From positions 92,713 to 156,712 of the forward strand of contig CANBCI010000003.1 in NCBI GenBank assembly GCA_947367055.1: a DNA stretch of 64,000 nucleotides. Direction: 5' to 3'. Positions within the stretch are counted from its first letter, which is position 1; each line of letters begins with the position of its first letter. Source of the DNA: an uncultured Alphaproteobacteria bacterium (GTDB lineage: Bacteria > Pseudomonadota > Alphaproteobacteria > Rs-D84). The notes below the pieces were generated by a model. It had not been told where the DNA came from. It searched no databases and worked only from the letters and a program-made list of their open reading frames with translations. Made by a program: the position numbers and the translations under genes. Positions 1 to 64,000 of the stretch are shown here, one piece after another.

Positions 1-1754
1 ATAAAACGGCCGAGGCTTACATTGTATATCGTAAAAAGCGTTCGGAAATCCGCGACGCGTCTGTCAACGCAATCGAAGTAATCGAGGGATATGTCGGCGG
101 TTCCAATTGGCGTATTAAGGAAAACGCAAACGTCGGATATTCAATCGGCGGATTGATTCTGCGCACATGCGAACGCGTAACGGCGGAATACTGGTTGAAC
201 CTGTATCCGCGCGAAATTGCAGATGCACACAAAAACGCCGCAATACATATTCACGATTTGGGGTGGCTGACTGGCTACTGTGCGGGGTGGTCATTGCGCG
301 AACTGCTGTACGAAGGGTTTAACGGTGTTCCGGGTTTTGTACACTGTGATCCGGCAAAACACATGGCGACCGCGATTTCACACATGGTGAATTTCCTTGG
401 CACGCTTCAGAACGAATTTGCCGGCGCCCAGGCGTTTTCATCCGTCGACACATACCTTGCGCCATACGTGCGCATTGACAACCTGTCCTATGACGATGTA
501 AAAAATGCAATGCAAACGCTGGTCTTTAACTGCGCGGTACCGTGCCGTTGGGGGACCCAGACGCCTTTCATCAATTTCACATTTGACTGGACATGTCCGA
601 CTGATTTGAAATCGCAGCATCCGTTTATCGGTAAAAAACAGGTTGATTTCACCTATGGCGATTTGCAGGCGGAAATGGACATGATAAACCGCGCGTTTAT
701 AGAGGTCATGACAGAAGGTGACGCATTGGGCCGTCCGTTTACATTCCCGATTCCGACATATAACATCACGTCGGATTTCCCGTGGGAACACCCGAATGTA
801 AAGCCATTGTTTGAACTGGCGGCGAAATACGGAATTCCGAATTTCCAAAATTTCTTAAATTCTGATTTGAACCCGACCGACGTCCGTTCAATGTGCTGCA
901 GACTGCGTCTGGATGTACGCGAATTGCTAAAGCGCGGCGGTGGTCTGTTTGGTTCGGCGGAAAAGACCGGTTCTATCGGCGTTGTCACAATCAACCTATC
1001 GCGGCTGGGTTATACGCACAAGGGTGACCGCGACGGACTGTTTGCGGAATTAAAGCGTTTGCTGGAACTGGGGCGCGATTCATTGGAAATCAAGCGCAAG
1101 ATTATCAGCAAAAATATGGAACGCGGCCTTTATCCGTTCACCAAAAGATACCTGGGCGACTGGAATCACCATTTCTCGACCATTGGTGTAAACGGTGCAA
1201 ATGAAATGGTTCGTAATTTCACGGGCGACCGCGAAAATATCGCCACCCCCATGGGCAAGAAACTGGTTCTGGACGTTATGGATTTCATACGCGAACACTT
1301 GGCCAATTTCCAGGAACAAACCGGAAACCTATATAATTTGGAGGCGACACCGGCCGAAGGTTGCTCTTACCGGTTCGCAAAAACGGACGTCAAGAATTTC
1401 CCGGACATTATCACTGCGGGAACGCCTGATGCCCCATACTACACCAATTCGACGCAGTTGCCGGTGAACTTTACGGACGACCCGTTTGTCGCCCTGGAAC
1501 ATCAGGAAGAATTACAGCGTAAATACACGGGGGGCACAATGCTGCACCTGTACATGGGCGAACCCGTGTCATCCGGGGATGCGGCGCAAAAGATTGTACG
1601 CACGATTTTTGAAAACTACAAAATTCCGTACATGACACTGACACCGACATTCTCGATATGTCCAAAGCATGGCTATTTGGCGGGTAATTTTGAATTCTGT
1701 CCGAAATGCGACGCGGAAATCGCCGCAAATGGGCAGGCATCAAACGAACAATAA
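1..1754 (+). CDS. nrdD: Anaerobic (class III) ribonucleoside-triphosphate reductase; N-terminus lies off-window and the frame stops just after the C-terminal Zn-ribbon
   Basis: The frame is open from nt 3 (KTAEAYIVYRKKRSEIRD...). The sequence is NrdD-like throughout, and the C-terminus CPKHG...FCPKCD is the Zn-ribbon. No glycyl-radical loop occurs in this frame. Confidence 0.9.
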   Translation, partial: KTAEAYIVYRKKRSEIRDASVNAIEVIEGYVGGSNWRIKENANVGYSIGGLILRTCERVTAEYWLNLYPREIADAHKNAAIHIHDLGWLTGYCAGWSLRELLYEGFNGVPGFVHCDPAKHMATAISHMVNFLGTLQNEFAGAQAFSSVDTYLAPYVRIDNLSYDDVKNAMQTLVFNCAVPCRWGTQTPFINFTFDWTCPTDLKSQHPFIGKKQVDFTYGDLQAEMDMINRAFIEVMTEGDALGRPFTFPIPTYNITSDFPWEHPNVKPLFELAAKYGIPNFQNFLNSDLNPTDVRSMCCRLRLDVRELLKRGGGLFGSAEKTGSIGVVTINLSRLGYTHKGDRDGLFAELKRLLELGRDSLEIKRKIISKNMERGLYPFTKRYLGDWNHHFSTIGVNGANEMVRNFTGDRENIATPMGKKLVLDVMDFIREHLANFQEQTGNLYNLEATPAEGCSYRFAKTDVKNFPDIITAGTPDAPYYTNSTQLPVNFTDDPFVALEHQEELQRKYTGGTMLHLYMGEPVSSGDAAQKIVRTIFENYKIPYMTLTPTFSICPKHGYLAGNFEFCPKCDAEIAANGQASNEQ

Positions 1755-1788
1755 AAAAACAAACAAAACACAAAGGGAGGAAAACAAA

Positions 1789-1983
1789 ATGGCAGAAGTC
1801 ACACAGAACACAATCAACAGAACACCGTGCGAAAGATTTTCACGTTCCATGGGTTTTATAAGACCGGTGTCCAATTTCAATATTGGTAAATATTCTGAAT
1901 TCTGTGAAAGAAAGACTTTTAAAGAATCGAACTGCCTGACAACCGGCGCCCGCCACAGTGAACTGATGAAAAAAGCGGCGTAA
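1789..1983 (+). CDS. 64-codon ORF carrying a class III RNR glycyl-radical-loop-like motif (detached NrdD C-terminus)
   Basis: A strong SD (AGGGAGG, 1774-1780) precedes the ATG. The peptide SRSMGFIRPVSNFNIGKYSEFCERK resembles the RxxG[YF]xxPVxx[WF]NxGKxxExxxRK radical loop. Confidence 0.6.
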   Translation: MAEVTQNTINRTPCERFSRSMGFIRPVSNFNIGKYSEFCERKTFKESNCLTTGARHSELMKKAA

Positions 1984-1988
1984 TAAAA

Positions 1989-2693
1989 ATGTCCGAAGTG
2001 CAAATTGGGGGAATGGTACCGTTCACAACCATTGATTTTCCGGGGCGCCTGTCGGCGGTATTATTCCTGTGCGGGTGCCCGGTTCGATGCAAGTATTGTT
2101 CAAACCCCCATTTGCTGGACATTGCGGACGGCGAATACGATCCGGAAAAAACATTTGAATGGATTCGTTCGCGCGTCGGCAGGTTAGAGGCCATCGTCTT
2201 TTCCGGGGGCGAGGCACTGATGCAGGGCGATGCACTGATTGAATACATGCGCCGGGTCAAGGAACTGGGGTTCAATATCTGTCTGCATACGAATGGATTT
2301 TATCCGGAAACATTGATGCGCGCGTCGGATATTGTTGACTGGATCGGCCTTGATTACAAGGCGACATGCGAAAAATATCCCGATTTAACCGGCCAAAATA
2401 TTGCATTTGATCACATGATAAAATCATTGGACGCATGGGTTTTAACCGGCCGCGGATTAGAGGTTCGCACCACCTGCGATCCACGATTTGTGACCAAATC
2501 AGATTTATTGGAAATTGCGCGCGATTGCGCGGGGCGTGGGGTAAAAAATTTTGCCGTGCAAAAATACATTCCACATTTTGAAGATGCCGCCCACCCCGAA
2601 ACAGATGCCGCGGCACGCGAACAGTTCTTTAATGATGACGCATTGCGCGCGGAAATTGACGCAATGTTTGACACCGTCACCTGGCGTGGTTAA
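1989..2693 (+). CDS. nrdG: Anaerobic RNR activating enzyme (radical SAM)
   Basis: It carries a CGCPVRCKYC CX3CX2C cluster motif near the N-terminus. It is 234 aa and lies immediately downstream of nrdD. Confidence 0.85.
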   Translation: MSEVQIGGMVPFTTIDFPGRLSAVLFLCGCPVRCKYCSNPHLLDIADGEYDPEKTFEWIRSRVGRLEAIVFSGGEALMQGDALIEYMRRVKELGFNICLHTNGFYPETLMRASDIVDWIGLDYKATCEKYPDLTGQNIAFDHMIKSLDAWVLTGRGLEVRTTCDPRFVTKSDLLEIARDCAGRGVKNFAVQKYIPHFEDAAHPETDAAAREQFFNDDALRAEIDAMFDTVTWRG

Positions 2694-2702
2694 ACACGCG
2701 CA
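2562..2702. repeat. Direct repeat copy 1 (last 44 codons of nrdG, the stop and 9 nt)
   Basis: 141 bp match 3928-4068 at 136/141 positions. Confidence 0.95.
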
Positions 2703-2705
2703 TGC

Positions 2706-3878
2706 TTAATGGCTGCGCACTTCACGCACTTGATAAGTAATTCTCGCTTGATTTTGCTTAAAAGATTTCTTAATTTGCCGGTCTCTGTTTGTGACTCTTA
2801 TATATCCAATCAACGGGACCATTCCCCATGCAATTTCTGAAAAATTTTGTCTTAACCGCTTGCGCCATGCCATTTGCAGTAATTCTTGCTTTATCTGTTC
2901 AATCGGTTTATTGCGTCCAGTTGCATCCTTATACGGCACAATAATATTCCAATCATAATAACTATGCCATTTAACGGTGCCGTCTTCGCGGAAACTTAAT
3001 TCCATGAACTTGTCGTCACCCGCAATACCACCGCATTGTTTTTCTGGATAAAAGATTTTATAACCGATTTTGTTCTGTGCGGCCCGACCGATACGCATGG
3101 TCGGATTTTCTTCATGAATAACCATGCGTTTATTATTGGCATAGAACACCTGGAAAAACGGAAAAAATAAATCACGCGGTTCAAAACGTAACGGTATTCC
3201 GCGTGCCTTGAAATATTCCGGCTGTAAAACGGTATTGTTTGCCATGCAATAATCCAAACGCGATGACATGATACGAATTTTTGTATTATCAAAATGCTCG
3301 TCGGTGGCAACGCGACATATCAGTTCGCGAACCCCGTCCAATGCGGCTTTTGAACGAAACCTATCAACAGATACATCAAGTTTAAGTATTTTTCCGGCAC
3401 GCGCCAGTTTTGTCTGAATTTTCTGCAAATCCGAATATATCTTGTCACGATTTGGTCCAAATACCCATCGGCAATTTGTTTGAATATTATAAACGTCCGA
3501 ATTTCTCAAATTTATCGAATCAAATACACGCAGCATATAACCGGGTGCAACATCATATATCAAAGACCATTCACCACCGGTCATGCAGGTGCCCTTCCAA
3601 TGTTTCATTGAATTTTGATAATATGCAATATCGGATACCGGCAATACCTGCAATGGGTTATTTGGCCCGGAGCACTCAAAGCAGCGTACACAATTTTCAT
3701 CACACCGATTGGTGCAACGGAACCTAATATCTATCGGGACACCGCGCCATGCGTCCATAAAATGCCGACGCGAAAAGGCCGCGATAAACTTATCCCGAAT
3801 AAACGCAAAAATATTTTGCCGGCCTGCCGCATCCGCATCATTATTGCCCGATATTAAAATAACATTATCTTCATCCAT
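2706..3878 (-). CDS. Radical SAM domain protein, function unknown
   Basis: It carries a CDENCVRC (CX3CX2C) motif. I place the start at the MDEDNVIL Met (3878). The longer ORF call to 4046 reads antisense through repeat copy 2. Confidence 0.6.
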   Translation of the reverse strand: MDEDNVILISGNNDADAAGRQNIFAFIRDKFIAAFSRRHFMDAWRGVPIDIRFRCTNRCDENCVRCFECSGPNNPLQVLPVSDIAYYQNSMKHWKGTCMTGGEWSLIYDVAPGYMLRVFDSINLRNSDVYNIQTNCRWVFGPNRDKIYSDLQKIQTKLARAGKILKLDVSVDRFRSKAALDGVRELICRVATDEHFDNTKIRIMSSRLDYCMANNTVLQPEYFKARGIPLRFEPRDLFFPFFQVFYANNKRMVIHEENPTMRIGRAAQNKIGYKIFYPEKQCGGIAGDDKFMELSFREDGTVKWHSYYDWNIIVPYKDATGRNKPIEQIKQELLQMAWRKRLRQNFSEIAWGMVPLIGYIRVTNRDRQIKKSFKQNQARITYQVREVRSH

Positions 3879-3927
3879 ATCAAGGCATATTTTAATACAA
3901 AAAACATTCTTGTCAACAAAAACAATT

Positions 3928-4068
3928 AAATACATCCCACATTTTGAAGACGCCGCCCACCCCGAAACAGATGCCGCGGCACGCGAACAGTTCTTTAATG
4001 ATGACGCATTGCGCGCGGAAATTGATGCAATGTTTGATACCGTCACATGGCGTGGTTAAACACGCGCA
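3928..4068. repeat. Direct repeat copy 2 (orphan nrdG 3' end)
   Basis: It encodes the same 43-aa peptide KYIPHFED...TVTWRG as nrdG but has no upstream nrdG body. Confidence 0.95.
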
Positions 4069-4101
4069 AAATAAGGTGCCTTCAACTTACACAAAACACA
4101 C

Positions 4102-4130
4102 TTGACAAAAATAACGACAAGTGCTACCAT
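4102..4130 (+). promoter_or_regulatory. Sigma70-like promoter candidate
   Basis: TTGACA, a 17-nt spacer, then TACCAT. Confidence 0.4.
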
Positions 4131-4154
4131 ATTTATAAATTAAAAAGGTCAAAT

Positions 4155-4397
4155 GTGGATAAAAGATTATTGGTTAACTTATCAAAAGCTGTGGCAATGC
4201 CGCTATTAGTAGCGTCCGTCTTAAGCATTATGGTTCGTTCGTTTATACCGCATAATTTTTTAATTACGGCACCGATGACATCTGTATTTTACATTTACCT
4301 TACAAAAATGCGTCACAACACATCATGGCGCAACGCAATTGATATAGCGGCGGCCGAATTTGATAAATTGTGCGAATATTTATCGCGTCGTCGTTAA
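4155..4397 (+). CDS. Small hypothetical membrane protein (GTG start guessed)
   Basis: The frame is open downstream of the promoter candidate and contains a hydrophobic segment (AMPLLVASVLSIMV). No family was recognised. Confidence 0.3.
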   Translation: MDKRLLVNLSKAVAMPLLVASVLSIMVRSFIPHNFLITAPMTSVFYIYLTKMRHNTSWRNAIDIAAAEFDKLCEYLSRRR

Positions 4398-5029
4398 CTA
4401 AAACTGATTTCTTTCTTTGCGCGCCTAAACTTTATTAAATCGGCGGAAAACACATACACGTTCTCGGAATGTTCTTCGCCACCGTTTGCCGCCGTGGCAC
4501 GGTACACCTCGCGTGCACCTTGGGCGCGATAAAAACCGACACTGCAACTGTCGTCTGTATCTATGCGCATTCTTTTAACGCCGCGGGCGGCGGCATCGTG
4601 CATCATTTCCATAAACAGCACGCGTCCCGCCCCGCCGCGATGCCACTTATCAACAATCAATATGTCACATTCCGCATCAAATTGGCGCGCAATACCCGCC
4701 GGCGCATAGTTATAGACATTATAGTATTCACGCAACGCGCCACGGTTCCTTACCGCCAATGGCAAAACGAAATGAACCGCGCGCCAAAAGATGCGCCGAA
4801 ACGCATGACGCCGTGCATTTTTCTGGGAATATCCGGCAAATCCAATCGGCCGACCGTCATTCGCTGTTAAAACCAGCATATCGGTATTTACAGCAAGTAT
4901 TTCGGCGCAGTAAATCCAATCACATAGGCGCCCGGCACCGGTTGACCGCTTGGCCAAATCCCATTCAGCCCCAATCATACGAACCAAATGCCGCGCATCA
5001 CCCAACTTAAAACATCTGATATTATTCAT
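4394..5029 (-). CDS. GNAT-family N-acetyltransferase
   Basis: It has a motif-A-like stretch, VDKWHRGGAGRVLFMEMMHDAAARG. Confidence 0.7.
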   Translation of the reverse strand: MNNIRCFKLGDARHLVRMIGAEWDLAKRSTGAGRLCDWIYCAEILAVNTDMLVLTANDGRPIGFAGYSQKNARRHAFRRIFWRAVHFVLPLAVRNRGALREYYNVYNYAPAGIARQFDAECDILIVDKWHRGGAGRVLFMEMMHDAAARGVKRMRIDTDDSCSVGFYRAQGAREVYRATAANGGEEHSENVYVFSADLIKFRRAKKEISFS

Positions 5030-5070
5030 ATATCAGATTATATCACATCAAACAATGAACCACATAAAAA

Positions 5071-5322
5071 TTATTGTGCCGACGCGTTGTTTTTCTGTCT
5101 GTCTACAAAACCGGCAAAATAAGCCAAATCCATTCCAAGCGCATCCAAAACCTTGGCCAGGCTTTGCAATGACACCCAGCGCGCCTTGCCGTCACGTGTG
5201 TAACGTTTGCTTTTATTAAATGTCGTGGAACTCAATCCGCTTTGCTTGGCCAATCCCGAACAGGATAAATTTTGCGCCGCCGCCATTTCATCCAGCGCAT
5301 TCCAAATTTCTTTATGTGTCAT
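5071..5322 (-). CDS. Small helix-turn-helix DNA-binding protein
   Basis: The HTH reads LSCSGLAKQSGLSSTTFNKSKR. A GGAGAGGGG SD precedes the MTHKEIW start. It is a paralogue of 50744-51016. Confidence 0.6.
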   Translation of the reverse strand: MTHKEIWNALDEMAAAQNLSCSGLAKQSGLSSTTFNKSKRYTRDGKARWVSLQSLAKVLDALGMDLAYFAGFVDRQKNNASAQ

Positions 5323-5487
5323 TTCCCCTCTCCAAAAATTTTTTCTCATACAGCCCATAATTTATTCGGCTTACCGTCTTATTATAGTTGAATAAAGGAA
5401 TAAAATCAACTTAAAGTTATTATGATTTTAATATTTATAAAGTCGCACGCGCACGATAAGGGCCACGGTGATTTTTTACAAAAAAAA

Positions 5488-5516
5488 TTGACACTTGAAA
5501 AATTACGGTCTATACC
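5488..5516 (+). promoter_or_regulatory. Promoter candidate for the DGR operon
   Basis: TTGACA, a 17-nt spacer, then TATACC, about 30 nt upstream of the avd-like ORF. Confidence 0.45.
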
Positions 5517-5546
5517 ACTAAACATAATATTTCCAAAGTTGCAGAC

Positions 5547-6140
5547 ATGACAAACGACAAATTAAGCCGCAATAAGACCATAAAACTGCCCCGCAAAGTA
5601 CAAAACGAGGGCGGCACTGCAAACACAATTGAAGACCTGTTTTCCGTCCGCCAGGGTTCCGCAACCGGATTTGATGTAAAATTCAACAGCGAAAAGGAAC
5701 GCGCCAAAGCCGACCAAATCGACTGCGAATTGGATCAAATTTCCAAAATATCACCGGAATCAAGCGACCTGCTGGTAATAACGCGAACCAAGAAACTGGG
5801 GGCGTACATTTTTGCAATAACAATCAAGACGCCACAGAAATTTCGAAGCATATACATTCGCCGCCTGCATGATTTGTGCATTGACGCATTGGACTGCATG
5901 TACCACGCAAACGCAATAAAGCAGGATTCACCCGCCAACAAACAGCGCCGCGAACAATATCAGACCGATGCGATTATAAAATTAAAATTACTGGGGTATA
6001 TGGCGTTGCTGGCGGAAAATGCGGCATGCATATTACTGCGCCAGTATAAACAAATTTCCATACTGCTGGGCGACGCGATAAATTTGTGCGCGGCCTGGCG
6101 GAAAAGCGACAATGAAAAATGGGAGGCAAAGAACAAATAA
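5547..6140 (+). CDS. avd: DGR accessory variability determinant (Avd)-like four-helix-bundle protein with a basic N-terminal extension of about 70 aa
   Basis: The C-terminal 125 aa or so have the helical heptad pattern of Avd / 23S-IVS-type four-helix-bundle proteins. The gene lies directly upstream of the TR and RT. Confidence 0.6.
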   Translation: MTNDKLSRNKTIKLPRKVQNEGGTANTIEDLFSVRQGSATGFDVKFNSEKERAKADQIDCELDQISKISPESSDLLVITRTKKLGAYIFAITIKTPQKFRSIYIRRLHDLCIDALDCMYHANAIKQDSPANKQRREQYQTDAIIKLKLLGYMALLAENAACILLRQYKQISILLGDAINLCAAWRKSDNEKWEAKNK

Positions 6141-6204
6141 ACAACACACAGATTTGAAATCCGAAAGGTTTCAAGCAAGGGGGAACTTATATTTACGAGC
6201 CGGC

Positions 6205-6317
6205 TTTCTGGTCGGCCTCGTCCAATGAAAACAGTAATGTTCGTTGCGCCGACAATAATGGCGATAAGAATTGGTATAATCCCAAAAATCGCAAAGTTGC
6301 CGGCCGCCCCGATTTGC
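6205..6317 (+). repeat. DGR template repeat (TR)
   Basis: This non-coding 113-nt segment matches 7871-7983. There are 14 mismatches and 13 fall at TR adenines. It contains AAT/AAC/AAA-rich codon-equivalents. Confidence 0.9.
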
Positions 6318-6570
6318 TCTTGAAGAGAAACGACAAAGTTGTGATTGGCAAAGCCACAATGTTTCTATACAACATGCCAGATATGCGGATTTTACATAAA
6401 ACCCGCCCGCGCACAGAGCAAAGGAAGTTTCCTCTTTTCCAACCGCTGTCGGCGATATGCCCAGTGCGGTGGATAAATAAAAAACGCGTCGCGTTTCAAG
6501 AAACATCACGCATTTTAACGCAACCGCTTTATAGTGCTATTGGGTGTTTCTTTTTTTCAATGGTAACAAA

Positions 6571-7620
6571 ATGACACTGGATGAAATATTCACATTTGAA
6601 AACCTGTTTGACGCGCACACGCAATGCCGCCGCGGTAAACAACACAAACGCGGAACGATAATGACGGAACTGGAACTGGGGCAAATCATAAAAAAATTGG
6701 CATCTGATTTAACGCAGCGAAAATACCGGATCGGGAAATATCGTGAATTTAAAATTTACGACCCCAAGGAACGAATAATACGCGCCCTGCCGTACAAGGA
6801 CAGAATGGTTCAAATGTGCTTTTGCAAAAATGCAATGGCGCCACGATTGGAACGGCGCCTGATTTATGACAATGCGGCGTCGCGTACCGGCCGCGGCCCG
6901 GATTTTGCGACGCGGCGCCTGCATGGGTTTATGCGGTCGTCATTTATCACAAACGGCGGCAACGGTGCGTATTTTCTAAAGTGTGACATATCAAAATATT
7001 TCCCCAGCATAAATCATGATATTTTATTGTCAAAACTGCGCCGGGCCGGATTTTCCCCGGATGAAATGTGGTTTATGGAACAAGTAATCCACTCAACAAA
7101 TGCGCCATGCGGCGTGCCCCTGGGCAACCAGACCAGCCAGTGGTTCGCATTGCTGTATCTGGATGAAATAGACCGCCTGATAAAGGAAAAACTGCGCATT
7201 AAATACTATGTGCGATACATGGATGACTTTGTTTTGATTCATTCGGACAAGGCGTTTTTGCAGCAATGCCGCACGGCAATTGAACGCGCCTGTGCGGAAA
7301 AATTGAAACTGCGCCTTAATTCCAAGACACAGATTGGCCGATTAAAAGACGGGCTGGACTTTCTGGGGTTCAACCATAAACTGACCGATACGGGCCGCGT
7401 TATAAAAAAGGTGCGCGCATCCGCCCGCCTGCGCCAGCGTCGCTATCTTAATACAATCGCAAAGTATTATATGAACGACATTGTGGACGATGAATATTTA
7501 CAGGCGCGATGCGCCGCATTTCGGGCGCATTTGGCGGGAACCGGATCACAAAAATTCATAACAAATGAAATAAACAGCCTGCGTCGTCGCAAGCGATTAC
7601 AGCGCAAATGTGGCAAATAA
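6571..7620 (+). CDS. DGR-type reverse transcriptase
   Basis: It carries the YMDD box (YVRYMDDFVLI) and the DGR-diagnostic LGNQTSQ motif ([ILV]GxxxSQ) in place of the retroviral QGxxxSP. About 350 aa. Confidence 0.9.
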   Translation: MTLDEIFTFENLFDAHTQCRRGKQHKRGTIMTELELGQIIKKLASDLTQRKYRIGKYREFKIYDPKERIIRALPYKDRMVQMCFCKNAMAPRLERRLIYDNAASRTGRGPDFATRRLHGFMRSSFITNGGNGAYFLKCDISKYFPSINHDILLSKLRRAGFSPDEMWFMEQVIHSTNAPCGVPLGNQTSQWFALLYLDEIDRLIKEKLRIKYYVRYMDDFVLIHSDKAFLQQCRTAIERACAEKLKLRLNSKTQIGRLKDGLDFLGFNHKLTDTGRVIKKVRASARLRQRRYLNTIAKYYMNDIVDDEYLQARCAAFRAHLAGTGSQKFITNEINSLRRRKRLQRKCGK

Positions 7621-7632
7621 ATATTTAAAACC

Positions 7633-7661
7633 TTGTAAATTGCATAAAAATAGGGTATAAT
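7633..7661 (+). promoter_or_regulatory. Promoter candidate for the target gene
   Basis: TTGTAA, a 17-nt spacer, then TATAAT, in the RT-target gap. Confidence 0.5.
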
Positions 7662-7676
7662 TTCACATAACAGGGG

Positions 7677-9686
7677 ATGAGAAATAACAGATGCCGGGAT
7701 ACAAGTATTATGGAAACAACATTTCTAACCGAAGATCAAATATGGGGCGATAATGCCCTGCCTGTATTAAAAGAATATGGTGTTGCCGCCGCCCCAACCG
7801 ATTTAGCCGTTATATTAGGCGCAGTACTTGGCGGCAAATCAGTTGACAAAGAAAAACATTTGTCTGGACATTTCTGGTCGGCCTCGTCCGATGAGGGCAG
7901 GCTTGTTCGTTGCGCCGACTATAATGGCGATAGGGATTGGTATTATCCCAAGAATCGCATAGTTGCCGGCCGCCCCGCTTTGCCTAAATCTTCCACATCT
8001 ATAATTCGGTCGAGCGCAGCGAGACCGAATCGCAAAATTGGAAATATTCAAGTAATCGAATACGGCACATATCCACAAACCGCCGCCCCACAAAAAATCG
8101 CTGATGAACTAGAATCCGCCTATAAACGCCACAGTCTGTCCACAACGGGCAATAAATATACGTTTGATACACGTGCCTTGGACGATTATAACAATGGCTT
8201 TTCCGGGGCGGATTATGATGAATATGCGCACAATGGCAAACGATACATCCGCGTCTTGGGAAAACCATACGACGGCGACAGTAAAACCCACGACGGGCGA
8301 CAAATAGAAAAAGACAAGGTTTATTGGGTCGAAGTCCAACCGGTTGAATGGCTGGCCGACAAAAGCGGCGTCTGGGTATCGCGGGAATCGCTGTTTGCGG
8401 GCATTCGTTTCAATCCGCCTGGTGCTTATGACGGCGATTTTTCCAAAACGGAAATGAACCAATACCTGAAAAAATATTTTACACCGCAATTAACGCAAAG
8501 CAACACTTCAATTCACACCGCCACACGTGACGCATCGGCCAAGGAAAAATTTACCCAGGCCGCGAAAAAACTGTCCCATGGCGTCCAGGTAATTGATGAA
8601 CCGATGCCAATCAAAGAACAAATCTCGTTCTATGTAAAAACCGGAAAATCATTTATGCTGCACGGCCCCAGTGGTATCGGTAAAACGGCCCGCGTCGAAG
8701 CAATCGATCCGGATTTGACCGCGGTGCCGTTATGGAACGGCGTTCTGCCCGAAGATATTGTCGGCAAAGTGCGTTACCCGAACGGGAATATTGAATCACT
8801 GATGACGCCGTCGCAAACCGGCGAAGACGCAATTGAAAAACTGAACGGCGGCGGTGTATGGGTGGCGCCGGACTGGTATAATGAACTGACGCGCAAATGC
8901 GCGGCCGAACCGGACAAAACGCACGTCCTGTTTATCGACGAGGTGACCAACGCCAAACCGACAACGCAGTCTCTGATATTCCATATCGTTTTGAAAAAAT
9001 CAATCAGTCCGTCAAAGGGCAAACTGCCTGCAAACGCGGTTGTTGTTCTGGCCGGAAATGACAAAAGCGAATCCGGCGCGGCATACAATATGCCCGCGCC
9101 CCTATTCCGACGCATGTCGGGGCATATCCGTCTGGAATACAATCTGCCGGAATGGTTGGAATGGGCGTCTGAAAAAAGCCGCAAGCATCCCAAAGACCCG
9201 GCCCGCCTGAATGCACACCCGTTGATTGCACAATTCCTGGCGGCCAACCCCCAGGCGTTCTATTCAAATTATAACGAAGAAAACCCCGAACAATGGGCGA
9301 TTGACCCGCGCGGCTGGGAACAAATATCTGACATCATATACGACAACGGCAATACAATCCGGCGTGAACTTATTGAAAACAAAATCGGCCGGGAAAATGC
9401 CGCCGCATTAATGGCCTTTGCGCGCGAACCGATGATTACACTTGACGATGTGGTAAACGGGACATACAACACGGACGACATTCCGCAAAATGCCGACATG
9501 CGCCTGGCGACCACATTGAACTTGCGTTATGCCAACACGCGCCAGGTGAAAATCGTCCGCCAATTCATCCAGCAACACTTGGGGGCGGAAAACTTGGCGA
9601 TATTTGATTCCCTGTGGGTGGGCGATGACCCCGAACGCGCGATTCAAATCACACAAATGCAAAGTTTTATAAAAGAGGGGCGATAA
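7677..9686 (+). CDS. DGR variable protein: N-terminal ligand-binding-like region containing the VR, fused to a MoxR/AAA_5-like ATPase
   Basis: The VR covers aa 65-103. Walker A is GPSGIGKT, Walker B is VLFIDEV, and PLFRRM looks like an Arg-finger region. An alternative start is 7710 (METTF). Confidence 0.85.
   Translation: MRNNRCRDTSIMETTFLTEDQIWGDNALPVLKEYGVAAAPTDLAVILGAVLGGKSVDKEKHLSGHFWSASSDEGRLVRCADYNGDRDWYYPKNRIVAGRPALPKSSTSIIRSSAARPNRKIGNIQVIEYGTYPQTAAPQKIADELESAYKRHSLSTTGNKYTFDTRALDDYNNGFSGADYDEYAHNGKRYIRVLGKPYDGDSKTHDGRQIEKDKVYWVEVQPVEWLADKSGVWVSRESLFAGIRFNPPGAYDGDFSKTEMNQYLKKYFTPQLTQSNTSIHTATRDASAKEKFTQAAKKLSHGVQVIDEPMPIKEQISFYVKTGKSFMLHGPSGIGKTARVEAIDPDLTAVPLWNGVLPEDIVGKVRYPNGNIESLMTPSQTGEDAIEKLNGGGVWVAPDWYNELTRKCAAEPDKTHVLFIDEVTNAKPTTQSLIFHIVLKKSISPSKGKLPANAVVVLAGNDKSESGAAYNMPAPLFRRMSGHIRLEYNLPEWLEWASEKSRKHPKDPARLNAHPLIAQFLAANPQAFYSNYNEENPEQWAIDPRGWEQISDIIYDNGNTIRRELIENKIGRENAAALMAFAREPMITLDDVVNGTYNTDDIPQNADMRLATTLNLRYANTRQVKIVRQFIQQHLGAENLAIFDSLWVGDDPERAIQITQMQSFIKEGR
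7871..7983 (+). repeat. DGR variable repeat (VR)
   Basis: It lies in frame inside 7677-9686 (FWSASSDEGRLVRCADYNGDRDWYYPKNRIVAGRPAL). It ends just after an all-G/C 13-mer, GCCGGCCGCCCCG, followed by CTTTGC. Confidence 0.9.
8004..8030 (+). other. Stem-loop downstream of the VR
   Basis: ATTCGGTC / GACCGAAT forms an 8-bp stem with an 11-nt loop, starting 20 nt after the VR end. It is absent downstream of the TR. Confidence 0.5.
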
Positions 9687-9689
9687 AAC

Positions 9690-10040
9690 ATGACACCTGC
9701 ACAAAACGCAAAACTAACCCAGGTTTTACAGTCAAACGCGACATGGCCGCTGATTATTGTGGGCATGATGGCGGCACGGGCCCCGAATGCAACCGTTATA
9801 CCTGCGACAATTGCCGAACGCGACCTGCATAACGACACAATTCTAATAAAACCCTACATTGTGATTGACGGACTGGACAACATATCCGCCGACGCACAGC
9901 GCAAGTTTGTTCCCCTGCTAAAAGACCGGCGAACCGGAATGCATAAACTGCCGGCGGATGTGCGTATCATTGTCCCGGTGCGTTCGGCCGACAAACTGTC
10001 AAAACAAATAAAAGACCTGGCATTGATATATAATGTTTGA
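9690..10040 (+). CDS. Small protein resembling a Walker-A-less AAA+ core fragment
   Basis: IVIDGLDNISADAQRKFVPLLKDRRTGMHKLPADVRIIVPV resembles the MoxR Walker B to sensor-1 stretch. It is translationally coupled on both sides. Confidence 0.5.
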   Translation: MTPAQNAKLTQVLQSNATWPLIIVGMMAARAPNATVIPATIAERDLHNDTILIKPYIVIDGLDNISADAQRKFVPLLKDRRTGMHKLPADVRIIVPVRSADKLSKQIKDLALIYNV

Positions 10041-11463
10041 CCAACTCAAAGAATATATTTTCAAAGCGTCCGAAGAAAAACTGCGCCAGCAGGAAGAAAT
10101 AGAATACGTGCGCGATCGCGTGTTGGCGAAATTCCCGTTGCTGGGGACAACCATGGCGCGATTGAAAACCGCTCCCGCAAAGGTCATTGATGACGAAACA
10201 ATTGACACCGCCGCAACGGACGGACGAACAGTTTTTTATAATCCGGACTGGTTTATGCCCCTGTCCGACGATGAAAAGGTGTTTGTCTATGCGCACGAGG
10301 TGATGCACGTCGCATTCAACCATATTTTGCGCAGTGGCAACCGCAATCACAAGATATGGAACCAAGCCACCGACGCCGTCATAAATCAAATATTAAAATC
10401 CGAAAGCCTGCCGATGCCGGAAAACGGTGTGGATATAGCCGATGCAATCCAACATTCCGCCGAAGAGATGTATGAAAAATTGTTGCGGGAAAATAAAAAC
10501 AACAAAAACGACAAAAACGAACAGGCCGGCCACGACAACCACAATATTTGGAAAAAGGCACTAGAACGCGCTGAAAAAGAAAAACAGAAACAGAAAAATA
10601 ATAATGGCGCCAGTGGCGACGAAAAAAACGAAAAACAACAAAACCAGGATCAGGGTGGCACCCAAAATCAGGCGCAAAAAAATCAGTCGGAAACGGACAA
10701 AAAAAATTCACCAAACGACAGTGAAAGTGAAAAAAACTTTCCCCAGGAAAATCAGCGCACCCGGGCGCAGCGCGCCGCCCAGGCCCAGCGCGCCTTAAGC
10801 GCCGCAAAAAATCATGCCATGAACCAGGCCGCCCGGGATTCCGTCCAAAATTTCGGTCCGGTCGGCGAATCCGACGCCGTTGTTGATTGGCGCCGGGTGC
10901 TAAAAAAATCACTTGAAGAAGAGCATGACAAATGGTCGTACCGCCGCAGCGACGAAGATAATGATTTTATGGCGCGCGTTGAAGAACTGGACGACGAAGA
11001 ACGTGCCGACACCGAAGTCATGCTGGACACCAGCGGTTCGGTCAGTGAAAGTTTTCTGCGTGAATTCCTGCGTCAATTGAAACCGCTGCTAAAAAACGGC
11101 AACCTGCACGCGGGATGTTTTGATGAACTCTTTTACGGCTTAAATGACATCAAAACCAATGACGACATTGACAACTTTAAAATTATCAGTCAAACCGGCG
11201 GAACACGATTGGATGTGCCGGTCAAATCATTTTCAAAAAAACCAGATATAAATAAAATAATTTTTACCGACGGATATTGCAGTCCACATGCAATGCCTGA
11301 TGCCAGCACACGAAATATAAAAAATTTGATATGGCTGGTCTATGGCAATCGTGATTTTCACCCGATTTGCGGCCGCGTGATACAGATTGACCCCACCACA
11401 ATCCACAACAACTTTACAATGGTGCCACACGCGGCGATTATTGACCCAAGCCATCACCGGTAA
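10033..11463 (+). CDS. DUF2201-type putative metallopeptidase plus VWA-like domain protein
   Basis: It has an HExxH motif (YAHEVMHVAFNH) in the N-terminal half and a MIDAS-like motif (MLDTSGSVS) in the C-terminal half. A K/N/Q/E low-complexity linker joins them. Confidence 0.8.
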   Translation: MFDQLKEYIFKASEEKLRQQEEIEYVRDRVLAKFPLLGTTMARLKTAPAKVIDDETIDTAATDGRTVFYNPDWFMPLSDDEKVFVYAHEVMHVAFNHILRSGNRNHKIWNQATDAVINQILKSESLPMPENGVDIADAIQHSAEEMYEKLLRENKNNKNDKNEQAGHDNHNIWKKALERAEKEKQKQKNNNGASGDEKNEKQQNQDQGGTQNQAQKNQSETDKKNSPNDSESEKNFPQENQRTRAQRAAQAQRALSAAKNHAMNQAARDSVQNFGPVGESDAVVDWRRVLKKSLEEEHDKWSYRRSDEDNDFMARVEELDDEERADTEVMLDTSGSVSESFLREFLRQLKPLLKNGNLHAGCFDELFYGLNDIKTNDDIDNFKIISQTGGTRLDVPVKSFSKKPDINKIIFTDGYCSPHAMPDASTRNIKNLIWLVYGNRDFHPICGRVIQIDPTTIHNNFTMVPHAAIIDPSHHR

Positions 11464-11544
11464 ATCGGACCGGCACTATAAAACAATCTGCGGCCATTTA
11501 TACGACCCAACTATACCAACACCCAAAATAACCAAATAGACTTT

Positions 11545-11886
11545 ATGCGCAATGGCGATGATTTAATTCTGGCGCGGCCGGTGGTGCTGAACAAATGGAC
11601 AGGTAGCAATAAGTATAATACGGGACGCGCGGGCCTGATGACACGGACCGATAATCACAATATGATTGTGCTGGCATTTGCAACTGCCTGGCGTTATCGC
11701 ACGGCATATGAAAAACATGGCGATTTAGAATATGCTATAAAGTCCGAACAAACATCATGGCGCAGTCTGTATCACTACCTGAATCTGGCGTATATGCACC
11801 CTGAAAAAGTGAACAGTATTTTATCCGGCAAAGAGCCATGCAGTACGGCGAAAATCTTTGCAATTGCCCCAAAACACCAAATTTAA
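11545..11886 (+). pseudogene. C-terminal remnant of a serine-recombinase-family protein
   Basis: It has only the tail region (LAFATAWRYR...LNLAYMHPEKVNSILSGKEP) and no catalytic domain. It is a diverged paralogue of 20309-20770. Confidence 0.5.
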
Positions 11887-11976
11887 TTGCTTTTTATCGT
11901 GTTTTGTGGTATAGTAAAAGTGTACTAATTTTAGTCGGCATTGTGCCGACTTTTTTATTTTTCAAAAGGATTTACA

Positions 11977-12981
11977 ATGGCATTAAAAGAATACACCACA
12001 ATGACAACCAAAGATTGGTTGCGGGTCGCCAGCACCGCATACAAGGCATATGTAAAAACAAGAACAGGAAACAATCAAGGCACATCAGATGACGAAGAAA
12101 AATGCGATGGCATAATTCAGGTTGGCGGCTATACCCGTTCCGATGGCGCAAAAGTTGGTGCATATGAAAGAATTTGCCCATATCATTATCAAGGCGGGAA
12201 ACGTCCAAATGAAGAAAACAAAGAGAAAAAATTTTCTTTAACCACAGGAATTTCTTCAAGTAGTAATGCCAACAGCAATGATGTTATAAAACTGAAAACA
12301 TACTTAAACAAAATGAATTATTACAAACCGGAACCGCGCAGTGAAACAGAAGACAAGTTTCACGGGTATCCGAATGACGCCTTGGTGGATGCGATTAAAA
12401 ACTTTCAAAAAGATAATGGATTGATTGCGACCGGTAAAATATTTCCAGGCGACGCGACTGAATCTGCAATAAACAGTAAATTTGAATCGCACGGCGTGAC
12501 ATTTGAATATCCAGTGAATACAAACAAGAATCAAATCGCAATATTTGATGGCAAATCACTGACATTGTATGAAAATGATAAAAAAATAAAATCATGGGAC
12601 GGAATGTCTGGAAAGCCTGATTATCAAGGCAAAGAAAACCAAGGTTTAAAAAATAAAGGCCCATTACCAGAAGGTACATACGTTGCAAGGCAGTCAAAGA
12701 TACAAAATATAGATCTAAAAAATGCTGCTTTGGGTTCGGCAAGCGCTATCGGCATAAAAGCCGGCGGATGGCCAGGTTCTTATTATTCATGGGGCAAGCA
12801 CAGGGTTTGGCTGGAAGCATCACAAGAAACAAACACATACAATCGAAACAAATTTAGCATACATGGCGGTTGGCGCCCAGGTTCTGCAGGCTGTATTGAT
12901 TTGACCGATGGGATAAATACTTTTATTAAAGAATTAGAAAGTACTGGCAAAGACTTGGTTATTAAAGTAAAATACGAATAA
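11977..12981 (+). CDS. Tlde1/DUF2778-like L,D-transpeptidase-fold toxin with a peptidoglycan-binding domain
   Basis: The PG_binding_1-like segment is DALVDAIKNFQKDNGLIATGKI. The C-terminus has GPLPEGTY and HGGWRPGSAGCID (an H...SxGC catalytic motif). Confidence 0.65.
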   Translation: MALKEYTTMTTKDWLRVASTAYKAYVKTRTGNNQGTSDDEEKCDGIIQVGGYTRSDGAKVGAYERICPYHYQGGKRPNEENKEKKFSLTTGISSSSNANSNDVIKLKTYLNKMNYYKPEPRSETEDKFHGYPNDALVDAIKNFQKDNGLIATGKIFPGDATESAINSKFESHGVTFEYPVNTNKNQIAIFDGKSLTLYENDKKIKSWDGMSGKPDYQGKENQGLKNKGPLPEGTYVARQSKIQNIDLKNAALGSASAIGIKAGGWPGSYYSWGKHRVWLEASQETNTYNRNKFSIHGGWRPGSAGCIDLTDGINTFIKELESTGKDLVIKVKYE

Positions 12982-13346
12982 TGAAACGATGGCAAAAGAT
13001 AATTTTCGGCATATTCTTAGCAATACATGCGTTGATTATGTATGCATGCGTTTATGATTATTATGATGCAATTATCAAAAATTGCGCGGGCTGGGGCCCG
13101 GGCTTTGACTGTCCTTGGGGCAGTGAGGCCATGGGGGTTGCGTGGACAGATCCATATGTATACATCTCCATGCTAAGCAGGGATTTTATGATGTCTATTG
13201 TATTTGTTATGTTCTCAATTCTCGCAGTACATAAAAAGAACTATACAATTGCAATCTGGTTCTTAGCATTACCGTTATTGGTAGGTTTTTGTGCTCATAT
13301 TGCAGAGATACCGCTGTCAGCATCGATTATGTTTACACAGACATAA
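12981..13346 (+). CDS. Multi-pass membrane protein, candidate cognate immunity protein
   Basis: TAATG start/stop overlap with the toxin gene. It has 3-4 hydrophobic helices. Confidence 0.5.
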   Translation: MKRWQKIIFGIFLAIHALIMYACVYDYYDAIIKNCAGWGPGFDCPWGSEAMGVAWTDPYVYISMLSRDFMMSIVFVMFSILAVHKKNYTIAIWFLALPLLVGFCAHIAEIPLSASIMFTQT

Positions 13347-14101
13347 ATTGTCTTATAAATGGTAAAAACAGGTATCGGCATGAAAAAATATGTTCATATT
13401 ATATTGGCATGTGTTGCGGCGATTGCATTTTGTGCTTTTATGATATTTTTTTTGGGATTTGGCTCTTTTTAACCGAGTCGGCAAGATGTGTAGCATCTGG
13501 GAAAATATATTTTACGAATATGGCAGAAGCGAAAACCGTATGGCTGTATTGATGGCTGATATGGATATTTTGGGTGTTTTTGGCTCTTTACTGATATTCG
13601 AAATTCCAATGTTGGAACTGTTTATGCGATATAAATATTGGATAATGTTAATACCTGTTATTGGCTTCATCTTATTTTTGTTTATTGCGCCAATAACTTT
13701 ATGTCCGGTGTAATACGGATGATATTAGAACACATGTTGTTTTAGGCTTTCCACTGCCAAGGCGAAAAAGGCCAATGTATAGAAAGTGGTTTTTATTTGC
13801 CAATTTTTGAAATTTCGCGATATACCGCGGATGAGTTATAAATAAAAAGCCCCGATTGCCCGGGGCCTTGCGCGTTATATGTTTGTATATTTAAAATATA
13901 ACTGATTCCTGGCGGAGGTAGATAATTATACGGTCTATTGCACACAACAACAGGGAATTTAATTCAAAATCTATCTTTTCTATTGATTTTTTAGCCAATT
14001 TTTGATATAATCTTCGTTAAGATAAGCAGGCGATTTTGTCGCCGTTTTTTATTGCTCTGCCCGATGTCGGCGGGGCTTTTTTATTACCCAAAGGAATAAC
14101 C

Positions 14102-14752
14102 ATGAAAAAGTCACACATTGTCATTTCCGACATAACATGCATGAAAGAAAAGTTCTGCATTGCCGGTTTTGACACGTATGAAAAGCGTATGAAACGTCTA
14201 ATGATTGACGGTGGATATTGGGATGCGAATCAAATTCCGGCCACATATTGCGAAATACTTGTTGATAACGAAGAATTCAAGGAGCCACGTGATTACCCAC
14301 ACCGAACCGAAGATGTAAATATAGATTTTGATTCAATTGAAGTTTTGCAAGAATTTGAACCAGGAAAAGATCTGGCAAATGCTTTGCGCGATAGCGTTTC
14401 AAAAGATATCCAGGGCATATTCCATCATCAGGTCAAAGAAGATACCTATGTGCCACAGAAAACCAAATGCCCTTCGTTGGGCGCCATATTGATTCCGGCA
14501 CACAATATTGAATTCTTTACAGAAGACGGCAAATTACGCGCCCGTATTACAGACTATTCCAAACAAACATATGAATTAAAGGTCAGTTGCAAATACCTGC
14601 GTGATATATTCGAAAAAGACAAAGATGTCACAGGTTTGAACAATGCTGTTGCCGCCAGCCAGTATGCCCACTGTCGCATAGGATTGGCACGAAAGTTTCT
14701 TATGCGGGAAAATCATTGCTATTTGATGTTAAACGGGCTATTTTTGTATTGA
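14102..14752 (+). CDS. Hypothetical protein (216 aa)
   Basis: An AAAGGA SD is present. The stop lies 1 nt from the DUF488 start. No family was recognised with confidence. Confidence 0.6.
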   Translation: MKKSHIVISDITCMKEKFCIAGFDTYEKRMKRLMIDGGYWDANQIPATYCEILVDNEEFKEPRDYPHRTEDVNIDFDSIEVLQEFEPGKDLANALRDSVSKDIQGIFHHQVKEDTYVPQKTKCPSLGAILIPAHNIEFFTEDGKLRARITDYSKQTYELKVSCKYLRDIFEKDKDVTGLNNAVAASQYAHCRIGLARKFLMRENHCYLMLNGLFLY

Positions 14753-14753
14753 T

Positions 14754-15179
14754 ATGACAAAGATTTTTACGATTGGTTTTAGTGGTAAAAGTCCTGACGC
14801 GTTTCTGGATGTGCTAAACGCGGTGCGTGTGCGTGCTGTTTGGGACATACGCCTGTGGCGAACAAGCATATACGTGCCATTCTACAGTGGCGACAGTTTG
14901 GCGGGTGTGCTGGGGAAGCGGTACGAATATCACCCAGAATTCGCCCCAAGCACCGAAATCCTTGCCGGTTACAAAGATGGCCGCATAACCTGGCCTGATT
15001 ATGAGCGTATGTACCATGAATTGCTGACCACACGCCATCCGACCGCAGGAATGACACCGGACGCGCTTGACCGCATTTGCCTGCTATGCACTGAAAAATC
15101 CGCCACACAATGCCACCGACGCATTGCTACCGAATACATTGCAGCACAATTTTCTGATATTGAAATTGTGGATTTATAA
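14754..15179 (+). CDS. DUF488-family protein
   Basis: The signature reads IFTIGFSGKS...VWDIRLWRTS...LLCTEKSATQCHRRIATEYI. Confidence 0.8.
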   Translation: MTKIFTIGFSGKSPDAFLDVLNAVRVRAVWDIRLWRTSIYVPFYSGDSLAGVLGKRYEYHPEFAPSTEILAGYKDGRITWPDYERMYHELLTTRHPTAGMTPDALDRICLLCTEKSATQCHRRIATEYIAAQFSDIEIVDL

Positions 15180-16613
15180 TTATCCCCCAAAATCTAGTGT
15201 ACAAGAGCTACTAAAAATCGTTAATGTCTTGCATGCCCTGCTTATTGCTACATAAAAATTCTTACAATCCATTGTTTGTGCATCTAAAACAATCACGTTA
15301 TCAAATTCTAAACCCTTTGTAAGAAGCGTAGAACCAATACACTTACTATGTAAGCTTCGACCTGCTTGGCGTATTTTGTTCTTATATGCATACATTGAAT
15401 CACATATAGACATATCAGATATAGCAGCATCTTTCACTGCTTTTATTATGGCGTTCAATAGTTCCGGGCGCTGATATTTTAATTTAAGTTCATCTTTCAT
15501 GAATTTGACGATATAATGTAACGATTGTTTATCTATGCAATTGTTTTGCAATTTTTCGATGTGGGATTTTAGCAAATTGCATTTTTCTATATCCGATTGA
15601 CTCCTTTTACATTTTAATCCTGTTGCATTAAACCAGTTAGCAATATCTGTTTTATTAAATATGAATGATTCGCAAATTTCTTTAAATAAAGAAAATTGTC
15701 TTTCAGATGTGCAGAGATCATCTAATTTGGCCGATATATTATAAAAATCTCTATCATCAATTGATTCAATTAATTGAAACCGCTGCAACCCCAAAGAATT
15801 ACGTAATTTTTGTCTCTGTTTTATTTGCCTATTATCTATTATCAGTATATTATCATAGGTATTAGCTAGTCTCAAAAGGCTTCTTTTATACAAAGTATCC
15901 TCATAAACACCACCAGATGTTCGTATAAAAGTTATGCCAGGCCTATCTACCGACAAATCTATAATGCTATCTACTTCAATATGTCGTCTAATTTCTTTTA
16001 TGGACTCCCCTAATTCAAGATTGTTGCTATTTGTACTCCTCCACCGCCATGGTATTTCCAACGTTCCTGCCTCATCTGAAAAATCACATAAACACTCATT
16101 AAATTCAACCAGTTGTTCTCTAAATTCAAAAATACCTTGCAGAGGATCGCCTAGTACATGCATTGGAATAAAATCTTTCAGTTTCATTAGCATATTATGC
16201 TGTTTTAACGTACAATCCTGATATTCATCAATAAATATACCTGTATATGTTTTTTTGATTATTCCAATTATTGGTCTCTTTGAAAATAATTCCGTCGCTT
16301 TTTCAATAATAATATCATGAAATCCAACTGCCTTTTGTTCTGGAACTTGATTTGCCATAAATCCTAGAACATATTTTTGAGCATAACCGCATATTGTTTC
16401 AACATTATATGCGGATGGTCGAACTCCTTGTTTTAATAGTTTTGACTTTATTGAAGCCACACCTGCGTGAGTATGCGTTAAAATAAGCTGTTTCCCCTTA
16501 TTGCGTTCATACGTATACTTGATACACTCTGCAATAAATTGCGTTTTTCCATAACCCGCCGGCGCAATCACTTTTGTCTTTAAACCACTTATAAACGTCT
16601 CTATATCTACCAT
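15180..16613 (-). CDS. gajB: UvrD-like superfamily 1 helicase (Gabija GajB-like)
   Basis: It has the APAGYGKT Walker A, FIDEYQD motif II and LTKGLEFDNVIVLD / YVAISRA C-terminal motifs. The start abuts the gajA-like stop. Confidence 0.8.
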   Translation of the reverse strand: MVDIETFISGLKTKVIAPAGYGKTQFIAECIKYTYERNKGKQLILTHTHAGVASIKSKLLKQGVRPSAYNVETICGYAQKYVLGFMANQVPEQKAVGFHDIIIEKATELFSKRPIIGIIKKTYTGIFIDEYQDCTLKQHNMLMKLKDFIPMHVLGDPLQGIFEFREQLVEFNECLCDFSDEAGTLEIPWRWRSTNSNNLELGESIKEIRRHIEVDSIIDLSVDRPGITFIRTSGGVYEDTLYKRSLLRLANTYDNILIIDNRQIKQRQKLRNSLGLQRFQLIESIDDRDFYNISAKLDDLCTSERQFSLFKEICESFIFNKTDIANWFNATGLKCKRSQSDIEKCNLLKSHIEKLQNNCIDKQSLHYIVKFMKDELKLKYQRPELLNAIIKAVKDAAISDMSICDSMYAYKNKIRQAGRSLHSKCIGSTLLTKGLEFDNVIVLDAQTMDCKNFYVAISRACKTLTIFSSSCTLDFGG

Positions 16614-18251
16614 TTATGCGTCAATCCATTCTGATAACGCGTTCCAAACTCTTTTCATATGACAGTCAGAAACCGCCCCCCAATTCGCGAATATAGTATT
16701 TCCCAACGTTTCAGCCTTATCAATTCTTTTGTACCATTCTCTATCTTTGTTAATTGACAATTTTGCAATTCTAATTCTATCTCTCTCAATATCAACTACA
16801 TTTCCCAAGGAAGAAGTATCTTCTTTTGAAATTATGCCTTCTATTACATCCCAAGGCAAATCTTTAAAAATTTGATGTTCTATATCATTACCGTCTTCAG
16901 AATCAAAAACCTGTATCCCATTGTCCCTCAATGCTTGTTTCTGTCCATTTACATCGGCTCTATCAGAATCTAAAAAAACACACACATCAAAGCCTAAGTC
17001 CTTTATTTTCTTAGCTCTATCAATTGCGCTACTTCCTTCTCCTACAATATAAAAACAATCTTTAGATGCCATTGACGGTAAATTTTGTTTTACACGCCAA
17101 GAATCCATAGCTCTGCATATTCCTATTTCTGTTTTTCCTTCACAAACAATGATTTTATTACAAAAAAATCCTTCAGGGTTTGCTCTAACAATGGCCTGCC
17201 AATTATCTTTTGAAGGAATATTTTTAATATACACATTTTCTTTGTCATCGAACTTTTTTACTAAATATAAATCATTTGAATTAAGTTCTACAATTGCATC
17301 TCGCGAATGAGTAGTCAGAAAAATCTGCCCCTTGTTTTCATTTTTTAACGATGATACTATTTGTCTAATTCTATCAGGTTCCAAACCTTGCTCTATTTCA
17401 TCTATCAACACAATTCCACCACGTTTTGCCAGAGCTAATTGTATCGCCATAGAAATTATACGTTTTGAGCCCTTACCCATTAAACGCAATGGGATATTAT
17501 TATCGTTATTTAAACATACCTTGTTATCTTTGATAACAATATCCTTAAAATCAATTGATGTTTTCATTGCACCAATATTTAATCCCAATATACCTACATA
17601 TTTTGTTACTTCATTTATTGCACTTTCTGTTTGTGGAAACCCCGCGCTATCTATATTTATTTTTACTTCACGCAGCCTATCAATAATTATATTACGCTCA
17701 TCTGTTTCTGACGAAAAATTCTTCAACAATTGATAAAGAGGCGACCCCTTACTCCAAGAAAAATGCTTATCAACATAGTCAGATATAAAAGAACAGTTTA
17801 ATTTTGATCTGTCTGTTGCGGATATCGCTTTGGGCTCCTGACGCCCAGTCACCATTTCCCATTTTGGTTCCAATGTTTTATCCACAGTTAATCTAATAGT
17901 ATATACATCTTCCAACTCCGGGTTATCTATTACTTCATCTGTAATTTCACCCGTACTTTTATTATATTGTCTTTTGTATAAACCAAATTTATCTTCTGTT
18001 TGCAATATATCCGGAATATTTGCTAATGTAGCCTCTATTTTTATTGGTTGAGTAACATCTGCATTAAAGAAGTCTGTATCATAAAATTGCAAAATATGGC
18101 TGGGGTATAAAACATAATAAATAGAATCCAAAATTGTTGTTTTTCCGCTATCTCCTCTACCAATTAAGCAAATAAAATTTTTATCAAACGTTTCTGAAAG
18201 ACATTTGATTCCACGAAAATTTTCTATATCCAACTTTAATATATTACTCAA
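16614..18251 (-). CDS. gajA: OLD-family ATPase plus Toprim nuclease (Gabija GajA-like)
   Basis: The N-terminus has GRGDSGKTT, followed by VLIDEIEQGLEP. The C-terminal Toprim has IIVCEGKTE and FLDSDR. Confidence 0.8.
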   Translation of the reverse strand: MSNILKLDIENFRGIKCLSETFDKNFICLIGRGDSGKTTILDSIYYVLYPSHILQFYDTDFFNADVTQPIKIEATLANIPDILQTEDKFGLYKRQYNKSTGEITDEVIDNPELEDVYTIRLTVDKTLEPKWEMVTGRQEPKAISATDRSKLNCSFISDYVDKHFSWSKGSPLYQLLKNFSSETDERNIIIDRLREVKINIDSAGFPQTESAINEVTKYVGILGLNIGAMKTSIDFKDIVIKDNKVCLNNDNNIPLRLMGKGSKRIISMAIQLALAKRGGIVLIDEIEQGLEPDRIRQIVSSLKNENKGQIFLTTHSRDAIVELNSNDLYLVKKFDDKENVYIKNIPSKDNWQAIVRANPEGFFCNKIIVCEGKTEIGICRAMDSWRVKQNLPSMASKDCFYIVGEGSSAIDRAKKIKDLGFDVCVFLDSDRADVNGQKQALRDNGIQVFDSEDGNDIEHQIFKDLPWDVIEGIISKEDTSSLGNVVDIERDRIRIAKLSINKDREWYKRIDKAETLGNTIFANWGAVSDCHMKRVWNALSEWIDA

Positions 18252-18370
18252 GCTGTTACCTCTATTAAATTACTAATAATTTTACAAAGACAATATATAG
18301 AATTCAAGCACATTAATTTTAAGTAGATTACATTATTTACATAGCAGCAAAATCCCCATAAACAATCAAC

Positions 18371-18399
18371 TTGATTTACTTTATTTATCACGGTACACT
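18371..18399 (+). promoter_or_regulatory. Promoter candidate for leader RNA copy 1
   Basis: TTGATT, a 17-nt spacer, then TACACT. Confidence 0.45.
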
Positions 18400-18405
18400 T
18401 TTCTC

Positions 18406-18588
18406 TTGAACCCAATGGGAATTGGGTTCGGGGCTGTGGTGGCCCGCAGACGCGGCATTTGTCGTTAAAATCCCCCGACTTTGGTCGGGGAGCCGTTCGC
18501 TATAAAACAGGGCTTGCCCGAAGGCTGCGGAGCATTCGTTTGCTGACACCAACTCCCCGGCCGTCAATTCCGTTGACGGTCTTTGATT
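18406..18588 (+). ncRNA. Structured leader RNA, family copy 1 (unassigned)
   Basis: It has a 9-bp P1 hairpin at 18408-18429, conserved blocks shared with 63757-63995 and 26860-27065, and an intrinsic terminator at 18561-18588. Confidence 0.6.
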
Positions 18589-18608
18589 TATAAACAAGGG
18601 GAATTTCT

Positions 18609-18839
18609 ATGATTATTACTACAGATTTAGATCTCTCAGTAACTTTATTCGTTGTATGCATTACCGTGATTATAGGTGGCGTGATTAAGCGTGCAACAGC
18701 AAATAGTAAAGCCAAAGCCTATGCTGAATATGTAGAAGAATGCAAAAAGTCCAAAAAGGAACCACTGGATTATGTTTCGTGGGAACGATTGGAAGCCGCC
18801 GCCCCACGATCATATGCAGACGATGACGATTGGGAATAA
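18609..18839 (+). CDS. Small single-pass membrane protein with an acidic tail
   Basis: A GGGGAA SD is present. It has one TM helix (VTLFVVCITVIIGGVI) and a DDDDWE C-terminus. Confidence 0.5.
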   Translation: MIITTDLDLSVTLFVVCITVIIGGVIKRATANSKAKAYAEYVEECKKSKKEPLDYVSWERLEAAAPRSYADDDDWE

Positions 18840-18841
18840 AT

Positions 18842-19525
18842 ATGAATATTACAGAATCCGTTATTTCTGCATTTATGAATCTGAAACAAAAGCATCGGTT
18901 CTTTGTATCCGAGGCGGATTTTCAAGCATCTTTTACATGGGAACTGGCGCAAGTATTTCATGACCGACCAGATGTTAAAATATACCGTGAATTTCCTGTG
19001 CGCGTATATGACACCCAGTGGCGTACAATTTATATCGACATTTTGATTGTTGCCGATGGTCAAAGGTTTCCCATTGAGTTAAAATACAAAACCAACACAA
19101 TAGACTCTGACGAATTATATGAAGACACTGGCATCCCGATCAGAGACATATTAAAACCACAAGGTGCCAAAGACGAAGGCAGTTATGACTGTTGGAAAGA
19201 CATATCACGCATAGAGAAATTAGTTAATATCGGTTTTGCCCACAGTGGTATCTTTATATGCATTGCAAACGACAAATATTATTGGAACGGCAATTGCGGC
19301 GAAAGTACTCTTGGCTACGCATTTCGTATGAACTCGGGTCATAAATACGGTGGTGAATATAACTGGAATTTGGCAAATTGTGCAAACATAGAAAAGTTGC
19401 TAAAAGCGCGTCCAAATTTACATATCATGAATGACTATGAATTTGCCTGGCAGGACTTCTACGAGATGCGGGCACAAAATGGTTTGTTTAAGTTTTTATT
19501 AATCAAAATCCCATCAACGGAGTAG
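18842..19525 (+). CDS. PD-(D/E)xK nuclease-fold candidate
   Basis: YIDILIVADGQRFPIELKYK fits the D...ExK motif. Confidence 0.55.
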   Translation: MNITESVISAFMNLKQKHRFFVSEADFQASFTWELAQVFHDRPDVKIYREFPVRVYDTQWRTIYIDILIVADGQRFPIELKYKTNTIDSDELYEDTGIPIRDILKPQGAKDEGSYDCWKDISRIEKLVNIGFAHSGIFICIANDKYYWNGNCGESTLGYAFRMNSGHKYGGEYNWNLANCANIEKLLKARPNLHIMNDYEFAWQDFYEMRAQNGLFKFLLIKIPSTE

Positions 19526-19530
19526 CAAAA

Positions 19531-19827
19531 ATGACGAAAATATCGTTTATTATATTAGGCTTATTAAGTTTAACGGCATGTGCTACGGAAACAAGAGCTG
19601 TAGAAGTTTAGCACATAGATCCAGAATGGGAAATCTATAGTATTACATACAATGTAAAGCTGATCTTGAACAATTGTCAATATGACGACGACTGGGCCGA
19701 TGAGCAGAGTTACATCTGGTCTGGAAACTTTGAAAACACACATAAATCATTCTCGTTTACAACAGCCATGGGGGGGCAAAGGACTGTCCCTGTGTATTCT
19801 GGTGTTTGTTCAGTAAAAAAATTCTAA
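19531..19827 (+). pseudogene. Small lipoprotein gene interrupted by one in-frame TAG
   Basis: It has a signal peptide and lipobox (ILGLLSLTAC). The TAG is at 19609-19611, and the frame stays open for 71 more codons. Confidence 0.45.
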
Positions 19828-19890
19828 AAAGAACGCTGTTTGTCCTGGGAAAAAGATTGCGTTATTGAACAAAAAGATGATCGATATTCA

Positions 19891-19914
19891 AAAACGCCCC
19901 CAAAGGGGCGTTTT
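19891..19914 (+). terminator. Intrinsic terminator
   Basis: AAAACGCCCC-CAAA-GGGGCGTTTT. Confidence 0.6.
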
Positions 19915-20015
19915 ATTCATTGTTGCATCGCATAGTTTATGCACTAGGTTAATGCATCAACCTGGTCTTTGTATTTGCTGTTTGGAAATCCCAACAGCTC
20001 TTTCTTGAAATCTGA

Positions 20016-20260
20016 CTACCATGGTGCTTCCTTTTGTGGGAATTTCAATGTGCTGTTTTCTATCAAAGCGCTACACCCTATCAGACGCGAATACAGCGTA
20101 GAGCCATACCATTCGTTTAACTTGGCATGTTGGGATTCTGATGACGCATCCACAGATTTTTGCGGATCGTCTATTATAATCCAGTCCGCCCCACGCCCAG
20201 TCAACGTTCCACCGATATATGTAGCCATACGCCCGCCACTGTGGACGCAATGAGGCACAT
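20016..20260 (-). pseudogene. Phage terminase large-subunit fragment
   Basis: GGTLTGRGADWIIIDDPQK...LNEWYGSTLYSRL resembles the Walker-B region of terminase/GTA-type large subunits. Only about 80 aa remain. Confidence 0.5.
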
Positions 20261-20308
20261 AAACATTCAAAACGCACCATACGCAGAAAAAAAATCTTTG
20301 TTCAATCA

Positions 20309-20770
20309 TTGGTTGATAAAGTTATATACTCGCAGGAAAAACTGATATTTTATCTGATACCAGACGTGGCAAAATTACAACCATTCGCGGCCGAGAACTT
20401 TATAAATCAGAAATCTGATCCGATGGAATTTACGGTCAGCGATAGTCGCATCGTTATAGCCGTCCCGATTGTCCTGCGAAAATATGTGCATACAGTATTT
20501 GATAAAACCAAGAACGGCGTCTTGACCATCACCGATAACAACCACCTAATCCTTAAAGCCTTCGCAACAGCATTGCGGTATCGAGAGATGTATGAAGAAT
20601 GTGGCGACACCGATAAAATCATCGCCATGTAACATACATCCCCACGCCAGTTTTACCGCCACCTTGACCTAGCATATATGAATCCGGACAAAATCAACGA
20701 AATTCTGTCCGGACGATTAAAAATTAATGTTAATGATTTGTTCCATATTGCTACTGTAAATTATTTATAA
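20309..20770 (+). pseudogene. C-terminal remnant of a serine-recombinase-family protein with an in-frame TAA
   Basis: LKAFATALRYREMYEE...(TAA at 20630-20632)...LDLAYMNPDKINEILSGR. There is no catalytic domain. Confidence 0.5.
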
Positions 20771-21835
20771 TTATTTTGTGTTGTTTTCTTGTTCTACTTG
20801 CGCACTAGCAATTGGGGTACTGACGCCATATACTTTTCTTTTATTCAAAAAAACTTCTCTCAACACTTTGTTTTCGCGTTTTATTGCAGTATCTAAATCC
20901 ACAGAATGGTCTGGAGCTTTAGAAAAATATTCTGATAATATTTGCCACTTCAAATCGGATTTGGCGTTTTCTATATCTTCTTTATTTTCAAAATCAATTT
21001 CACGTCCCAATACGATACTAACACTTTGTTCATTCATATGCGTGATTAACGCCTCTATCGCTGATATTTTTCGTTTCTCCCCATTAATTTTTTCATACAC
21101 ATTAAAAAGGGCATTAAATATTTTATACAAAACGAACAATATCCCTACAAACAGTAAGGCATTTGGGATTTTAACAACAACTATCGAAAGTGCCGCATAC
21201 ACCCAATTCCAACCATTTGGCACAAGACTTGCATTGATAAGGTTCAGCTGCTCTGAAAAAAGACTTAAAGTTTCAGAGATATTGCAAAGAGAAAAACAGC
21301 CAAGAATTACCGCCAACACAATTGCTCCAAACATACACCGTCCATAAAAACGCATGTTTTTAACGGACTCTTCTTTGAAATCTTTGACGCTATTTATAAT
21401 TTTTATATTTTTTTCGATCTTCGCCTTGTGCTTTTGATATTTTTCATCCAATAGCTTCGTTTTGTTAGCTATTTCTTCTTCTCGCTTTTGAGCGGTCTCT
21501 TCCAACTCAACAATCCTATTTTCTAATTGTATTTTCTTATGATTCAAAGACACCGCAGGATATTCACCCGTATCGTCTTGGAGGCCAATTTTTGTTTCCA
21601 ACTGATCCTGTGCTGTTTTCAACTGATTAATATTATTAATCAGCGCATTCTCCTCCGATTTATATCTGGTCAAATTCTGTGTGTTTACAGAAATATCTGA
21701 CTGTAAGGAAGTCAATGTATCTTGCGCTTGCGATATTTCATTTTGTAGTGTCTGTTTTTCCGTTTCCAATTGTTTATTTTCTTCAATAAGTTGTTGCCTA
21801 CTTAATGCTAATGCGGAATTTGTTATGGGTGCCAT
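20771..21835 (-). CDS. Coiled-coil protein with two central TM helices
   Basis: The N-terminal 190 aa or so are heptad-rich (Q/E/L/N). The TM segments are FGAIVLAVILGCFSL and VYAALSIVVVKIPNALLFVGILFVLY. Confidence 0.6.
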   Translation of the reverse strand: MAPITNSALALSRQQLIEENKQLETEKQTLQNEISQAQDTLTSLQSDISVNTQNLTRYKSEENALINNINQLKTAQDQLETKIGLQDDTGEYPAVSLNHKKIQLENRIVELEETAQKREEEIANKTKLLDEKYQKHKAKIEKNIKIINSVKDFKEESVKNMRFYGRCMFGAIVLAVILGCFSLCNISETLSLFSEQLNLINASLVPNGWNWVYAALSIVVVKIPNALLFVGILFVLYKIFNALFNVYEKINGEKRKISAIEALITHMNEQSVSIVLGREIDFENKEDIENAKSDLKWQILSEYFSKAPDHSVDLDTAIKRENKVLREVFLNKRKVYGVSTPIASAQVEQENNTK

Positions 21836-22064
21836 TATTTAGTCCTTTTATTTTATCACGTTTTATGTAGGATTTTTTTAACAGTTTTCAAGGGATAATA
21901 CGCAAAACTGGCATCCTTATTTTAGGCAAGGTATGCTGCGCGAGGAATTATGGTGTGATTTGGTGCGAAGGCGAGTATACACCGGTACCGTTGCTGATAA
22001 AAATCCTCGGATTCCGGAGCAAAAGAAACATCCCGCGGGATTACCGTGGGATGCGTCACATTCC

Positions 22065-22154
22065 TGGCGGATGGGGAGGGATTCGAACCCCCGGAAGCAT
22101 TGCTGCTTCAACGGTTTTCAAGACCGCCGCAATCGACCGCTCTGCCACCCATCC
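22065..22154 (-). tRNA. tRNA-Ser (UGA)
   Basis: A 90-nt cloverleaf folded by hand. It has a long variable arm, anticodon loop CUUGAAA and an encoded CCA. Confidence 0.95.
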
Positions 22155-22158
22155 GAAA

Positions 22159-22980
22159 CTAATATGCGTTGTCTATTTTATCCTTTTTCTGGCGAAACGC
22201 AACTGTAAAAATTATAGCGCCGGCAACAAACATCAACCACGACAGTAACTGCCCCATGGTCAGCCAGTTTGTGCCAAACAAAAATCCAATCTGTGCATCC
22301 GGGGCGCGAAACTGTTCGCAACAAATGCGCGCCAAGGCATACCCCATTCCCAGCGCGCCCGACAATGCGCCTGGGCGCGTGCGCAATTTTGTAAACCGCC
22401 ACAGGCAATACATCAACACAAATAACAGCACGCCCTCGGTTGCGGCTTCGTACAGGGGACTTGGGTGGCGTGGTCCAATTCCGGTACCGACAAATTCAAC
22501 CGCCCACGGAACATCAGTCGGACGCCCCATTACCTCCATATTTATAAAGTTCGCAATACGTCCGAAAAACAAACCAATCGGTGCAATCACCGCCATTATG
22601 TCCAAAATTTTCCACGGATTAACTTTATTTGCCCGCCCGAACAACAGGGTCGCCACAATCACCCCGCAAAGGCCGCCATGAAAACTCATCCCACCATGCC
22701 AAACTGCAAAAATTTCCAACGGATGCGCGATAAAAAACCACAGGTTATACAGCAATACATACCCCAGGCGCCCGCCCAAAATCACGCCTAAAATAACCGC
22801 CGTTAACAAATCGTCAAGCTGTTTTTTTGAAAGTATGACATCACCGTCACGCCGCATAAAACGGCGAAACAAATAGTATCCGATGACAAACCCTGCAACG
22901 TACGCCAGCGCATACCAGCGCACATCAAGCCCCATAACGGAAAAAGCGACCGGTGAAATCGGGTTAACCACAACAGCCAT
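22159..22980 (-). CDS. lgt: Prolipoprotein diacylglyceryl transferase
   Basis: It is Lgt-like along its whole length (HGGMSFHGG, GRIANFIN, HPSPLYEA). Confidence 0.9.
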   Translation of the reverse strand: MAVVVNPISPVAFSVMGLDVRWYALAYVAGFVIGYYLFRRFMRRDGDVILSKKQLDDLLTAVILGVILGGRLGYVLLYNLWFFIAHPLEIFAVWHGGMSFHGGLCGVIVATLLFGRANKVNPWKILDIMAVIAPIGLFFGRIANFINMEVMGRPTDVPWAVEFVGTGIGPRHPSPLYEAATEGVLLFVLMYCLWRFTKLRTRPGALSGALGMGYALARICCEQFRAPDAQIGFLFGTNWLTMGQLLSWLMFVAGAIIFTVAFRQKKDKIDNAY

Positions 22981-22994
22981 CTGCAGTCCGCGTT

Positions 22995-23273
22995 TTATCG
23001 TACATTCTGGGGAATTACATGCGTTTTTGCCGCATTGCTTAAAATCTCTTTTAAATTAGCAATTACGGTTTCGCAACGCGAAATCACCACAGGGTTTGGG
23101 TTCGGTTTTGCGCGTTCCGCATCCAGCTTTTCCTGAACGGATTTCAATTTATCACCCAAACTAACAATACCATCACGTACGATGCCGCGCCCTTCCAAGG
23201 CTTCATTAAGATCACGCGTACGAACGGAATACTCGGGTCGGGGTATTTTATGCAATCGTTGATTTCTGCTCAT
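22995..23273 (-). CDS. Small coiled-coil protein (possibly UbiK/YqiC-like)
   Basis: It is 92 aa and lies upstream of lgt. The family call is tentative. Confidence 0.45.
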   Translation of the reverse strand: MSRNQRLHKIPRPEYSVRTRDLNEALEGRGIVRDGIVSLGDKLKSVQEKLDAERAKPNPNPVVISRCETVIANLKEILSNAAKTHVIPQNVR

Positions 23274-23350
23274 TATTTATCTCACCTTTAAAATACTTGA
23301 ATTTGCATCGGCATTGTATTATATATTCCATAAATAACAAGGAGAAAATT

Positions 23351-24106
23351 ATGGCAGAAAAACACGCAACACAAAAAGCCGTACGCGTGACACGTGCGAC
23401 AAAGTCAGATGTCGCCCAAACGCAATCGGGTGGTCTGGAATCATATCTGCGGCGGATTTTCGCATTGATGTTCGGCGCGGTCGCGGTCACTGCAGTGGCG
23501 TCACTTATAACAATGATAACCCCGTTGTGGGGAATGCTGTTTACCGGAACGGGGATGTCGGCACTGTTCTATATTTTAATGTTAGGCGGATTGGGTCTGT
23601 CCCTGTGGGCACAGGTTCGTGCATTTTCAATGAAGCCGGCGACGGGCGCCATTATGCTTTTCATATATGCGATACTGGTCGGCATTGTGATGACACCGTT
23701 GTTGCTGCTTGCGGTGACAAATAATCCGTTCACAATCTTATTCGCATTCGGCATTGCGGCGGTAATGTTCGCGTGCATGGCCATGTTCGGATACAAAACG
23801 GTCAAGGACCTGTCTTTCATGGGCATATTCCTGCAAATGGGGATGATTGGCCTGTTGCTGGTCGGTCTGGCATCGTTTATATGGCCGACAATGCTGGGCG
23901 GAACATTCGGAACAATCGTTTGCTTTATCGGCGTATTGGTATTCGCACTGTTCACGGCATATGATATGCAGACTTTAAAGCGCGCATATGCAATGGGCGG
24001 CGATGAAACTGTAAAAAATCAACTGGCGGTACTGGGGGCATTGCATCTGTACATATCATTCATTGCGATGTTCGAGTATCTGTTGAGTTTGTTAAACAAA
24101 AACTAA
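23351..24106 (+). CDS. BAX inhibitor-1/YccA-family membrane protein
   Basis: It has 7 TM helices and a FTAYDMQ motif. A GGAGAA SD is present. Confidence 0.85.
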   Translation: MAEKHATQKAVRVTRATKSDVAQTQSGGLESYLRRIFALMFGAVAVTAVASLITMITPLWGMLFTGTGMSALFYILMLGGLGLSLWAQVRAFSMKPATGAIMLFIYAILVGIVMTPLLLLAVTNNPFTILFAFGIAAVMFACMAMFGYKTVKDLSFMGIFLQMGMIGLLLVGLASFIWPTMLGGTFGTIVCFIGVLVFALFTAYDMQTLKRAYAMGGDETVKNQLAVLGALHLYISFIAMFEYLLSLLNKN

Positions 24107-24123
24107 ACACAAAAGGCGAAAAA

Positions 24124-24309
24124 ATGGCATATAAAATAGATCCACAAAAATGTATTGCGTGTCACACATGCATGGGCGCATGCCCGGTATGCGCGATATC
24201 GGTCGGCGCAGACGGCAAATGCGTAATTGACCCGACCAAGTGCATTTCATGCGGCACATGCGCGGCGGTTTGTCCGGTTTCAGCGATTGCACCCGACACA
24301 GGCGCATAA
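24124..24309 (+). CDS. 2x[4Fe-4S] ferredoxin
   Basis: CIACHTCMGACP and CISCGTCAAVCP. Confidence 0.85.
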   Translation: MAYKIDPQKCIACHTCMGACPVCAISVGADGKCVIDPTKCISCGTCAAVCPVSAIAPDTGA

Positions 24310-24330
24310 ATAAATCGCGAATAAAACCTA

Positions 24331-24355
24331 AACGGGGCAATTGCCCCGTTTTTTT
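24331..24355 (+). terminator. Intrinsic terminator
   Basis: AACGGGGC-AATT-GCCCCGTT followed by a T-run. Confidence 0.7.
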
Positions 24356-24418
24356 AATTGCAAAAAATCGAATTCGTTATAATATATGCACTGTTAATAT
24401 TTTAGGGGTACAAATAAA

Positions 24419-25783
24419 ATGCCAGCAAAAACAATCAATGATATTGTCGCATTATGCAAGCGGCGCGGTTTTATATTCACAGGTTCTGAAATTTACGGGG
24501 GACTTGGCGGGGCGTATGATTACGGCCCGTATGGCGTCGAATTGATGAAAAACATCCGCAATGCATGGTGGAATGCAATGGTTTATTCCCGCAATGATAT
24601 TGAGGGACTGGATGCCGCGTTGATTTCTAACCGGCTTTTATGGAAATATTCCGGACACGAAGGCAGTTTTTCCGACCCACTGGTCGAATGCAAAAAATGC
24701 GGCGCCCGCATGCGTCAGGACAAGATGAAAGACCAGACGAAATGCGACAATTGTGGTTCAACGGATATTACGGAACCGCGCGCATATCAGTTGATGATGG
24801 GGCTGTCCATCGGGGCAATGGCCGACGGCGCAATCAATGCGTACCTGCGTCCGGAAACGGCAACGACGACATATACTAATTTCAAGAATGTTCTGGACGC
24901 CAAGCCCCACAAATTGCCGTTCGGCATCGCCCAGATTGGCAAGGCGTTCCGAAATGAAATTTCCCCGCGCGGCTTTGTTTTCCGTATGCGCGAATTCGAA
25001 CAGGCGGAAATGCAGTACTTTGTTAACCCGGCCGACGATGAAAAACAATTCGAACATTGGAAGGAAACACGCATGAAATGGTGGGTGGATGTTTTGGGCA
25101 TTCCTGCCGCGTCATTGCGCTTTTTGCCGCATGAAAAATTGGCCCATTACGCCAAGGCCGCGGTTGATATTGAATACGCATTCCCCGACGGCTTTGACGA
25201 GGTTGAAGGCATCCACAACCGCCAGGATTTCGACCTGGGGTCACATACGAAATCCCAATCGGAATTCAAAATCAGCGCCAAGGTTATGGAGAACAAGGAC
25301 AGTACGGTTAAATTGTCGTATTCCGACCCGCAAACCGGCGAAAACTTTATCCCGTATGTCATTGAAACGGCGATGGGGGTCAACCGCGCAATGCTGGCCG
25401 TGATGCACAACGCATATACCGAAGAAGAACTGCCGGACGGCAAATCACGCCTGGTATTAAAACTAAAGCCGTGGCTGTCCCCGGTCAAGGCGGCGGTGAT
25501 TCCGCTGGCGCGAAATGTTCCGGAATTGCTGGCGACGGCGGTCGATATTGAAAACGCACTGCGCAAATTACAAATCGGACGCATTGAATTGGAAAATTCG
25601 GGCAATATCGGTAAAAATTATCGTCGCCATGACGAAATCGGGACCCCGGTATGCATAACAGTCGACCACCAGACGACAGAGGACGGCACCGTCACCATGC
25701 GTCACCGCGACACAATGGCGCAGGAACGCATCAAAATCGCGGACGTACCGCGCCGGGTTTTGGAAATTGTAAACGGCCTATAA
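24419..25783 (+). CDS. glyQS: Glycine--tRNA ligase (homodimeric class II type)
   Basis: The N-terminus reads IVALCKRRGFIFTGSEIYGGLGGAYDYGPYG. 454 aa. Confidence 0.95.
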   Translation: MPAKTINDIVALCKRRGFIFTGSEIYGGLGGAYDYGPYGVELMKNIRNAWWNAMVYSRNDIEGLDAALISNRLLWKYSGHEGSFSDPLVECKKCGARMRQDKMKDQTKCDNCGSTDITEPRAYQLMMGLSIGAMADGAINAYLRPETATTTYTNFKNVLDAKPHKLPFGIAQIGKAFRNEISPRGFVFRMREFEQAEMQYFVNPADDEKQFEHWKETRMKWWVDVLGIPAASLRFLPHEKLAHYAKAAVDIEYAFPDGFDEVEGIHNRQDFDLGSHTKSQSEFKISAKVMENKDSTVKLSYSDPQTGENFIPYVIETAMGVNRAMLAVMHNAYTEEELPDGKSRLVLKLKPWLSPVKAAVIPLARNVPELLATAVDIENALRKLQIGRIELENSGNIGKNYRRHDEIGTPVCITVDHQTTEDGTVTMRHRDTMAQERIKIADVPRRVLEIVNGL

Positions 25784-25787
25784 AAAA

Positions 25788-25811
25788 ATCCCCCAAAACG
25801 GGGGGTTTTTT
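25788..25811 (+). terminator. Intrinsic terminator
   Basis: A CCCCC-AAAAC-GGGGG stem-loop followed by a T-run. Confidence 0.7.
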
Positions 25812-25848
25812 GATATAATACATTTGATAAAACCAAAGGATGACGAAC

Positions 25849-26784
25849 ATGAAAATAGCAATTATCGGATTGGGCAGTGTTGGTTCGGCCGTGGCCACCG
25901 CGGTAAAAAACACGGGGTTCGTACACGAGATTGTTTTATTTGACCGCGACGGTGTGCGCGCCCGCGCCGCCGCCGAAGATTTGGGCCACGCCGCCAGTTT
26001 TGGATTTGATGTTAAAATAACCGCGGCAAACAATTACCGTGCAATCCGCGGCGCCGACACGGTCATAATCGCAGCCGGGGCAAATCAAAAACCGGGCGAA
26101 ACACGCATGGATTTGTTGAATAAAAATGCAGATGTAATTCGTGACATCGTGCCAAAGATAATGGCGAACACGGACCCAAAGCATGTAAAAATCATTGTGG
26201 TCACGAACCCGCTGGACGTTATGGTAATGCTGACCCAGAAAATATCCAAACTGCCGGCGGCGCGCGTTATCGGCACGGGAACCATGCTGGATTCGGCGCG
26301 CCTGCGGACAATATTATCACGGCAACTGTCGGTATCAACCCAGTCGGTCAACGCATATGTTCTGGGCGAACATGGCGACAGCAGTTTTGTCGCATGGGAT
26401 TCGGCATGCGTCGGCGCGATTGCAATCAACGATTTCTGCCGGCAGGTAAAGGTCCCGCTGACGCAAACCGCGCGCAACACAATTGAACACCGTGTACGAA
26501 ACGCGGCATATGAAATCATACGCGGGCGCGGTGCCACATGGGACGGGATCGGCGCGGCGGCGGCGGATTTGCTACGCTGCATAATAAACGATGAACGCCG
26601 CATCATGACCGTCAGCAGCGTAAGCGGCACCGGCGCCAATGCGGTTGCGGTATCTATGCCGCGCATTGTCGGGCGCGACGGCGTTGCGGCGACAATAATG
26701 CCAAAACTGTCCGCAGATGAAAAATCCGCACTAAAGAAATCCGAGAAAATAATCCGCAAAAACTATGATGCGATAATAAAATAA
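25849..26784 (+). CDS. ldh: L-lactate/malate dehydrogenase family (LDH-like)
   Basis: IIGLGSVGSAVA, GANQKPGETRMDLL, GEHGDS. Confidence 0.8.
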   Translation: MKIAIIGLGSVGSAVATAVKNTGFVHEIVLFDRDGVRARAAAEDLGHAASFGFDVKITAANNYRAIRGADTVIIAAGANQKPGETRMDLLNKNADVIRDIVPKIMANTDPKHVKIIVVTNPLDVMVMLTQKISKLPAARVIGTGTMLDSARLRTILSRQLSVSTQSVNAYVLGEHGDSSFVAWDSACVGAIAINDFCRQVKVPLTQTARNTIEHRVRNAAYEIIRGRGATWDGIGAAAADLLRCIINDERRIMTVSSVSGTGANAVAVSMPRIVGRDGVAATIMPKLSADEKSALKKSEKIIRKNYDAIIK

Positions 26785-26808
26785 AAACGGGGCATGTCCC
26801 CGTTTTTT
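26785..26808 (+). terminator. Intrinsic terminator
   Basis: AACGGGGC-ATGT-CCCCGTT followed by a T-run. Confidence 0.7.
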
Positions 26809-26859
26809 AGTCTTTATTTTTAATCGCATATGTTTTATACTTTTATTAAATACGCAGGA

Positions 26860-27065
26860 AATGTGGATTTGGAACTTAGAAAATCCCTTATACCTTCGGT
26901 GCGTGAAATTCACGCATCGTTAAAAAAATGGCATCAAATTTGATGCCCCCCGACGCATAGGTCGGGTTGTCGCGGTTATAAAACAGGTCTTATCCAAAAC
27001 CCGCGAGGTCATTAAGGTATATGATTTTTCTAACATCCCGGCCACCACATAATTGGTGGTTTTTC
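26860..27065 (+). ncRNA. Structured leader RNA, family copy 3 (5' half diverged)
   Basis: It shares the CCCGAC/GTCGGG hairpin, the TTATAAAACAGG block, the CCCGGCC segment and the terminator architecture with copies 1 and 2. The 5' boundary is uncertain. Confidence 0.45.
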
Positions 27066-27093
27066 GTTGTGTATTAACAAAGGAAGGGGAAAA

Positions 27094-27663
27094 ATGCGCT
27101 TCACAACAAAAATGTTAATATTACTAATAGGCCTGTTTATCTCAAATGCTCGTGCTAATCAAATATGCGGTCTGTTGACATCCGATGGCTGGCTGTCAGA
27201 AAATGGCAATTTGTATGAATGCCTGGTTGCCGACAATCGATCCGACACACGAACCGCAGAATTAATGGCCGAATACTTTAACGAAAAATTTTCCGGCGCA
27301 TGTCTTGAATATCTGGACATTCAAAAGGTTTCCAACGATCTGTCATCATTAACATACTGCACGATTGAAACATATGGATGCCGTGCCGAAGAATACTATA
27401 CACCTGATGGATGCAAGCCATGTGGGAACGGCAACCATGCCGGCGGCACCGACGCGCACAACAGCACAAAATGCAATTATTGCTATAATGAACACTATTA
27501 TTATTCAGAAACAGACGATGATTGTTATCTATGTCCCGACAACGGATACGCCAATGATGTTGAATCACCCATAACAGACTGTTACATAACGCAAAGTAAA
27601 ACAGGCACCGATAAAACCGGTTCATATGAAATGAGTGACACCCGGTGTTACTGGACGGAATAA
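27094..27663 (+). CDS. Secreted cysteine-rich protein
   Basis: It has a signal peptide (MRFTTKMLILLIGLFISNARA) and repeated CxxC / Cx(n)C spacing in the C-terminal half. Confidence 0.6.
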   Translation: MRFTTKMLILLIGLFISNARANQICGLLTSDGWLSENGNLYECLVADNRSDTRTAELMAEYFNEKFSGACLEYLDIQKVSNDLSSLTYCTIETYGCRAEEYYTPDGCKPCGNGNHAGGTDAHNSTKCNYCYNEHYYYSETDDDCYLCPDNGYANDVESPITDCYITQSKTGTDKTGSYEMSDTRCYWTE

Positions 27664-27737
27664 ATTTCGGTCGGATAACAATCATATTTATATCGGGAAT
27701 TCCCCGTGTTATCATCAAATCGTACGGGGGAAATGAT

Positions 27738-28034
27738 ATGGATAACGTAGAATATGTTTTGTTTGACAATGGGCTCGGCTTTAACGCAGAGAAAAACGGC
27801 CAACATATTGGTGAAATAACTTTCGTGCGCGTGGGACTTGATAAACTTATCATAGACCACACGGATGTCGCGCCCGCGTACCAACATTCACAAATAGGCC
27901 TGAATCTGGTGCGTCGGGTTGCGGGACTGGCGCGAAACCAAAAACGCAAGATTATACCGTTGTGCCCGTTTGCGCGTGCAATGTTCTGTCGGTATCCGGA
28001 ATTTGACGATGTGCGCTTAATGAACGCGCATTGA
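27738..28034 (+). CDS. Small GNAT-like (YjdJ-type) acetyltransferase
   Basis: About 98 aa. Motifs are IDHTDVAPAYQHSQIGLNLV and IPLCPFARAMF. Confidence 0.7.
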   Translation: MDNVEYVLFDNGLGFNAEKNGQHIGEITFVRVGLDKLIIDHTDVAPAYQHSQIGLNLVRRVAGLARNQKRKIIPLCPFARAMFCRYPEFDDVRLMNAH

Positions 28035-28094
28035 TTGATTTAATTTGCCTAAACTATATTTTTTTACTAGCATGCCTAAATCAAGGGGAAGGAC

Positions 28095-29480
28095 ATGCAA
28101 AACAAAAAATCCGCATTTCTGTTATTGGGGCTTATATTTCTTAACGGTTACGTCAGTTTATCGCTGGAACTGGTGATACTGCGCCAACTGGGGTTCTATG
28201 TCGGTTCCAGCGCCGTCATTACCAGCATTATAATGGGAACATTTCTGGGGTTCATGTCATTGGGATATTTCCTGGGGTCGTCAAAAAAAATATCACCCAA
28301 AAATATTTGCCGTATTCTTGGAATCAGTTTTATCGTAATCGCAATATTTTCATTTCTCGCAGCCAGTTTCCCGTTGATTTCAAACTATTTCACATGGCTG
28401 TACCGCATCGGGGCAACACGCGCAATCGCCCAGACATTCATATATTCGTTTGCAATGCTGTCAATCGGGCCGTTTTTATTCGGGTTTAACACAACACTTT
28501 TGTCACGCGCACTGCACGAACATAATACGAATTATACCGGGACAATAATGGCATGGGACACAATCGGATCGGTTTTGGGGTCCCTGCTGACAACACTGAT
28601 ACTTATGCCGTTTATCGGTGTGAATTATACGGTTGCGGCAATTGCAATACTGGCATGCACATGTGCAATATTGGCGCATCCCCGCGTCTGGACAATACTG
28701 GCATCGCTATTGATACTTGCGCCGACAATGTATATAAACAGCAATAAATACCAACGTCATAATTTCGGCATACTGGTCAACAACGCCAATTCCACGATTT
28801 CAGTTTCACAATATCCCAACATGCGCATTCTAAATATGAATGGTTTGCCGATGTCCGTATATGTTCCGGCAACAAACACATCGGCGGAATACATAAATTA
28901 TATAAACGATAATTTCCTGTACACCATGCCGAACGACCATGTGCGAAAAATATTGGTTTTGGGGGCCGGCGGGTTCACGGCCGGACTGCGGGACGAATAT
29001 AACGACTACACCTTTGTCGACATAGAACACACATTAAAAGACATATCCGAAGAAAAATTCTTGCATCAAAAACTGACGCCGAACAAAAAATTCATAGTCC
29101 AAGATGCCGGACAGTTCTTAAAAAACACACCGGAAAAATATGATGTTATTCTGCTGGACGTGTATTCCAATTCTTTTCAGATACCAGAGGCATTTATAAC
29201 CGCAGAATTTATGGAACGCATAAAATCGCGCGTCGCGCCGGACGGCATCATAATAATGAATGTAATCGCAACCCCGAATTTTGCCGATGATTTCAGCCGC
29301 GTTTTCGACAACACTTTTCATGCGGTGTTTCCGGCAAACACCACGCGTCAAATTATCGGCGACTTTAACCCGTGGGCACCGCCCAATGCGGTGAATGTAA
29401 TCTACGTTTATTACAATCATAAAAACGATAACCGCATTTATACCACAAACAAAACACCGGTTATATACGATAGATATTAA
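28095..29480 (+). CDS. Membrane-anchored spermidine-synthase-like methyltransferase-fold protein
   Basis: It has about 7 N-terminal TM helices, then ILVLGAGGFTAG and VILLDVYS motifs. Confidence 0.75.
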   Translation: MQNKKSAFLLLGLIFLNGYVSLSLELVILRQLGFYVGSSAVITSIIMGTFLGFMSLGYFLGSSKKISPKNICRILGISFIVIAIFSFLAASFPLISNYFTWLYRIGATRAIAQTFIYSFAMLSIGPFLFGFNTTLLSRALHEHNTNYTGTIMAWDTIGSVLGSLLTTLILMPFIGVNYTVAAIAILACTCAILAHPRVWTILASLLILAPTMYINSNKYQRHNFGILVNNANSTISVSQYPNMRILNMNGLPMSVYVPATNTSAEYINYINDNFLYTMPNDHVRKILVLGAGGFTAGLRDEYNDYTFVDIEHTLKDISEEKFLHQKLTPNKKFIVQDAGQFLKNTPEKYDVILLDVYSNSFQIPEAFITAEFMERIKSRVAPDGIIIMNVIATPNFADDFSRVFDNTFHAVFPANTTRQIIGDFNPWAPPNAVNVIYVYYNHKNDNRIYTTNKTPVIYDRY

Positions 29481-29483
29481 AAC

Positions 29484-29502
29484 GGGCGGGGATTACCCGC
29501 CC
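29484..29502. terminator. Shared hairpin between convergent genes
   Basis: GGGCGGG-GATTA-CCCGCCC. Confidence 0.55.
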
Positions 29503-29507
29503 TATTA

Positions 29508-30098
29508 TTACATTTTTAAGTTTTCCAACGCGAAATCCCAATTCACCATTTTATCCAAGAATGAATCTATAAAATCAGCGCGTCTGTTTTGATAATCCAG
29601 GTAATAGGCATGTTCCCATACATCCAGGGTCAAAATCGGCTGCATGCCGTGGGCAATCGGCGTTTCGGCACCCGCGCCCGCGATGATTTTTAATTTATCA
29701 CCGTCGCGCGCCACCCAGGCCCACCCACTGCCGAATATTCCGGCGGCGGTTGATTTGAACTCGGCGCGAAATGCGTCCGCCCCGCCAAAGGCATCGGCGA
29801 TTTCATCCGGAACGCGCCCGCCGCCACCACGGCGCAGGCAATGAAAAAAGAAATCATGATTGAAAACCTGGGCCGAATTATTAAAAATTTTGGTTGCGTT
29901 TTCCGCCGCCGCCTTTTTTATAATTTTTCGCAGTGGCAATACCTCGTACTCGGTACCCTCAATCAAATCGTTCAAATTGTTTATATATGTCGCCAAATGT
30001 TTGTCATGATGAAAATGCAGCGTGTTTTCAGACATGTCCGGTTCCAGTGCATCATATTCAAACGGCAACGGAAATTGTGTCAATGTAAACATGTTCAT
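29508..30098 (-). CDS. sodB: Fe/Mn superoxide dismutase
   Basis: FHHDKHLATYINNLN and DVWEHAYYLDYQNRR. Confidence 0.9.
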   Translation of the reverse strand: MNMFTLTQFPLPFEYDALEPDMSENTLHFHHDKHLATYINNLNDLIEGTEYEVLPLRKIIKKAAAENATKIFNNSAQVFNHDFFFHCLRRGGGGRVPDEIADAFGGADAFRAEFKSTAAGIFGSGWAWVARDGDKLKIIAGAGAETPIAHGMQPILTLDVWEHAYYLDYQNRRADFIDSFLDKMVNWDFALENLKM

Positions 30099-30234
30099 GT
30101 TCCCCCTTGGGGTTGATTGTGCCGCCGCCCGGCGCAAAACACAACAGGAAAAATTTACACCCCATTTGGAAAAAGCACTTGCACCCGGCGCCATGGATTT
30201 CTATAATAAAAAAACCAAGGATTAAGGAGAAAAT

Positions 30235-30792
30235 ATGCAAAGATTATTTAAAATGGCCGCGGTATTGGCGATGTCTTTTATTGGATCCGCAAACGCGGCG
30301 AACATAACCCTGTATTATTCGCCGACATGCCCGCATTGTCATCATGCGCGCGAATTTATTGAAAGCCGCCTGGTCTATGAATACCCGCAAATTCAGGTAA
30401 AAAGCGTAAATGTCATGGACGAAGAAAACCGTGACGAGTTCTTTAAGACTTTGGAAAAATGCGAATATAACTCCGGGGGCGTGCCGGTTTTGGTAATTGG
30501 CGAAAAATGTTTCCAGGGCTATGCCGATTTCATGCAGTCGGATATCCGCACCGCAATAGAGGCGGATTTACCCGCCGACGCCAAGACCGAGGCTGCGGAA
30601 AATAAAAAGGCCATGGATTCCGACGCAGACGCATTTCGTGCCGCGCACACGGACCGCGCGGGCGTTGTTACGGAACAAATCGCAAAAAAAAACTCTAATG
30701 GGGCGGGCAATTTCTGGTTTTACGGATTGCTGATTGTATTGGTATGCGCACTGGGTTTTGTAATGCTGCGCGGCAATAAAAATAAACAATAA
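30235..30792 (+). CDS. Thioredoxin-fold thiol:disulfide oxidoreductase with a signal peptide and C-terminal TM anchor
   Basis: YYSPTCPHCHHA CxxC motif. Confidence 0.7.
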   Translation: MQRLFKMAAVLAMSFIGSANAANITLYYSPTCPHCHHAREFIESRLVYEYPQIQVKSVNVMDEENRDEFFKTLEKCEYNSGGVPVLVIGEKCFQGYADFMQSDIRTAIEADLPADAKTEAAENKKAMDSDADAFRAAHTDRAGVVTEQIAKKNSNGAGNFWFYGLLIVLVCALGFVMLRGNKNKQ

Positions 30793-30809
30793 ATAACCGG
30801 GACAAAACA

Positions 30810-31580
30810 ATGTTTGATTTAACCGCACTTGATTATGTTTATGTGGCCGTCGTGTTGGCGTCAACAATTTGGGCGACATTGCGCGGTGGCATTTTTGAAA
30901 CGGTTGCAACCATGTCATGGGTTGTCGCTGCGGTGGCCGCACGATTTGCATCACCTGTTTTGGACAAACTGCTGCAATCCTGGTTCGGATTATCCGAATC
31001 TACGGTCGGTACGTTAATCGCATCGTATTTTATCGTATTTTTTGCGATATTGATGCTGGTCGGATTCTTTAATCAGAAGCTGCGCGACCGTATTCAGCGC
31101 AGCATTATGAATGTCACCGATCACACTTTGGGCGTCATCTTTGGCATAACGCGCGGCGTTGTGGTTATGGGCGTCGTGTATTGGATTGCGCTGTGGTATT
31201 ATTCGGATTCACCGTTTTTGCCGCAATGGATTGCGGATGCGCGCACGCGCCCGATTATGCAATTAACGGCGGTAAAACTGGACGAATGGTTTATTCCCGG
31301 CGGCGAAAACAAATTATTGGCGCGCGACATGACCGGCACACACGAAGCTATGGAGATTTACAAAAATCTGATAAACCCGGCGGTTCTTGATAAAAAGAAT
31401 TCTGACGCCGCCCCGGTATCGGGTAAAACAGCCGCGTCGACCGAACAGGCCGGCGAAGTTCAGGCCGAAACCGGATACAAGTCTTCGGAACGAACCGCAC
31501 TGGAAAACCAGCTGCTGCAAATTGAGACGGCGGCGCGCGCCGAAGAAATTCGCGACGCGGAAAAAGATTTTAATGAATAA
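30810..31580 (+). CDS. cvpA: CvpA-family membrane protein
   Basis: The N-terminal TM pattern is CvpA-like (LDYVYVAVVLASTIWATLRG). Confidence 0.75.
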   Translation: MFDLTALDYVYVAVVLASTIWATLRGGIFETVATMSWVVAAVAARFASPVLDKLLQSWFGLSESTVGTLIASYFIVFFAILMLVGFFNQKLRDRIQRSIMNVTDHTLGVIFGITRGVVVMGVVYWIALWYYSDSPFLPQWIADARTRPIMQLTAVKLDEWFIPGGENKLLARDMTGTHEAMEIYKNLINPAVLDKKNSDAAPVSGKTAASTEQAGEVQAETGYKSSERTALENQLLQIETAARAEEIRDAEKDFNE

Positions 31581-31594
31581 AAATACAAATGAAT

Positions 31595-31623
31595 CAAATC
31601 CGCCGATTGGCGGATTTTTTTTT
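31595..31623 (+). terminator. Intrinsic terminator
   Basis: AAATCCGCC-GATT-GGCGGATTT followed by a T-run. Confidence 0.7.
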
Positions 31624-31689
31624 GCGGATTCGTTCCTAGTGACTTATGCGCGAACATATATGATAATCACAATATACAAGGAGAGAAAA

Positions 31690-32235
31690 ATGTTTCTAAA
31701 AACCAAAATATACTTCACTATTTTTTCACTGTATGAAATTCTGGCGGGAATTCTGCTGCATTGTCCGCGCACGTGCGATGCAATGTTCGGTGGGAACTTC
31801 TGCATGTCCGGCGGATACAAATACTTTATCGGCATGGTTGTGATACCGTTGCTGGCGCTGTTGATATGTATGTGGATACATGAAATATTTATTGCGCACC
31901 GTCATCATCATTCCCTGATGCACCGCGCCAAGGATGCCGCACATGACGCATGGGACAATGTAAAGGAACGCGTTTCGGCAAACATATCGCGCGCGGACAT
32001 CGAAAAATTCCTGACGGCGGCGGCATTGATCGGCGTAAAAAAATATGCCAGCAAACATCCGGAAACAAAAAACACACTGAAAAAAATATTCGCGCAATCC
32101 GATGTAAACATCGCGGACATAATCAACGAAGATGACGATGACGACGAATATATGGAAATGCGCCATACAACACGCACAGCGAATTCGACCCGCGGCGCAA
32201 AAGCGCATACAACCACTGCCAAGCGCAGAAAATAA
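31690..32235 (+). CDS. Hypothetical membrane protein
   Basis: A GGAGAGAA SD precedes MFLKTKIY. It has two TM helices and an acidic/basic tail. Confidence 0.5.
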   Translation: MFLKTKIYFTIFSLYEILAGILLHCPRTCDAMFGGNFCMSGGYKYFIGMVVIPLLALLICMWIHEIFIAHRHHHSLMHRAKDAAHDAWDNVKERVSANISRADIEKFLTAAALIGVKKYASKHPETKNTLKKIFAQSDVNIADIINEDDDDDEYMEMRHTTRTANSTRGAKAHTTTAKRRK

Positions 32236-32250
32236 TTCTCACGCCCCACG

Positions 32251-32279
32251 CGCCCCGGAAAATTCCGGGGCGTTTTTTT
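32251..32279 (+). terminator. Intrinsic terminator
   Basis: CGCCCCGGAA-AATT-CCGGGGCG followed by a T-run. Confidence 0.7.
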
Positions 32280-32319
32280 AACACAAAAACAGCGAAACAA
32301 TGATATAATCCACATTGAC

Positions 32320-33405
32320 ATGGTTTTAATTCGCCCAAAAAATTTACCGCATCCTGGACCGGAAAATCTGAATACGCTATGCGTATCGGCAAACCGGATA
32401 CTTAAACACGCCCCGATTTTCGTCACAGATTTCACACGCCCGGACATCGATCCGCGAAATTATTACAGTATCGGCCGCTACTATCATCCGAACCCGGAAA
32501 CAGCAGACGGCCTGCCGTGGGTATCACGCGACGGAATTGCGAACCCGGCGGCCGATTACGGCCCCAAGGCGGCCATGCGCGAACTGGCGCGCGATGTGTT
32601 GCAACTGGCGGTGGCCGGATTTTTTATTGATGAGAAATATGCCTTGGGCGCGACGGAACGCATGACCAAATGGTTTCTTGATTGTCAAAACGGAATGCGG
32701 CCCCACCTTGAAAATGCGCAAATGGTACCCGGTGTAAACACGGGACGGCCCGCCGGAATTATTGATTCGCACATGTGGCTAAATTTTGTTTTGGCGACGG
32801 ATTTTCTAAATGCGACGATTACGAATAACGATTTTTTCGACGGCATGCGCGAATGGTTCGGGCAATATTCAGACTGGCTGATGTACAGTTCCAACGGCAT
32901 CGCTGCGCGCGATATCGGAAATAACATTTCTGCATGGTGGGCGGCCCAGATAATGGCGTTTTCCATATTTGCCGGAAACCGCGACGCACAAATTCATGCC
33001 GCCGTCGACATGTACAAGCGGCTTATAAACGAACGGCTGGATAACGCGGGATGCTTTTTCGGTGAATTGCGGCGGACGCGTTCGCTACATTACTGCCTGT
33101 TTCATTTAAATGCGATGACATTGATTGCCGAATTGGCGAACGGCATCGGAATTGACCTATGGAATTGGCGCGGGGTTGCCGGATTTGGGATTGAACGCGC
33201 GTTTGATTTCCTGGCTCCGTATTTGTCGGGCCGGGCCGCCTGGCCCCATACGCAAATAGCCGCCGAACAATTTCCGACATTATTTTCATTTCATTTGGCG
33301 GCATGTCGACTGGGGCGCCCCGACCTTGATAAAGTCAACCAAATGCAATCACGCGCCGCCACATTTGGCGATATAATGGGCCCACAGTGGATTTGGCCCA
33401 AATAA
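32320..33405 (+). CDS. Alginate-lyase-family (PL5-like) protein
   Basis: YYSIGRYYHPNPETADGLPWVSRDGIANP resembles the AlgL-type N-terminal motif. The call is tentative. Confidence 0.5.
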   Translation: MVLIRPKNLPHPGPENLNTLCVSANRILKHAPIFVTDFTRPDIDPRNYYSIGRYYHPNPETADGLPWVSRDGIANPAADYGPKAAMRELARDVLQLAVAGFFIDEKYALGATERMTKWFLDCQNGMRPHLENAQMVPGVNTGRPAGIIDSHMWLNFVLATDFLNATITNNDFFDGMREWFGQYSDWLMYSSNGIAARDIGNNISAWWAAQIMAFSIFAGNRDAQIHAAVDMYKRLINERLDNAGCFFGELRRTRSLHYCLFHLNAMTLIAELANGIGIDLWNWRGVAGFGIERAFDFLAPYLSGRAAWPHTQIAAEQFPTLFSFHLAACRLGRPDLDKVNQMQSRAATFGDIMGPQWIWPK

Positions 33406-33432
33406 AAAATCCGCGGGACCCCGCGGAAATTC

Positions 33433-33508
33433 TGGTGCCAGTTGTCGGACTTGAACCAACGACCCTCTGATTACAAATCAGATGCTCTACCAACTGAGCT
33501 AAACTGGC
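33433..33508 (-). tRNA. tRNA-Thr (UGU)
   Basis: A 76-nt cloverleaf folded by hand, with anticodon loop UUUGUAA and an encoded CCA. Confidence 0.95.
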
Positions 33509-33615
33509 AACGGGTTTCACTATACATTGTTAAATTTATAATTTCAAGCCTAAAAATTCATAATTTATTTGCTTTTATAAAATATTGATTAAAAATATAC
33601 GGCAAAGGATTGCAA

Positions 33616-34854
33616 ATGATTAAAATACCCGAATTGCTGGCCCCGGCCGGAACATTGGACGCCTTCAAGACCGCGATTTTATACGGCGCAGACGCAATAT
33701 ATGCGGGCCTTCCCGGTTTTTCAATGCGGGCGCGTGCAAAAATCACCACCGAAGAGGTAAAGACCGGGATTGATTTGGCGCACGCGGCGGGTAAAAAAGT
33801 TTATTTGGCATTTAACTTGTTCGCACATGACCGTGATTATGCAAACATGGACCGCGTGCGGGACGCGATAAATTATCTGCGTCCGGACGCGCTGATTGTG
33901 TCCGACCCGGGTGTTGTCATGTGGGTACGCGAAAACCACCCCGACATGAAAATTCATATTTCAACCCAGGCCAACATTTGTTCGGCCCAATCGGTAAAAT
34001 TCTGGGCGGCCGCGGGGGCCAGCCTGTGCGTGCTTGCGCGTGAAGTATCGCATGATGAATTCAAGTCAATACGCGCCGCGTGCCCCGACATAGGGCTTGA
34101 AATATTTGTTCACGGCGCCATGTGCATGAGTTATTCGGGGCGTTGCCTGCTGTCTAACTTTATAACGGGGCGGCCTGCCAACCGGGGTGCATGCGCCCAA
34201 CTGTGCCGCTGGAAATACGATGTTATTTTGCGCGAACGGGAATCGGGGCTTGAAATGCCAATCGAAGAGGACGACCGCGGCGCATATATAATGAACGCCA
34301 AAGATTTATGCCTGATGCCGCGCCTGCTTGACGTTGTGACGGCGGGGCCTGATTCACTGAAAATAGAGGGACGCAACCGCAGCGAATATTATGTCGGCAG
34401 TGTTGTTCGCGCATACCGCGCCGCGCTTGACGCGATTGCAAAAAACCCCGAAAACTTTGACCCGGCGCCGTTTATGAATGACCTGAACATATTGGAAACA
34501 CGCGGGTATACGACTGCGTTTTTTGACGGGCCCGTCACACATGACGCACACGATTACGACACCACGCGCAGCACATCGGATTATCACGCGGCGGGCGTCG
34601 TCACCGGAACGCGAAACGGCGACATAATACTGGAACTGCGCAACGAAATACGCGCGGGCGACGAAATAACATTTTTATCACCAATCGCCGATAAAATAAC
34701 CGTAAAATTGCAAAACATAATAAACGCCGCAAACGGCACGGATATGCCCAAAATGTCCGCAGGTCAAGGAAACAGCCTGATTATCCCGGCCAAATGGCTG
34801 AACGGCGCCGCCGATAAATTACCCGAATACACATTGGCGTATAAGCATAAATAA
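33616..34854 (+). CDS. Peptidase U32 family protein
   Basis: PELLAPAGTLDAFKTAILYGADAIYAG, with U32-like sequence throughout. Confidence 0.85.
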   Translation: MIKIPELLAPAGTLDAFKTAILYGADAIYAGLPGFSMRARAKITTEEVKTGIDLAHAAGKKVYLAFNLFAHDRDYANMDRVRDAINYLRPDALIVSDPGVVMWVRENHPDMKIHISTQANICSAQSVKFWAAAGASLCVLAREVSHDEFKSIRAACPDIGLEIFVHGAMCMSYSGRCLLSNFITGRPANRGACAQLCRWKYDVILRERESGLEMPIEEDDRGAYIMNAKDLCLMPRLLDVVTAGPDSLKIEGRNRSEYYVGSVVRAYRAALDAIAKNPENFDPAPFMNDLNILETRGYTTAFFDGPVTHDAHDYDTTRSTSDYHAAGVVTGTRNGDIILELRNEIRAGDEITFLSPIADKITVKLQNIINAANGTDMPKMSAGQGNSLIIPAKWLNGAADKLPEYTLAYKHK

Positions 34855-34874
34855 CCTCCACCATGGGGGGCTTA

Positions 34875-35405
34875 TCATGCCGCGCGGCCATAATTTACCT
34901 TCTGATTTAACTGCATTATCATCATTTGCCGCATTTTTTGCTGGGCCATGGCATAATTGACATTTTTGTCAGCCGGCATTTCAGTCGCGCGATATTTGCC
35001 GATAACATTATTCAAAACTGCCATTGCAGAACCAACCTCCCTGTTTGCAAGTTGCGTCATTTTCACCAGCATTTTGGCCCCACATTCAATTTCTTTGTCA
35101 CGGTTTTGATTTGTCATCATAACCTTGGACCAACGGGTTTTGTGCGCCGCATGCACCTGGCGCAGATACATTACCGCCGGATTATTCGCATTTTTTGCCC
35201 CCAGCATTGCATCCACCTGTGCCATTGCGCGATGCCATGCCGCGCCCACGGTCCCGCCGCGCAACCAGTTGGCCAGCGCAAGTCCGAAATATAACTTGAA
35301 ATACGCGGCGGCCAAATTTTCTTTTTCCGCCTTGGTTAATTCAACTTCCTTTTTAGGGCATTCCCCCATAACAATGGCCATATTTTTTTGAAACGCATCA
35401 TTCAT
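34875..35405 (-). CDS. Hypothetical helical protein
   Basis: A long ORF with a clear start context. No family was recognised. Confidence 0.5.
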   Translation of the reverse strand: MNDAFQKNMAIVMGECPKKEVELTKAEKENLAAAYFKLYFGLALANWLRGGTVGAAWHRAMAQVDAMLGAKNANNPAVMYLRQVHAAHKTRWSKVMMTNQNRDKEIECGAKMLVKMTQLANREVGSAMAVLNNVIGKYRATEMPADKNVNYAMAQQKMRQMMIMQLNQKVNYGRAA

Positions 35406-35632
35406 TTTGGCCTCCTTTTATCAACTTCGTTATATATATAGGTCCGTGGGCGTACTCTTTCAAGTCCGATATGTCAAGATAAAAGTTTTTTTGACTTTAT
35501 TCCCAGCCAGTGTCATTATATGCGGGTTCGTATCACAAAAACATACTGTTGCCAATAATGGGCGGTGTGGATACGGGCCCCGGTCTTGCCAATAATGGGG
35601 GCCGTGGAATTTCATCTAACACAAGGAGTTAA

Positions 35633-36739
35633 ATGATGAAAAAATCTTTGAAACTGGCGGTGGCGGCATCTGTGCTGGCGTCGCCTGCAATGGCGGCACA
35701 GACAACACTTTCCAATATGGAAAACCCGTTGTACATGCCGACACAAAAAACATTTTATTCGAAATTATCAAACGGCATTATGCTAAAGGTTGCGGATTCA
35801 TCCGACGCGCATAAGGCAAAAAATCACGACGGCAAGGTTGAATTCCCGATTATCCGTATTCAGGAAGAAATGGGATACGGCATAACAGACCGCTGGGCGG
35901 CACACTTTTCCGTGCAATACACGCACGACGACGACATCAGCCGCACAGGCTTGTCTGCAGGCCGCATTGGAACGACATACCGCCTGCTGAACCAGTATAA
36001 CGGCTTTGTCTGGGATTTGTATGGCGACTTGCACCTGGGGGGCATTGGTGAAATGCGCGGTCAGTATAATGTAAAAATGGACCGTCAAGCATTACTTGGC
36101 AATATGTCCGGTGTAACTGGAATATTTGATTATGACAATTATTCCAATGGTATGTGGGGTTTCCATGTTGGAACCAGATTTGGTCGTGTTTGGAATGAAA
36201 GATTAACCACCAGCGCATTTGTTGAAGTACTGCGCACATTTGGCGACGATAATAATACAATCCGTATTGTTGGTGACAACACCCCATTAAGCACATTAAC
36301 ATTACCAAACGGGCAAACAGGCATACTCTCCACAGCGACACTGTTGGCCGCCATGGGGGCACCAAACCAAGTTTCTGTCGATTTGAAATCCACAACAGAA
36401 GTTAATGCCGGATTAAATGCGTTCTATCAGTGGTCCGACCGTTGGTCAACTGGCGCATGGTTCCGCTATAATCACCATGCTTCTCAGGGTGTGGAAAAAA
36501 TCACAACAAATCTAAATGCAAATCTTAAGCCTTTGGCAACTTTGTTGGAACAGAAACTGGCCGATATGGAAGACGGGTTTGATGAATACATCATCGGTCT
36601 GTCGGCGGCATATCAGTTCACTGATCATGCCCAGGTTGCGCTGTATGGCGAATACACATTCGACACCGCCGAGAAAAAATCCCAAAACGGCACCGATGTT
36701 AAGGCCGAAATGGGCGTTCGCGTGAACTTTAGATTCTAA
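35633..36739 (+). CDS. Outer-membrane beta-barrel protein
   Basis: It has a signal peptide and alternating beta-strand pattern, and ends with the aromatic residues ...VRVNFRF. Confidence 0.65.
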   Translation: MMKKSLKLAVAASVLASPAMAAQTTLSNMENPLYMPTQKTFYSKLSNGIMLKVADSSDAHKAKNHDGKVEFPIIRIQEEMGYGITDRWAAHFSVQYTHDDDISRTGLSAGRIGTTYRLLNQYNGFVWDLYGDLHLGGIGEMRGQYNVKMDRQALLGNMSGVTGIFDYDNYSNGMWGFHVGTRFGRVWNERLTTSAFVEVLRTFGDDNNTIRIVGDNTPLSTLTLPNGQTGILSTATLLAAMGAPNQVSVDLKSTTEVNAGLNAFYQWSDRWSTGAWFRYNHHASQGVEKITTNLNANLKPLATLLEQKLADMEDGFDEYIIGLSAAYQFTDHAQVALYGEYTFDTAEKKSQNGTDVKAEMGVRVNFRF

Positions 36740-36775
36740 AAAACACGCAAAACAACAAACATATATTGGACACTT

Positions 36776-36799
36776 AACCCGCCACCCGGCGGGTTTTTT
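36776..36799 (+). terminator. Intrinsic terminator
   Basis: AACCCGCC-ACCC-GGCGGGTT followed by a T-run. Confidence 0.7.
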
Positions 36800-36869
36800 G
36801 TGTGCAAAAATGCTTTGCGCACCACCCCATATCATGATATAATAAAAACAATAGAATAATGGGAAAGGT

Positions 36870-37970
36870 ATGAAAAGGTTCAATATTTGCGCCATATTGG
36901 CGGGAATTGTCATTGTGGCATCGCACGCGGCGAACGCCGCATATCCCGCCGCCCAGGCGGTCACGGTCAACGGCCAGCAGGTTTACCTGCCGTCCAGCAA
37001 CAGCCGCGTTGTCGGCACACGCATGCCGACGCAATCGGTCACAACACCGGCCGCCGCCGCACCGACACGCATAACGGGTTCGCTACCGCGGGTGGGTTCA
37101 ACCGCAACCGCTGCCGGCCGCCAGTATTATCAGCCGGCGGACTATGACCGCTTGGCCGACAGTGGCTTGTACGTCGGACTGTCCGCCGGATATTCGGCCA
37201 GTGTTATGGGCTCTATGCGGGCGGATTACACCGGCGAAACCGACGCTGCGTTTGTTCCGGGTGCCTTTAAGGATGCGGATTTCAAGACCGATACCGTTAT
37301 CCCATTGCAACTTTCCGTCGGCGCGTCAATAAACAATGACATTCGCGTGGACTTTTCATACCTGCGCTATTCAAACATATCGTACCCAAACACCATTGAA
37401 TCATCAAACGGCAGTGGCGGTTATGTCCAGGCCCAGGTTGACGGCGGCGCCGTAACCGCGAATGCGACCATGCTGAACATATATTACAACATTGATTCAT
37501 ACACCGGGTATTTGGCGGGCGGTTCCCTGCGGCCGTATATTGGTGCGGGCGTCGGTCTGTCACTAAACACGATTGCCGATTATGTGGCATATGACAACAC
37601 GTTTTATGAAATCGCACCGACGGATTCTAACGGCAACGTTATCGCCGACGCCGGTAAAATAAGCGGCGTTTCCGATGTATACGCATATCACAACGGCGGC
37701 ACAACGGAACAATTGGCCTTTATGCTGGAAGGGGGGCTGACCACCGAAATGGACGGCGGAATAAAACTTGATTTCTTTGTCAGATACGCAAACCTGGGGC
37801 GCGTCAAGACATCGGGCAGTATTGTCGTATCCCAAACCGAATGGCTGGCCGACGGTGCCGGTGGCGAGTATGAGGCACCATATGACAGCGTATTTCACTA
37901 TACAAACTGGTATGAAAGCGGCCGCTTAAGCATGGTTGACGTCGGCGTCAGATTAAGACTGCAGTTCTAA
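36870..37970 (+). CDS. Outer-membrane beta-barrel (porin-family) protein
   Basis: It has a signal peptide and ends ...VRLRLQF. Confidence 0.7.
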   Translation: MKRFNICAILAGIVIVASHAANAAYPAAQAVTVNGQQVYLPSSNSRVVGTRMPTQSVTTPAAAAPTRITGSLPRVGSTATAAGRQYYQPADYDRLADSGLYVGLSAGYSASVMGSMRADYTGETDAAFVPGAFKDADFKTDTVIPLQLSVGASINNDIRVDFSYLRYSNISYPNTIESSNGSGGYVQAQVDGGAVTANATMLNIYYNIDSYTGYLAGGSLRPYIGAGVGLSLNTIADYVAYDNTFYEIAPTDSNGNVIADAGKISGVSDVYAYHNGGTTEQLAFMLEGGLTTEMDGGIKLDFFVRYANLGRVKTSGSIVVSQTEWLADGAGGEYEAPYDSVFHYTNWYESGRLSMVDVGVRLRLQF

Positions 37971-38010
37971 ACATACCGCACGCATAATGCATTGGGGACA
38001 CGGAGAGAGA

Positions 38011-39741
38011 ATGAAACACCAAACATCATTTGCATGCTATTCCCTGTTTTTAGGGCTGCTGGGGGCGGCGACGGTGCCGCATGACGGCATGGCCGTTATA
38101 CGTGTCGCGAACCAGGCACCCCGCAATTATGCCGATGCATATTATCAATTGAACATGGCGCAAAACGCCGCCCAGGTCACCGACCCGTATGCCGGCGTCA
38201 CAACCACCTCCGCGGCCAAGGCGACATTGCAATTACCGGTTCGCGTGGCCAATGCGGGCTTGGCGGAAAAACTGGCGCGCGGCGAACAATCTGACAATGT
38301 GACGATACCGCGCCTGGAATCATGCGCAAACATTTATCCAAACGGCGAATTTGCATGGGACACACCCACGGCTGGCCGCGGCACGGGCGGCGCCCAAACA
38401 TGCGTTGCGGTTGTTGAAATGCGCGGCTATCAAATGGGCCCGGGCGGCACGGATTTGGTGTTGGCGCGTGCAAATGTCGCGGCGGGCGATGCGGTAAAAT
38501 GCAACATTTCCGAATTTCCGGAATCTGGGTACACGAACGATGTCGGCAATGTCGTTTTTCCCGCGGACGCGGAACCCACAACCGATGACGTAATTCGTGT
38601 TTTGAACGAAGAACAAAAGAAAGGCGCCGGATACAAAATCGCGGCGACAACAATTGTCGGTGCATTGGGCGGCAACATCGCCGGCGGGAACGAGGTCGGC
38701 GAAGACGGCCTGATGGGCACCGGCAAAAAGAAAATGAAGGGCACGCTTATCGGGGCCCTGGGCGGTGCGGCGATTGGTGCGGGCAACGCATATTCGGGCA
38801 AGGTTGCCGGCGACATGATTTTATCAACCGGTGTTAATGCCGCGGCGGGCAGTGCAGTCGGCAACATAATGGCCAGCGGCCAAGATGTCCTGCGCATTGA
38901 AGATTGTGAATTACCCGACAAGCAAAAGACAACATGCTTGTGGGGTATGCTGGTTTCAAAAAAGCCGCTAAATTTATCTGCCGCAACCCAACCGGAATAC
39001 AAGGCCGCATTTTACAATATTGAAACAGAAGAAACGATTGTCTGCAACGGGACACCCAACGAGAGTGGCGAATATACCGGTTGCACGCCGACGGATTTAA
39101 TATCAATAACCCTGGACGCATACCCGGACAAGGATTTGGAGGCCGCACACGGCGAAGGTTTCAATAAAATCATCGGCCCGAACAGCGGCGCAAACCAATT
39201 CCATATTGAAAAGGGCCAAACCGGCACCAAGATTATTCAGGGCAGTCCATACGACGGCACCGGCATTTATGCAAAAATATCCGACGCCGGTATTCCCGAC
39301 AAGCAGACCCAGGCACTGATTGCGAACTTTTCCGACAAAGCGTTCGGCATGAAAAAATCCGATTGGTCGGATTGGAAAAGGAAAAACGCCACCAGTGCGC
39401 AAAACCGGATTTACGGCCGCAACAACAACGGCAACGCATTTGAATTGGACGGGACTTATTCTATCCAGGATTTTTACCCGATGTACAAAAGCGCATCCGA
39501 CGGCGGCATAATTGATTTCGGAAACAAGGCACGCTTAAAGGGTACACTTATCGGTGCGGGCGCGGGCGGCGCAATGGGCGCATTCACCGCATACCAGGGC
39601 GCACAAAATGATATAGAGGAACGTTGGGTTGCGGCCGTGCGCGAGTACAAGGATTCATTACAGAAAATATACTGCATAACGGGATCACGATTCCTGACCT
39701 ACTACAATGACACAGTAATAATCCCGAACGAAAATCAGTAA
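38011..39741 (+). CDS. Secreted protein with glycine-zipper segments
   Basis: It has a signal peptide and three GxxxG-rich stretches (GALGGNIAGG, GALGGAAIGAG, GAGAGGAMGAF). Confidence 0.6.
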   Translation: MKHQTSFACYSLFLGLLGAATVPHDGMAVIRVANQAPRNYADAYYQLNMAQNAAQVTDPYAGVTTTSAAKATLQLPVRVANAGLAEKLARGEQSDNVTIPRLESCANIYPNGEFAWDTPTAGRGTGGAQTCVAVVEMRGYQMGPGGTDLVLARANVAAGDAVKCNISEFPESGYTNDVGNVVFPADAEPTTDDVIRVLNEEQKKGAGYKIAATTIVGALGGNIAGGNEVGEDGLMGTGKKKMKGTLIGALGGAAIGAGNAYSGKVAGDMILSTGVNAAAGSAVGNIMASGQDVLRIEDCELPDKQKTTCLWGMLVSKKPLNLSAATQPEYKAAFYNIETEETIVCNGTPNESGEYTGCTPTDLISITLDAYPDKDLEAAHGEGFNKIIGPNSGANQFHIEKGQTGTKIIQGSPYDGTGIYAKISDAGIPDKQTQALIANFSDKAFGMKKSDWSDWKRKNATSAQNRIYGRNNNGNAFELDGTYSIQDFYPMYKSASDGGIIDFGNKARLKGTLIGAGAGGAMGAFTAYQGAQNDIEERWVAAVREYKDSLQKIYCITGSRFLTYYNDTVIIPNENQ

Positions 39742-39745
39742 AAGC

Positions 39746-39772
39746 GCGCCCCGGTTATCCGGGGCGTTTTTT
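39746..39772. terminator. Bidirectional intrinsic terminator
   Basis: GCGCCCCGG-TTAT-CCGGGGCG flanked by A and T runs. Confidence 0.7.
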
Positions 39773-39773
39773 A

Positions 39774-40598
39774 TTAGGCGATTTTTTTATCTTTTAACTG
39801 CATGTATTTGTCCGACACAATATCATGCAGTGCCGCCGCAATTTGCTTTCGGTCCATACCGTGCAAATCGGGCGCCGGCAGAACCGTTATTTCAACCATA
39901 AATCCGCCGATAACCATGATGTGAAATATCTGCATAAACGCACTGCGTTCGCGCGAACATAGCGGCCCGGTCTCCATATCACGATTGTTAAAGTATCCGT
40001 AATGCTCGGCCAAATCCTCATCGCTTATTGGGGCCCCGTTGCGAAACCGATAGTGCATGGCCATGGGCTGAACCATGACATCGGAATTTTCCACAAAGTT
40101 AAACAGTGAACTTTTGAATTTCTTTACATACGCGCCGTTGGTGGTTGTGCCCTCGGGGAATATATACATCGGGTACTTTACCCGCGTCACCGTTTCGGAA
40201 ACCGTTTTTAATGCCTCGGCCGCATGCGACGGACGGCGATCGACAAATATCACACCGAACTTTTTCGCAACCCATCCGACAACCGGCCATGATTCAACTT
40301 CCTTTTTTGCGACAAAACTGCCGCCGAACGCAATCGGGTATGTCGCAATTTCAAACAGCGATATGTGGTTTGACACCACCAACAACGGCCGGTGCACCGG
40401 CAAAGTCCCGTGAACCTTTATCTTTATCCCGGATAAAAACACCAAAAACCACATAAACACGCGCATATATCGCACGCCTGCGCGCCGCGGCAGCAGCATA
40501 ATTATCGGCAATTGCAAAATTACGACAATCCAAAACATCGCGAACCGCACCGCGGCCCATGTGGTATTAAAAATATTTTGCCGGCGAACATGTGACAT
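39774..40598 (-). CDS. olsA: Lyso-lipid acyltransferase (PlsC family; OlsA-like by context)
   Basis: It has the VSNHISLFE (NHxxxxD-type) and FPEGTT motifs and lies downstream of the olsB-like gene. Confidence 0.7.
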   Translation of the reverse strand: MSHVRRQNIFNTTWAAVRFAMFWIVVILQLPIIMLLPRRAGVRYMRVFMWFLVFLSGIKIKVHGTLPVHRPLLVVSNHISLFEIATYPIAFGGSFVAKKEVESWPVVGWVAKKFGVIFVDRRPSHAAEALKTVSETVTRVKYPMYIFPEGTTTNGAYVKKFKSSLFNFVENSDVMVQPMAMHYRFRNGAPISDEDLAEHYGYFNNRDMETGPLCSRERSAFMQIFHIMVIGGFMVEITVLPAPDLHGMDRKQIAAALHDIVSDKYMQLKDKKIA

Positions 40599-40602
40599 GG
40601 GT

Positions 40603-41568
40603 TTATTCCTCTGTATCTGTGGCGGCGGATTCTTCCTCTATCAACTCGGCCTCGACCGCGTCTTCACGCAACAGGAATTCAACAAACGCGCGCATTACTT
40701 TTAACGGGCCCGTCACCGGGAACATCGCAATTTTTCCAATGGTCTTTATCGCGCCGTCGGCGTTTCCGTCCTCTAAATCATCCAATGCGTTTTCGCGCCC
40801 CAGGAAATGCTTCTGATATGCCCTGTCAATATTCTTGGTGCGCAGCATTACAAACACATCGTATGAATTGAACGGCGCGTCAATAAACACCCCTTTGCCG
40901 AATGTGGCGCCCAACCGCAGATAACCCTTAATCAGCGGTGTCATTTCACGCACGGCGGCGTCTTGGTCGACAAAAACCTCTGGCAAAATGTTCATGCGCG
41001 ACAATTTCGGATTTATGCCATCCGCAAAGTTTTCGGACAATACCGTCGCACGCAAATTCAGCGGTGACAAATGATTGTAGTACAAATATGAAATCGCCTG
41101 GGCCGATGCGGCGGGCTTGGAACCGACCCACGACGCAACCCCGAACAGCACGCCGATTTTACGACGCACCACATATTCGCCCAGCCCCGCCCACAGCATG
41201 CGCATCACCAGTGCGTTTTCACGATATTCGGCGGCAACGCATGCGCGCGACATTTCGGCAATGTTGCCCTTGTACTTTTTAATCTTGGAAATATTGTATT
41301 CGGTTTCGGTGTAAAATCCGCCCATTTTTTCGGCCGCCGCCCGGTCAATAATCCGATATGTTCCAACGATTTTTCCGTTGTGAAACACCGCCATATATTC
41401 GGCAAAGCGGTCATACGCATCATATTCCTCGCGCAGGCTTTTCTGCTCTTCGGTGGCGCCGGCGCCCTCTTCCTCGACAAAAACTTCATAGCGCAGTGCG
41501 CGGACCTGTCTGCGTTCTTCTTTGTTTCGGGTAAGTCTTACTTCAAAATCACGAACCTTGATAGCCAT
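40603..41568 (-). CDS. olsB: Ornithine-lipid N-acyltransferase (OlsB-like GNAT/hemolysin family)
   Basis: VRLTRNKEERRQVRALRYEVFVEEEGA...YDAYDRF. Confidence 0.75.
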   Translation of the reverse strand: MAIKVRDFEVRLTRNKEERRQVRALRYEVFVEEEGAGATEEQKSLREEYDAYDRFAEYMAVFHNGKIVGTYRIIDRAAAEKMGGFYTETEYNISKIKKYKGNIAEMSRACVAAEYRENALVMRMLWAGLGEYVVRRKIGVLFGVASWVGSKPAASAQAISYLYYNHLSPLNLRATVLSENFADGINPKLSRMNILPEVFVDQDAAVREMTPLIKGYLRLGATFGKGVFIDAPFNSYDVFVMLRTKNIDRAYQKHFLGRENALDDLEDGNADGAIKTIGKIAMFPVTGPLKVMRAFVEFLLREDAVEAELIEEESAATDTEE

Positions 41569-41635
41569 AAATAAATCCTTTGTGTATTCATATACACAAA
41601 AATGGTATCAAACAAGGCGTCGATTAGCAATTGTT

Positions 41636-42760
41636 TTATTTTAATTTTTCGGCCAGTTCGCCAATCGCAATTGCATACCAATTTGAACTGTTCCATTTCT
41701 TGATTCGATAAAAATTTGGATATGTCAGGTACGCCGTTATCGCCGGCATCGGTTGAATATCAGTATCGGCAATATACGCATCACCATACTGCGCGGCGGG
41801 GTCTTGCGCGATGTTTGCTGATGCGGCCGCCGCGGCGGCGTGGCGCGCATCATATTCGGCGCGCGCGGCGTTGATTGAATTTACATCCGCGACCAATCCC
41901 GCGGTCATTTCCGATGCGGGTATATTCGTACCGTCCGGGTTTGTGACGCCCATCGCCGCCCATTCAATCAATGTCTTTTTCGTATCACCGTTCAGCAGGG
42001 ACACATCAAAATCCGCCGGCAACACAACACGTCGCACAATGCGTTCATTCTTGTTCCAGCCCAGTTTATTCAGGTAATTTCCCGCGCTGTGCATTGCGTC
42101 GCCGACACTGCCTATAATGTCGACACGACCGTCGCCGTTCCCGTCAACCCCATACTGCGCCAATGTTGTCGGAATAAACTGAAAATGTCCCATGGCGCCG
42201 GCCCAACTGCCGTGAATATCGTTTATATCCAGTTTGTTTTTATCCGCAATTTTCATCAGCGCCAACAATTGATTGCCAAAGAATGTTTCACGCCGACCGT
42301 CGTACATTAGCGTCAAAAACGCATCGGTCAGTTTATGCCGCGACTTTAACGCGCCATAGTTTGATTCCATTCCCCAAAATGCGAGTATCACATGCGGCGG
42401 CACACCGTATTTGGATTCAACGCGATGCAGCATTGTCGGATATGTCGTGCGCATTTTTTTACCGTTCGCAATGCGCGCGTCATTGACCGTCCGCCCCAGA
42501 TATTCATCCAGCGTCAGTTTGAACTCGGACTGATTTGCATCGCTTTTTGCAATTGCGGGAATAAAGGCGGGATACTTTAATGTGGCGTCAATCGTCGCGC
42601 GCGATATGTTCTGGGCCGCGGCGCGCGTGCGAACATTTGACAATATCTCGTCCCAGCGGTTCAGGTCAAATTCACCGCGGTCCGCGAACGCACACAGCGG
42701 CACAGTACAGAGCAACATGGCGACACGCGCCAGTGATAAAATCTTACACGACATAATCAC
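41636..42760 (-). CDS. Lytic murein transglycosylase (MltB family)
   Basis: ILAFWGMESNYG, GAMGHFQFIPTT, GDGRVD. Confidence 0.85.
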   Translation of the reverse strand: MIMSCKILSLARVAMLLCTVPLCAFADRGEFDLNRWDEILSNVRTRAAAQNISRATIDATLKYPAFIPAIAKSDANQSEFKLTLDEYLGRTVNDARIANGKKMRTTYPTMLHRVESKYGVPPHVILAFWGMESNYGALKSRHKLTDAFLTLMYDGRRETFFGNQLLALMKIADKNKLDINDIHGSWAGAMGHFQFIPTTLAQYGVDGNGDGRVDIIGSVGDAMHSAGNYLNKLGWNKNERIVRRVVLPADFDVSLLNGDTKKTLIEWAAMGVTNPDGTNIPASEMTAGLVADVNSINAARAEYDARHAAAAAASANIAQDPAAQYGDAYIADTDIQPMPAITAYLTYPNFYRIKKWNSSNWYAIAIGELAEKLK

Positions 42761-42785
42761 ACCTTAATTTATTTTTATCAAAGCG

Positions 42786-44330
42786 TTAAAACGCGTACTT
42801 CAATCCCAGATGCAACCCAAACGATTGCCATGTCGCGCGCTTTAGGGAATCGGTCACATCCTCGGTATGGGCGGGGGTGACAACCCATTTTGGCAACTGA
42901 ACGACCGTGCCATTTTCCAGTGTCACTTCTTCCAAAACATACTGGCCGTTTTCATCCAGCAAAAATTCGCCATATTCCGCGATATACAGTTTTCCGCCGA
43001 TTTTCCCGACATGAAATACATCCATGTCAACCTTTAGCGCCAATTGCAGCCGGTTTGACAGTCTGTAATTATACTCCATTTCCGCCCGATATGAATAGGA
43101 ACCGTTGCTGCCTTCGTCCAGGAAACTCGGGTTCTGTTGCCAATCGTCGCGATTGGGCCATATACCCTCTGACGAATATTTGGGCAATCCGAACTGGACA
43201 TAAAAACGCAACTTATCGGACAGTGTCATTTGCTTTTCAATTTCCAGCCCGATATAAAAACCGCTCCATGTCGTGTTATAAATGTGCGTTGTGCCGGAAA
43301 CAATGCTGGGGCCGTCACCGCCGATAATAACGCAATCACCGGGCCCAACACCCCAAGGAACATACGGATCCACCGGATTTACGCCCGGCTTATAATCGCC
43401 GGTCACCAAATCATCACCCAACTGGAAAAATCCGTTGCCCAATGCGGTGCCCGTATTTTGAACCAACTTGATGTCTTCGGGCGACATGCAGACTTGGTAC
43501 CAGCCCTCCGGCGGGGTGACATTTGTATCCCCGGCGAAATAATTACCCGCCTCGTCCCCATAGACATACTTTCCATCACTGGTCATCAACGGCAGATATA
43601 TGCCGGGATTAGGATAGTAATGGTCGGACATTTTCAAGTCATGCTTGAATATTTCATACCCGATTGACGGTGACAATTTCCACCCGCCAATATCCCAGAC
43701 ATGATGCGCGCCGAACCCGATGCGCAAATGATTGGTTTTACCGCTTTCATCACCCATGGAAATGGTAAATATGCCGTATTCCGGCTGCGCCTCGTCAAAC
43801 GGTTTCAAGTCATAGTCCATGGACAGACCGCCGTGCGACATCTGGCCATAAGCATAGTCCGCATACGCAAACATGTCGAAATTGCGCAGGCTGAAATTAT
43901 GGCGCGCGCCGACATTGATTTCATTGAATATCATGTCGTCCCATTCCAAAATGGAATTAACGCCCGTTTCAAATTCAAAATCGGCAAAGCGGCGTGAATA
44001 TCCCGCATAAACATGGGTGCCCTTTTCTGCATCGGCCGGCAATGCGATTCCGTTTGCGGTCATGGTGCCCGAAATGGTCGGTGCGGTTGCAACCGGCACC
44101 TGATATGAATACGTGCGGCTGCCAACAACCTGCTTGCTGCCGGATTGGCCGACATATTTGGTGTATCCCTGACTTTGATAGTCGGAATATGCCGCCTGGT
44201 TCACGGTTGTCGGGGCATTGCTTTTGTAATACGACGGGACACCTTCGCTGCTGGCGGCCAGGGCGGCAACAGGCGCGAAAATCCCGCTAAAAAATGAAAC
44301 TAATTTTCCTTTCATACCTAATACTTTCAC
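42786..44330 (-). CDS. Large outer-membrane beta-barrel protein
   Basis: It has a signal peptide and ends ...GLKYAF. Confidence 0.6.
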   Translation of the reverse strand: MKVLGMKGKLVSFFSGIFAPVAALAASSEGVPSYYKSNAPTTVNQAAYSDYQSQGYTKYVGQSGSKQVVGSRTYSYQVPVATAPTISGTMTANGIALPADAEKGTHVYAGYSRRFADFEFETGVNSILEWDDMIFNEINVGARHNFSLRNFDMFAYADYAYGQMSHGGLSMDYDLKPFDEAQPEYGIFTISMGDESGKTNHLRIGFGAHHVWDIGGWKLSPSIGYEIFKHDLKMSDHYYPNPGIYLPLMTSDGKYVYGDEAGNYFAGDTNVTPPEGWYQVCMSPEDIKLVQNTGTALGNGFFQLGDDLVTGDYKPGVNPVDPYVPWGVGPGDCVIIGGDGPSIVSGTTHIYNTTWSGFYIGLEIEKQMTLSDKLRFYVQFGLPKYSSEGIWPNRDDWQQNPSFLDEGSNGSYSYRAEMEYNYRLSNRLQLALKVDMDVFHVGKIGGKLYIAEYGEFLLDENGQYVLEEVTLENGTVVQLPKWVVTPAHTEDVTDSLKRATWQSFGLHLGLKYAF

Positions 44331-44388
44331 ATCATTATATCATATAAATAAACCTTGCGCCAATAAAAAACAGCGATACAATACCCGC

Positions 44389-45444
44389 ATGAACTGCGCC
44401 CACAACATATATATTCATATCCCGTTCTGCATGTCAAAATGCAATTACTGCGCGTTTTTTTCTAGGCCCTGCGCCAACCCTGATTGGGACGCATACGCGA
44501 ACGGCATTTTATCCGAAATCGACAAATGGGGCGACGCATTGGGACGCGTAGCGGTGCCAACAATATTTTTTGGCGGCGGAACGCCGTCGCTGATGCCGGT
44601 GAAAATATTTGAACAGATTATTGCGCGTCTGGCGCGGACATTTAACCTGTCCAAAGATTGCGAAATTACATTGGAATCAAACCCGGGGACATTGACCGAC
44701 GACAAATTGTCGGATTTCATGACGGCCGGAATGAACCGGTTGTCAATCGGCGTCCAAAGGTTAAATGATGACGAGTTAAAATTTTTAGGGCGACGCCATG
44801 ACGCGAACGCGGCGCGCCGTTTGATTCAGGCGGGGTTGCATCGCGGGCTTCGCGTGTCGGCCGATTTTATTTACGGATTGCCGGGTGATGATGCGCGGTC
44901 CGTCGCGGCATTATGCCGTGAAATAAACAATCTTGGACTGCGCCACTGTTCAATGTATGAACTGACAATTGAACACGGCACACCGTTTGCAGGAATGAAT
45001 TTGAACATGCCGGACAACGACGCAATGGCCGAAATGTATGACGCGATTGACGCCACACTAAACATGCCACGATACGAGGTGTCAAATTACGCGGCCCCGG
45101 GCGACGAATGCAAACACAATCAAAACATTTGGGACGGCGCACCGTACATCGGCATTGGCCGCGGCGCGGCGGGCCGGCCATTTATTGCGGGCGTGTGGTA
45201 CGAACAATTGGGCGCGGGGGAAAAGTTTGAAAAACTCTCCATGAACGCCCGCGCGGTTGAAATGGTGTTGACCGGAATGCGGACACGGCGCGGCGTAAAA
45301 CTAACGCCATGCACACGGGGTGTGATAAACATGGATTTTGCGCACGGCGCCACCGGTCTTGTTGAAATTTCAGGCGACCGCCTGCGCGCCACAAAACAAG
45401 GCATTTTGATTTTGGATGATTTGATGATAAAATTGGTAAAATAA
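44389..45444 (+). CDS. hemW: Radical SAM HemW/HemN-like protein
   Basis: IYIHIPFCMSKCNYCAF, GGGTPS. Confidence 0.85.
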   Translation: MNCAHNIYIHIPFCMSKCNYCAFFSRPCANPDWDAYANGILSEIDKWGDALGRVAVPTIFFGGGTPSLMPVKIFEQIIARLARTFNLSKDCEITLESNPGTLTDDKLSDFMTAGMNRLSIGVQRLNDDELKFLGRRHDANAARRLIQAGLHRGLRVSADFIYGLPGDDARSVAALCREINNLGLRHCSMYELTIEHGTPFAGMNLNMPDNDAMAEMYDAIDATLNMPRYEVSNYAAPGDECKHNQNIWDGAPYIGIGRGAAGRPFIAGVWYEQLGAGEKFEKLSMNARAVEMVLTGMRTRRGVKLTPCTRGVINMDFAHGATGLVEISGDRLRATKQGILILDDLMIKLVK

Positions 45445-45445
45445 A

Positions 45446-47431
45446 ATGGAAAGCAAATTCTTGAACATTATCGGCATAATTTCGGTTGCGATTGCAATTG
45501 GGTTTGCCATACACAGCACAAAGGGAACAAAAATGACAATCGGAATTCAGACGCAAAACATGGACACAACCATAAACCCGGGAAACGATTTTTATGATTA
45601 TGCGACACTTGGCTGGCGGCGTGCGAATCCGATTCCGGACGATTATTCCAGATATGGCGCATGGGAAATTATACGCAACACAAACCTGGAACGCGTGCGC
45701 GAAATCGCCGAAACCGATAACGGGAAAATTGGCAAGCTTTATAAAATTGCGATGGATGATAAAAAACTAAACCGCGACGGCGTAAGCCCGGTTGCGCCGC
45801 AAATAAAAGAAATTGATGCGATAAAATCAATTGATGAACTGCCCGCGTTTTTGGGGCGCATGCACGCCATAACATCCACATTCTGGGGCGACGGCGTGGA
45901 CCTTGATGAAATGGACAGCAACCATTACCTCTACTATTTATATCAGGGCGGCATTGGCCTGGCGCGCGATTACTTTTTCGACACCGATGAAAAGTCGGCG
46001 GAAATTCGAAAGCTCTATAAAAAATACATTGAAAAAATAACACAAAATTTTGGCATTGATGCGAATCCCGAAAAAATATATGCACTGGAAGAACGCATGG
46101 CCAAATCATTTTACCCAAAGGAAAAACTGCGCGACCCGCATGCAAACTATCACAAAATGTCCGTCGCCGAAATAAAGAAAGAAATACCGAATTTTGACTG
46201 GGACGCATATTTGTCGGCACGCGGCGCCGCGGCGGCAACGCACATCAACATCGCACAACCAGAGGCTATAAAAGAATCCGTCGCCATAATGCACGACACG
46301 GATTTGGAATTGATAAAGTCATACCTGAAATACCAAATTGCAAATTCCGCCGCGTCCGTTTTGGACGATGCGACATATGAAATCGCATTTGATTTCTATA
46401 ACCGCGCCATGGCCGGACAAAAGGAACAAAAGCCCCGCTGGAAACGCGCAATTGCAATGTTGGATGGGTCAATCGGGGACGAAATCGGGCGCCTGTATGT
46501 TGAAAAATATTTCCCGGCGGCGGCGAAAAAGCGCATGCAGGATTTGGTTGAAAACCTGCGCCGGGCATACGCGATGCGCATTGAAAATCTGGAATGGATG
46601 TCGGATGACACGAAATCGCGGGCACTGGAAAAACTGGCGCGGTTCAATGTAAAAATCGGATACCCAGACAAATGGATTGATTACAGCAAACTGGAAATCA
46701 AGGATGATTCATTATGGGAAAACATGATGCGCGTCGCACGGTTCGAAGACCAATACTGGCTGGACAAAATCGGTCGTGAAAAAGACCCAACCATATGGCA
46801 CATGAACGCGCACGAAGTCAACGCGTATTATGATATGTCAATGAATGAAATTTGTTTCCCGGCCGGAATATTGCAGCCGCCCTTCTTTGACATGACGGCC
46901 GACGACGCGTTTAATTATGGCGCAATCGGGGCGATTATCGGGCATGAAATGACGCACGGCTTTGACGACAGCGGCCGCAACTTTGACGCAAACGGCAACA
47001 TGCGCGATTGGTGGACGGCCGACGACGCCGACGCATTCAACAAACGCACAAATGTTATGCGCGAATTTTTCAACCGGATTGAAATCGCCCCCGGCGTAAA
47101 CGCAAACGGTGAATTTACACTGGGCGAAAACCTGGCGGACTATGGCGGAATGACAATCGCATACACCGCGTTCAAGAACTTTGGCACCCCGTGCGAAACG
47201 GTAAATGATTTGACGCCGGACATGCGGTTCTTTTTGGCGAACGCCGGCGCATGGGCGCAAAACATCCGTAGCGACGAAGAAATCCGCCTGACAAAAATAG
47301 ACGAGCATTCCCTGGGGCGCAACCGTGTCAACGGCATATATCCGCACATTGACGCATGGTACGACGCATTTGGGATAAAATCGGGCGACAAAATGTATGT
47401 TGCCCCCGGCGACCGCGTTAAGTTATGGTAA
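45446..47431 (+). CDS. pepO: M13-family zinc metallopeptidase
   Basis: HEMTHGFD, GENLADYGG. Confidence 0.9.
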   Translation: MESKFLNIIGIISVAIAIGFAIHSTKGTKMTIGIQTQNMDTTINPGNDFYDYATLGWRRANPIPDDYSRYGAWEIIRNTNLERVREIAETDNGKIGKLYKIAMDDKKLNRDGVSPVAPQIKEIDAIKSIDELPAFLGRMHAITSTFWGDGVDLDEMDSNHYLYYLYQGGIGLARDYFFDTDEKSAEIRKLYKKYIEKITQNFGIDANPEKIYALEERMAKSFYPKEKLRDPHANYHKMSVAEIKKEIPNFDWDAYLSARGAAAATHINIAQPEAIKESVAIMHDTDLELIKSYLKYQIANSAASVLDDATYEIAFDFYNRAMAGQKEQKPRWKRAIAMLDGSIGDEIGRLYVEKYFPAAAKKRMQDLVENLRRAYAMRIENLEWMSDDTKSRALEKLARFNVKIGYPDKWIDYSKLEIKDDSLWENMMRVARFEDQYWLDKIGREKDPTIWHMNAHEVNAYYDMSMNEICFPAGILQPPFFDMTADDAFNYGAIGAIIGHEMTHGFDDSGRNFDANGNMRDWWTADDADAFNKRTNVMREFFNRIEIAPGVNANGEFTLGENLADYGGMTIAYTAFKNFGTPCETVNDLTPDMRFFLANAGAWAQNIRSDEEIRLTKIDEHSLGRNRVNGIYPHIDAWYDAFGIKSGDKMYVAPGDRVKLW

Positions 47432-47442
47432 GGCGCAAAAAT

Positions 47443-47468
47443 AAAAATCCCGCACACGCGGGATTTTT
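47443..47468. terminator. Bidirectional intrinsic terminator
   Basis: AAAAATCCCGC-ACAC-GCGGGATTTTT. Confidence 0.7.
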
Positions 47469-48390
47469 ATTTTTCAAACACCGCAAAGATTTCCCAGTGG
47501 GCACTACCCACAAACTGATCGACGGGAACAAGTTTTGTTATTTTATACCCGCCACGAATCAGGGTCGCCGCATCGCGGCGAAATGTGTCCGGATTGCACG
47601 AAACATAAATCACGCGCGCTACATCCGATTTAATCAGTTCACGGCACTGCGCATCCGCACCGGCACGCGGCGGATCCATAACGACGCAGTCATATTCGCG
47701 CAACATGCCCGGCGTTAGCGGATTGCGGAACAAATCGCGCGACGCGCCCACGCCAAAAATATCAAACCCGCGCGCATTTAGTGAAAATGTAAAATTCCCC
47801 AGCCCGCAAAACAAATCCGCCACGCGGCGCGCACCACGCGCGGCATCAACAACCAACGCCCGCAGCGCCGATTCCCCGGCAACAGACGGCTGCAAGAAAC
47901 CGTTTGGCGGATATTCAACCGAATTTCCGTCAAAACTTATCCGCGGGACCTGCGTCTGATGCACGACGCGGCCATTCCATGTCACACGAATTACGGGCAG
48001 ACGCGCGGCCGCGCGCGCAAACGCCGCATCAAAATGCGGAACATCCGAATTTATACAAACATCAATTCCATTGTCGCACTTCGTCACCAGGCACGATCCC
48101 GCCCCCGGCATCGGCAGCGCGGCCAGCGCCGGCAAAATATTATTTATGTCCGCATCCAAATTCGGGCAATTTCGCACGGGTACAATATTTTTAGACCCGC
48201 GTTCAAACATTCCAAATTCACCCGCCGCGAAACAGAAATCTGCACGACGGCGGCCGCCCGGCGCAATCCAAACGGGGTCATCGGTCGGGGTGACGCCGCG
48301 TAATGCACCTAATTTTTTTTCGCGATAGTTTTCATCTGCAAAATCAAATTTGCACCCGCCGCAACGATTAAAGAAAGGACACATCGCCAT
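47467..48390 (-). CDS. SAM-dependent RNA (uracil-5) methyltransferase, TrmA/RlmD family
   Basis: The N-terminal Fe-S cysteines are CPFFNRCGGCKF. Other motifs are DLFCGLGNF, DPPRAGA and YVSCNP. Confidence 0.85.
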   Translation of the reverse strand: MAMCPFFNRCGGCKFDFADENYREKKLGALRGVTPTDDPVWIAPGGRRRADFCFAAGEFGMFERGSKNIVPVRNCPNLDADINNILPALAALPMPGAGSCLVTKCDNGIDVCINSDVPHFDAAFARAAARLPVIRVTWNGRVVHQTQVPRISFDGNSVEYPPNGFLQPSVAGESALRALVVDAARGARRVADLFCGLGNFTFSLNARGFDIFGVGASRDLFRNPLTPGMLREYDCVVMDPPRAGADAQCRELIKSDVARVIYVSCNPDTFRRDAATLIRGGYKITKLVPVDQFVGSAHWEIFAVFEK

Positions 48391-48398
48391 AATTTATT

Positions 48399-49055
48399 TT
48401 AGAAATTCACGCGCGCGCCCGCCTGGAACTGATGCGCGGTCGGCGCCAGGTCGGACACACCCGCGACATCCGGGGTCATCATGTACAGATAACGGTACCC
48501 CAAATCAACCGCAAAGTGACCGCCCATTTCAATCGCGAACCCGGCCATAACATTAAAGACCGGCACAACCTCGTTCCCCAGTTTTACGCCGTCATCCGCC
48601 GACAACCATGCCGCACCCGCGCCCGCGCCAACATACGGGACAATCGTCTGCGTCCGAAACAGGCGGTAAATACTATCGATTCTGGCGTCAAATATTGCGT
48701 TTATCATCGCCGTGTCCGCCGTCATTTTCAATTCGTTCCATTTCGGGGCAAGGCGGGAATAATTCGCCTCTAGCCGGAAAGTATCATACAGGCGCACGCC
48801 CGCCATTACGTCGAATCCGTCGGTATTTTTGCCCCCCAGATGAACATTTTTGTCATCGGTGAACGCGTCCCACATTGAAAAGTTATACGCCCCACCGATG
48901 TAAAAGCGGTGTTCGCGCGCATACGATGTGCGGTCCGACCCGTTTTGGGCGCGCGCGGCGGCGGGGGATGCGACCTGCTCTACCCGGTATGGGATTGCGG
49001 CATTTGCCGATAATGTCACCAGGCCCAACAAACCAAACAATATTTTTGCTTTCAT
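48399..49055 (-). CDS. Omp25/31-like small porin-family protein
   Basis: It has a signal peptide and an 8-strand-like pattern, and ends ...GARVNF. Confidence 0.75.
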   Translation of the reverse strand: MKAKILFGLLGLVTLSANAAIPYRVEQVASPAAARAQNGSDRTSYAREHRFYIGGAYNFSMWDAFTDDKNVHLGGKNTDGFDVMAGVRLYDTFRLEANYSRLAPKWNELKMTADTAMINAIFDARIDSIYRLFRTQTIVPYVGAGAGAAWLSADDGVKLGNEVVPVFNVMAGFAIEMGGHFAVDLGYRYLYMMTPDVAGVSDLAPTAHQFQAGARVNF

Positions 49056-49069
49056 CTTTTTATCCCCTA

Positions 49070-49831
49070 TCAGAAATTAACCCGGAACGACGCGACAACA
49101 TTGCTGACGCTGGCGCTGGTGTCACCCTTCCAGCCAAAGCCGTCACTAATCATCAACTGATATTGATACGCAATGTCAACGCCGAATAAATCATTGAACA
49201 TTATGTTAAAACCGATTTCCGCACGCGGCGCCGCCAAGACCAATCCGTCCGCACCATTTGCGCCGTCAAACCTATACTGGCCCACACCGGCGCCGATGCC
49301 CATAAACGGAACAAATACGCGCCGCCGCGTCACATCGCCCGTTTGAACATAGCGACGCGCGAAATCAAAGTACAGCATTCCGGACAGGGTCTGGAAACTG
49401 GCCCCGTTGTCGGTATGCGCAAAATTAAGTGTCATTGTTTGAAAATCGATTTCCGTGCGGACAAAGGACGACAAATTCCACCCCAGCCCGATTTCGGCGG
49501 TGTACCCGCCGCGGGCATCATATTCGGTGGCATTGGATTTTGCCGCGCTGGTCGCGGCTCCGATGTTTAGCCCCGCGCCCGCGCGCATATACATTGTCGT
49601 CGGGACAAAGACGCGCACATCGGACGCATCCACGGCATCCATTGTCTGATACACTTCGTACCCCAGTTCACCGGGGGCGGCCGCGCTGGACGCGACATCA
49701 ATGGTTTCGCGCACCGTCACAATATCCAGCCCGCGCTGAATTTCCGATTGTAATTTTTTATTGTTTGCGGCATCGGCGGGCCCCGAAACGCACACCGCCG
49801 CCATTAAACAAAAATAAGATATTTTTTTCAT
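49070..49831 (-). CDS. Porin-family outer-membrane protein
   Basis: It has a signal peptide and ends ...SFRVNF. Confidence 0.7.
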   Translation of the reverse strand: MKKISYFCLMAAVCVSGPADAANNKKLQSEIQRGLDIVTVRETIDVASSAAAPGELGYEVYQTMDAVDASDVRVFVPTTMYMRAGAGLNIGAATSAAKSNATEYDARGGYTAEIGLGWNLSSFVRTEIDFQTMTLNFAHTDNGASFQTLSGMLYFDFARRYVQTGDVTRRRVFVPFMGIGAGVGQYRFDGANGADGLVLAAPRAEIGFNIMFNDLFGVDIAYQYQLMISDGFGWKGDTSASVSNVVASFRVNF

Positions 49832-49916
49832 GCTTTTACCTGCCTGTTATTATCGGTCAAATTGTATCACAAATTGCGACTTGATTCCAGCCCGATTTAC
49901 GCGTACCATACACATC

Positions 49917-50747
49917 ATGAATAAAGCGAAACAAAATTCGGATAAAAAGATAGCCCTGGTCGCAGGTGCGCTTGATTTGCCATTTTTCACACGCGACGCA
50001 TTACGGCGTGCGGGCTGGGATGTGTTTGTGGTGGGACTAAAAAACTTTTATGACCCGCGACTGGAACCGGACATGGTGGTGCGCCTGGGGGGCGGTGGTC
50101 GTGCGGTGCGTGAATTTCGCCGCCGCGGGATAAACAAACTGACCTTTGTCGGGGCGTTGGGTCATGTAAATTTATCGGACATACGGCCGGATTTATGGTC
50201 GATATTCGCACTGATTAGCATTATGAAACATCAACGGGGGTATGATTCAATGGCGGTTGCATTAAACAAAGTTTTGGAAAAGCGTGGATTATCGGTTGTC
50301 GCCGCCCAGGATTTGGCGCCGGAATTGGCGTTTGAAACGGCGGGGGTAAAGACCAAGACGCGCCCGAGTGCGCGTGACCGGCGCGACATTGAACGCGCGA
50401 TTGAGGTATCACACACAATCGGCGCGGCGGACATAGGCGCATCGGTTGTCGTTGACAAGCAGGTCTTTGCCGTAGAGGCCGCCGAAGGCACCGCCAAAAT
50501 GTTGGAACGGGTTGTTGCGATGCGAAAAAATTACAAGAAATCATCGGGCGTGTTTGCCAAGATGACCAAACCCGGCCAAGATTTGCGGATTGACATTCCG
50601 GCGATTGGCGTTGATACGGTGAACGCGGTTGCGGACGCGCACCTAAAAGGGATTGTGGTCAACGCCAAGACCTGCTTTGTCGTGGACAAGGCAAACGTGA
50701 TACAGCAGGCCAACCGCCGCGGCATATTTATAATCGCCATGGACTAG
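49917..50747 (+). CDS. lpxI: UDP-2,3-diacylglucosamine pyrophosphatase LpxI (DUF1009)
   Basis: KIALVAGALDLP ... GASVVVDKQVFAVEAAEGTAKMLERV. Confidence 0.8.
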   Translation: MNKAKQNSDKKIALVAGALDLPFFTRDALRRAGWDVFVVGLKNFYDPRLEPDMVVRLGGGGRAVREFRRRGINKLTFVGALGHVNLSDIRPDLWSIFALISIMKHQRGYDSMAVALNKVLEKRGLSVVAAQDLAPELAFETAGVKTKTRPSARDRRDIERAIEVSHTIGAADIGASVVVDKQVFAVEAAEGTAKMLERVVAMRKNYKKSSGVFAKMTKPGQDLRIDIPAIGVDTVNAVADAHLKGIVVNAKTCFVVDKANVIQQANRRGIFIIAMD

Positions 50748-51016
50748 GGCATTTTTGCCATAACCATTTCGATAAATTCAGGCCATGTCGTGTTTGTTGC
50801 ATGCAACATTCTATCCACTGTTTCAAATGTCGGAAACCGCGGGCGACCGGTGCGGGACGCATAACGCTTTGACGGGTTGAACGCGGTTAAAGTCAATCCC
50901 GTTATACGCGCCAGACCGCATGCCGTCAGTCCATTATTCGCCGCGAGTTCATCAATCGCCGCCCACAACGCGCCATGAAATTCACGCAGAGCCCCGTCTA
51001 TTTTATTTAGCCACAT
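50744..51016 (-). CDS. Small HTH DNA-binding protein (paralogue of 5071-5322)
   Basis: LTACGLARITGLTLTAFNPSKRY. Confidence 0.55.
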   Translation of the reverse strand: MWLNKIDGALREFHGALWAAIDELAANNGLTACGLARITGLTLTAFNPSKRYASRTGRPRFPTFETVDRMLHATNTTWPEFIEMVMAKMP

Positions 51017-51356
51017 TTAGACGCCGTATTATATTTAATATCATTTTCTTGTCCGCGTCATTCATTTGGCACAGACACCGGATTATATCCCGCATTGTTT
51101 GGTCATACACGGCGTTGTACCGTTCAACCTCGCCAAACAATGTGCTAACCGGCATTTCCATTGCCTGCGCGATTTGAAACAAACGCGACGCAGATATTCG
51201 ATTACCGGCGGTTTCATATTTTTGTAATTGCTGAAAAGTGACACCGATTTTACGCGCCAAATCCTTTTGTCGCATGCCAAATTTATTGCGCCAATTTGCA
51301 ACAATTTGGCCGATATAGACATCGATTTCACTTGGCTTAAATGGCCGACCAGACAT
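51003..51356 (-). CDS. XRE-family transcriptional regulator
   Basis: GMRQKDLARKIGVTFQQLQKYETAGNRISASRL. An AGGGGAG SD is present. Confidence 0.8.
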   Translation of the reverse strand: MSGRPFKPSEIDVYIGQIVANWRNKFGMRQKDLARKIGVTFQQLQKYETAGNRISASRLFQIAQAMEMPVSTLFGEVERYNAVYDQTMRDIIRCLCQMNDADKKMILNIIRRLNVAK

Positions 51357-51392
51357 GTTCTTATCTCCCCTGTTTTTTATTAAAAACAAAAA

Positions 51393-51415
51393 CCACTGGA
51401 AATTATTTCAAGTGG
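51393..51415. promoter_or_regulatory. Imperfect 23-bp palindrome (operator candidate)
   Basis: CCACTgGAAAt-t-aTTTCaAGTGG lies between the XRE gene start and the first array module. Confidence 0.35.
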
Positions 51416-52972
51416 CTGGAGGATAGAAACAATACGAAAGTCGATTGCCCTGTTTATTTAAATATATCACAGGCCTCCAGCCATTTCGACTGGACAAGAC
51501 AATGCCCACGTGGGCTTCTTTCGTATCTTGAGGTTTCTATGCCCCATTTGCAACAGGAGTAAATACCAATATGCGTTCCGAATTATATCAGTTGCAGGAC
51601 ATATTTCCACAAAAAAATGCGTGCTACTAATATAAAAACCCATCAAATAACAGACGGGCTGGAGGTTAGTATTTGCACGCTTACTTGCTCACCGTCTATT
51701 CAATATATTCAACGGCCTCCAACCCTGTCGGATTGGGTTTTCGCCCACGTGGGCGATAAGCGCGCGGCATACTAATTCCGCATAATGGAACACCCATTAC
51801 AATTAGTACTATATCCTATATTTATAAATTATGCAAACAATTATTACGGGAATTAAATACACAATTTCGCATTATTAAATAATTAAAATGGTTGGAGTTA
51901 AAATGATACTCAAACGTTATCCCGGCTTATTCAATATATTCGCCGACTCCAACCAACACTTGGTGGAGCATTTTACGCCTGCAGGCGGTTCTAGTGAGCG
52001 AGATTTCAGCTCGCACTTTTTTGCAACAGGGGGATGCCCATTACAATCATATTGTATCACATACATTTATAATTGCAACCGCCAAAATCTCTAGAAGACC
52101 GGGGCGGGAGTTACAGAACACATTACCAGAATGTGCCGATTGAAATTCAACCGGTCTCCCAACCCCGGATAGGGTTGAAAGTTTTACGCCTTTGCAGACA
52201 ACTGGTAATCGAGTTCTGTATTCTCGAGCAACGGAACTCCCGTTGCAACAAGTACTATATCCTATTTTTTATCATATTGCAAACAATTATTACGGGAATT
52301 AAATACACAATTTCGCATTATTAAATAATTAAAATGGTTGGGTGTTCGTAACAATACAAGCATTGCCCGCTTTATTCAATATATTCAGCGGTCCCCAACC
52401 AAATGGCTGGAAGTTAGTAACTGCACAGTAGCATGCAAGTGATTTATTTGGTTATTCATCACCATCCAGCCAGATTATATTTTACCGTACACCACGCATA
52501 CTTGCAAACAATTATTACAGGAATTAAATACACAATTTCGCATTATTAAAAATTAAAATGGTTGGAGCTGAAAAAGATAGTAAAACTTATCCCGGCTTAT
52601 TCGATATATTCGCCGGCTCCAACCAAATGGCTGGAAGTTAGTAACTGCACATACCATGCAAGTGATTTATTTGGTTATTCATCACCATCCAGCCAGATTA
52701 TATTTTACCGTACACCACGCATACTTGCAAACAATTATTACGGGAATTCTGGTATAATATTCGCATAAATAAATTTGTTGAAAATAACAAAACCTTATTT
52801 TATAATATACTCAACGTGATGAAAAATCACGCCGGGGTGTCGAAACCCTTAGTTCATTGATGTCCGTGGGGACATAAAAAACTCCACACCATATTTTAAT
52901 AATGGTTGGAGAATGGTGGGATAACCAATACACCATACTATTTTCATGAGCTATAGTTTCGAATCTCCAACC
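51414..52972 (+). repeat. Array of nine 65-70-nt stem-closed modules (candidate structured sRNA genes)
   Basis: Modules: A 51414-51482, B 51656-51725, C 51890-51954, D 52099-52168, E 52336-52400, F 52405-52471, G 52560-52624, H 52629-52694, I 52904-52972. Each is closed by a 7-12-bp GGYTGGRG.../...CYCCARCC-type stem. Confidence 0.6.
51994..52022 (+). terminator. Intrinsic terminator inside the array (after module C)
   Basis: A GCGAG-ATTTCAG-CTCGC stem-loop followed by TTTTTT. Confidence 0.5.
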
Positions 52973-53093
52973 ACCTTGTTTTTTTCCCGGTGGTTATTAT
53001 TTTAAGTAAGTATGTTCCGGTGCGGGGTGATTTGTTTCTCATCTCCCAAACAAAAAGAAAATGGGTCGCATCGCCACCGGAACACCCGGTTTC

Positions 53094-53123
53094 AAAAATC
53101 CCCGCAAAACTGCGGGGATTTTT
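53094..53123 (-). terminator. Intrinsic terminator of the FKBP gene
   Basis: AAAAATCCCCGC-AAAA-CTGCGGGGATTTTT. Confidence 0.7.
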
Positions 53124-53139
53124 AAGTCTAATTTCATCC

Positions 53140-53469
53140 TTATTGTCGAATGATGTCGTTCACCGTCACCTGAAACACAACGGCACGGCCCGCCATTTCC
53201 GGATAATAATTCTGGGGGAATGTAATGTTGACACTGCGTACTTCGCCAACCTCGGCCCCGATCAGTTGTTCTTCGAATCCGGGAACGAACGTGCCACTGC
53301 CCAGCGTCAACGGATAATCATGCCCCGTGCCGCCTGGAAACTGAACCCCGTCCATATATCCCGCAAAATCAATTACAACCGTGTCGCCAACCTGCGCGCC
53401 GGCATGACTGTCGCACGCCGCCACACCAAACACACCGCACAGGCCCAATACCGCCATTATCTTTTTCAT
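53140..53469 (-). CDS. FKBP-type peptidyl-prolyl isomerase lipoprotein
   Basis: It has a lipobox (LGLCGVFGVAAC) and the GDTVVIDFAGYMDGVQF...GSGTFVPGFEEQLIG PPIase core. Confidence 0.8.
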   Translation of the reverse strand: MKKIMAVLGLCGVFGVAACDSHAGAQVGDTVVIDFAGYMDGVQFPGGTGHDYPLTLGSGTFVPGFEEQLIGAEVGEVRSVNITFPQNYYPEMAGRAVVFQVTVNDIIRQ

Positions 53470-53484
53470 ATTCGCACGCCCCTT

Positions 53485-54048
53485 TTAATTATTATACACG
53501 CAACGGAAACCGTATTCACGCATGGTGGCGCCTTCGGCCTCTATCCGGTAATCAAAATACGGTGTCGGGCGCATTACATCAAATGACGGCTTGTCATAAA
53601 CCATGACAATGCTGTCCGCGTTGCGGCCGCATACGCGCTTCATTTCATAATCGGCAACGCGCGACAAAATCGTGCGCGCATCCCCGTCGACATCCATTCC
53701 GTCCGCATTCTGCATCAGGCGCAACCGCATTTCACGCAAATCCGTGTTGCCCAACAATATCTGAACGCGAACCATGGCGCCCTTATACTCCTGCCACCTG
53801 GTTTCCATGCGCGCCGTGTTCCAACGGTTGCTGTTCTGTTCCTTTTCCGCGGCGGTTTTTGGTTTGTATGAATCAATGTTCGCGTATTGGTTGTCGGGCT
53901 GCATAAATGTGCTGCTGCGTTCGTTGTACAGTGGCGCATCCGCCCCGCCCTGGGCAAAATCGTCAACATTGTACGGCGTGTCTTCGCCCGTTGCGCACCC
54001 GCCCAGAATCAGTGCACCGCAAATTGCAAACAGTAATGATTTCTTCAT
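53485..54048 (-). CDS. Lipoprotein of unknown function
   Basis: It has a signal peptide and lipobox (MKKSLLFAICGALILGGC). Confidence 0.6.
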   Translation of the reverse strand: MKKSLLFAICGALILGGCATGEDTPYNVDDFAQGGADAPLYNERSSTFMQPDNQYANIDSYKPKTAAEKEQNSNRWNTARMETRWQEYKGAMVRVQILLGNTDLREMRLRLMQNADGMDVDGDARTILSRVADYEMKRVCGRNADSIVMVYDKPSFDVMRPTPYFDYRIEAEGATMREYGFRCVYNN

Positions 54049-54123
54049 GGCAATCTCTCTTTTTTTTGATTTTAACAAATAAACCTTTTTGATTCAAGCG
54101 GCGATTTATGATAAAATCAAAGC

Positions 54124-55083
54124 ATGGCAAATGTTGTCTTGGAATCTTTGTTAAAACCGTTGGAGGATTTTTATAAACCCTCCTTTGTCGAAGAAATCGC
54201 AATAAATCACGCCGGCCAGGTGTGGATGCGCCTGCACGGCGCGCGCGTGCCCTGGGTGTCTTATAACAGCGAAGTGTTGTCCAAGCAATATCTGGTCGAC
54301 CTGATTCACACGGTGGCAAATATTTATGAACGCCCGTTTGACCCGATTCACGGCGTGCCCGTGGTGTACGCAACACTGCCGGGGAACCACAGGTTTTCCG
54401 CAATCGCCGGCCCCAATGTTCAATACGACGAACGCGATGTGACGGGCGGCGTCGCCATGAATATTCGCGGCGGCGGTGCGGTCGACACCAGTTTTGAAAA
54501 CTATCACCTGCGGCGCGGGGAACAATTGCTAAAGGTAAAGCCGCGTGAAAACATCCGCCCCGATGATCCGTACGACCGATTGATGACCGCCATAAATGAC
54601 GGCAGTCCCATTTTAATCAGCGGCGCGACCGCCACCGGGAAAACAACATTCTTGAACCATATGTTGACGCTGATTGATAAAAACAGCCGCGTCATCACCG
54701 TCGAAGATGCCCGCGAAATCCGCGTCCCCCAGGAAAACCGTGTGCACTTTGTCCTGTCCCGTACGGAACAGAGCAACGATTTCAACTATGCGCGATTACT
54801 GGATTTGGTTGTCCGCATGACCCCCGATGTCATAATCGGCGGCGAAATTTCAACCGACAATGCGTCGGTGCTGTGGGAAATGCTGGGGACGGGGCATGAT
54901 CATTTCTATACCACAATTCATGCCGAAAGCGCCGATGCCGCATACGCCGCGTTCGCCGACCGTATTCTGCATACCCAGCCCGCGTACAACCGCACCGAAC
55001 TGATTGCGGAAATGAAAAAGAAAATACGCGTCGTGCAGTTGTCCCGCGACGGGGCCCTGCGCGCCGTGACAGAGGTTGTATAA
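54124..55083 (+). CDS. virB11: VirB11/TrbB-family secretion ATPase
   Basis: GATATGKTT, RVITVEDAREI, GTGHDHFYTTIHA. 319 aa. Confidence 0.8.
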   Translation: MANVVLESLLKPLEDFYKPSFVEEIAINHAGQVWMRLHGARVPWVSYNSEVLSKQYLVDLIHTVANIYERPFDPIHGVPVVYATLPGNHRFSAIAGPNVQYDERDVTGGVAMNIRGGGAVDTSFENYHLRRGEQLLKVKPRENIRPDDPYDRLMTAINDGSPILISGATATGKTTFLNHMLTLIDKNSRVITVEDAREIRVPQENRVHFVLSRTEQSNDFNYARLLDLVVRMTPDVIIGGEISTDNASVLWEMLGTGHDHFYTTIHAESADAAYAAFADRILHTQPAYNRTELIAEMKKKIRVVQLSRDGALRAVTEVV

Positions 55084-55180
55084 CCCCACCGCCCACAAAA
55101 TCCCCCCCTTTCCGTTTCCCATTTTTATCTTGCATGGTGATTTTTATGCTCTATAATGCCATGAAATAAAGGAATACAAG

Positions 55181-55408
55181 ATGAATAAAGAGCCATTGGT
55201 TATCACGGATGCCGCAAAGCGTTCAGTTAATGTTGAACACGAAATAAACCTATCAAAAAAATACAGCGATGAAAAATTAGCGCGCGCCGCCAAGGCCGAA
55301 CAAAAAAGGCTGGATACCATCGACGCCGTCACCAACCCGATTGTTAATATATTTCTGTCGTTTTATGAAATAATAAACGATTTACGGCGCGGCGCGAAAA
55401 CAAAATAA
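55181..55408 (+). CDS. Small hypothetical protein
   Basis: Open frame only. Confidence 0.4.
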   Translation: MNKEPLVITDAAKRSVNVEHEINLSKKYSDEKLARAAKAEQKRLDTIDAVTNPIVNIFLSFYEIINDLRRGAKTK

Positions 55409-55436
55409 AAAACGGGCAAAACGCCCGTTTTATTTT
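55408..55436. terminator. Bidirectional intrinsic terminator
   Basis: AAAACGGGC-AAAA-CGCCCGTTTT. Confidence 0.7.
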
Positions 55437-55438
55437 TC

Positions 55439-55762
55439 TTAATCATTCTTTAGCAACTTTGCGCGCATCGCGTCAAATTCCGATTTGGTTATAATTTTTT
55501 CCTTGTACAATCTGGTCAGTTTTTCCAGTTTATCCAGGTTTTCAATCACGCAGTCCCCGCGCAGCACCAGCGACAGTATCAACGCCGCAAACCATGTGAC
55601 ACCGAAAAATACCCCCATCCACGCCAGCAGTATTATCAGCATACGCTTGCCGCCGCATATTCCGCGCTGATTCGCAATCATTATCGGAATATAGATAAAC
55701 GCGCATACAAAAGCACACGCCATCATAAACATTAAAAACAGTGCCAAATATTCAACAAACAT
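55439..55762 (-). CDS. Membrane protein with a C-terminal SHOCT-like domain
   Basis: It has three TM helices, then LEKLTRLYKEKIITKSEFDAMRAKLL. Confidence 0.65.
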   Translation of the reverse strand: MFVEYLALFLMFMMACAFVCAFIYIPIMIANQRGICGGKRMLIILLAWMGVFFGVTWFAALILSLVLRGDCVIENLDKLEKLTRLYKEKIITKSEFDAMRAKLLKND

Positions 55763-55822
55763 GTCGTTCCCCCTTTTTCTGAAATTCTAACGAAAAAATT
55801 CCCAGAATTCAATTCTTTTTAT

Positions 55823-58033
55823 CTACATAAAATTTATTGGATTCACATCAATTTTCACGCGAATATTGGCGGGCGTGCGAACCTTGGCAATCCAATGCGC
55901 GACAACCGGCTGCAACTGGGCGGTGGCGCCGCCCGAAATCAAAAACCGCATTCGGTACCAGTTGCGAACCTGATATACCTGGGCGGCGATTGGCCCCATA
56001 ATCTTTGCACCGTGCAAAACCGGCGCCGCCGCACGCAATGCATCGCAATAATCGCGCAGGGTGGTTTCCTTTTGCCCTTCTATTACCAACGCAATCAGTT
56101 GCCCGTATGGGGGCATCGCCGCCGCACGCCGCGCCGCCATGTCGGACGCCATAAACGCATCGCGGTCGCCCGCACAAATCGCATTTAATACCGGGTGCAT
56201 CGGCTGATATGTCTGCAGTAAAACGCGCCCGGGCGCCGTGCCGCGACCCGCGCGGCCCGCGACTTGGAATAATTGCTGGAAAGTATGCTCGGCCGCGCGA
56301 AAGTCCGTACCGAACAACCCCATGTCCGCATCCACCGCCCCCACCAGCGTCAAGTTCGGGAAATGATGCCCCTTGGCCAGAATTTGCGTTCCGATAACAA
56401 TGTCAATTTCCCCCGATTCCATTTTTGAAACAATTCGTTCCAGTGATTGGCGCGACGAAATCGTGTCGCTGGAAACCAGGGCCACGCGCGCCGCTGGGAA
56501 TTTTGCGCCGACCTCTTCCGCTATCTTTTCCAGGCCCGCCCCGCGCATGGTGACCGCCCCGCCACAGTCGGGACATACATCCGGCAATGGCGCCGTGCGC
56601 CCGCACATGTGGCACAGCATGCGCGACAACCGCTTGTGATATGTCATGCCCACACTGCAATCGGGGCACGCGGCGACCCAGCCGCACTTTTGGCACTGTA
56701 CAATCGGGGCAAACCCGCGCCGGTTGATGAACAGCATCACCTGCTGGCCGGCCCGCAATGTTTGCGATATGGCATCGCACAGCGCGGGCGACAAATATCC
56801 GTTTCGCGGCGCCGCATCCGTCGCGTCAGTTGAAATGCGATACGGCACGGGCCGGCTTTCGCGCAAATCAATCGTTTGAATTTCGGGCAATGACGCACCG
56901 CCAAAGCGCGATGTCAAACTCAATCGCCGGTACTTTCCCTGATTTACATTTTTCAACGTTTCGGCGGCGGGGGTCGCACTGGCCAAGACAACGGGGAACC
57001 CGGCGATTTTTGCCCGCAGCACCGCCATGTCGCGCGCGTGATAATTGCCCATGTCTTCCTGCTTGTACGATGTGTCGTGTTCTTCGTCCACGACAACAAG
57101 GCCCAACCTTTGCCACGGCAGGAACAATGCACTGCGCGTGCCGACAACCATTCTTATGTCGCCCCGCATAACGCCGCGCCAAATTTCACGCCGCCGCGCC
57201 GCGGTTAAATTACTGTGCCACACGACGGGCGGCGCGCCAAAGCGCTTTGCAAATCTATCCATAAACTGTGCCGTCAGGGCGATTTCCGGCATCATCAGCA
57301 GAACACTTTCGCCGCGCTTATATGCGCGCCATGCGGCGTCAAAATAAACCTGGGTCTTGCCGCTGCCCGTGATTCCATCAAGCAGAAAAACCGAAAATCC
57401 GCCGCGCCCGATTGCATCCGCGATTGCAGATGCGGCCGCCGCCTGCTCTGCATTTAATGTGACGGTTTGGGTGTCATGATAATCATAAACAAATTGTTTT
57501 GGCGGGGCGCGGAAATCACGCGGCGCAAGCGTGCCGTTCTTTATCATCGCGCGCACAACCGCCGCCGATACATGCGCAATGTTTTGAATATCCGACGCGG
57601 ACATCGGTTCATTGTCGTTTGATGCAAACGCGTCGGCAACGGCCTGGCGATTGTCAGTCATGCGAACGGCCGGGGCGGATTCAAATGTGTACAATTGTTC
57701 CATTCGCGGCGCGCCAAAGGCGTCCGGCACATTCAAAATCAAACGCAAAACGGCGCCCGGCGGCATCATTGTCCACGCCGCCATTTTCTGAATCCAAATT
57801 AAATCACATTCGGGAATTTTCGAATCCAGAACTTCTGTTGTGGGTTTAATTTTCTCTGGCGCAAGGCCGCTGTCGCCGGGGCCGATAACAACGCCGACAT
57901 ACGGCCGGTTCATAACCGTCACACGGACAAACGCGCCAGTGGGGGCATTTGCCGTCAAACGGTAATCATACCCGGTGTTAACCGCATTAGGTATCAAAAC
58001 TTTTACAATATCGCCCGCATTGAACATACCCAT
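55823..58033 (-). CDS. priA: Primosomal protein N' (replication restart helicase)
   Basis: GSGKTQVY, VVDEEHD, and the Zn-binding CQKCGW...CPDC...CHMCG...CPDCGG. Confidence 0.95.
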   Translation of the reverse strand: MGMFNAGDIVKVLIPNAVNTGYDYRLTANAPTGAFVRVTVMNRPYVGVVIGPGDSGLAPEKIKPTTEVLDSKIPECDLIWIQKMAAWTMMPPGAVLRLILNVPDAFGAPRMEQLYTFESAPAVRMTDNRQAVADAFASNDNEPMSASDIQNIAHVSAAVVRAMIKNGTLAPRDFRAPPKQFVYDYHDTQTVTLNAEQAAAASAIADAIGRGGFSVFLLDGITGSGKTQVYFDAAWRAYKRGESVLLMMPEIALTAQFMDRFAKRFGAPPVVWHSNLTAARRREIWRGVMRGDIRMVVGTRSALFLPWQRLGLVVVDEEHDTSYKQEDMGNYHARDMAVLRAKIAGFPVVLASATPAAETLKNVNQGKYRRLSLTSRFGGASLPEIQTIDLRESRPVPYRISTDATDAAPRNGYLSPALCDAISQTLRAGQQVMLFINRRGFAPIVQCQKCGWVAACPDCSVGMTYHKRLSRMLCHMCGRTAPLPDVCPDCGGAVTMRGAGLEKIAEEVGAKFPAARVALVSSDTISSRQSLERIVSKMESGEIDIVIGTQILAKGHHFPNLTLVGAVDADMGLFGTDFRAAEHTFQQLFQVAGRAGRGTAPGRVLLQTYQPMHPVLNAICAGDRDAFMASDMAARRAAAMPPYGQLIALVIEGQKETTLRDYCDALRAAAPVLHGAKIMGPIAAQVYQVRNWYRMRFLISGGATAQLQPVVAHWIAKVRTPANIRVKIDVNPINFM

Positions 58034-58098
58034 AAAGTACTTGTTTTTTTCGTTTTTTTCAATACCATTATTTGCATAAACAAACACAGGGACGCATT

Positions 58099-58887
58099 AT
58101 GTGGAAACTATTTTTTGACACATGTTATTTATTTAGTTATCTGATAATCGGGCGCCGCAACCGGCGCTGGTTTCGCGAGGTGAAATTATTCGACTATCGC
58201 CGAAAATTGAATCTTTTGCGCGGCGCATATCCGGAACTGGACTGGAGGCATGTCTATATGCGCAAGGGCGGATGCAGCCTGGCGTTCATGGTAAACAACA
58301 AATATGTGTTCAAGGTTCGCAAATTTAACAGCGACATCGAATCAATCAAGCGGTACCACTATGAAAAACTGGTAACGGACGCATTGGCGGGCGTGTTGCC
58401 GACGCGTATCCCCAAAATGACATTAATGGAACTGGACGGCCTGCTGTTTAGCAAGTCCGAACTGATACCGGGAAAAATGCTGATTGATTTGCCGTTGAAA
58501 AAACTGATTGCAAATCGCGAAAAATTGGGCCGGCAATTGGGCGGAATAATTTACAAACTGTTTAATTCAAATATTTTGCCGGAATTAAAGCCCGCAAATT
58601 GCGACCCGGTCGACTGTGGCTTTATACACTGCGACATGTGCAGCAATATTGTCGCAAATCCCGACACCATGGACATCACGGGAATAATAGACTGGGAATT
58701 CGCACATTACGGATCGTTAAAGATTGATTTTATCGGCATATTCCGCGTTCGCCGCAAAATGCGCAAAACCGACATCGCGGTCGAGGCCATGTGGGAATAC
58801 TATCGCCTGCGCGACGCGGCGCAAAAGGCAGGGACGGCCCCTAAAAAAGCGCCAATCAAAAAGAAACCCGCCAAAAAAACAAAATAA
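58099..58887 (+). CDS. Aminoglycoside/choline-kinase-like phosphotransferase-fold protein
   Basis: It has IHCDMCSNIV and IIDWEFAHYG motifs and a lysine-rich tail. Confidence 0.65.
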   Translation: MWKLFFDTCYLFSYLIIGRRNRRWFREVKLFDYRRKLNLLRGAYPELDWRHVYMRKGGCSLAFMVNNKYVFKVRKFNSDIESIKRYHYEKLVTDALAGVLPTRIPKMTLMELDGLLFSKSELIPGKMLIDLPLKKLIANREKLGRQLGGIIYKLFNSNILPELKPANCDPVDCGFIHCDMCSNIVANPDTMDITGIIDWEFAHYGSLKIDFIGIFRVRRKMRKTDIAVEAMWEYYRLRDAAQKAGTAPKKAPIKKKPAKKTK

Positions 58888-58902
58888 TACATAATTTCCC
58901 AT

Positions 58903-58927
58903 TCGCCCCACCACGGGGCGATTTTTT
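58903..58927 (+). terminator. Intrinsic terminator
   Basis: TCGCCCC-ACCAC-GGGGCGA followed by a T-run. Confidence 0.7.
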
Positions 58928-59010
58928 ATTCCCCCACTCGCGAAATATATTGACAACATAGATTTTTGTGTTATATATTAATGTGTAAATAAATTATTAC
59001 GGAGAGTGAA

Positions 59011-59550
59011 ATGGCCAAAATAGTAAAACAAGTTTTTGAAGATTATAAAAAATATATAACGCAGTGTGTTATAGAAGAGTTTGGCACATCCTATCTAGTG
59101 GCAAGCGAGGTCCAAGACAACTGGCGTCTTGAAATCAAATATAGCCCGGAATGCGAAGAAATGCTGTTGCTTAAAACAAATGTGTTTATCCGCATGCTTG
59201 AACACAAAGACCCGAATTATAGAAATTTGGATTTTCTAAAATCGCTTACCAACAAGATTTCTTCTTATCTGGCGCTATATATAACCAGCAAAGCACCAAA
59301 TGCGGACTATAACACATGCCTGTATCAATTACGTGATAAATTATACACCAATTCATCATATGTGCAGAGTCTGGAAAATAATTTAAAAAGCAAAAGACAA
59401 AACCGCCATATAGCTATTTCAAATAAGTCGCAAAATGCCCAGGACAAAAAAGTGAAATTTGAACATGGCGCGAAAAAACTTTCTTATCAGGAAAAAACGC
59501 GCGAAATTATCACACACAGAATCAGCAAGATAAATCCACGCATGAAATAG
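59011..59550 (+). CDS. Hypothetical protein
   Basis: An open frame with a GGAGAG SD. No family was recognised. Confidence 0.45.
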   Translation: MAKIVKQVFEDYKKYITQCVIEEFGTSYLVASEVQDNWRLEIKYSPECEEMLLLKTNVFIRMLEHKDPNYRNLDFLKSLTNKISSYLALYITSKAPNADYNTCLYQLRDKLYTNSSYVQSLENNLKSKRQNRHIAISNKSQNAQDKKVKFEHGAKKLSYQEKTREIITHRISKINPRMK

Positions 59551-60415
59551 CCCCGGGCGAAACATCGGTAATTTCAATATCGGCGGCGAACTGGGTACGG
59601 AACCATGTTCGCTGCCGCTTTGCATATTGATTGGTCTTTGTCGTCCAATCCTGAACGCATGCGTCACGCGATACCTCGCCACGCAGATAACGGCATAACT
59701 GCACCGCACCGATTGCGCGCGATGCGTCCAAATTGTTGCTTATTATATTTTCCGCCTCTACAATTGCGCCACCGGAAATCATTTCCGAAATCCGCGCCGC
59801 AATCCGCGCGCGCAATATTTCGACCGGCGGGTTAATCAGTATTTTTCGTGCGTCACCCGCCACCGCGCCCATACGCGGTGCGTTTTGAAATTCCGCCAAA
59901 TGATGACCTGTTTGTAAAAACACCTCGACCGCACGGGCGACGCGTTGCGGGTCGGTCGCGCCAAAATCCGTCGGCAATAATTTGCGCGCGGCGTCAATAT
60001 CATGTTCAACCATATCGCGGGCCCGCCGCCGCGTCGCCGCGTCAATATCCGGCATGGGGGAAATTCCGTTCAAAATCGCATTTGCATAATACCCGGTGCC
60101 GCCAACAAATATCGCCGGGCGCCCCGCGCACCGCGCCGCCGAATATTCATGACGCGCCAAATCAAGGTAATCTGCCACACTGATTTGTTCCGATAATGGC
60201 AATATGGAAAAAAGTTTATACGGCACCCCGTCAATTTCGTCTGTAATGTCGCGGCCGGCAAAGGGACTGGCCGAAATGTTTTCAATGCCGCGATAAACCT
60301 GAACACTGTCGCAATTTATAATCACCGCGCCGATTTTTTTCGCCAATCGGTGCGCAAAATCAGATTTCCCGGATGCCGTCGGCCCCACAACAAGATAAGA
60401 AGAACTATTATTCAT
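59522..60415 (-). CDS. miaA: tRNA dimethylallyltransferase
   Basis: VVGPTASGKS, with MiaA-like sequence throughout. Confidence 0.9.
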   Translation of the reverse strand: MNNSSSYLVVGPTASGKSDFAHRLAKKIGAVIINCDSVQVYRGIENISASPFAGRDITDEIDGVPYKLFSILPLSEQISVADYLDLARHEYSAARCAGRPAIFVGGTGYYANAILNGISPMPDIDAATRRRARDMVEHDIDAARKLLPTDFGATDPQRVARAVEVFLQTGHHLAEFQNAPRMGAVAGDARKILINPPVEILRARIAARISEMISGGAIVEAENIISNNLDASRAIGAVQLCRYLRGEVSRDACVQDWTTKTNQYAKRQRTWFRTQFAADIEITDVSPGAISCVDLSC

Positions 60416-60518
60416 GTTGATAAATTATAAATGCGGGATTCGCAAAATTCAATTGTAATATTGGAATTTTTAATGCTAAAATAAGACCGTCCAATAAGTA
60501 AAAAGAAAGGAAAATATT

Positions 60519-61520
60519 ATGTCAAAAGTAAGAGTAGCAATTAACGGTTTCGGCCGCATCGGCCGTCTGGTATTACGTGCGGCATTGGAATCGGGACGCG
60601 ACGATATTGAATTTGTTGCGGTTAACGACCTGGCGCCGGCGGAACAGAATGCGTACCTGCTGGAATATGATTCCGTGCATGGCAAACTGCCGATGGAAGT
60701 TAAACTGGACGGCGACTACATCATCGTCGGCAACCAGAAAATCAAATGCATCGCGGAAAAAGACCCGACAAAACTGCCCTGGGGTGAAATGGATATTGAC
60801 ATTGTTATGGAATGCACCGGTATCTTTACCGCCGCAGACAAGGCCCGCGTTCATCTAGAGGCCGGCGCAAAACGCGTTCTGGTTTCCGCCCCGTCGGCGG
60901 GTGCAGACGCCACAATCGTGTACGGCGTGAACCAAGATACATTAAAACCGACCGATTTGATTGTGTCCAACGCATCATGCACGACAAACTGCCTGGCCCC
61001 GGTGGCAAAGGTTTTGGACGACACATACGGCATCATATCGGGCTGGATGACAACTGTTCACGCATACACCGGCGATCAGCAGTTGCTGGACAAAAATCAC
61101 AAGGATTTCCGTCGTGCACGTGCGGCGGCACTGTCCATGATTCCGACCAGCACCGGCGCAGCCAAGGCAATCGGATTGGTTCTGCCGAAACTCTCTGGCA
61201 AACTGGACGGTATGGCAATCCGCGTTCCGACGCCCGATGTATCGGTTGTCGAACTGGTTGTAAATTTGGAAAAAGATGCAACCGTCGACGGCATCAACGC
61301 CGCGATGCGGGCCGCTGCATCACGCACATTCGGCTACAACGACAAACCGCTGGTATCCGTCGACTTTACCGGCGACGCGCACAGTTCCATTTTTGACGCA
61401 TCCCAGACCAAGGTCTTGGGCGACAAATTGGTTCATGTGACCGCATGGTACGACAATGAATGGGGTTTCTCGAACCGCATGGGCGACACAGCCGTCGCGA
61501 TGGGCAAACTGATTAAATAA
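60519..61520 (+). CDS. gap: Glyceraldehyde-3-phosphate dehydrogenase
   Basis: INGFGRIGR, SNASCTTNCLAP, WYDNEWG. Confidence 0.95.
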   Translation: MSKVRVAINGFGRIGRLVLRAALESGRDDIEFVAVNDLAPAEQNAYLLEYDSVHGKLPMEVKLDGDYIIVGNQKIKCIAEKDPTKLPWGEMDIDIVMECTGIFTAADKARVHLEAGAKRVLVSAPSAGADATIVYGVNQDTLKPTDLIVSNASCTTNCLAPVAKVLDDTYGIISGWMTTVHAYTGDQQLLDKNHKDFRRARAAALSMIPTSTGAAKAIGLVLPKLSGKLDGMAIRVPTPDVSVVELVVNLEKDATVDGINAAMRAAASRTFGYNDKPLVSVDFTGDAHSSIFDASQTKVLGDKLVHVTAWYDNEWGFSNRMGDTAVAMGKLIK

Positions 61521-61532
61521 TCAATGCCGAAT

Positions 61533-61563
61533 AAAAATCCCCGTGAATCACGGGGATTTTTTT
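61533..61563 (+). terminator. Intrinsic terminator
   Basis: AAAAATCCCCGTG-AAT-CACGGGGATTTTTTT. Confidence 0.7.
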
Positions 61564-61680
61564 GTGTATGGGATTTCATATGTTTATCTGTCGCGTATTC
61601 ATACTTATAGCCATACTCAAATTTATGAAAAAAAGCGCTTGCATTTGAAATCCAGACAGTATAATATACGTAACGCTTTA

Positions 61681-61757
61681 GGGGTTGTAGCTCAGCTGGT
61701 TAGAGCGTCTGCCTGTCACGCAGAAGGTCGCGGGTTCGAGCCCCGTCAATCCCGCCA
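61681..61757 (+). tRNA. tRNA-Asp (GUC)
   Basis: A 77-nt cloverleaf with anticodon loop CUGUCAC and an encoded CCA. Promoter-like TTGCAT...TATAAT lies at 61639-61667. Confidence 0.95.
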
Positions 61758-61789
61758 GTAATTTACCGCAGTTATACTGCGGTTTTTTT
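61751..61789. repeat. Direct repeat copy 1 (tRNA-Asp 3' end plus terminator)
   Basis: CCCGCCAGTAATTTACCGCAGTTATACTGCGGTTTTTT. Confidence 0.9.
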
Positions 61790-61919
61790 ATATTGATTGA
61801 CGGGGCGAGAACCCGGCGGGTTCGTCTGCGGAGTTGGCGAAAACAAGTAAAACGCTGTTTGAGCCTTACGAGCGGAAAGGGGCCCGACGCAAAGGCGGCG
61901 GGAATTACAGCCCCGTGGT

Positions 61920-61957
61920 CCCGCCAGTAATTTACCGCAGTTATACTGCGGTTTTTT
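61920..61957. repeat. Direct repeat copy 2
   Basis: The same 38 nt occur 169 bp downstream. A further AGCCCCGT match lies just upstream of both copies. Confidence 0.9.
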
Positions 61958-62079
61958 ATTTCGCCCATGTTTCTTTTCGCGTCACCACATGCCCGCACAT
62001 GGGAATATTCGCCCCCTTGATATTGCATGAAATAAGTTATATCATTATTTCATATCGAACCAAAAATGGAGAAAAAGAT

Positions 62080-62508
62080 ATGAAAATCAAACTATTCGCA
62101 TTCGGTGCGTGCGCACTGGCCTTGGCGGCATGCGGCGACGGCACACAAAATCCGGCCGCGTTAAAGGGTACAAACTTTATCGCCGCATCGGGTGATACGA
62201 ACATAACACTGTCATTTGCAGAAAACGAAATGCGCGTAAATGGCCAGGTGGTGAATCTGTATAACGCGTCTTATACTGCGAACGGCGACAACATAGAATT
62301 TGGCAACATCGCATCAACGATGATGATGGGCCCAGTGGAATCAATGGAGGTTGAACAGGATTATTTCCAATTCCTGTCGACGGTTGAAAAGTATGAATTG
62401 AAAAACGGGCGTCTGACGCTTAAAAACGGCGCAGGCCGCGAAATAGTATTTCAACAGGTTGATGAAATCGAAGAAAGCGAAACCGTTGAAGTGTTTATGG
62501 GCGAATAA
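62080..62508 (+). CDS. META-domain (HslJ-like) lipoprotein
   Basis: It has a lipobox (ALALAAC) and a META-like pattern (ASTMMMGP..EQDYFQFL..YELKNGRLTL). Confidence 0.7.
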   Translation: MKIKLFAFGACALALAACGDGTQNPAALKGTNFIAASGDTNITLSFAENEMRVNGQVVNLYNASYTANGDNIEFGNIASTMMMGPVESMEVEQDYFQFLSTVEKYELKNGRLTLKNGAGREIVFQQVDEIEESETVEVFMGE

Positions 62509-62536
62509 CAACGTCTGAAACGATAATACATTTGGC

Positions 62537-62565
62537 TTGACAATGAATAAAATGCCGGTTATAAT
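62537..62565 (+). promoter_or_regulatory. Promoter candidate for tRNA-Glu
   Basis: TTGACA, a 17-nt spacer, then TATAAT. Confidence 0.55.
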
Positions 62566-62609
62566 TTGCCGGCATTTTTAAGTTTAACATTTAGGAATGC
62601 GGCAGTTTT

Positions 62610-62685
62610 GGCCCCATCGTCTAGAGGCCTAGGACACCGCCCTTTCAAGGCGAGAACACCAGTTCGAATCTGGTTGGGGCTGCCA
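62610..62685 (+). tRNA. tRNA-Glu (UUC)
   Basis: A 76-nt cloverleaf with anticodon loop CUUUCAA and an encoded CCA. Confidence 0.95.
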
Positions 62686-62901
62686 AATTGGATTACCGTT
62701 CATATTCATCAGAATATCGAACGGTTTTTTCATGCTGTATAAGGCTTTGCCGTCTTTCAGGACACAGTTCGAAAGTAGTAAATTCAATAATGCTCTTTTT
62801 TGCTCTACTTTCGAACTCTGCTGCTTTTGGTATTCCAACTATGATTTAAACTATATTTATAGTATAATAGACTGAAACATACTTGGAACAGGAATCTTGG
62901 A

Positions 62902-63577
62902 ATGAGTTTTTTATCCGAACTTTCATTACGTATTCATATTTTACGATACAGGGTCGGTTTGCGAAAAACTTTGCCCGCGGCGATAATAAATCGTGTTAAA
63001 ATATCGGAATCTAATGAGCCAATGATTGATATCCGCAAATGTCATGACTTTTTCTTTGGCAATGGATTGGAACAGCGCGATGCGGTTTATGTGCGTCGCG
63101 GTGTTTATGAGCGACTGATAATGGTGACGCAATCTTTACCCGGTGAATATAGATTGAAGATAATGTCTGCACACCGGTCTTTGCCAGAACAACAAGATTT
63201 ATGGAACCGACAAATGGTGCGAACACGGGCGGAAAATCCGAACGCATCCGAATCTGAACTGATAACAATAAACAGACGATTTGTTTCCCAACCACATCAT
63301 GGATTTGGCGGTCATCAAACCGGTGGTGCGGTTGATGTGACACTATGTGATACAAATGGTGCAGATGTCGGTTTGGGCAAATGGCTAAATACAGACCCGA
63401 TTATGGGGGGGCACGAAAACAAAACGTCTGCGCAGAATCTTAAAACGCGCAATGTGCGCGGCCGGTTTTGTTAACTATCCGGCGGAATGGTGGCATTTTA
63501 GCTATGGTGACCGTATGTGGGCGGCGTATACAAAACGTTCAAAATGTTTTTATGGTTTGATTGAATCTGTTGAATAG
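62902..63577 (+). pseudogene. M15 D-Ala-D-Ala dipeptidase (VanX/DdpX-like) with a frameshift at a G7 run
   Basis: SAHRSLPEQQDLW and GGHQTGGAVDV lie in frame 1. The conserved tail AGFVNYPAEWWHFSYGD lies in frame +1 after the GGGGGGG run at 63411-63417. Confidence 0.65.
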
Positions 63578-63721
63578 AATGATGGTTTAAATCGTTTCGC
63601 ATGAATACCGGATTTCAACAAATTTCTTAAAATCATTTGTTATGAAATTGCATAAACACGTCGGCCCAAAGTCCCCCCATGCGTGTGTTTTTTCATCGAA
63701 ACCCGCGTTCAAACAAACACC

Positions 63722-63750
63722 TTGCGCCCTGTTTTTGTCTGTGTTAAAAT
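63722..63750 (+). promoter_or_regulatory. Promoter candidate for leader RNA copy 2
   Basis: TTGCGC, a 17-nt spacer, then TAAAAT. Confidence 0.45.
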
Positions 63751-63756
63751 AATAAT

Positions 63757-63995
63757 GAATCCAATGGGAATTGGGTTCGGGGCTGTCGAAAGCTCTCCAA
63801 AAAGCGGCATTGACAACAATGTTGAATCCGCCAATATAGGCGCAATAGCGTCTTTTATTGTATCACCCCACCAGTCACAGGTCGGGGAGCCGTCAGTTAT
63901 AAAACAGGGTTTCCCGAAGACTGGCGGAATCAGTCTTTTTGGTGATTTTCGAACTCTCCCGACCGTCAAATTTCCGTTGACGGTATTTTTATTTT
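63757..63995 (+). ncRNA. Structured leader RNA, family copy 2
   Basis: P1 (63757-63778) is near-identical to copy 1 and carries a U-G for C-G change. It shares blocks B2-B4 and has a terminator at 63962-63990. The downstream gene lies off-window. Confidence 0.6.
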
Positions 63996-64000
63996 AACGG

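Follow-up and report, generated by a model that had tools for sequence, protein, structure and literature searches.

Does a diversity-generating retroelement (DGR) placed directly ahead of an operon of predicted cytoplasmic proteins still operate, what does it diversify, and to what end? The familiar role of DGRs is to retarget surface proteins and proteins of phage tails. In the window analysed here (a 64-kb stretch of DNA from an uncultured alphaproteobacterium), a block at 5547-11463 carries avd, a template repeat (TR), a spacer, a reverse transcriptase (RT) gene, a target gene, a small ORF, and a partner gene, all on the plus strand. A prior sequence-only reading had described a complete DGR, with an Avd-like gene, a 253-nt spacer, and a DGR-type RT; each of these parts, as well as the variable repeat (VR), was located.

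The avd gene (5547..6140) encodes an Avd-like accessory protein of 197 aa, whose N-terminal extension of ~70 aa is conserved. Over aa 71-194 it matched phrog_3206 ("Avd protein of DGR") at 1.4e-13, and over aa 75-185 the NCBIfam model DivGenRetAVD (4.6e-4, profile positions 1-103 of 104), the latter under the family cutoff; searches gave no match in Pfam and nothing meaningful among solved structures. In 15 related loci, the RT gene is preceded by a full-length avd homologue (47-65% identity). The promoter claimed upstream of avd stands only in part: promoter-like hexamers exist at 5488..5516 on the plus strand (TTGACA at 5488-5493, 17 nt, TATACC), yet the site is a weak, consensus-only match that related loci do not share. 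Our promoter scan missed it because the -10 hexamer is without its final T.

Next come the 113-nt TR (6205..6317), which is non-coding, rich in AAY codons in the VR frame, and reads FWSASSNENSNVRCADNNGDKNWYNPKNRKVAGRPDL in that frame, and the DGR RNA spacer (6318..6570; 253 nt). The spacer is predicted to be structured, with 6415-6424 pairing with the TR 3' end (6309-6320); a consensus structure from an alignment of nine species holds 67 conserved pairs, of which 26 show compensatory changes. An Rfam search of the locus matched no family. The RT gene (6571..7620; 349 aa) occupies an ORF at 6544-7620 that opens at GTG 6544, with 6571 as the probable start. Its product contains the motifs LGNQTSQ and YMDD and matched (i) Pfam RVT_1 at 5.2e-17, (ii) phrog_1423 at 2e-98, and (iii) among PDB structures, best of all, 8ub7 (E 2.6e-37, aa 10-329), which we take to be Bordetella phage bRT, with group II intron RTs at 1e-11. 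(iv) By tblastn, it matched the RT of Bordetella phage BMP-1 (4e-35; 30% identity, 94% query coverage) as well as RTs of the DGR-bearing phages FP_Lagaffe and VP585 and of crAss-like phages. Judged by these motifs and by structure, PHROG, and tblastn matches, the RT belongs to the DGR clade.

The 113-nt VR (7871..7983) lies at the 5' end of the following gene, where it encodes aa 66-102 of the 669-aa target, a location that the sequence-only reading had left unstated; no second VR was found in the 64-kb window. TR and VR differ at 14 of 113 nt, and 13 of these 14 differences fall at TR adenines (hypergeometric P=6e-8), the sole other difference being T>G at 7901. An independent contig from a metagenome (L001) has the same sequence as the window over 5952 bp, TR included, save for 23 substitutions, all 23 of which fall within the VR (span 7890-7960); in this second VR allele, 20 of 20 mismatches to the TR are at TR adenines. 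Since L001 differs from the window only in the VR, and all its TR mismatches are at adenines, the DGR is active in nature. The pattern extends to relatives: the TR/VR pairs of 15 related loci have 270 mismatches in total, 246 of them at TR adenines, and in six clusters defined at 90% identity, among-member variation is concentrated in the VR. DGR-linked clusters comprise 40-129 distinct sequences each, and one homologue without a DGR is represented by one single sequence on at least 42 contigs. Of 13 assemblies from related species, 5 have in-frame stop codons in the VR, so that many alleles may lack function; alternatively, those assemblies may be consensus chimeras.

Elements at and beyond the 3' end of the VR resemble those of a DGR target site. 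Its 3' boundary (7962..7983) is IMH-like, with an adenine-free GC-rich run followed by GCTTTGC, where the TR has GATTTGC; the same TR-A/VR-C difference recurs in each of the 14 related loci for which the TR/VR alignment extends that far. A hairpin lies 21 nt 3' of the VR (8004..8030; stem strands ATTCGGTC and GACCGAAT, 11-nt loop GAGCGCAGCGA), and all 15 DGR-bearing related loci have its loop motif at the target, whereas of the loci with no DGR nearby only 2 do. Compensatory changes affect 5 of its 8 pairs, and the observed covariation score was reached by none of 500 shuffles. On this comparative evidence, the hairpin is probably the DGR target-recognition stem-loop.

Most of these properties are shared with the prototype DGR of Bordetella phage BPP-1 (avd-TR-brt, target mtd), namely Avd, a TR, a structured spacer, the core order avd-TR-RT, an RT with I/LGxxxSQ and YMDD, adenine-specific mutagenesis, a GC-rich IMH that ends the VR and differs from the IMH* of the TR, and a stem-loop 3' of the VR. 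The hairpin loop of BPP-1 is 4 nt long, as opposed to 11 nt here. The BPP-1 target lies upstream of the RT and is a tail-fibre protein with a C-terminal C-type lectin fold, whereas the target here lies downstream and is a predicted cytoplasmic ATPase. The gene order had been called non-canonical, and this needs dividing: as a core order, avd-TR-RT (B1) is more common than any other among DGRs (Wu et al. 2018, PMC5758913), and only the downstream target and the N-terminal VR are unusual, N-terminal VRs numbering 3 of 372 in the same survey.

The target gene (7677..9686; 669 aa, or 658 aa from the probable start at 7710) encodes an N-terminal domain (N-domain), a MoxR-like AAA+ core, and a helical C-terminal region. 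Ahead of it lies a second promoter-like site (7633..7661; TTGTAA, 17 nt, TATAAT), which agrees with the consensus at 10 of 12 positions and is a consensus match only; most related loci have a TTG...TATAxT-like site ahead of the target gene. The N-domain (aa 12-273, 7710..8495), which bears the VR, was modelled by AlphaFold2 with a pLDDT of 89.2 and a pTM of 0.83. As modelled, the VR encodes a surface β-hairpin and flanking loops of this ~260-aa domain, the variable residues lying in loops around the hairpin. Foldseek comparison of the N-domain with the PDB gave nothing better than E 0.09, and that of the sub-domain at aa 12-118 gave noise only. With noise in both searches, we rejected a C-type lectin fold of the Mtd/TvpA/FGS type for the VR domain. 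Against BFVD, the top match was a DUF6273 protein (E 0.045, probability 0.41), and weak whole-protein matches to DUF6273 (PF19789) came from 2 of 10 multi-domain proteins related to the N-domain; none of 59 homologues matched the profile at E<=0.1. A circularly permuted DUF6273 domain, an idea prompted by a motif resemblance, was not borne out, 10 constructs with the C-terminal part of the N-domain placed before the VR part giving no DUF6273 match; homology to DUF6273 is at most tentative. The domain is not confined to this ATPase: a search with its profile returned 2712 representative clusters, among which stand-alone proteins of 265-400 aa are numerous. The ATPase N-terminus is itself modular, some lineages having the whole N-domain, others a part of it, and others unrelated sequence.

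Behind this variable front end, the ATPase motifs are conserved. Walker A (GPSGIGKT), Walker B (VLFIDE), a conserved N, and RR are invariant or nearly so in 59 homologues. The AAA+ core (aa 326-479, 8652..9113) matches AAA_5 at 1.8e-3 (18.7 bits against a gathering score of 22), as do 57 of the 59 homologues at E<=0.1, and aa 312-621 match the phage ATPase family phrog_1297 at 1.5e-37. A profile of the ATPase family gave weak matches to the MoxR-type structure 2r44 (0.0047) and to CbbQ/NorQ (0.13). The proposed MoxR-type ATPase beside a VWA protein is thus borne out in its AAA+ motifs and its partner, but the AAA_5/MoxR match remains under the Pfam gathering score. Two homologues carry the name "MoxR-like ATPase" in JGI annotation.

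Two further genes complete the operon. The first (9690..10040) encodes a small conserved protein of 116 aa, whose gene follows that of the ATPase in 46 of 74 loci and which has no family match in Pfam, NCBIfam, or PHROG. By hhalign, it aligns with the Walker B to sensor-1 part of the ATPase in the expected register (weak; E 0.004, probability 8%), and on this alignment it is possibly a degenerate half-AAA module. The second (10033..11463; 476 aa), which overlaps the small ORF by 8 nt, is the metallopeptidase/VWA protein that the sequence-only reading had anticipated: profile searches gave DUF2201_N (5.9e-32) and DUF2201 (7e-7), with a zincin HEVMH motif at aa 88 and a MIDAS motif, DTSGS, at aa 332. 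Full-length homologues retain HExxH in 48/49 and a DxSxS-type motif in 49/49 cases, and the protein matches phrog_1314 at 3.7e-63. The same reading had seen no signal peptide or TM helix in the target, and by hydropathy none is detectable in the target, the 116-aa protein, or the zincin-VWA protein. All three are predicted to be cytoplasmic.

The ATPase/116-aa/zincin-VWA operon is conserved in many gut Alphaproteobacteria and Clostridia, both with and without a DGR. The same avd-TR-RT cassette stands directly upstream in 15 of 72 species loci examined, and beside one DGR-less operon no TR was found within 22 kb. As first noted, the window also holds Gabija (GajB, 15180-16613; GajA, 16614-18251) and a Tlde1/YkuD-type toxin-like gene (11941-12981). 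Some homologous loci lie near other defence or mobile genes (HsdR with PIF1/WYL, a restriction-modification system, resolvases), and some homologous operons are situated among housekeeping genes. The immediate neighbours here (HTH regulator, GNAT, 446-aa ORF, Tlde1-like, and DuOB genes) recur in no other locus save L001, and for want of conservation they were rejected as parts of the system.

We put at roughly 60% the probability that this is an active DGR diversifying the N-domain of an ATPase/zincin-VWA machine that serves as an intracellular conflict or immunity sensor. The DGR copies the TR with adenine-specific errors into the 113-nt VR near the start of the target gene. The variable N-domain would be the ligand-recognition module of the ATPase machine. 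Its ligand would be a changing target, most plausibly a phage or other mobile-element protein, and binding would lead, by way of the ATPase and its VWA partner, to proteolysis or remodelling. In this manner the locus would act as a diversifying intracellular sensor. Such a role is plausible by analogy, given Gabija next door and the published precedent of DGR-diversified MoxR-vWA sensors, and the modular N-terminus, the conserved Walker, HExxH, and MIDAS motifs, the lack of TM segments, and the defence-gene contexts of related loci all speak in its favour. Against it stand the housekeeping contexts, the unconserved neighbours, the occurrence of AAA+/DUF2201 pairs in phages, the sub-threshold MoxR matches, the stop codons in VRs of related assemblies, and PADLOC-DB v2, in which neither the ATPase nor the VWA protein matched a defence family at E<=0.001 (the adjacent GajA and GajB, as positive controls, matched strongly).

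The sensor concept is not new, because intracellular sensors of MoxR-vWA conflict systems have already been proposed as DGR-diversified (Kaur et al. 2020, PMC7159879; Dore et al. 2024, PMC10907252). Those published cases are limited to multicellular cyanobacteria and sulfur bacteria and have C-terminal lectin folds. The VMAP systems of cyanobacteria and Chromatiales resemble the present locus in that a DGR diversifies a predicted ligand-binding domain, a MoxR-like ATPase is combined with a vWA protein, and the targets are predicted to be cytoplasmic, with antigen sensing as the proposed role. They differ in several respects. (i) The variable FGS/C-lec domain is C-terminal and usually on the vWA component, and here it is N-terminal and on the ATPase. 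(ii) The third part is a large VMAP protein (peptidase, cyclase, or adaptor), as opposed to a 116-aa protein. (iii) Their vWA proteins have a C-terminal effector or FGS domain, whereas the partner here has an N-terminal zincin and a C-terminal DUF2201 with nothing after it. (iv) VMAP hosts are multicellular bacteria, as compared to uncultured gut and rumen Alphaproteobacteria. The profiles used gave no sign of a VMAP, trypsin, or caspase component at the locus, though a highly divergent VMAP could escape them. What is new here is the architecture, with an N-terminal VR and the variable domain fused to the ATPase.

Two alternatives accept the same DGR and assign the operon another purpose; both are unlikely, in our estimation. 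In one, the operon would be a MoxR/VWA chaperone or maturation machine, with the N-domain tuning recognition of an endogenous or nutritional client. MoxR-VWA pairs are classically maturation factors, and in RavA-ViaA, NorQ-NorD, and CbbQ-CbbO an AAA_5-like ATPase likewise adjoins a VWA/MIDAS protein; the PADLOC result and the several homologous operons among housekeeping genes also fit. However, a hypermutating client-binding surface makes little sense if the endogenous client is fixed, and the operon has a patchy distribution, swapped N-terminal domains, and frequent mobile-element or defence contexts. The partner also has a conserved zincin active site, which is absent from known MoxR partners. 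Compared to those three pairs, the locus further differs in its sub-threshold MoxR matches, its hypervariable ATPase N-domain, and its lack of adjacent client enzyme genes.

In the other, which we consider similarly improbable, the operon would be a selfish or mobile-element module for counter-defence, rival exclusion, or host takeover, descended from a phage ATPase and metallopeptidase pair. Both proteins fall in phage families, phrog_1297 and phrog_1314, members of which are encoded side by side and in the same order in Klebsiella phage KP8, and the pair is also found in jumbo phages; resolvases or a Mu F-like gene adjoin some loci. As AAA+/DUF2201 pairs in phages lie beside nucleotide-metabolism genes, the pair need not be a defence system. 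The phage version, however, has an ATPase of ~350 aa with neither the N-domain, a DGR, nor the small middle gene. Megablast of 5400-11500 against phage records returned no match, and the N-domain was found neither by tblastn in phage genomes nor in IMG/VR viral contigs; on these searches a phage or prophage origin of the block was rejected. The window has no phage structural, integrase, or replication genes near the block, and many loci occupy stable chromosomal positions.

Far less probable still is a classical use of the DGR, in which the target would be a secreted or surface adhesin or a tropism-switched phage receptor-binding protein. The topology at the N-terminal VR (a β-hairpin plus two loops) does resemble that of tentaclin/DUF6273-type gut-phage DGR targets, which share the gut setting as well (PMC10743442, PMC11792537), and the weak DUF6273 signal agrees. 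Tentaclins, however, are phage-borne and have Ig-like domains after the variable domain, whereas a conserved, apparently active AAA+ ATPase follows here and phage context is absent; added to the hydropathy result is a long hydrophobic run in only 2 of 146 N-domain relatives. Least of all do we credit ordinary TR/VR paralogy or a dead relic, for which the T>G at 7901 is the one point in favour, as opposed to the adenine bias, the non-coding TR, and the conserved cis elements, and which is ruled out by the comparison of the window with L001.

To return to the sensor reading, a bolder form of it can be drawn, which we regard as possible but would advance only tentatively. The locus would represent a new class of adaptive machine for protein recognition in the cytoplasm of gut Alphaproteobacteria, with the DGR reprogramming the substrate-recognition domain at the N-terminus of an AAA+ unfoldase. 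Once recognised, invader proteins would pass from this unfoldase to the zincin-VWA partner, or the unfoldase would be triggered to activate the partner, and the frequent nonsense alleles of an N-terminal VR would function as an ON/OFF switch. The N-domain, showing no detectable C-type lectin or Ig similarity, would constitute a third DGR display fold, which bears on whether the C-type lectin fold really is the only DGR scaffold.

Ultimately, the locus and its relatives show the logic proposed for those MoxR-vWA systems, in a different build, in uncultured Alphaproteobacteria of gut and rumen. The whole unit spans ~6 kb, nature supplies alleles that are distinguished by the VR alone, and DGR-less sister operons are at hand as controls; together, these materials could make the hypothesis of intracellular DGR-based adaptive recognition directly testable. 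Should the bolder form hold true, DGR-based antigen sensing would extend from multicellular bacteria to unicellular gut commensals.

The gene block described by the sequence-only reading was reproduced by ORF listing and repeat finding, with all of its members on the forward strand: a 197-aa ORF (avd, 5547-6140), the upstream copy of a 113-nt direct repeat in a noncoding gap (template repeat, TR, 6205-6317), a 358-aa reverse transcriptase ORF (RT, 6544-7620, probable ATG at 6571), a 669-aa ORF (the target, 7677-9686) containing the second repeat copy (variable repeat, VR, 7871-7983), a 116-aa ORF (9690-10040), and a 476-aa ORF (the partner, 10033-11463). TR and VR differ at 14 positions, of which 13 are adenines in the TR (hypergeometric P = 6e-8, with 31 adenines in 113 nt); the sole non-adenine mismatch is the T>G change at 7901. 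Codon positions 1 and 2 account for 11 of the 14 differences. Read in the VR frame, the TR gives FWSASSNENSNVRCADNNGDKNWYNPKNRKVAGRPDL, with many AAY codons. One VR only was found in the 64-kb window.

The RT carries LGNQTSQ and YMDD motifs, and its best match among solved structures was 8ub7 (a 328-aa "Reverse transcriptase"; E = 2.6e-37, aligned along almost the entire length), which we take to be the Bordetella phage bRT; group II intron and retron RTs matched at only ~1e-11. Against phage genomes (tblastn), it matched RTs of known diversity-generating retroelement (DGR) phages, including Bordetella phage BMP-1 (30% identity at 94% query coverage, 4e-35), Faecalibacterium phage FP_Lagaffe, Vibrio phage VP585, and crAss-like phages, and it matched PHROG phrog_1423 at 2e-98. 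The 197-aa protein matched the PHROG "Avd protein of DGR" over aa 71-194 (1.4e-13) and covered the whole NCBIfam Avd profile at a score below cutoff; its N-terminal extension of ~70 aa is kept in relatives. The element is a DGR. Its avd-TR-RT core, part of the order that the sequence-only reading called noncanonical, is the commonest core according to Wu et al. 2018 (PMC5758913), in whose survey N-terminal VRs occurred in 3 of 372 DGRs.

The decisive result came from comparison with L001, a contig from an independent ENA assembly that corresponds to window positions 4916-10867. Over 5952 bp, the two differ at 23 positions, every one of them inside 7890-7960, with no difference between their TRs. 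Within L001, TR and VR mismatch at 20 sites, each of them a TR adenine, and position 7901 holds the template T. The target proteins encoded by the two contigs differ at 15 residues, all within aa 72-95. Whether or not they derive from the same sample, L001 and the window are two alleles of one otherwise identical locus, and the window DGR is active. Five further homologue clusters, defined at 90% identity, also showed VR-concentrated variation, and DGR-linked clusters hold 40 to 129 distinct sequences each; the DGR-free homologue P0066, near which no RT was found, occurs as one invariant sequence on at least 42 contigs.

What the element rewrites, in an adenine-directed manner, is a surface hairpin of the ATPase N-domain (target aa 12-273). 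An AlphaFold2 model of target aa 12-316, confident to about aa 270 (mean pLDDT 89.2, pTM 0.83), places the variable codons in loops around a β-hairpin; the strands span model residues 66-69 and 75-78, and the variable residues are 61-65, 70-76, and 79-84. No Pfam family covered target aa 1-300 in 59 homologues. Foldseek searches of solved structures returned nothing better than E = 0.09 for the N-domain model or E = 1 for its first 107 residues modelled alone, and the best match among viral models was a DUF6273 protein (E = 0.045); the DUF6273 and C-lec assignments are both sub-threshold. An N-domain profile retrieved 2712 representative clusters (50% identity) from a library of 1.84 billion proteins. 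Many of the proteins retrieved stand alone at 265-400 aa, and others contain the domain in tandem or join it to ankyrin repeats or DUF4116. The N-domain is a widespread, cytoplasmic-looking module.

At its 3' end, the VR contains an adenine-free GC-rich run followed by GCTTTGC, for which the TR equivalent is GATTTGC. The A (TR) versus C (VR) difference at this boundary was found at all 14 related species loci with an aligned pair reaching it. The two ends thus behave like an IMH/IMH* pair, the source of direction in DGR homing. Within the ORF, 21 nt 3' of the VR, lies a stem-loop (8004-8030; 8-bp stem, 11-nt loop) with the loop motif GARCGMAGYGA, present at the target in 15/15 DGR-bearing related loci and in only two loci without a nearby DGR (L002 and L010), which may rely on a DGR at a different genomic site or may recently have lost theirs. 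Five of the eight stem pairs show compensatory changes, some altering encoded amino acids, and this covariation was matched by 0 of 500 shuffles. We read this hairpin as a predicted target-site stem-loop, presumably of the BPP-1 type. Some relatives have a further GC-rich stem, capped by a GAA loop, ~50 nt 3' of the VR. Together spanning 6297-6570, the TR 3' end and the 253-nt spacer are strongly conserved across nine species, in which a common fold of 67 pairs includes 26 with compensatory changes; here, TR 6309-6320 pairs with spacer 6415-6424, leaving the IMH*-specific adenine bulged and unpaired. No matching Rfam family was found for this TR-spacer RNA.

For the AAA+ core downstream of the N-domain, AAA_5 was the best named Pfam match, below threshold; the core matched PHROG ATPase phrog_1297 at 1.5e-37, and its profile weakly matched a MoxR-type structure and CbbQ/NorQ, with the MoxR assignment likewise sub-threshold. 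Little or no variation was seen in Walker A, Walker B, or the N and RR residues downstream of them. The ATPase is always encoded together with the zincin-VWA protein, in which DUF2201_N (5.9e-32) bears HEVMH and the VWA-like DUF2201 bears the MIDAS motif DTSGS; practically every full-length homologue retains the HExxH and MIDAS motifs. The ATPase is conserved and apparently catalytically competent, and its partner also appears competent. The 116-aa protein had no family match and aligned weakly, by profile comparison, to the Walker B-sensor-1 segment of the ATPase.

A scan of one genome per species yielded 72 loci, every one belonging to uncultured members of the Alphaproteobacteria and Clostridia from gut, rumen, or faeces. 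At 15 of these, an avd-TR-RT cassette ordered as in the window lies upstream of the ATPase gene (in one case with the cassette 6.6 kb away), and 246 of the 270 mismatches in their TR/VR pairs are at adenines. At further alphaproteobacterial loci, the three-gene operon is complete and includes the N-domain, with no DGR within 10 kb; in Clostridia versions, the first 100-300 residues of the ATPase are missing or replaced. The conserved unit therefore comprises the ATPase, whose N-terminus is modular, together with the small protein and the zincin-VWA protein, and the DGR is an add-on in one alphaproteobacterial branch. In-frame VR stop codons occur in 5 of 13 related species assemblies (L003, L004, L012, L025, and L026); these may be genuine OFF alleles or artefacts of building a consensus from mixed populations. 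The VR of the window itself is intact. Four TRs (L003, L004, L007, and L026) contain an in-frame TAA and so need mutation for a readable VR, and in many cluster members the called ORF lacks its N-terminal part (e.g., 549 versus 651 aa).

Both the Gabija and the toxin-like neighbours claimed for the locus are present. The setting varies at related loci, with HsdR, PIF1/WYL, a restriction-modification system, and resolvases near some and plain housekeeping genes near others, and the genes directly beside the window locus are not conserved. Gabija is complete at 15180-18251 on the minus strand (GajA, 16614-18251, PADLOC 2e-157; GajB, 15180-16613, 1.3e-114). A 346-aa protein (11941-12981, +) combines peptidoglycan-binding and Tlde1/YkuD-like L,D-transpeptidase domains, as in a toxin effector, and the small hydrophobic ORFs after it (12981-13713) may be immunity genes; the toxin-like gene is not conserved beside related DGR loci. 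Between it and Gabija, a 238-aa protein (14036-14752, +) gave a sub-threshold DuOB (dual OB-fold) match (5.4e-5). Adjoining nrdG, a 446-aa ORF (2706-4046, -) had no Pfam or PADLOC match, and its CxxxCxxC motif (CDENCVRC) points to a radical-SAM-like enzyme that has escaped recognition. Positions 2700-22000, bounded by nrdD/nrdG (153-2693) and lgt (22159-22980), have a G+C content of 41.3% versus 48.9% for the rest, as expected for an acquired island; that of the DGR block is 47.3%.

Kaur et al. 2020 (PMC7159879) reported MoxR-vWA conflict systems with domains diversified by DGRs, and Dore et al. 2024 (PMC10907252) developed the idea that such domains are "antigen sensors"; the central idea of the sequence-only reading was therefore already known. 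The window system, however, differs from theirs in every architectural detail defining them: those systems have (i) a C-terminal FGS/C-lec domain on the vWA component, (ii) a large VMAP protein as third part, (iii) trypsin or caspase effectors, and (iv) multicellular hosts. In Roux et al. 2021, cellular DGR targets are mostly membrane-anchored, with C-terminal C-lec VRs, and ATPases are not mentioned among them. DUF2201 is almost absent from the literature. Klebsiella phage KP8 (N4-like; L075, MG922974.1 11890-14104) carries the same ATPase and DUF2201-type "metallopeptidase" pair side by side, adjoining dCTP deaminase and ThyX genes, and jumbo phages too carry the partner family. The "HNH endonuclease" label on this family in some records looks like a mis-annotation.

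N-domains of AAA+ proteins usually pick substrates or adaptors, and MoxR ATPases are linked to their clients by VWA/MIDAS partners. One alternative, though an unlikely one, is a chaperone whose choice of client varies. Equally doubtful is a module serving a mobile element. An exported adhesin is very improbable, as a crude hydropathy test found no hydrophobic segment or signal-like N-terminus in the proteins. A dead element is scarcely credible given two alleles differing in the VR. A selector has reason to be hypervariable only if its target changes, and the most economical model is a sensor or selector; we give this reading a probability of roughly 0.6. The variable N-domain would thus serve as an intracellular sensor or selector for foreign proteins, the recognition of which would be coupled to remodelling or proteolysis.

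Follow-up and report, generated by a model that had tools for sequence, protein, structure and literature searches.

The locus described here raises two questions: whether a pair of closely similar repeats in an uncultured alphaproteobacterium belongs to a DGR that still works, and what the diversified protein is for. DGRs are, to our knowledge, the only natural system of targeted protein hypermutation in prokaryotes, and the roles of their cellular, non-phage targets are largely unknown. Analysis of the window, i.e. the whole stretch of 64,000 nucleotides, indicated that the locus is very probably a complete, currently functional chromosomal DGR, which diversifies the N-terminal domain of a MoxR-type AAA+ ATPase target. 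The window bears housekeeping genes and tRNAs and thus represents a chromosomal setting; the habitat of the host is probably the gut.

Differences between TR and VR

Recomputed pairwise alignment of TR 6205-6317 and VR 7871-7983 yielded 113 nt with zero gaps and 14 mismatches, 13 of which fell on TR adenines (31 adenines in the whole TR), exactly as claimed in a preliminary description made from the letters alone. That description had proposed a test for adenine bias; the hypergeometric (Fisher) test gave P = 6.3e-8 for 13 or more of the 14 mismatches falling on adenines. The sole non-adenine mismatch was T>G (TR 6235, VR 7901), which occurred only in the VR copy of the window, the other natural variant having T like the TR. 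All C and G positions of the TR were unchanged in the VR, likewise as described, and A never stood on the VR side of a mismatch. The same pair was recovered by an independent repeat search (family D4, 88% identity). Similarity ended sharply at both edges, in line with the flank divergence reported right after the repeat, and a search of the window for further remote VRs found none.

Codon reading agreed that the TR is rich in AAY codons in the VR frame, the adenines occupying positions 1 and 2 of these codons. The 16 hypervariable codons, with 30 adenines, give a capacity of about 1.7e16 peptide variants. The claim that the design is free of stops had to be given up, as stop codons are reachable by mutation from an AAG codon and from two AAA lysine codons of the TR. 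The VR amino-acid changes listed in the preliminary description were all correct; one of them, however, D>A at codon 101, was not attributable to mutagenesis. This last mismatch (TR A6312, VR C7978) recurred in the two natural VR variants and in all related loci, and is for this reason interpreted as a fixed IMH*/IMH difference.

The DGR cassette

The cassette is complete: an Avd-like gene is followed by the TR, by a spacer of about 250 nt that is conserved and structured, and then by a DGR-type RT and the target gene (Table 1). The product of the accessory gene was putatively assigned as Avd on one PHROG profile. It has a helical part (residues ~71-194) after a basic N-terminal extension of ~70 aa and reached E=4.6e-4 with NCBIfam DivGenRetAVD, at 20.5 bits and hence under the 80-bit cutoff. 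Neither Pfam nor a profile search of PDB sequences gave a hit, and an hhalign comparison with orf29 of Faecalibacterium phage Lelie was not significant. In DGR-bearing relatives the Avd-like gene was likewise found 5′ of the TR, with 47-62% identity.

Table 1. Positions of the features of the DGR locus within the window
Feature	Position	Strand	Basis and remarks
Avd-like accessory gene (197 aa)	5547..6140	+	PHROG phrog_3206 'Avd protein of DGR', E=1.4e-13
TR	6205..6317	+	Alignment; mutagenic part about 6224-6294, with 30 adenines
IMH* (TR 3′ end)	6295-6317	+	GTTGCCGGCCGCCCCGATTTGC; discriminating A at 6312
Structured spacer of the DGR RNA, TR to RT start	6318..6570	+	Comparative alignment and RNA fold (predicted)
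DGR reverse transcriptase (349 aa)	6571..7620	+	RVT_1, 5e-17; phrog_1423, 3.9e-98; PADLOC generic RT, 1e-32
Promoter-like site, TTGTAA-17-TATAAT	7633..7661	+	Consensus scan alone, 10/12 matches; between RT stop and target start
Target gene	7677..9686	+	669 aa from ATG 7677; 658 aa from ATG 7710 (start in public gene calls)
VR	7871..7983	+	Encodes residues 66-102 of the 669-aa target; natural variation spans 7890-7960
IMH (VR 3′ end)	7961-7983	+	…GCCGGCCGCCCCGCTTTGC
Hairpin 21 nt 3′ of VR	8004..8030	+	Within coding sequence; ATTCGGTC-GA-GC-GCA-GC-GA-GACCGAAT
Small ORF (116 aa) between ATPase and DUF2201 genes	9690..10040	+	Conserved position and sequence
DUF2201 protein (476 aa)	10033..11463	+	Pfam DUF2201_N, 5.9e-32, and DUF2201, 7e-7; PHROG phrog_1314, 3.7e-63

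The spacer was aligned for 13 loci with a mean column identity of 71%. In RNAalifold, 27 of 76 predicted pairs showed compensatory changes and covariation contributed -7.84 kcal/mol; the single-sequence fold had z = -2.5. In the predicted structure the 3′ end of the TR (6309-6320) pairs with 6415-6424, leaving G6311 and A6312 unpaired (window coordinates mapped by hand from the alignment). Several hairpins follow this helix, and then a stem and a U-run right before the RT ATG. An Rfam scan returned tRNAs only.

Judged by its translation, the RT gene encodes a DGR-type enzyme with intact catalytic motifs, namely GVPLGNQTSQ ([IL]GxxxSQ) and RYMDDF (YMDD). The protein showed 38% identity to the DGR RT of phage Lelie (E=2e-59). 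The consensus match between the RT and target genes is a weak candidate for a promoter.

The IMH and the downstream hairpin

Both repeats end in a G/C-rich 13-mer, followed by GCTTTGC in the VR and by GATTTGC in the TR. This difference was fixed in all loci examined and in the two natural alleles, in agreement with the earlier description of the 3′ ends as IMH-like.

In the predicted hairpin downstream of the VR, tandem G·A/A·G pairs stand between an 8-bp outer stem and a 2-bp inner stem, which is capped by a triloop. In a single-sequence DNA fold, the stability of the 101-nt segment downstream of the VR was ordinary compared with shuffles (z = -0.06). In related loci the hairpin kept a constant distance from the IMH, and among 28 distinct sequences 79.6% of cells were paired, as against 24-41% in slid controls. 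Two-sided changes were seen in 7/7 pairs, the score was reached by none of 500 shuffles, and in L054 and L068 the G·A positions were Watson-Crick pairs. On comparative data only, the stem-loop is considered a conserved hairpin. This hairpin, the terminal A>C change as IMH/IMH* discriminator and the N-terminal position of the VR on a MoxR-like ATPase had not been mentioned in the preliminary description.

Natural variation of the VR

An independent metagenome contig, L050, and the window were the same over 5,952 nt apart from 23 positions. Every one of these was inside the VR, 22 of them at TR-adenine positions, while the TR was identical in both. When this second natural VR allele was compared with the TR, all 20 differences lay at template adenines. 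Because L050 and the window differ in the VR only, the DGR is regarded as active in nature, the VR having been rewritten while its flanks gained zero substitutions. The population variants that the preliminary description had proposed to look for are therefore furnished by a natural copy, and its reading of the repeats as a DGR with adenine-specific mutagenesis is strengthened by this allele, by the RT between the repeats and by the Avd-type gene upstream.

In five other 90%-identity protein clusters the members also differed almost only in the VR; in cluster 3, 15 of the 18 variable columns were located there. TR/VR pairs were found in 15 loci, eleven of them distinct genome loci and the other four from metagenomes, and in a tally over these loci adenine sites accounted for 249 of 268 mismatches. 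The same layout and the same adenine bias were seen in at least 15 distinct related DGR loci, mostly from gut or rumen Alphaproteobacteria MAGs. Many relatives of the ATPase-DUF2201 pair were without an adjacent DGR, the target being retained e.g. in L009, L012, L015 and L023, indicating that the module works without diversification. Two assembled variants and the cluster variants provide indirect but strong evidence, drawn from sequence comparison, that mutagenic retrohoming is ongoing.

The target protein

In the target, a linker modelled at low confidence connects the N-terminal variable domain (7710-8501) with a MoxR-like AAA+ ATPase and its helical C-terminal region (~8610-9686). Its N-terminus (METTFLTEDQIWGDNALPVLKEYG…) is acidic and lacks a hydrophobic leader. 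The ATPase part gave weak Pfam hits (AAA_5/AAA_16/AAA_3) and a PHROG ATPase match (1.4e-37). With the AF2 model of the target, the best PDB matches in Foldseek were the MoxR ATPases CbbQ and NorQ (E~6e-8). Walker A (G322/G324/K325), Walker B (D410/E411) and N450 were invariant among 74 homologs, and R467/R468 were at least 90% conserved in the same set. By model and alignment, with Walker and sensor residues invariant, the ATPase is assigned to the MoxR clade of AAA+ proteins and predicted to be catalytically intact.

More than 200 homologs of the target were found, and the family-wide entropy peak coincided exactly with the VR-encoded residues. The N-domain was modelled alone because Foldseek with the full-length model gave AAA+ matches only. 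This model (264 aa) had a pLDDT of 96 and a pTM of 0.93, and the VR region was predicted from secondary structure to be a beta-hairpin/loop. Foldseek searches of PDB and BFVD with the N-domain model gave no match at E <0.1 (best E 0.1, TM <0.2). Searches of PDB sequences with phmmer and with a profile were both without hit. Pieces of 107, 297 and 210 aa from the target N-terminus matched nothing meaningful in Pfam at E ≤10, the N-domains of all 24 aligned relatives gave only noise in Pfam, and the DUF6273 profile matched neither the window protein nor these relatives, even at E ≤1-10.

The N-domain family comprises 2,639 representative clusters, and standalone N-domain proteins exist. Two distant members scored above the DUF6273 gathering cutoff of 23.5 bits (P0199, 31.4 bits; P0189, 26.3 bits), and their matches cover the VR-equivalent part. 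In hhalign the VR segments of the window and of the DUF6273 target of phage Lelie were paired with each other, at E 0.015 and a probability of 3%. The family may thus be distantly related, via three intermediate sequences, to the DUF6273 (C-type-lectin-like) proteins that gut phage DGRs diversify. The link is indirect, as the N-domain itself has no Pfam hit and no Foldseek match, and with no match in PDB or BFVD at E <0.1 a C-type-lectin fold could not be confirmed. A new fold is not claimed either, since the remote DUF6273 links exist.

Downstream genes and genomic setting

The small ORF behind the ATPase gene showed 30-47% identity in most related loci, DGR-bearing or not, and had no match in Pfam, NCBIfam, PADLOC or PHROG. 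In most related loci the DUF2201 gene was also located 3′ of the ATPase gene. Its product has an N-terminal putative zinc metallopeptidase part, with an HEVMH (HExxH) motif in the translation, a low-complexity linker and a C-terminal VWA-like domain, for which the DUF2201 Pfam match was above cutoff. PADLOC gave no match for the target, the small ORF or the DUF2201 protein. Neither secretion genes in the operon nor a client operon (nor, cbb) beside the locus were found among the ORFs and Pfam matches.

Two defence features were located 3-7 kb downstream, a Gabija system (gajB, E=1e-114) and a candidate defence protein from PADLOC. These defence genes lie in a separate low-GC island, while the DGR locus has near-genomic GC; guilt by association for a role in a conflict system is therefore weak.

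A prophage tail or receptor-binding module was considered as well and rejected, since an IMG/VR scan yielded no relatives of the locus and the match in a blastn search of phage genomes was confined to about 120-140 nt inside the RT gene.

Discussion

Following the paradigm of BPP-1, the avd-TR-spacer-RT unit would be transcribed, and the RT together with the Avd-like protein would reverse-transcribe the TR portion of the structured RNA, with misincorporation at template adenines during cDNA synthesis. The mutagenised cDNA would then take the place of the VR within the target gene. The G/C-rich IMH (…GCCGGCCGCCCCGCTTTGC), which is separated from the IMH* of the TR by one fixed base (C versus A), would determine directionality and the 3′ boundary, and the hairpin 21 nt downstream of the VR probably aids target recognition. 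In this way, 16 codons in the beta-hairpin/loop region of the N-domain would become hypervariable. The ATPase is co-operonic with a small conserved protein and a VWA/zinc-metallopeptidase (DUF2201) protein. AAA+ motors are cytoplasmic, and the variable domain may select the ligand or substrate for a cytoplasmic ATPase/VWA-protease machine, whose binding range the DGR would continually re-tune. The most plausible ligands would be proteins of invading phages or other mobile elements, and the biological role is perhaps that of an intracellular sensor or substrate selector.

The mechanism of this DGR is ordinary; what is unusual is its target, in which a hypervariable domain and a MoxR ATPase form one protein. 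With canonical DGRs (Mtd/bAvd/Brt of Bordetella phage BPP-1; Legionella, Treponema) the locus shares the TR/VR pair with adenine-specific substitutions and an AAY-rich template, a TR directly preceded by an Avd-type gene and followed by an RT, a VR with a G/C-rich IMH as its 3′ end, a stem-loop downstream of the VR and a structured RNA after the TR. In contrast to these systems, the target gene comes after the RT gene, the VR is N-terminal (residues 66-102 of 669), so that IMH and hairpin fall inside coding sequence, a single fixed base separates IMH and IMH*, tandem G·A pairs and a triloop occur in the hairpin, and the target, predicted to be cytoplasmic, carries an ATPase. The order of accessory gene, TR, RT and target with the VR in its N-terminal part is shared with Faecalibacterium phage Lelie (PMC11792537), where the VR peptide pattern W-[WS]-x-[RA]-S … V … G … [GV]-R-P-A also aligns. 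In DUF6273 targets, i.e. tentaclins (PMC10743442) and those of Faecalibacterium phages (PMC11792537), the VR was modelled as a beta-hairpin with flanking loops, which agrees with the secondary structure predicted for the N-domain of the window. Unlike tentaclin-type targets, the window protein has no DUF6273 hit and no Ig/Fn3 domains, is not phage-borne, and has a MoxR AAA+ ATPase as C-terminal partner instead of a virion-anchoring module.

Genomic coupling of a DGR to a MoxR-type ATPase and a vWA protein with peptidase is shared with the vWA-MoxR (VMAP) ternary conflict systems. Such DGR systems are known from cyanobacteria and gammaproteobacteria (Kaur et al. 2020, PMC7159879; Doré et al. 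2024, PMC10907252), and DGR-diversified intracellular sensors in MoxR/vWA conflict systems have already been proposed there. In VMAP systems the VR is found in a C-terminal FGE/C-lectin domain, on the vWA protein or on a separate protein (PMC7159879, PMC10907252), whereas the VR domain described here is N-terminal and part of the ATPase protein instead of the vWA protein. As vWA partner, a DUF2201 zinc metallopeptidase takes the place of proteins with trypsin, caspase or TIR effectors, and the locus occurs in gut Alphaproteobacteria and some Clostridia rather than in multicellular bacteria. No VMAP-type third component was recognised with Pfam, NCBIfam, PADLOC and PHROG profiles, the third conserved gene being the 116-aa ORF only. 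In the literature searched, nothing was found on DGR and DUF2201, only vWA-fused C-lectin systems were found for DGR and MoxR, and no description of a hypervariable domain fused to the ATPase itself was found. NorQ/NorD and CbbQ/CbbO, which supply the best structural matches of the ATPase part, likewise pair an ATPase with a VWA partner. NorQ and CbbQ are maturation or activase chaperones working with VWA partners; they differ from the target in having no N-terminal ligand-binding domain and no DGR, and NorD and CbbO differ from the DUF2201 protein in having no peptidase, the clients of these pairs being defined enzymes.

Several other explanations of the locus were weighed. The TR/VR pair could be the record of past mutagenesis by a decayed DGR that no longer works, as might be suspected from the single VR in the window, its one non-adenine substitution (T>G at 7901) and the relatives that keep the target without an adjacent cassette (L009, L012, L015, L023). 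Such a fossil is very unlikely in view of the intact RT motifs, of purifying and compensatory selection on TR, spacer RNA, IMH and hairpin, and of the 23 VR differences between L050 and the window, with none elsewhere in 5,952 nt. Strains can collapse in metagenome assemblies and the target family contains many diverged alleles, so that the VR differences might also be ascribed to recombination or gene conversion between paralogous alleles, or to a chimeric mixed-strain assembly, with no reverse transcription involved. These processes would not, however, produce a template-adenine bias of 13/14, 20/20 and 249/268 (15 loci), they would neither leave the TR invariant nor stop exactly at the IMH, and no second VR-like donor copy is present in the window; we regard them as hardly conceivable.

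If the DGR is accepted as functional, the place and purpose of its target still have to be considered. Most cellular DGR targets have signal peptides or TM segments and extracellular ligands (PMC8144416), and a variable N-domain displayed outside the cell for adhesion would conform to this, as would the standalone N-domain proteins. The acidic N-terminus without a hydrophobic leader, the covalent fusion to an AAA+ ATPase requiring cytoplasmic ATP and an operon without secretion genes make surface display highly improbable here. The target might instead be a housekeeping MoxR/VWA chaperone or maturation factor, or a domesticated phage module, which binds a self or environmental ligand and senses no invader. 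NorQ and CbbQ as the closest solved structures, phage homologues of the ATPase and DUF2201 proteins (phrog_1297, phrog_1314), the lack of a PADLOC match, the near-genomic GC, unlike that of the adjacent defence island, and the many relatives without a DGR are all consistent with such a role. A housekeeping client would, on the other hand, not need about 1e16-fold variability, hypervariable binding surfaces are typical of arms-race interfaces (PMC10907252, PMC7159879), and no candidate client operon (nor, cbb) adjoins the locus. This explanation is possible and carries some weight, although we do not expect it to prove correct. Equally tentative is the proposal that the target is an anticipatory intracellular receptor, in which a DGR-hypervariable lectin-like domain sits on a MoxR motor with a VWA-metallopeptidase, and the DGR would continuously change the set of phage or plasmid proteins captured by this unfoldase/protease machine.

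A diversified module on an energy-consuming AAA+ motor with a protease/VWA partner suggests that substrate choice is rewritten by reverse transcription, and the locus is a concrete system in which to ask whether bacteria use DGRs in intracellular recognition. It supplies a defined one-base IMH/IMH* discriminator, and its compact natural N-terminal VR, with IMH and hairpin in coding sequence, would be useful for engineering DGR mutagenesis of internal gene segments. The N-domain points to a large unannotated family of variable-domain scaffolds, which is without a Pfam model of its own and for which no structural relative was detected. If the anticipatory receptor proved true, the locus would represent a protein-level, antibody-like arm of immunity in gut Alphaproteobacteria.

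Organization of the locus

Features of the diversity-generating retroelement (DGR) and of the adjoining low-GC island are listed in the table. Since the variable repeat (VR) encodes residues 66-102 of the 669 of the target, it lies near the N-terminus, which is atypical for DGRs: a C-terminal VR is the conserved organization (Roux et al., PMC8144416), and N-terminal diversification was found in only 3 of 372 DGRs (Wu et al., PMC5758913). For the DUF2201 protein, the top PHROG family phrog_1314 (E=3.7e-63) bears the label 'HNH endonuclease'; a metallopeptidase and a VWA-like domain were assigned by Pfam instead, and an HExxH motif was present. The label is probably an annotation error.

Features of the DGR locus and the neighbouring island
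Feature	Position	Strand	Remarks
Accessory ORF, 197 aa	5547-6140	+	Residues 71-194: PHROG 'Avd protein of DGR' 1.4e-13; NCBIfam Avd 4.6e-4, below cutoff
Template repeat (TR)	6205-6317	+	Adenine-biased repeat alignment
Non-coding spacer, 253 nt	6318-6570	+	Conserved, predicted structure
Reverse transcriptase (RT)	6571-7620	+	RVT_1 5e-17; phrog_1423 4e-98; motifs LGNQTSQ and YMDD
Target gene	7677/7710-9686	+	Residues 66-102 of 669 encoded by VR
Hairpin	8004-8030	+	21 nt downstream of VR; distance fixed in related loci
Small ORF, 116 aa	9690-10040	+	No family match
DUF2201 protein, 476 aa	10033-11463	+	DUF2201_N putative metallopeptidase 5.9e-32, HEVMH motif; VWA-like domain 7e-7
PG_binding+Tlde1/YkuD protein	11941-12981		Low-GC island
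DuOB protein	14036-14752		Low-GC island; paired with DUF488, matches PADLOC candidate PDC-M45
DUF488 protein	14754-15179		Matches PADLOC candidate PDC-M45C
Gabija gajB	15180-16613		E=1e-114
gajA-like AAA_15/AAA_21 protein	16614-18251		Gabija pair with gajB
tRNA-Ser	22065-22154	-	End of low-GC island

Adenine-directed variation of the VR

The recomputed pairwise alignment of the TR with the VR (7871-7983) spanned 113 nt without gaps and contained 14 mismatches, 13 of them at the 31 TR adenines (P = 6.3e-8 for at least 13 of 14). The remaining mismatch was a T>G (TR 6235/VR 7901); no C or G of the TR differed, and the VR never carried A at a mismatch. These figures agree with the preliminary description. 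Similarity stopped sharply at both ends, and the pair was also recovered independently by a repeat search of the window. In the frame of the downstream target gene, template adenines formed the first two bases of AAY codons. The preliminary claim of a stop-free template did not hold throughout: one AAG and two AAA codons can mutate to stops. Its 30 adenines in 16 codons allow 4^30 (~1.2e18) DNA variants and ~1.7e16 at the peptide level.

The second full-length member of the target's 90%-identity protein cluster, P0122, is encoded by ENA ERZ14235896 NODE_2752 (locus L050). Over 5,952 nt, L050 was identical to the window, TR included, except at 23 positions, all within 7890-7960. Twenty-two of these were TR-adenine positions; at the other, 7901, L050 carried the template T, indicating that the T>G of the window is a private, non-canonical change. 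The TR/VR differences of L050 itself were all at adenines (20/20). The preliminary description had named population variation as a check, and this natural copy did vary in the VR alone, the pattern that repeated mutagenic retrohoming would be expected to produce in an otherwise clonal background. A C at 7978, opposite TR A6312, was common to both VR alleles. The D>A change at this site, formerly listed as a product of mutagenesis, is therefore a fixed difference between the G/C-rich VR 3′ end (IMH) and its TR counterpart (IMH*). Five further 90% clusters showed the same VR-centred variation, and in cluster 3 (four full-length variants) 15 of 18 variable columns lay inside the VR. Across 74 homologs, entropy peaked at the AAY-templated residues, while V66, G73, R83 and R88-P89 (658-aa numbering) were conserved. 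The earlier reading of a DGR with adenine-specific mutagenesis was supported, and the locus is almost certainly active.

Related loci, spacer RNA and hairpin

The target family comprised more than 200 homologs, and scans yielded 49 genome and 72 metagenome loci, the former chiefly in MAGs of uncultured Alphaproteobacteria of gut or rumen, plus some Clostridia. Upstream avd and RT genes were present in 13 genome loci and several metagenome loci. TR/VR pairs of the same spacing were detectable in 15 distinct loci, with 249 of 268 pooled mismatches at A (our tally); in every one the TR ended in …CCCGATTTGC-TYTTGAAG and the VR in …CCCGCTTTGCC.

Several loci departed from this arrangement. L009 (6001-7950), L023 and L026 carried a diversified VR-like segment with perfect IMH and hairpin, while avd, TR and RT were absent from the upstream flank covered (6 kb in L009 and L023, ~2.2 kb in L026), which points to a cassette acting in trans from another part of the genome, or to very recent loss. 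An RT flanked by two N-domain+AAA target genes (L097:112-5498) and several N-domain copies around an RT (L062:2551-5289) appear to be multi-target forms of the same DGR lineage. In L005, the TR 3′-end motif C[CT]GATTTGC[TC][TC]TT was matched a second time (12031-12435), ~7.5 kb downstream from the main TR; tblastn revealed no second RT or avd nearby.

The TR-RT spacer showed 71% mean column identity across related loci, and its RNAalifold fold contained 76 pairs, 27 with compensatory changes. A predicted helix joined the TR 3′ end (6309-6320) to 6415-6424, with one covarying position; G6311 and A6312 stayed outside the pairing. If the BPP-1 DGR RNA is taken as an analogue, this region probably organizes cDNA priming.

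The seven Watson-Crick pairs of the hairpin were 79.6% paired among 28 distinct sequences, compared with 24-41% in slid controls. Two-sided changes affected all seven, the covariation score was reached by 0 of 500 shuffles, and the tandem G·A/A·G became Watson-Crick pairs in two loci. The hairpin lies within coding sequence and its compensatory changes alter the encoded amino acids, indicating that the nucleic-acid structure itself is under selection. More distant relatives lacking a DGR did not have it.

The target protein

In the full-length AlphaFold2 model (mean pLDDT 81.7), an N-terminal domain (N-domain; pLDDT block means mostly >90, minimum 74) was followed by a disordered linker and an AAA+ module. 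Among solved structures, the MoxR ATPases CbbQ and NorQ, with NorQ-NorD(VWA) complexes among them, came closest to the AAA+ module (E~6e-8); Walker A, Walker B and the sensor asparagine were invariant, and the R467/R468 pair was at least 90% conserved. Modelled alone, residues 1-264 reached pLDDT 96.2 and pTM 0.93, yet neither Foldseek against PDB and BFVD (best E ~0.1, TM <0.2) nor sequence profiles against PDB and Pfam gave a match.

Searching 1.84 billion representative proteins with an N-domain profile returned 2,639 relatives, 853 at E <=1e-30. The best matches were mostly standalone proteins of 265-450 aa; some relatives had tandem copies or were fused to ankyrin repeats, DUF4116 or similar. 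At L054 (4501-5811), L060 (4501-5409), L058, L061 and L088, the N-domain formed a 265-440 aa protein with a basic/coiled-coil tail and no ATPase. The standalone proteins of the metagenome loci L054 and L060 are likewise DGR targets, each with its own cassette and adenine-biased TR/VR pair. Judging by the metagenome record names, some standalone loci come from samples other than gut.

Genomic context and other repeats

The window carries lgt, a class II aminoacyl-tRNA synthetase, mdh and four tRNAs, and is chromosomal; no target relatives were found in IMG/VR. GC of the DGR locus was near-genomic (0.44-0.50), and the locus abuts the low-GC island (12000-22154; GC 0.34-0.39 versus ~0.49).

Other repeats were also observed. 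A 141-nt direct repeat (2562-2702 and 3928-4068; 96% identity) duplicates the 3′ end of an nrdG-like activase gene (1989-2693). The ~1.2 kb between its copies holds only a 446-aa minus-strand ORF (2706-4046) without Pfam, PADLOC or PHROG match; the arrangement resembles an insertion by which the 3′ end of the gene was restored. A repeat cluster (51681-52768; units ~223-446 nt, families D1, D3, D5 and D11; TRF period 223, 2.1 copies, 89% match) occupies part of a ~2.2-kb region in which no ORF exceeds 128 aa; Rfam gave no match. Identical 39-nt copies (61750-61788 and 61919-61957), the first starting inside the last bases of tRNA-Asp, have a 3′ hairpin and T-run (…CCGCAGTTATACTGCGGTTTTTT) and look like a duplicated terminator module.

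Discussion

The order of accessory gene, TR (4122-4248), RT and target with VR (6151-6277) in its N-terminal half is shared with the Faecalibacterium phage Lelie, whose RT is 38% identical to that of the window and whose target is a DUF6273 protein. In hhalign the two VR segments were paired (FWSASS…AGRPAL versus WWLRSP…GVRPAF; E=0.015, low probability), and the window protein itself gave no match to the DUF6273 profile. Our reading of this indirect sequence evidence is that the variable domain may be a divergent relative of the DUF6273/C-lectin-like scaffold.

The target has no leader peptide and its ATPase needs cytoplasmic ATP; we therefore propose that the variable domain would act as ligand or substrate selector in a cytoplasmic ATPase/VWA-metallopeptidase machine, with foreign proteins as the most plausible ligand. 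That the module senses invaders is a tentative reading, somewhat short of an even chance, and a housekeeping-chaperone role is a serious rival. The ATPase-small ORF-DUF2201 module is widespread without a DGR, and homologues occur in phages as well (phrog_1297, phrog_1314).

Earlier work has reported MoxR/vWA 'ternary conflict systems' with linked DGRs (PMC7159879, PMC10907252); there the VR lies in a C-terminal FGE/C-lectin domain of the vWA or a separate protein, whereas here it is N-terminal and on the ATPase. In the literature searched, neither the fusion of a hypervariable domain to the MoxR ATPase itself nor a DUF2201 partner was found described. The DGR mechanism is ordinary; the target architecture and context form a new variation on it. 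The VR is N-terminal, the poorly classified scaffold that holds it is joined to a MoxR AAA+ ATPase partnered by a DUF2201 protein, and both the IMH and the putative recognition hairpin lie inside coding sequence.

Follow-up and report, generated by a model that had tools for sequence, protein, structure and literature searches.

[quoted passage not shown] An N-terminal VR is recorded in 3 of 372 DGRs in one survey (Wu et al., 2018, PMC5758913), and tentaclins carry a 5' VR (PMC10743442). Links between DGRs, MoxR and vWA proteins have already been published (Kaur, Burroughs, Iyer and Aravind, 2020, PMC7159879; Dore et al., 2024, PMC10907252).

The window considered here, a 64,000-nucleotide stretch of genomic DNA in its entirety, appears from its sequence to hold a chromosomal DGR that diversifies a small region near the front of a cytoplasmic AAA+ ATPase in a gut alphaproteobacterium (Table 1). 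Set against the survey of Wu et al. by count alone, this layout is a rare and previously undescribed one of a known DGR kind. The original prediction had called an N-proximal VR mechanistically unusual; rare it is, but Wu et al. and the tentaclins show that it is not unprecedented.

Table 1. Features of the DGR, its target gene and the adjoining operon (window coordinates).
Feature	Coordinates	Strand	Remarks
Avd-like DGR accessory gene	5547..6140	+	197 aa; N-terminal extension of ~75 aa
Template repeat (TR)	6205..6317	+	113 nt; 3' end GCCGGCCGCCCCGATTTGC, the IMH* counterpart of the IMH of the VR
DGR reverse transcriptase (RT)	6544..7620	+	358 aa
Sigma-70-like promoter candidate	7633..7661	+	TTGTAA-17-TATAAT, 10 of 12; consensus match only
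DGR target gene	7677..9686	+	669-aa ORF; putative permuted DUF6273-like variable head, linker and MoxR-class AAA+ ATPase
Two-lobed head domain	7710..8516	+	Sub-domain A ~7710-8021 (holds the VR); sub-domain B ~8037-8516
Variable repeat (VR)	7871..7983	+	Codons 65-103 of the 669-aa ORF
IMH-like GC-rich 3' end of VR	7965..7983	+	GCCGGCCGCCCCG CTTTGC; encodes conserved AGRPAL
Hairpin/cruciform, candidate target-recognition element	8004..8030	+	TTCGGTC-GA-GC-GCA-GC-GA-GACCGAA; inside the ORF
Disordered linker between head and ATPase	8505..8576	+	aa 277-300; pLDDT <50 in full-length model
Predicted MoxR-class AAA+ ATPase module with C-terminal helical domain	8590..9686	+
Conserved small ORF	9690..10040	+	116 aa; start 4 nt past the ATPase stop
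DUF2201 partner	10033..11463	+	HExxH metallopeptidase-like and vWA-like domain with DxSxS MIDAS motif

That the locus is a DGR is evident from the adenine-specific differences between TR and VR and from the RT gene adjoining the TR. The two repeats are 88% identical over 113 nt, and 13 of their 14 mismatches fall at TR adenines, the remaining one being T to G. The RT matches RVT_1 (5e-17), group II RT-like (1e-25) and PADLOC RT (1e-32) models and shares 55-72% identity with the RTs that, in 15 genomes, immediately precede the homologous target. The Avd-like gene product matches bAvd weakly (E 0.017, 16 bits; cut-off 40) and NCBIfam DivGenRetAVD below threshold (E 4.6e-4, 20.5 bits; cut-off 80), and a gene 47-61% identical to it stands at the same place in 15 related DGR loci. 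The same Avd-TR-RT-target layout recurs in 15 other species-level genomes, where the distance from the gene start to the VR is always ~50-95 codons; an equivalent VR occupies the same gene position in 14 related loci, and 78-100% of the mismatches there are at TR adenines.

Translation of the TR in the VR frame (FWSASSNENSNVRCADNNGDKNWYNPKNRKVAGRPDL) reveals 11 residue differences from the translated VR, where 12 variable residues had been predicted. One of these, the D-to-A change in RPDL/RPAL, is fixed in all 15 loci and is an IMH*/IMH difference rather than a product of mutagenesis. The fixed nucleotide is the C at 7978: all 15 loci read ...CCCG-C-TTTGCC in the VR versus ...CCCG-A-TTTGCT in the TR. 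The cluster of the window's own strain comprises only 3 members, and alleles were compared in a cluster of orthologues that are 52% identical to the window's protein. Natural alleles of that cluster, 92-98% identical overall, differ almost exclusively in the VR (aa 62-87), a sequence pattern that indicates ongoing diversification in populations.

The homing signals, as read from the sequence, are an IMH that closes the VR on its 3' side and, further downstream, a hairpin present at the target only, as is characteristic of DGRs; no such hairpin was found 3' of the TR. The hairpin encodes I-R-S-S-A-A-R-P-N, and its DNA fold has a free energy of -9.1 kcal/mol (z -2.15). Its location, 20-25 nt beyond the 3' end of the VR, is conserved; compensatory changes occur in 5/7 pairs, and its positions are 90% paired, versus 23-43% in slid controls, while 0/500 shuffles reach the observed score. 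It occurs in 16/16 loci that have an RT versus 2/10 that lack one. Because the hairpin is wholly translated, stem covariation appears in the protein as coupled Ser/Asn-Ala/Val changes; ARPALP, on the IMH side, is nearly invariant across the protein family. Target recognition of the BPP-1 type (Guo et al., 2011, PMC3240598) is similar in that a GC-rich IMH ends the VR, a GC-rich stem-loop follows 4-34 bp on with conservation of stem structure but not of stem sequence, and a G...A is conserved in the loop. The loop differs, being a GNA triloop with a C-G closing pair and tandem G-A/A-G mismatches here and a GRNA tetraloop in BPP-1, and, unlike in BPP-1, the whole recognition element is translated.

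The predicted 669-aa ORF with its N-proximal VR is present, and 566 in-frame codons follow the VR, close to the estimate of about 560; all of the predicted flanking motifs (APTDLAVILGA, GHFWSASS, VRCAD.NG, VAGRPAL, IEYGTYPQ, YWVEVQPVEWL and LFAGIRF) were likewise found. The true start is probably ATG 7710 (METTFL...), as homologues begin there, which would give a 658-aa protein with the VR at aa 54-92. A VR near the front of a single long ORF is the architecture common to 58 aligned full-length homologues and 80 genomic loci.

The head was modelled separately since a Foldseek search with the full-length model returned AAA+ matches only and none for the head. The resulting AF2 model (m7a36ddfdc870; aa 12-280) is confident (pLDDT 94.8, pTM 0.92), and the variable residues lie in a well-ordered beta-meander (pLDDT >90), not in the disordered linker that had been named as an outcome adverse to a binding surface. 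The anticipated CLec-like fold was not borne out: Foldseek found no significant match between the head model and any solved structure in the PDB, C-type-lectin folds included. Searches of Pfam, NCBIfam and PDB sequences with the head alone returned nothing, and in BFVD, where no match was significant, the best was a DUF6273 protein (E 0.048). A profile of the head collected 2903 relatives, mostly stand-alone proteins of roughly 300 aa, in which the A-B lobe order is invariant. The earlier description of a head grafted onto an AAA+ motor is thus fair, since the same head mostly stands alone elsewhere and here folds independently ahead of a linker and the motor. Stand-alone heads include DGR targets of the same RT lineage; at one locus, L085, several are diversified by that lineage from one TR, and the gene for one of them is flanked by those for an 823-aa protein and an HExxH+VWA protein. 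The 823-aa protein was considered as a possible AAA+ protein but gained no assignment, having no Pfam or PDB match and an hhalign probability of 0.3% against the window's family.

The connection to DUF6273 (PF19789) runs through relatives of the head. Neither the window's head nor 27 close relatives match this family, nor do artificially permuted versions, for which the heads of the window and of four relatives, either with the beta insertion or lacking it, were rearranged to B+A order before the Pfam scan. In tandem relatives, the DUF6273 match begins at the tail of one lobe B and continues into the lobe A that follows, and in other relatives it covers the VR-equivalent segment alone; among the relatives together, two such hits exceed the gathering score (P0161 aa 57-117 against profile positions 114-171, 31.4 bits; P0154 aa 214-375 against positions 5-170, 26.3 bits; cut-off 23.5). 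The original prediction had likened the segment to small modules ending in GVRPAL; such a module does exist, family members matching DUF6273 exactly over the VR-equivalent segment. As the window's own sequence lacks a match even when permuted, the link rests on the tandem and divergent relatives, and the head would best be described as a divergent, circularly permuted relative of DUF6273 and not a Pfam-defined member. Such a permutation would make the VR segment N-proximal instead of C-terminal.

Structural modelling identifies the C-terminal part of the protein as a MoxR-class AAA+ ATPase. The AAA+ label of the original prediction gains sub-threshold matches from Pfam (AAA_5, 18.7 bits; cut-off 22) and is upheld by Walker A (GPSGIGKT), Walker B (LFIDEVTN), sensor-1 (AGN) and RR motifs that are invariant or nearly so in 58 sequences, and by Foldseek, whose top matches (E 1e-8, TM-target ~0.6) are two MoxR ATPases, NorQ and CbbQ2. 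The linker that precedes it is rich in indels in the family alignment. Most related loci retain the 116-aa ORF, located between the genes for the ATPase and the DUF2201 protein; it received no family assignment from Pfam, NCBIfam or PADLOC. The DUF2201 gene overlaps it by 8 nt and always adjoins the ATPase gene in homologous loci; its product matches DUF2201_N (5.9e-32) and DUF2201 (7e-7), with HEVMH at aa 88 and DTSGS at aa 332, and homologues retain HExxH in 57/57 and DxSxS in 56/57 cases. The promoter proposed upstream of the target gene is the best match between 5000 and 12000, although the regional count of such sites is not above that of shuffled controls; related loci, whether RT-bearing or RT-less, have a similarly placed -35/-10 pair ahead of the gene. 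Many homologous operons have no adjoining DGR, which suggests that the basic function of the operon is independent of diversification, and no TR was found near the homologues at four RT-less loci (L001-L004). A Gabija system lies 3.7 kb downstream in the window, and DGR-MoxR-vWA conflict systems have been proposed elsewhere (PMC7159879; PMC10907252).

Anatomy and mechanism taken together make it quite likely that the locus encodes a DGR-diversified intracellular sensor on a MoxR-vWA switch, whose role, to judge from architecture and neighbourhood, is probably defence. The DGR (Avd, TR and RT) would act on an operon directly downstream that has its own putative promoter and consists of the target ATPase, the small protein and the DUF2201 metallopeptidase-vWA protein. 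Following the published DGR mechanism, the RT would copy TR RNA into cDNA with misincorporation at adenines, and this cDNA would replace the VR (7871-7983), its homing presumably steered by the GC-rich IMH at the VR 3' end and by the GNA-loop hairpin ~20 nt on. Both signals are accommodated in the reading frame, the IMH as AGRPAL and the hairpin as a short connector between the head lobes. The VR encodes a beta-meander of the form FWSASS-x5-VRC-x-...-W-...-RPAL in lobe A of the cytoplasmic head, the permutation having shifted a normally C-terminal segment to ~55-92 residues from the N-terminus. Because a flexible linker joins the head to the MoxR-class motor, a hexamer would display six variable heads. 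By analogy with NorQ-NorD and similar MoxR-vWA pairs, the MoxR ring may transmit the binding of ligands at the heads to its partner, the HExxH peptidase with the vWA/MIDAS domain, yielding a DGR-tuned intracellular sensor or switch directed most plausibly against phages or other invaders.

A bolder version, which we consider doubtful, is that the locus represents a distinct class of DGR-programmed intracellular immune receptor, in which a hexameric MoxR ATPase with six hypervariable, permuted lectin-like heads gates a vWA-tethered metallopeptidase and the same retroelement also serves as an on/off switch. The N-proximal VR, combined with stop-accessible or stop codons in the TR, is what would allow the retroelement to toggle the receptor. 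If this were true, a population would gain a specificity repertoire and, alongside it, a pool of null alleles by which autoimmunity is limited, and the translated hairpin would mean that DGR cis elements can be placed wherever a linker tolerates them, removing the presumed constraint to C-terminal VRs.

Several other explanations of the locus were weighed. The odd position of the VR, and nothing else, would suggest that ORF 7677-9686 artificially fuses a small DGR target with a separate ATPase through a frameshift or misassembly, as the original prediction had allowed. There is virtually no chance of this: the same continuous architecture is found in over 100 homologues, 640-700 aa long, that come from independent sources and assemblies, sub-HMM mapping recovers the A-B-AAA order in single ORFs over dozens of loci, and the full-length AF2 model has confident head and ATPase parts with a linker between them. 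Homologue lengths, family alignment and sub-HMM mapping together refute the fusion. It is also very improbable that the element is part of a prophage and its target a virion receptor-binding protein, as in canonical phage DGRs. DGR targets with DUF6273 are a typical feature of gut phages (PMC10743442; PMC11792537), and phage-like genes occur near some related loci, but the head has no relatives in INPHARED (50,697 phage genomes) or IMG/VR, the flanking genes (NrdD/NrdG, a GNAT acetyltransferase and an L,D-transpeptidase) are chromosomal, and the target is fused to a cytoplasmic AAA+ module and has no signal peptide or structural-protein features.

Two further proposals concern function. The operon might be a housekeeping chaperone or maturation system like NorQ/NorD and CbbQ/CbbO, in which the head adapts substrate or partner recognition and has no role in defence; the closest solved structures, NorQ and CbbQ, are indeed maturation factors, many species keep the operon without a DGR (one such species has the identical protein on 42 contigs), and PADLOC matched none of the three operon proteins. 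This is nevertheless unlikely, as a hypervariable binding surface is hard to square with a fixed client, no candidate client gene is conserved beside the operon, an HExxH peptidase motif is conserved in the partner but has no counterpart in NorD or CbbO, and the neighbourhood varies among genomes, here including Gabija. Alternatively, the locus might be mainly an on/off switch, with homing into the N-proximal VR toggling the full-length ATPase, and possibly also translationally coupled downstream genes, while ligand specificity is secondary. Every TR examined has AAA or AAG codons, from which adenine mutagenesis can make TAA, TAG or TGA, and 15-39% of products are expected to bear stops under full randomisation; four TRs carry an in-frame TAA; 8/15 related DGR-bearing assemblies have stops or indels/frameshifts inside the VR; and ~25 of the best 120 homologues are gene calls that start past the VR. 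Disrupted VRs of this kind may reflect relaxed selection or frequent null alleles, but misassembly of a polymorphic region may account for some of these stops and indels. The VR of the window is intact, eight codons of its TR are of the stop-proof AAY type, and intact alleles are diversified in DGR fashion at scaffold-compatible positions, which makes a mainly switching role improbable and leaves the diversified sensor on a MoxR-vWA switch as the preferred reading.

Together with its 15 sister loci, this locus provides a natural counter-example to the expectation of C-terminal VRs, in that the IMH and the candidate hairpin are both translated and the VR scaffold appears to have come to lie at the N-terminus because a known DGR domain is circularly permuted. 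In engineering terms, the locus indicates that a DGR target can stand at the 5' end of a long ORF if ~60 nt of IMH and hairpin fit a linker. The proposed 'antigen sensor' idea for DGR-MoxR-vWA systems would also be extended to abundant gut and rumen Alphaproteobacteria, and fusion of the sensor to the motor would make a compact three-gene system, suited to testing what such systems sense.

Among known systems, Mtd, TvpA and FGE-type CLec variable proteins carry a C-terminal VR, whereas here it occupies aa 54-92 of 658. Tentaclins and other DUF6273 phage targets (PMC10743442; PMC11792537) share with this locus a DUF6273-related domain, a gut habitat and a VR that forms a beta-hairpin or loop surface. 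Tentaclins, however, come from phages, and in them an unpermuted DUF6273/C-lec domain at the N-terminus precedes Ig-like domains with a C-terminal Ig consensus. The domain here is apparently permuted, has a large beta insertion and is cellular, with no relatives in phage collections, and it is followed by the AAA+ module, with no Ig or Fn3 domains after the head. The AAA ATPase + CLec targets of CPR/DPANN (PMC10907252) and the Midasin/AAA targets (PMC5758913) also unite a variable domain and an AAA-type ATPase in one polypeptide, but their variable region is described as C-terminal; the order is reversed here, and the RT and head lineages differ. NorQ-NorD and CbbQ-CbbO provide the best structural match for the ATPase module and, as here, have an adjacently encoded vWA/MIDAS partner, but both pairs lack a variable head, their partner carries no peptidase domain, and their metabolic client is fixed.

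The ternary conflict systems (PMC7159879; PMC10907252) likewise combine a DGR, a MoxR-class AAA+ ATPase, a vWA protein and a peptidase, their hypervariable domain has been proposed as an intracellular sensor or effector, and their genes are cellular rather than phage-borne. They are known from cyanobacteria, actinobacteria and multicellular forms, whereas the hosts here are gut Alphaproteobacteria known only from metagenome assemblies. A VMAP protein is present in the ternary systems; in the present operon neither a VMAP component, judged on gene content alone, nor an FGE/FGS domain was seen. The variable domain of the ternary systems is an FGE-type CLec, C-terminal on the vWA protein or on a separate target, under a 'strict syntax' that keeps other domains N-terminal, and their MoxR ATPase is separate and invariant. 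Here, by contrast, the putatively permuted, DUF6273-like head is N-terminal on the MoxR ATPase itself, and the vWA partner is a DUF2201 HExxH peptidase.

The window carries a 113-nt direct repeat whose copies differ at 14 positions, 13 of them adenines in the upstream copy. Because the mismatches fall almost wholly at adenines, the upstream copy is the template repeat (TR) and the copy within the reading frame the variable repeat (VR) of a diversity-generating retroelement (DGR), with adenine-specific transfer of information from the one to the other. The remaining mismatch is T to G at a non-adenine site (6235/7901), and non-adenine (T) mismatches (5-17%) are also seen in several related loci. 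The original prediction of a target frame with an N-proximal VR followed by about 560 in-frame codons was borne out, with 566 codons following the VR. In an alignment of target relatives, homologue starts coincide with ATG 7710, so that the protein is probably 658 aa long with the VR at residues 54-92. At its N-terminus the Avd-like accessory protein bears about 75 extra, basic residues, an extension that is kept in related cassettes, such as the 202-aa protein of L085, an environmental locus described below; typical Avd proteins are not known to have it. Inverted repeats resembling CTCTTGAAGAG and TGTGATTGGCAAAGCCACAA follow the TR in the window and in all related loci; they presumably represent the spacer RNA structure on which DGR reverse transcriptases (RTs) rely for priming.

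Coordinates of features in the window and in the related locus L085
Feature	Position	Strand	Details
NrdD	153-2693		anaerobic ribonucleotide reductase, 3.8e-167, with radical-SAM activase; upstream
Avd-like gene	5547-6140		197 aa; upstream of TR; weak likeness to Avd
Avd N-terminal extension	5547-5770		
TR	6205-6317		
TR 3' flank	6318-6400		inverted repeats
RT	6544-7620		between TR and target; RVT_1 5e-17
Promoter-like -35/-10 pair	7633-7661		before target
Target ORF	7677-9686	+	669 aa
VR	7871-7983		codons 65-103
Hairpin	8004-8030		TTCGGTC GA GC GCA GC GA GACCGAA; within target ORF
Small ORF	9690-10040		116 aa; no family match; between ATPase and DUF2201 genes
Terminator-like site	11933-11951		after operon
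Peptidoglycan-binding and Tlde1/YkuD-like L,D-transpeptidase protein	11941-12981		just past operon
PDC-M45C-like gene	14754-15179	+	4e-31; adjoins Gabija
GajB	15180-16613	-	PADLOC 1e-114, Gabija
GajA	16614-18251	-	PADLOC 2e-157, Gabija
L085 TR	12113-12229 (L085)		
L085 stand-alone heads	7860-8768 and 14710-15624 (L085)		302 and 304 aa

That so long a frame might be an artefactual fusion of two genes was refuted by collinear homologues, by the mapping of its parts to single ORFs and by a confident model of both parts. Of the 209 relatives of the target in the protein database, the best 120 mostly measure 640-700 aa with 97-98% query coverage, and the 58 relatives aligned are collinear from N- to C-terminus. 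A scan of one genome per species yielded 80 loci, in Alphaproteobacteria MAGs of gut and rumen with remoter relatives in Clostridia MAGs, and sub-domain HMMs placed both head lobes (A and B) and the AAA domain within a single ORF across the alphaproteobacterial loci. AlphaFold modeled head and ATPase confidently in the full-length protein (mean pLDDT 85), joined by a disordered linker at residues 277-300. The claim of one long ORF thus withstood the two-gene check, the same architecture recurring in the aligned relatives and the alphaproteobacterial loci, and we regard the DGR identification together with this reading of the target architecture as very probably correct. In the Clostridia loci (L042-L084), ATPase relatives keep lobe B and AAA+, mostly without a recognizable lobe A; they bear other N-terminal extensions, often occur as several paralogues per genome, and no DGR was detected adjoining them.

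The element belongs to a conserved, active lineage. Avd and RT lie directly upstream of a homologous target in 14 other species; in a fifteenth (locus L029) about 7 kb separate an RT from the target downstream of it, and no Avd could be detected. TR/VR pairs were recovered in 14 of these loci, with 78-100% of mismatches at template adenines and the VR always lying 150-290 nt from the start of the gene. Ten full-length alleles of one orthologue cluster, taken from different samples, share 92-98% identity over their whole length and differ almost exclusively within residues 62-87, whereas the RT-less orthologue P0066 is one identical sequence on 42 contigs. All TRs contain Lys AAA or AAG codons, which can become stops through adenine mutagenesis (AAG, AAA and AAA in the window), and those of four related loci (L005, L006, L010 and L029) contain an in-frame TAA. 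Assembled VRs carry in-frame stops (L005, L006, L015, L028 and L029) or indels (L018, L019 and L026) in 8 of 15 related DGR-bearing assemblies, and in about one-fifth of the best database homologues the called gene begins just past the VR; the VR of the window is intact. Because the VR is N-proximal, such alleles are nulls, and the DGR may therefore also act as an on/off switch of its target. Alternatively, the stops and indels may mark relaxed or mis-assembled loci.

The homing signals are conserved cis elements inside the reading frame. At the 3' end of the VR (IMH), every locus has a GC-rich stretch and then CCCG-C-TTTGCC, and every TR has CCCG-A-TTTGCT there (IMH*); the C/A change is the fixed IMH/IMH* difference and codes for a nearly invariant ARPAL. 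Some 20-25 nt past the IMH, a stem-loop built as stem-GA-RC-GNA-GY-GA-stem recurs in every VR-bearing gene; that of the window folds as DNA at -9.1 kcal/mol (z = -2.15), and the element is absent 3' of the TR. Over 13 distinct sequences, 90% of hairpin cells pair, versus 23-43% with the partner slid 1-3 columns; in five of the seven pairs both partners have changed, and the covariation score was reached by none of 500 shuffles. Within the peptide I(R/S)P(S/N)(A/E)(A/V)R, exchange of the inner G-C for A-T switches Ser-Ala to Asn-Val, a coupled change that is most simply explained by a nucleic-acid constraint. The hairpin is present in 16/16 RT-bearing loci versus 2/10 RT-less loci with enough upstream sequence (Fisher's test, p = 2e-4, computed with L018 as negative though it has the hairpin). 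It fits what Guo et al. described as required in BPP-1, namely a GC-rich stem in which structure outweighs sequence, placed 4-34 bp past the VR and capped by a loop with conserved G...A (PMC3240598), but differs in its GNA triloop and in being translated. VRs have been held to be C-terminal precisely so that homing signals can be intergenic (Roux et al.; PMC8144416), and Wu et al. point out that with an internal or N-terminal VR the IMH has to overlap coding sequence; they count N-terminal VRs in 3 of 372 DGRs (PMC5758913).

Modeling of residues 12-280 alone, with 27 homologues, gave a confident two-lobed head (pLDDT 94.8, pTM 0.92). In model numbering, lobe A (about 1-104) consists of short helices and then a beta-meander carrying the VR (strands 55-60, 66-69 and 75-78), and lobe B (105-265), the larger of the two, is a beta structure that closes with a helix. 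The VR departs from the TR at residues 61, 63-65, 71, 75, 76, 79 and 84, and at 90 through the fixed IMH difference; these sit in loops and strand ends of the meander and, since all lie in a region of pLDDT > 90, do not belong to a disordered linker. The proposal that the head is CLec-like found no structural confirmation: Foldseek against the PDB returned no significant match (best E = 0.046, TM about 0.1), and its 50 highest-ranked hits include neither a CLec nor an FGE fold. The best viral match, likewise not significant, was a protein of DUF6273, a published phage DGR-target domain (E = 0.048).

A head profile retrieved 2903 relatives among 1.84 billion cluster representatives, mostly stand-alone proteins of 270-400 aa, with some tandem repeats and a few fusions to ankyrin, DUF4116, MORN or AAA modules, and always with lobe A before lobe B; phage collections yielded no relative of the head. 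Pfam DUF6273 matched 3/10 tandem or multi-domain relatives scanned individually and 4/90 in the family scan, and where the matches fall is informative. In the relative P0154 the match (profile 5-170 of 172; 26.3 bits, cut-off 23.5) spans the end of one lobe B and the next lobe A, likewise in P0158 at 20.9 bits, under that cut-off. The match in P0161 (31.4 bits) is confined to the VR-equivalent part of lobe A and uses the final 58 positions of the profile. The window head gave no match, even after artificial permutation of its sequence, and its link to DUF6273 is a transitive one through these relatives.

In L085, an environmental alphaproteobacterial MAG locus whose RT and Avd are 64% and 61% identical to those of the window, a single TR serves two VRs in two stand-alone heads. 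Both VRs lie at about residues 56-94, each followed by the same IMH and hairpin, and one head is encoded in an operon between an unassigned protein of 823 aa, another of 104 aa and an HExxH and VWA_2 protein of 894 aa. This set resembles the window's system in unfused form, and the window protein is thus a free-standing head fused to the motor of a head/ATPase/vWA-peptidase system. The 823-aa protein could not be shown to be an ATPase.

The 58-relative alignment shows little or no variation in the ATPase motifs Walker A (GPSGIGKT), Walker B (LFIDEVTN), sensor 1 and RR. In structure, the ATPase is best matched by NorQ and CbbQ2, two MoxR ATPases that act together with vWA proteins. The operon is likewise conserved, with both downstream genes, the small ORF and a DUF2201 gene, kept in nearly all loci; DUF2201 homologues retain HExxH in 57/57 and the DxSxS MIDAS in 56/57. 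The small ORF contains an hhhhDG stretch (YIVIDGLD) and later an RIIVP strand, reminiscent of Walker B and sensor 1 of a P-loop NTPase fragment, a likeness backed by no family match. Related loci, whether or not they have an RT, carry similar promoter-like pairs at the equivalent position before the target, which suggests that a self-sufficient operon acquired the DGR cassette on its upstream side. The genes on either side (NrdD/NrdG, a GNAT acetyltransferase and an L,D-transpeptidase-like protein) are chromosomal, and NrdD with its activase fits the chromosome of an anaerobic gut bacterium rather than a mobile element. Tlde1 domains, as in the protein just past the operon, are found in type VI secretion effectors. 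A complete Gabija system and the PDC-M45C-like gene lie 3-7 kb downstream, and the DGR operon therefore sits beside a defence locus.

On the DGR literature, an RT/Avd complex would make mutagenized cDNA that homes to the VR via the IMH and hairpin. By precedent of MoxR-vWA systems and the work of Kaur et al. and Dore et al., the variable heads would bind a ligand inside the cell, and this event would be relayed by the MoxR ring to the vWA-peptidase partner. A sensor or defence role, argued by such analogy, would stand at roughly even odds.

The literature searched yielded no description of a variable head on the N-terminus of a MoxR ATPase itself, a DUF2201 peptidase-vWA partner, a circularly permuted DUF6273 scaffold, or a translated, covarying homing hairpin. 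Already known are N-terminal VRs, which are rare (Wu 2018, PMC5758913; the 2023 tentaclin study, PMC10743442), the linkage of DGRs to MoxR-vWA systems (Kaur 2020, PMC7159879; Dore 2024, PMC10907252), and AAA-CLec targets in CPR bacteria, as cited in PMC10907252.
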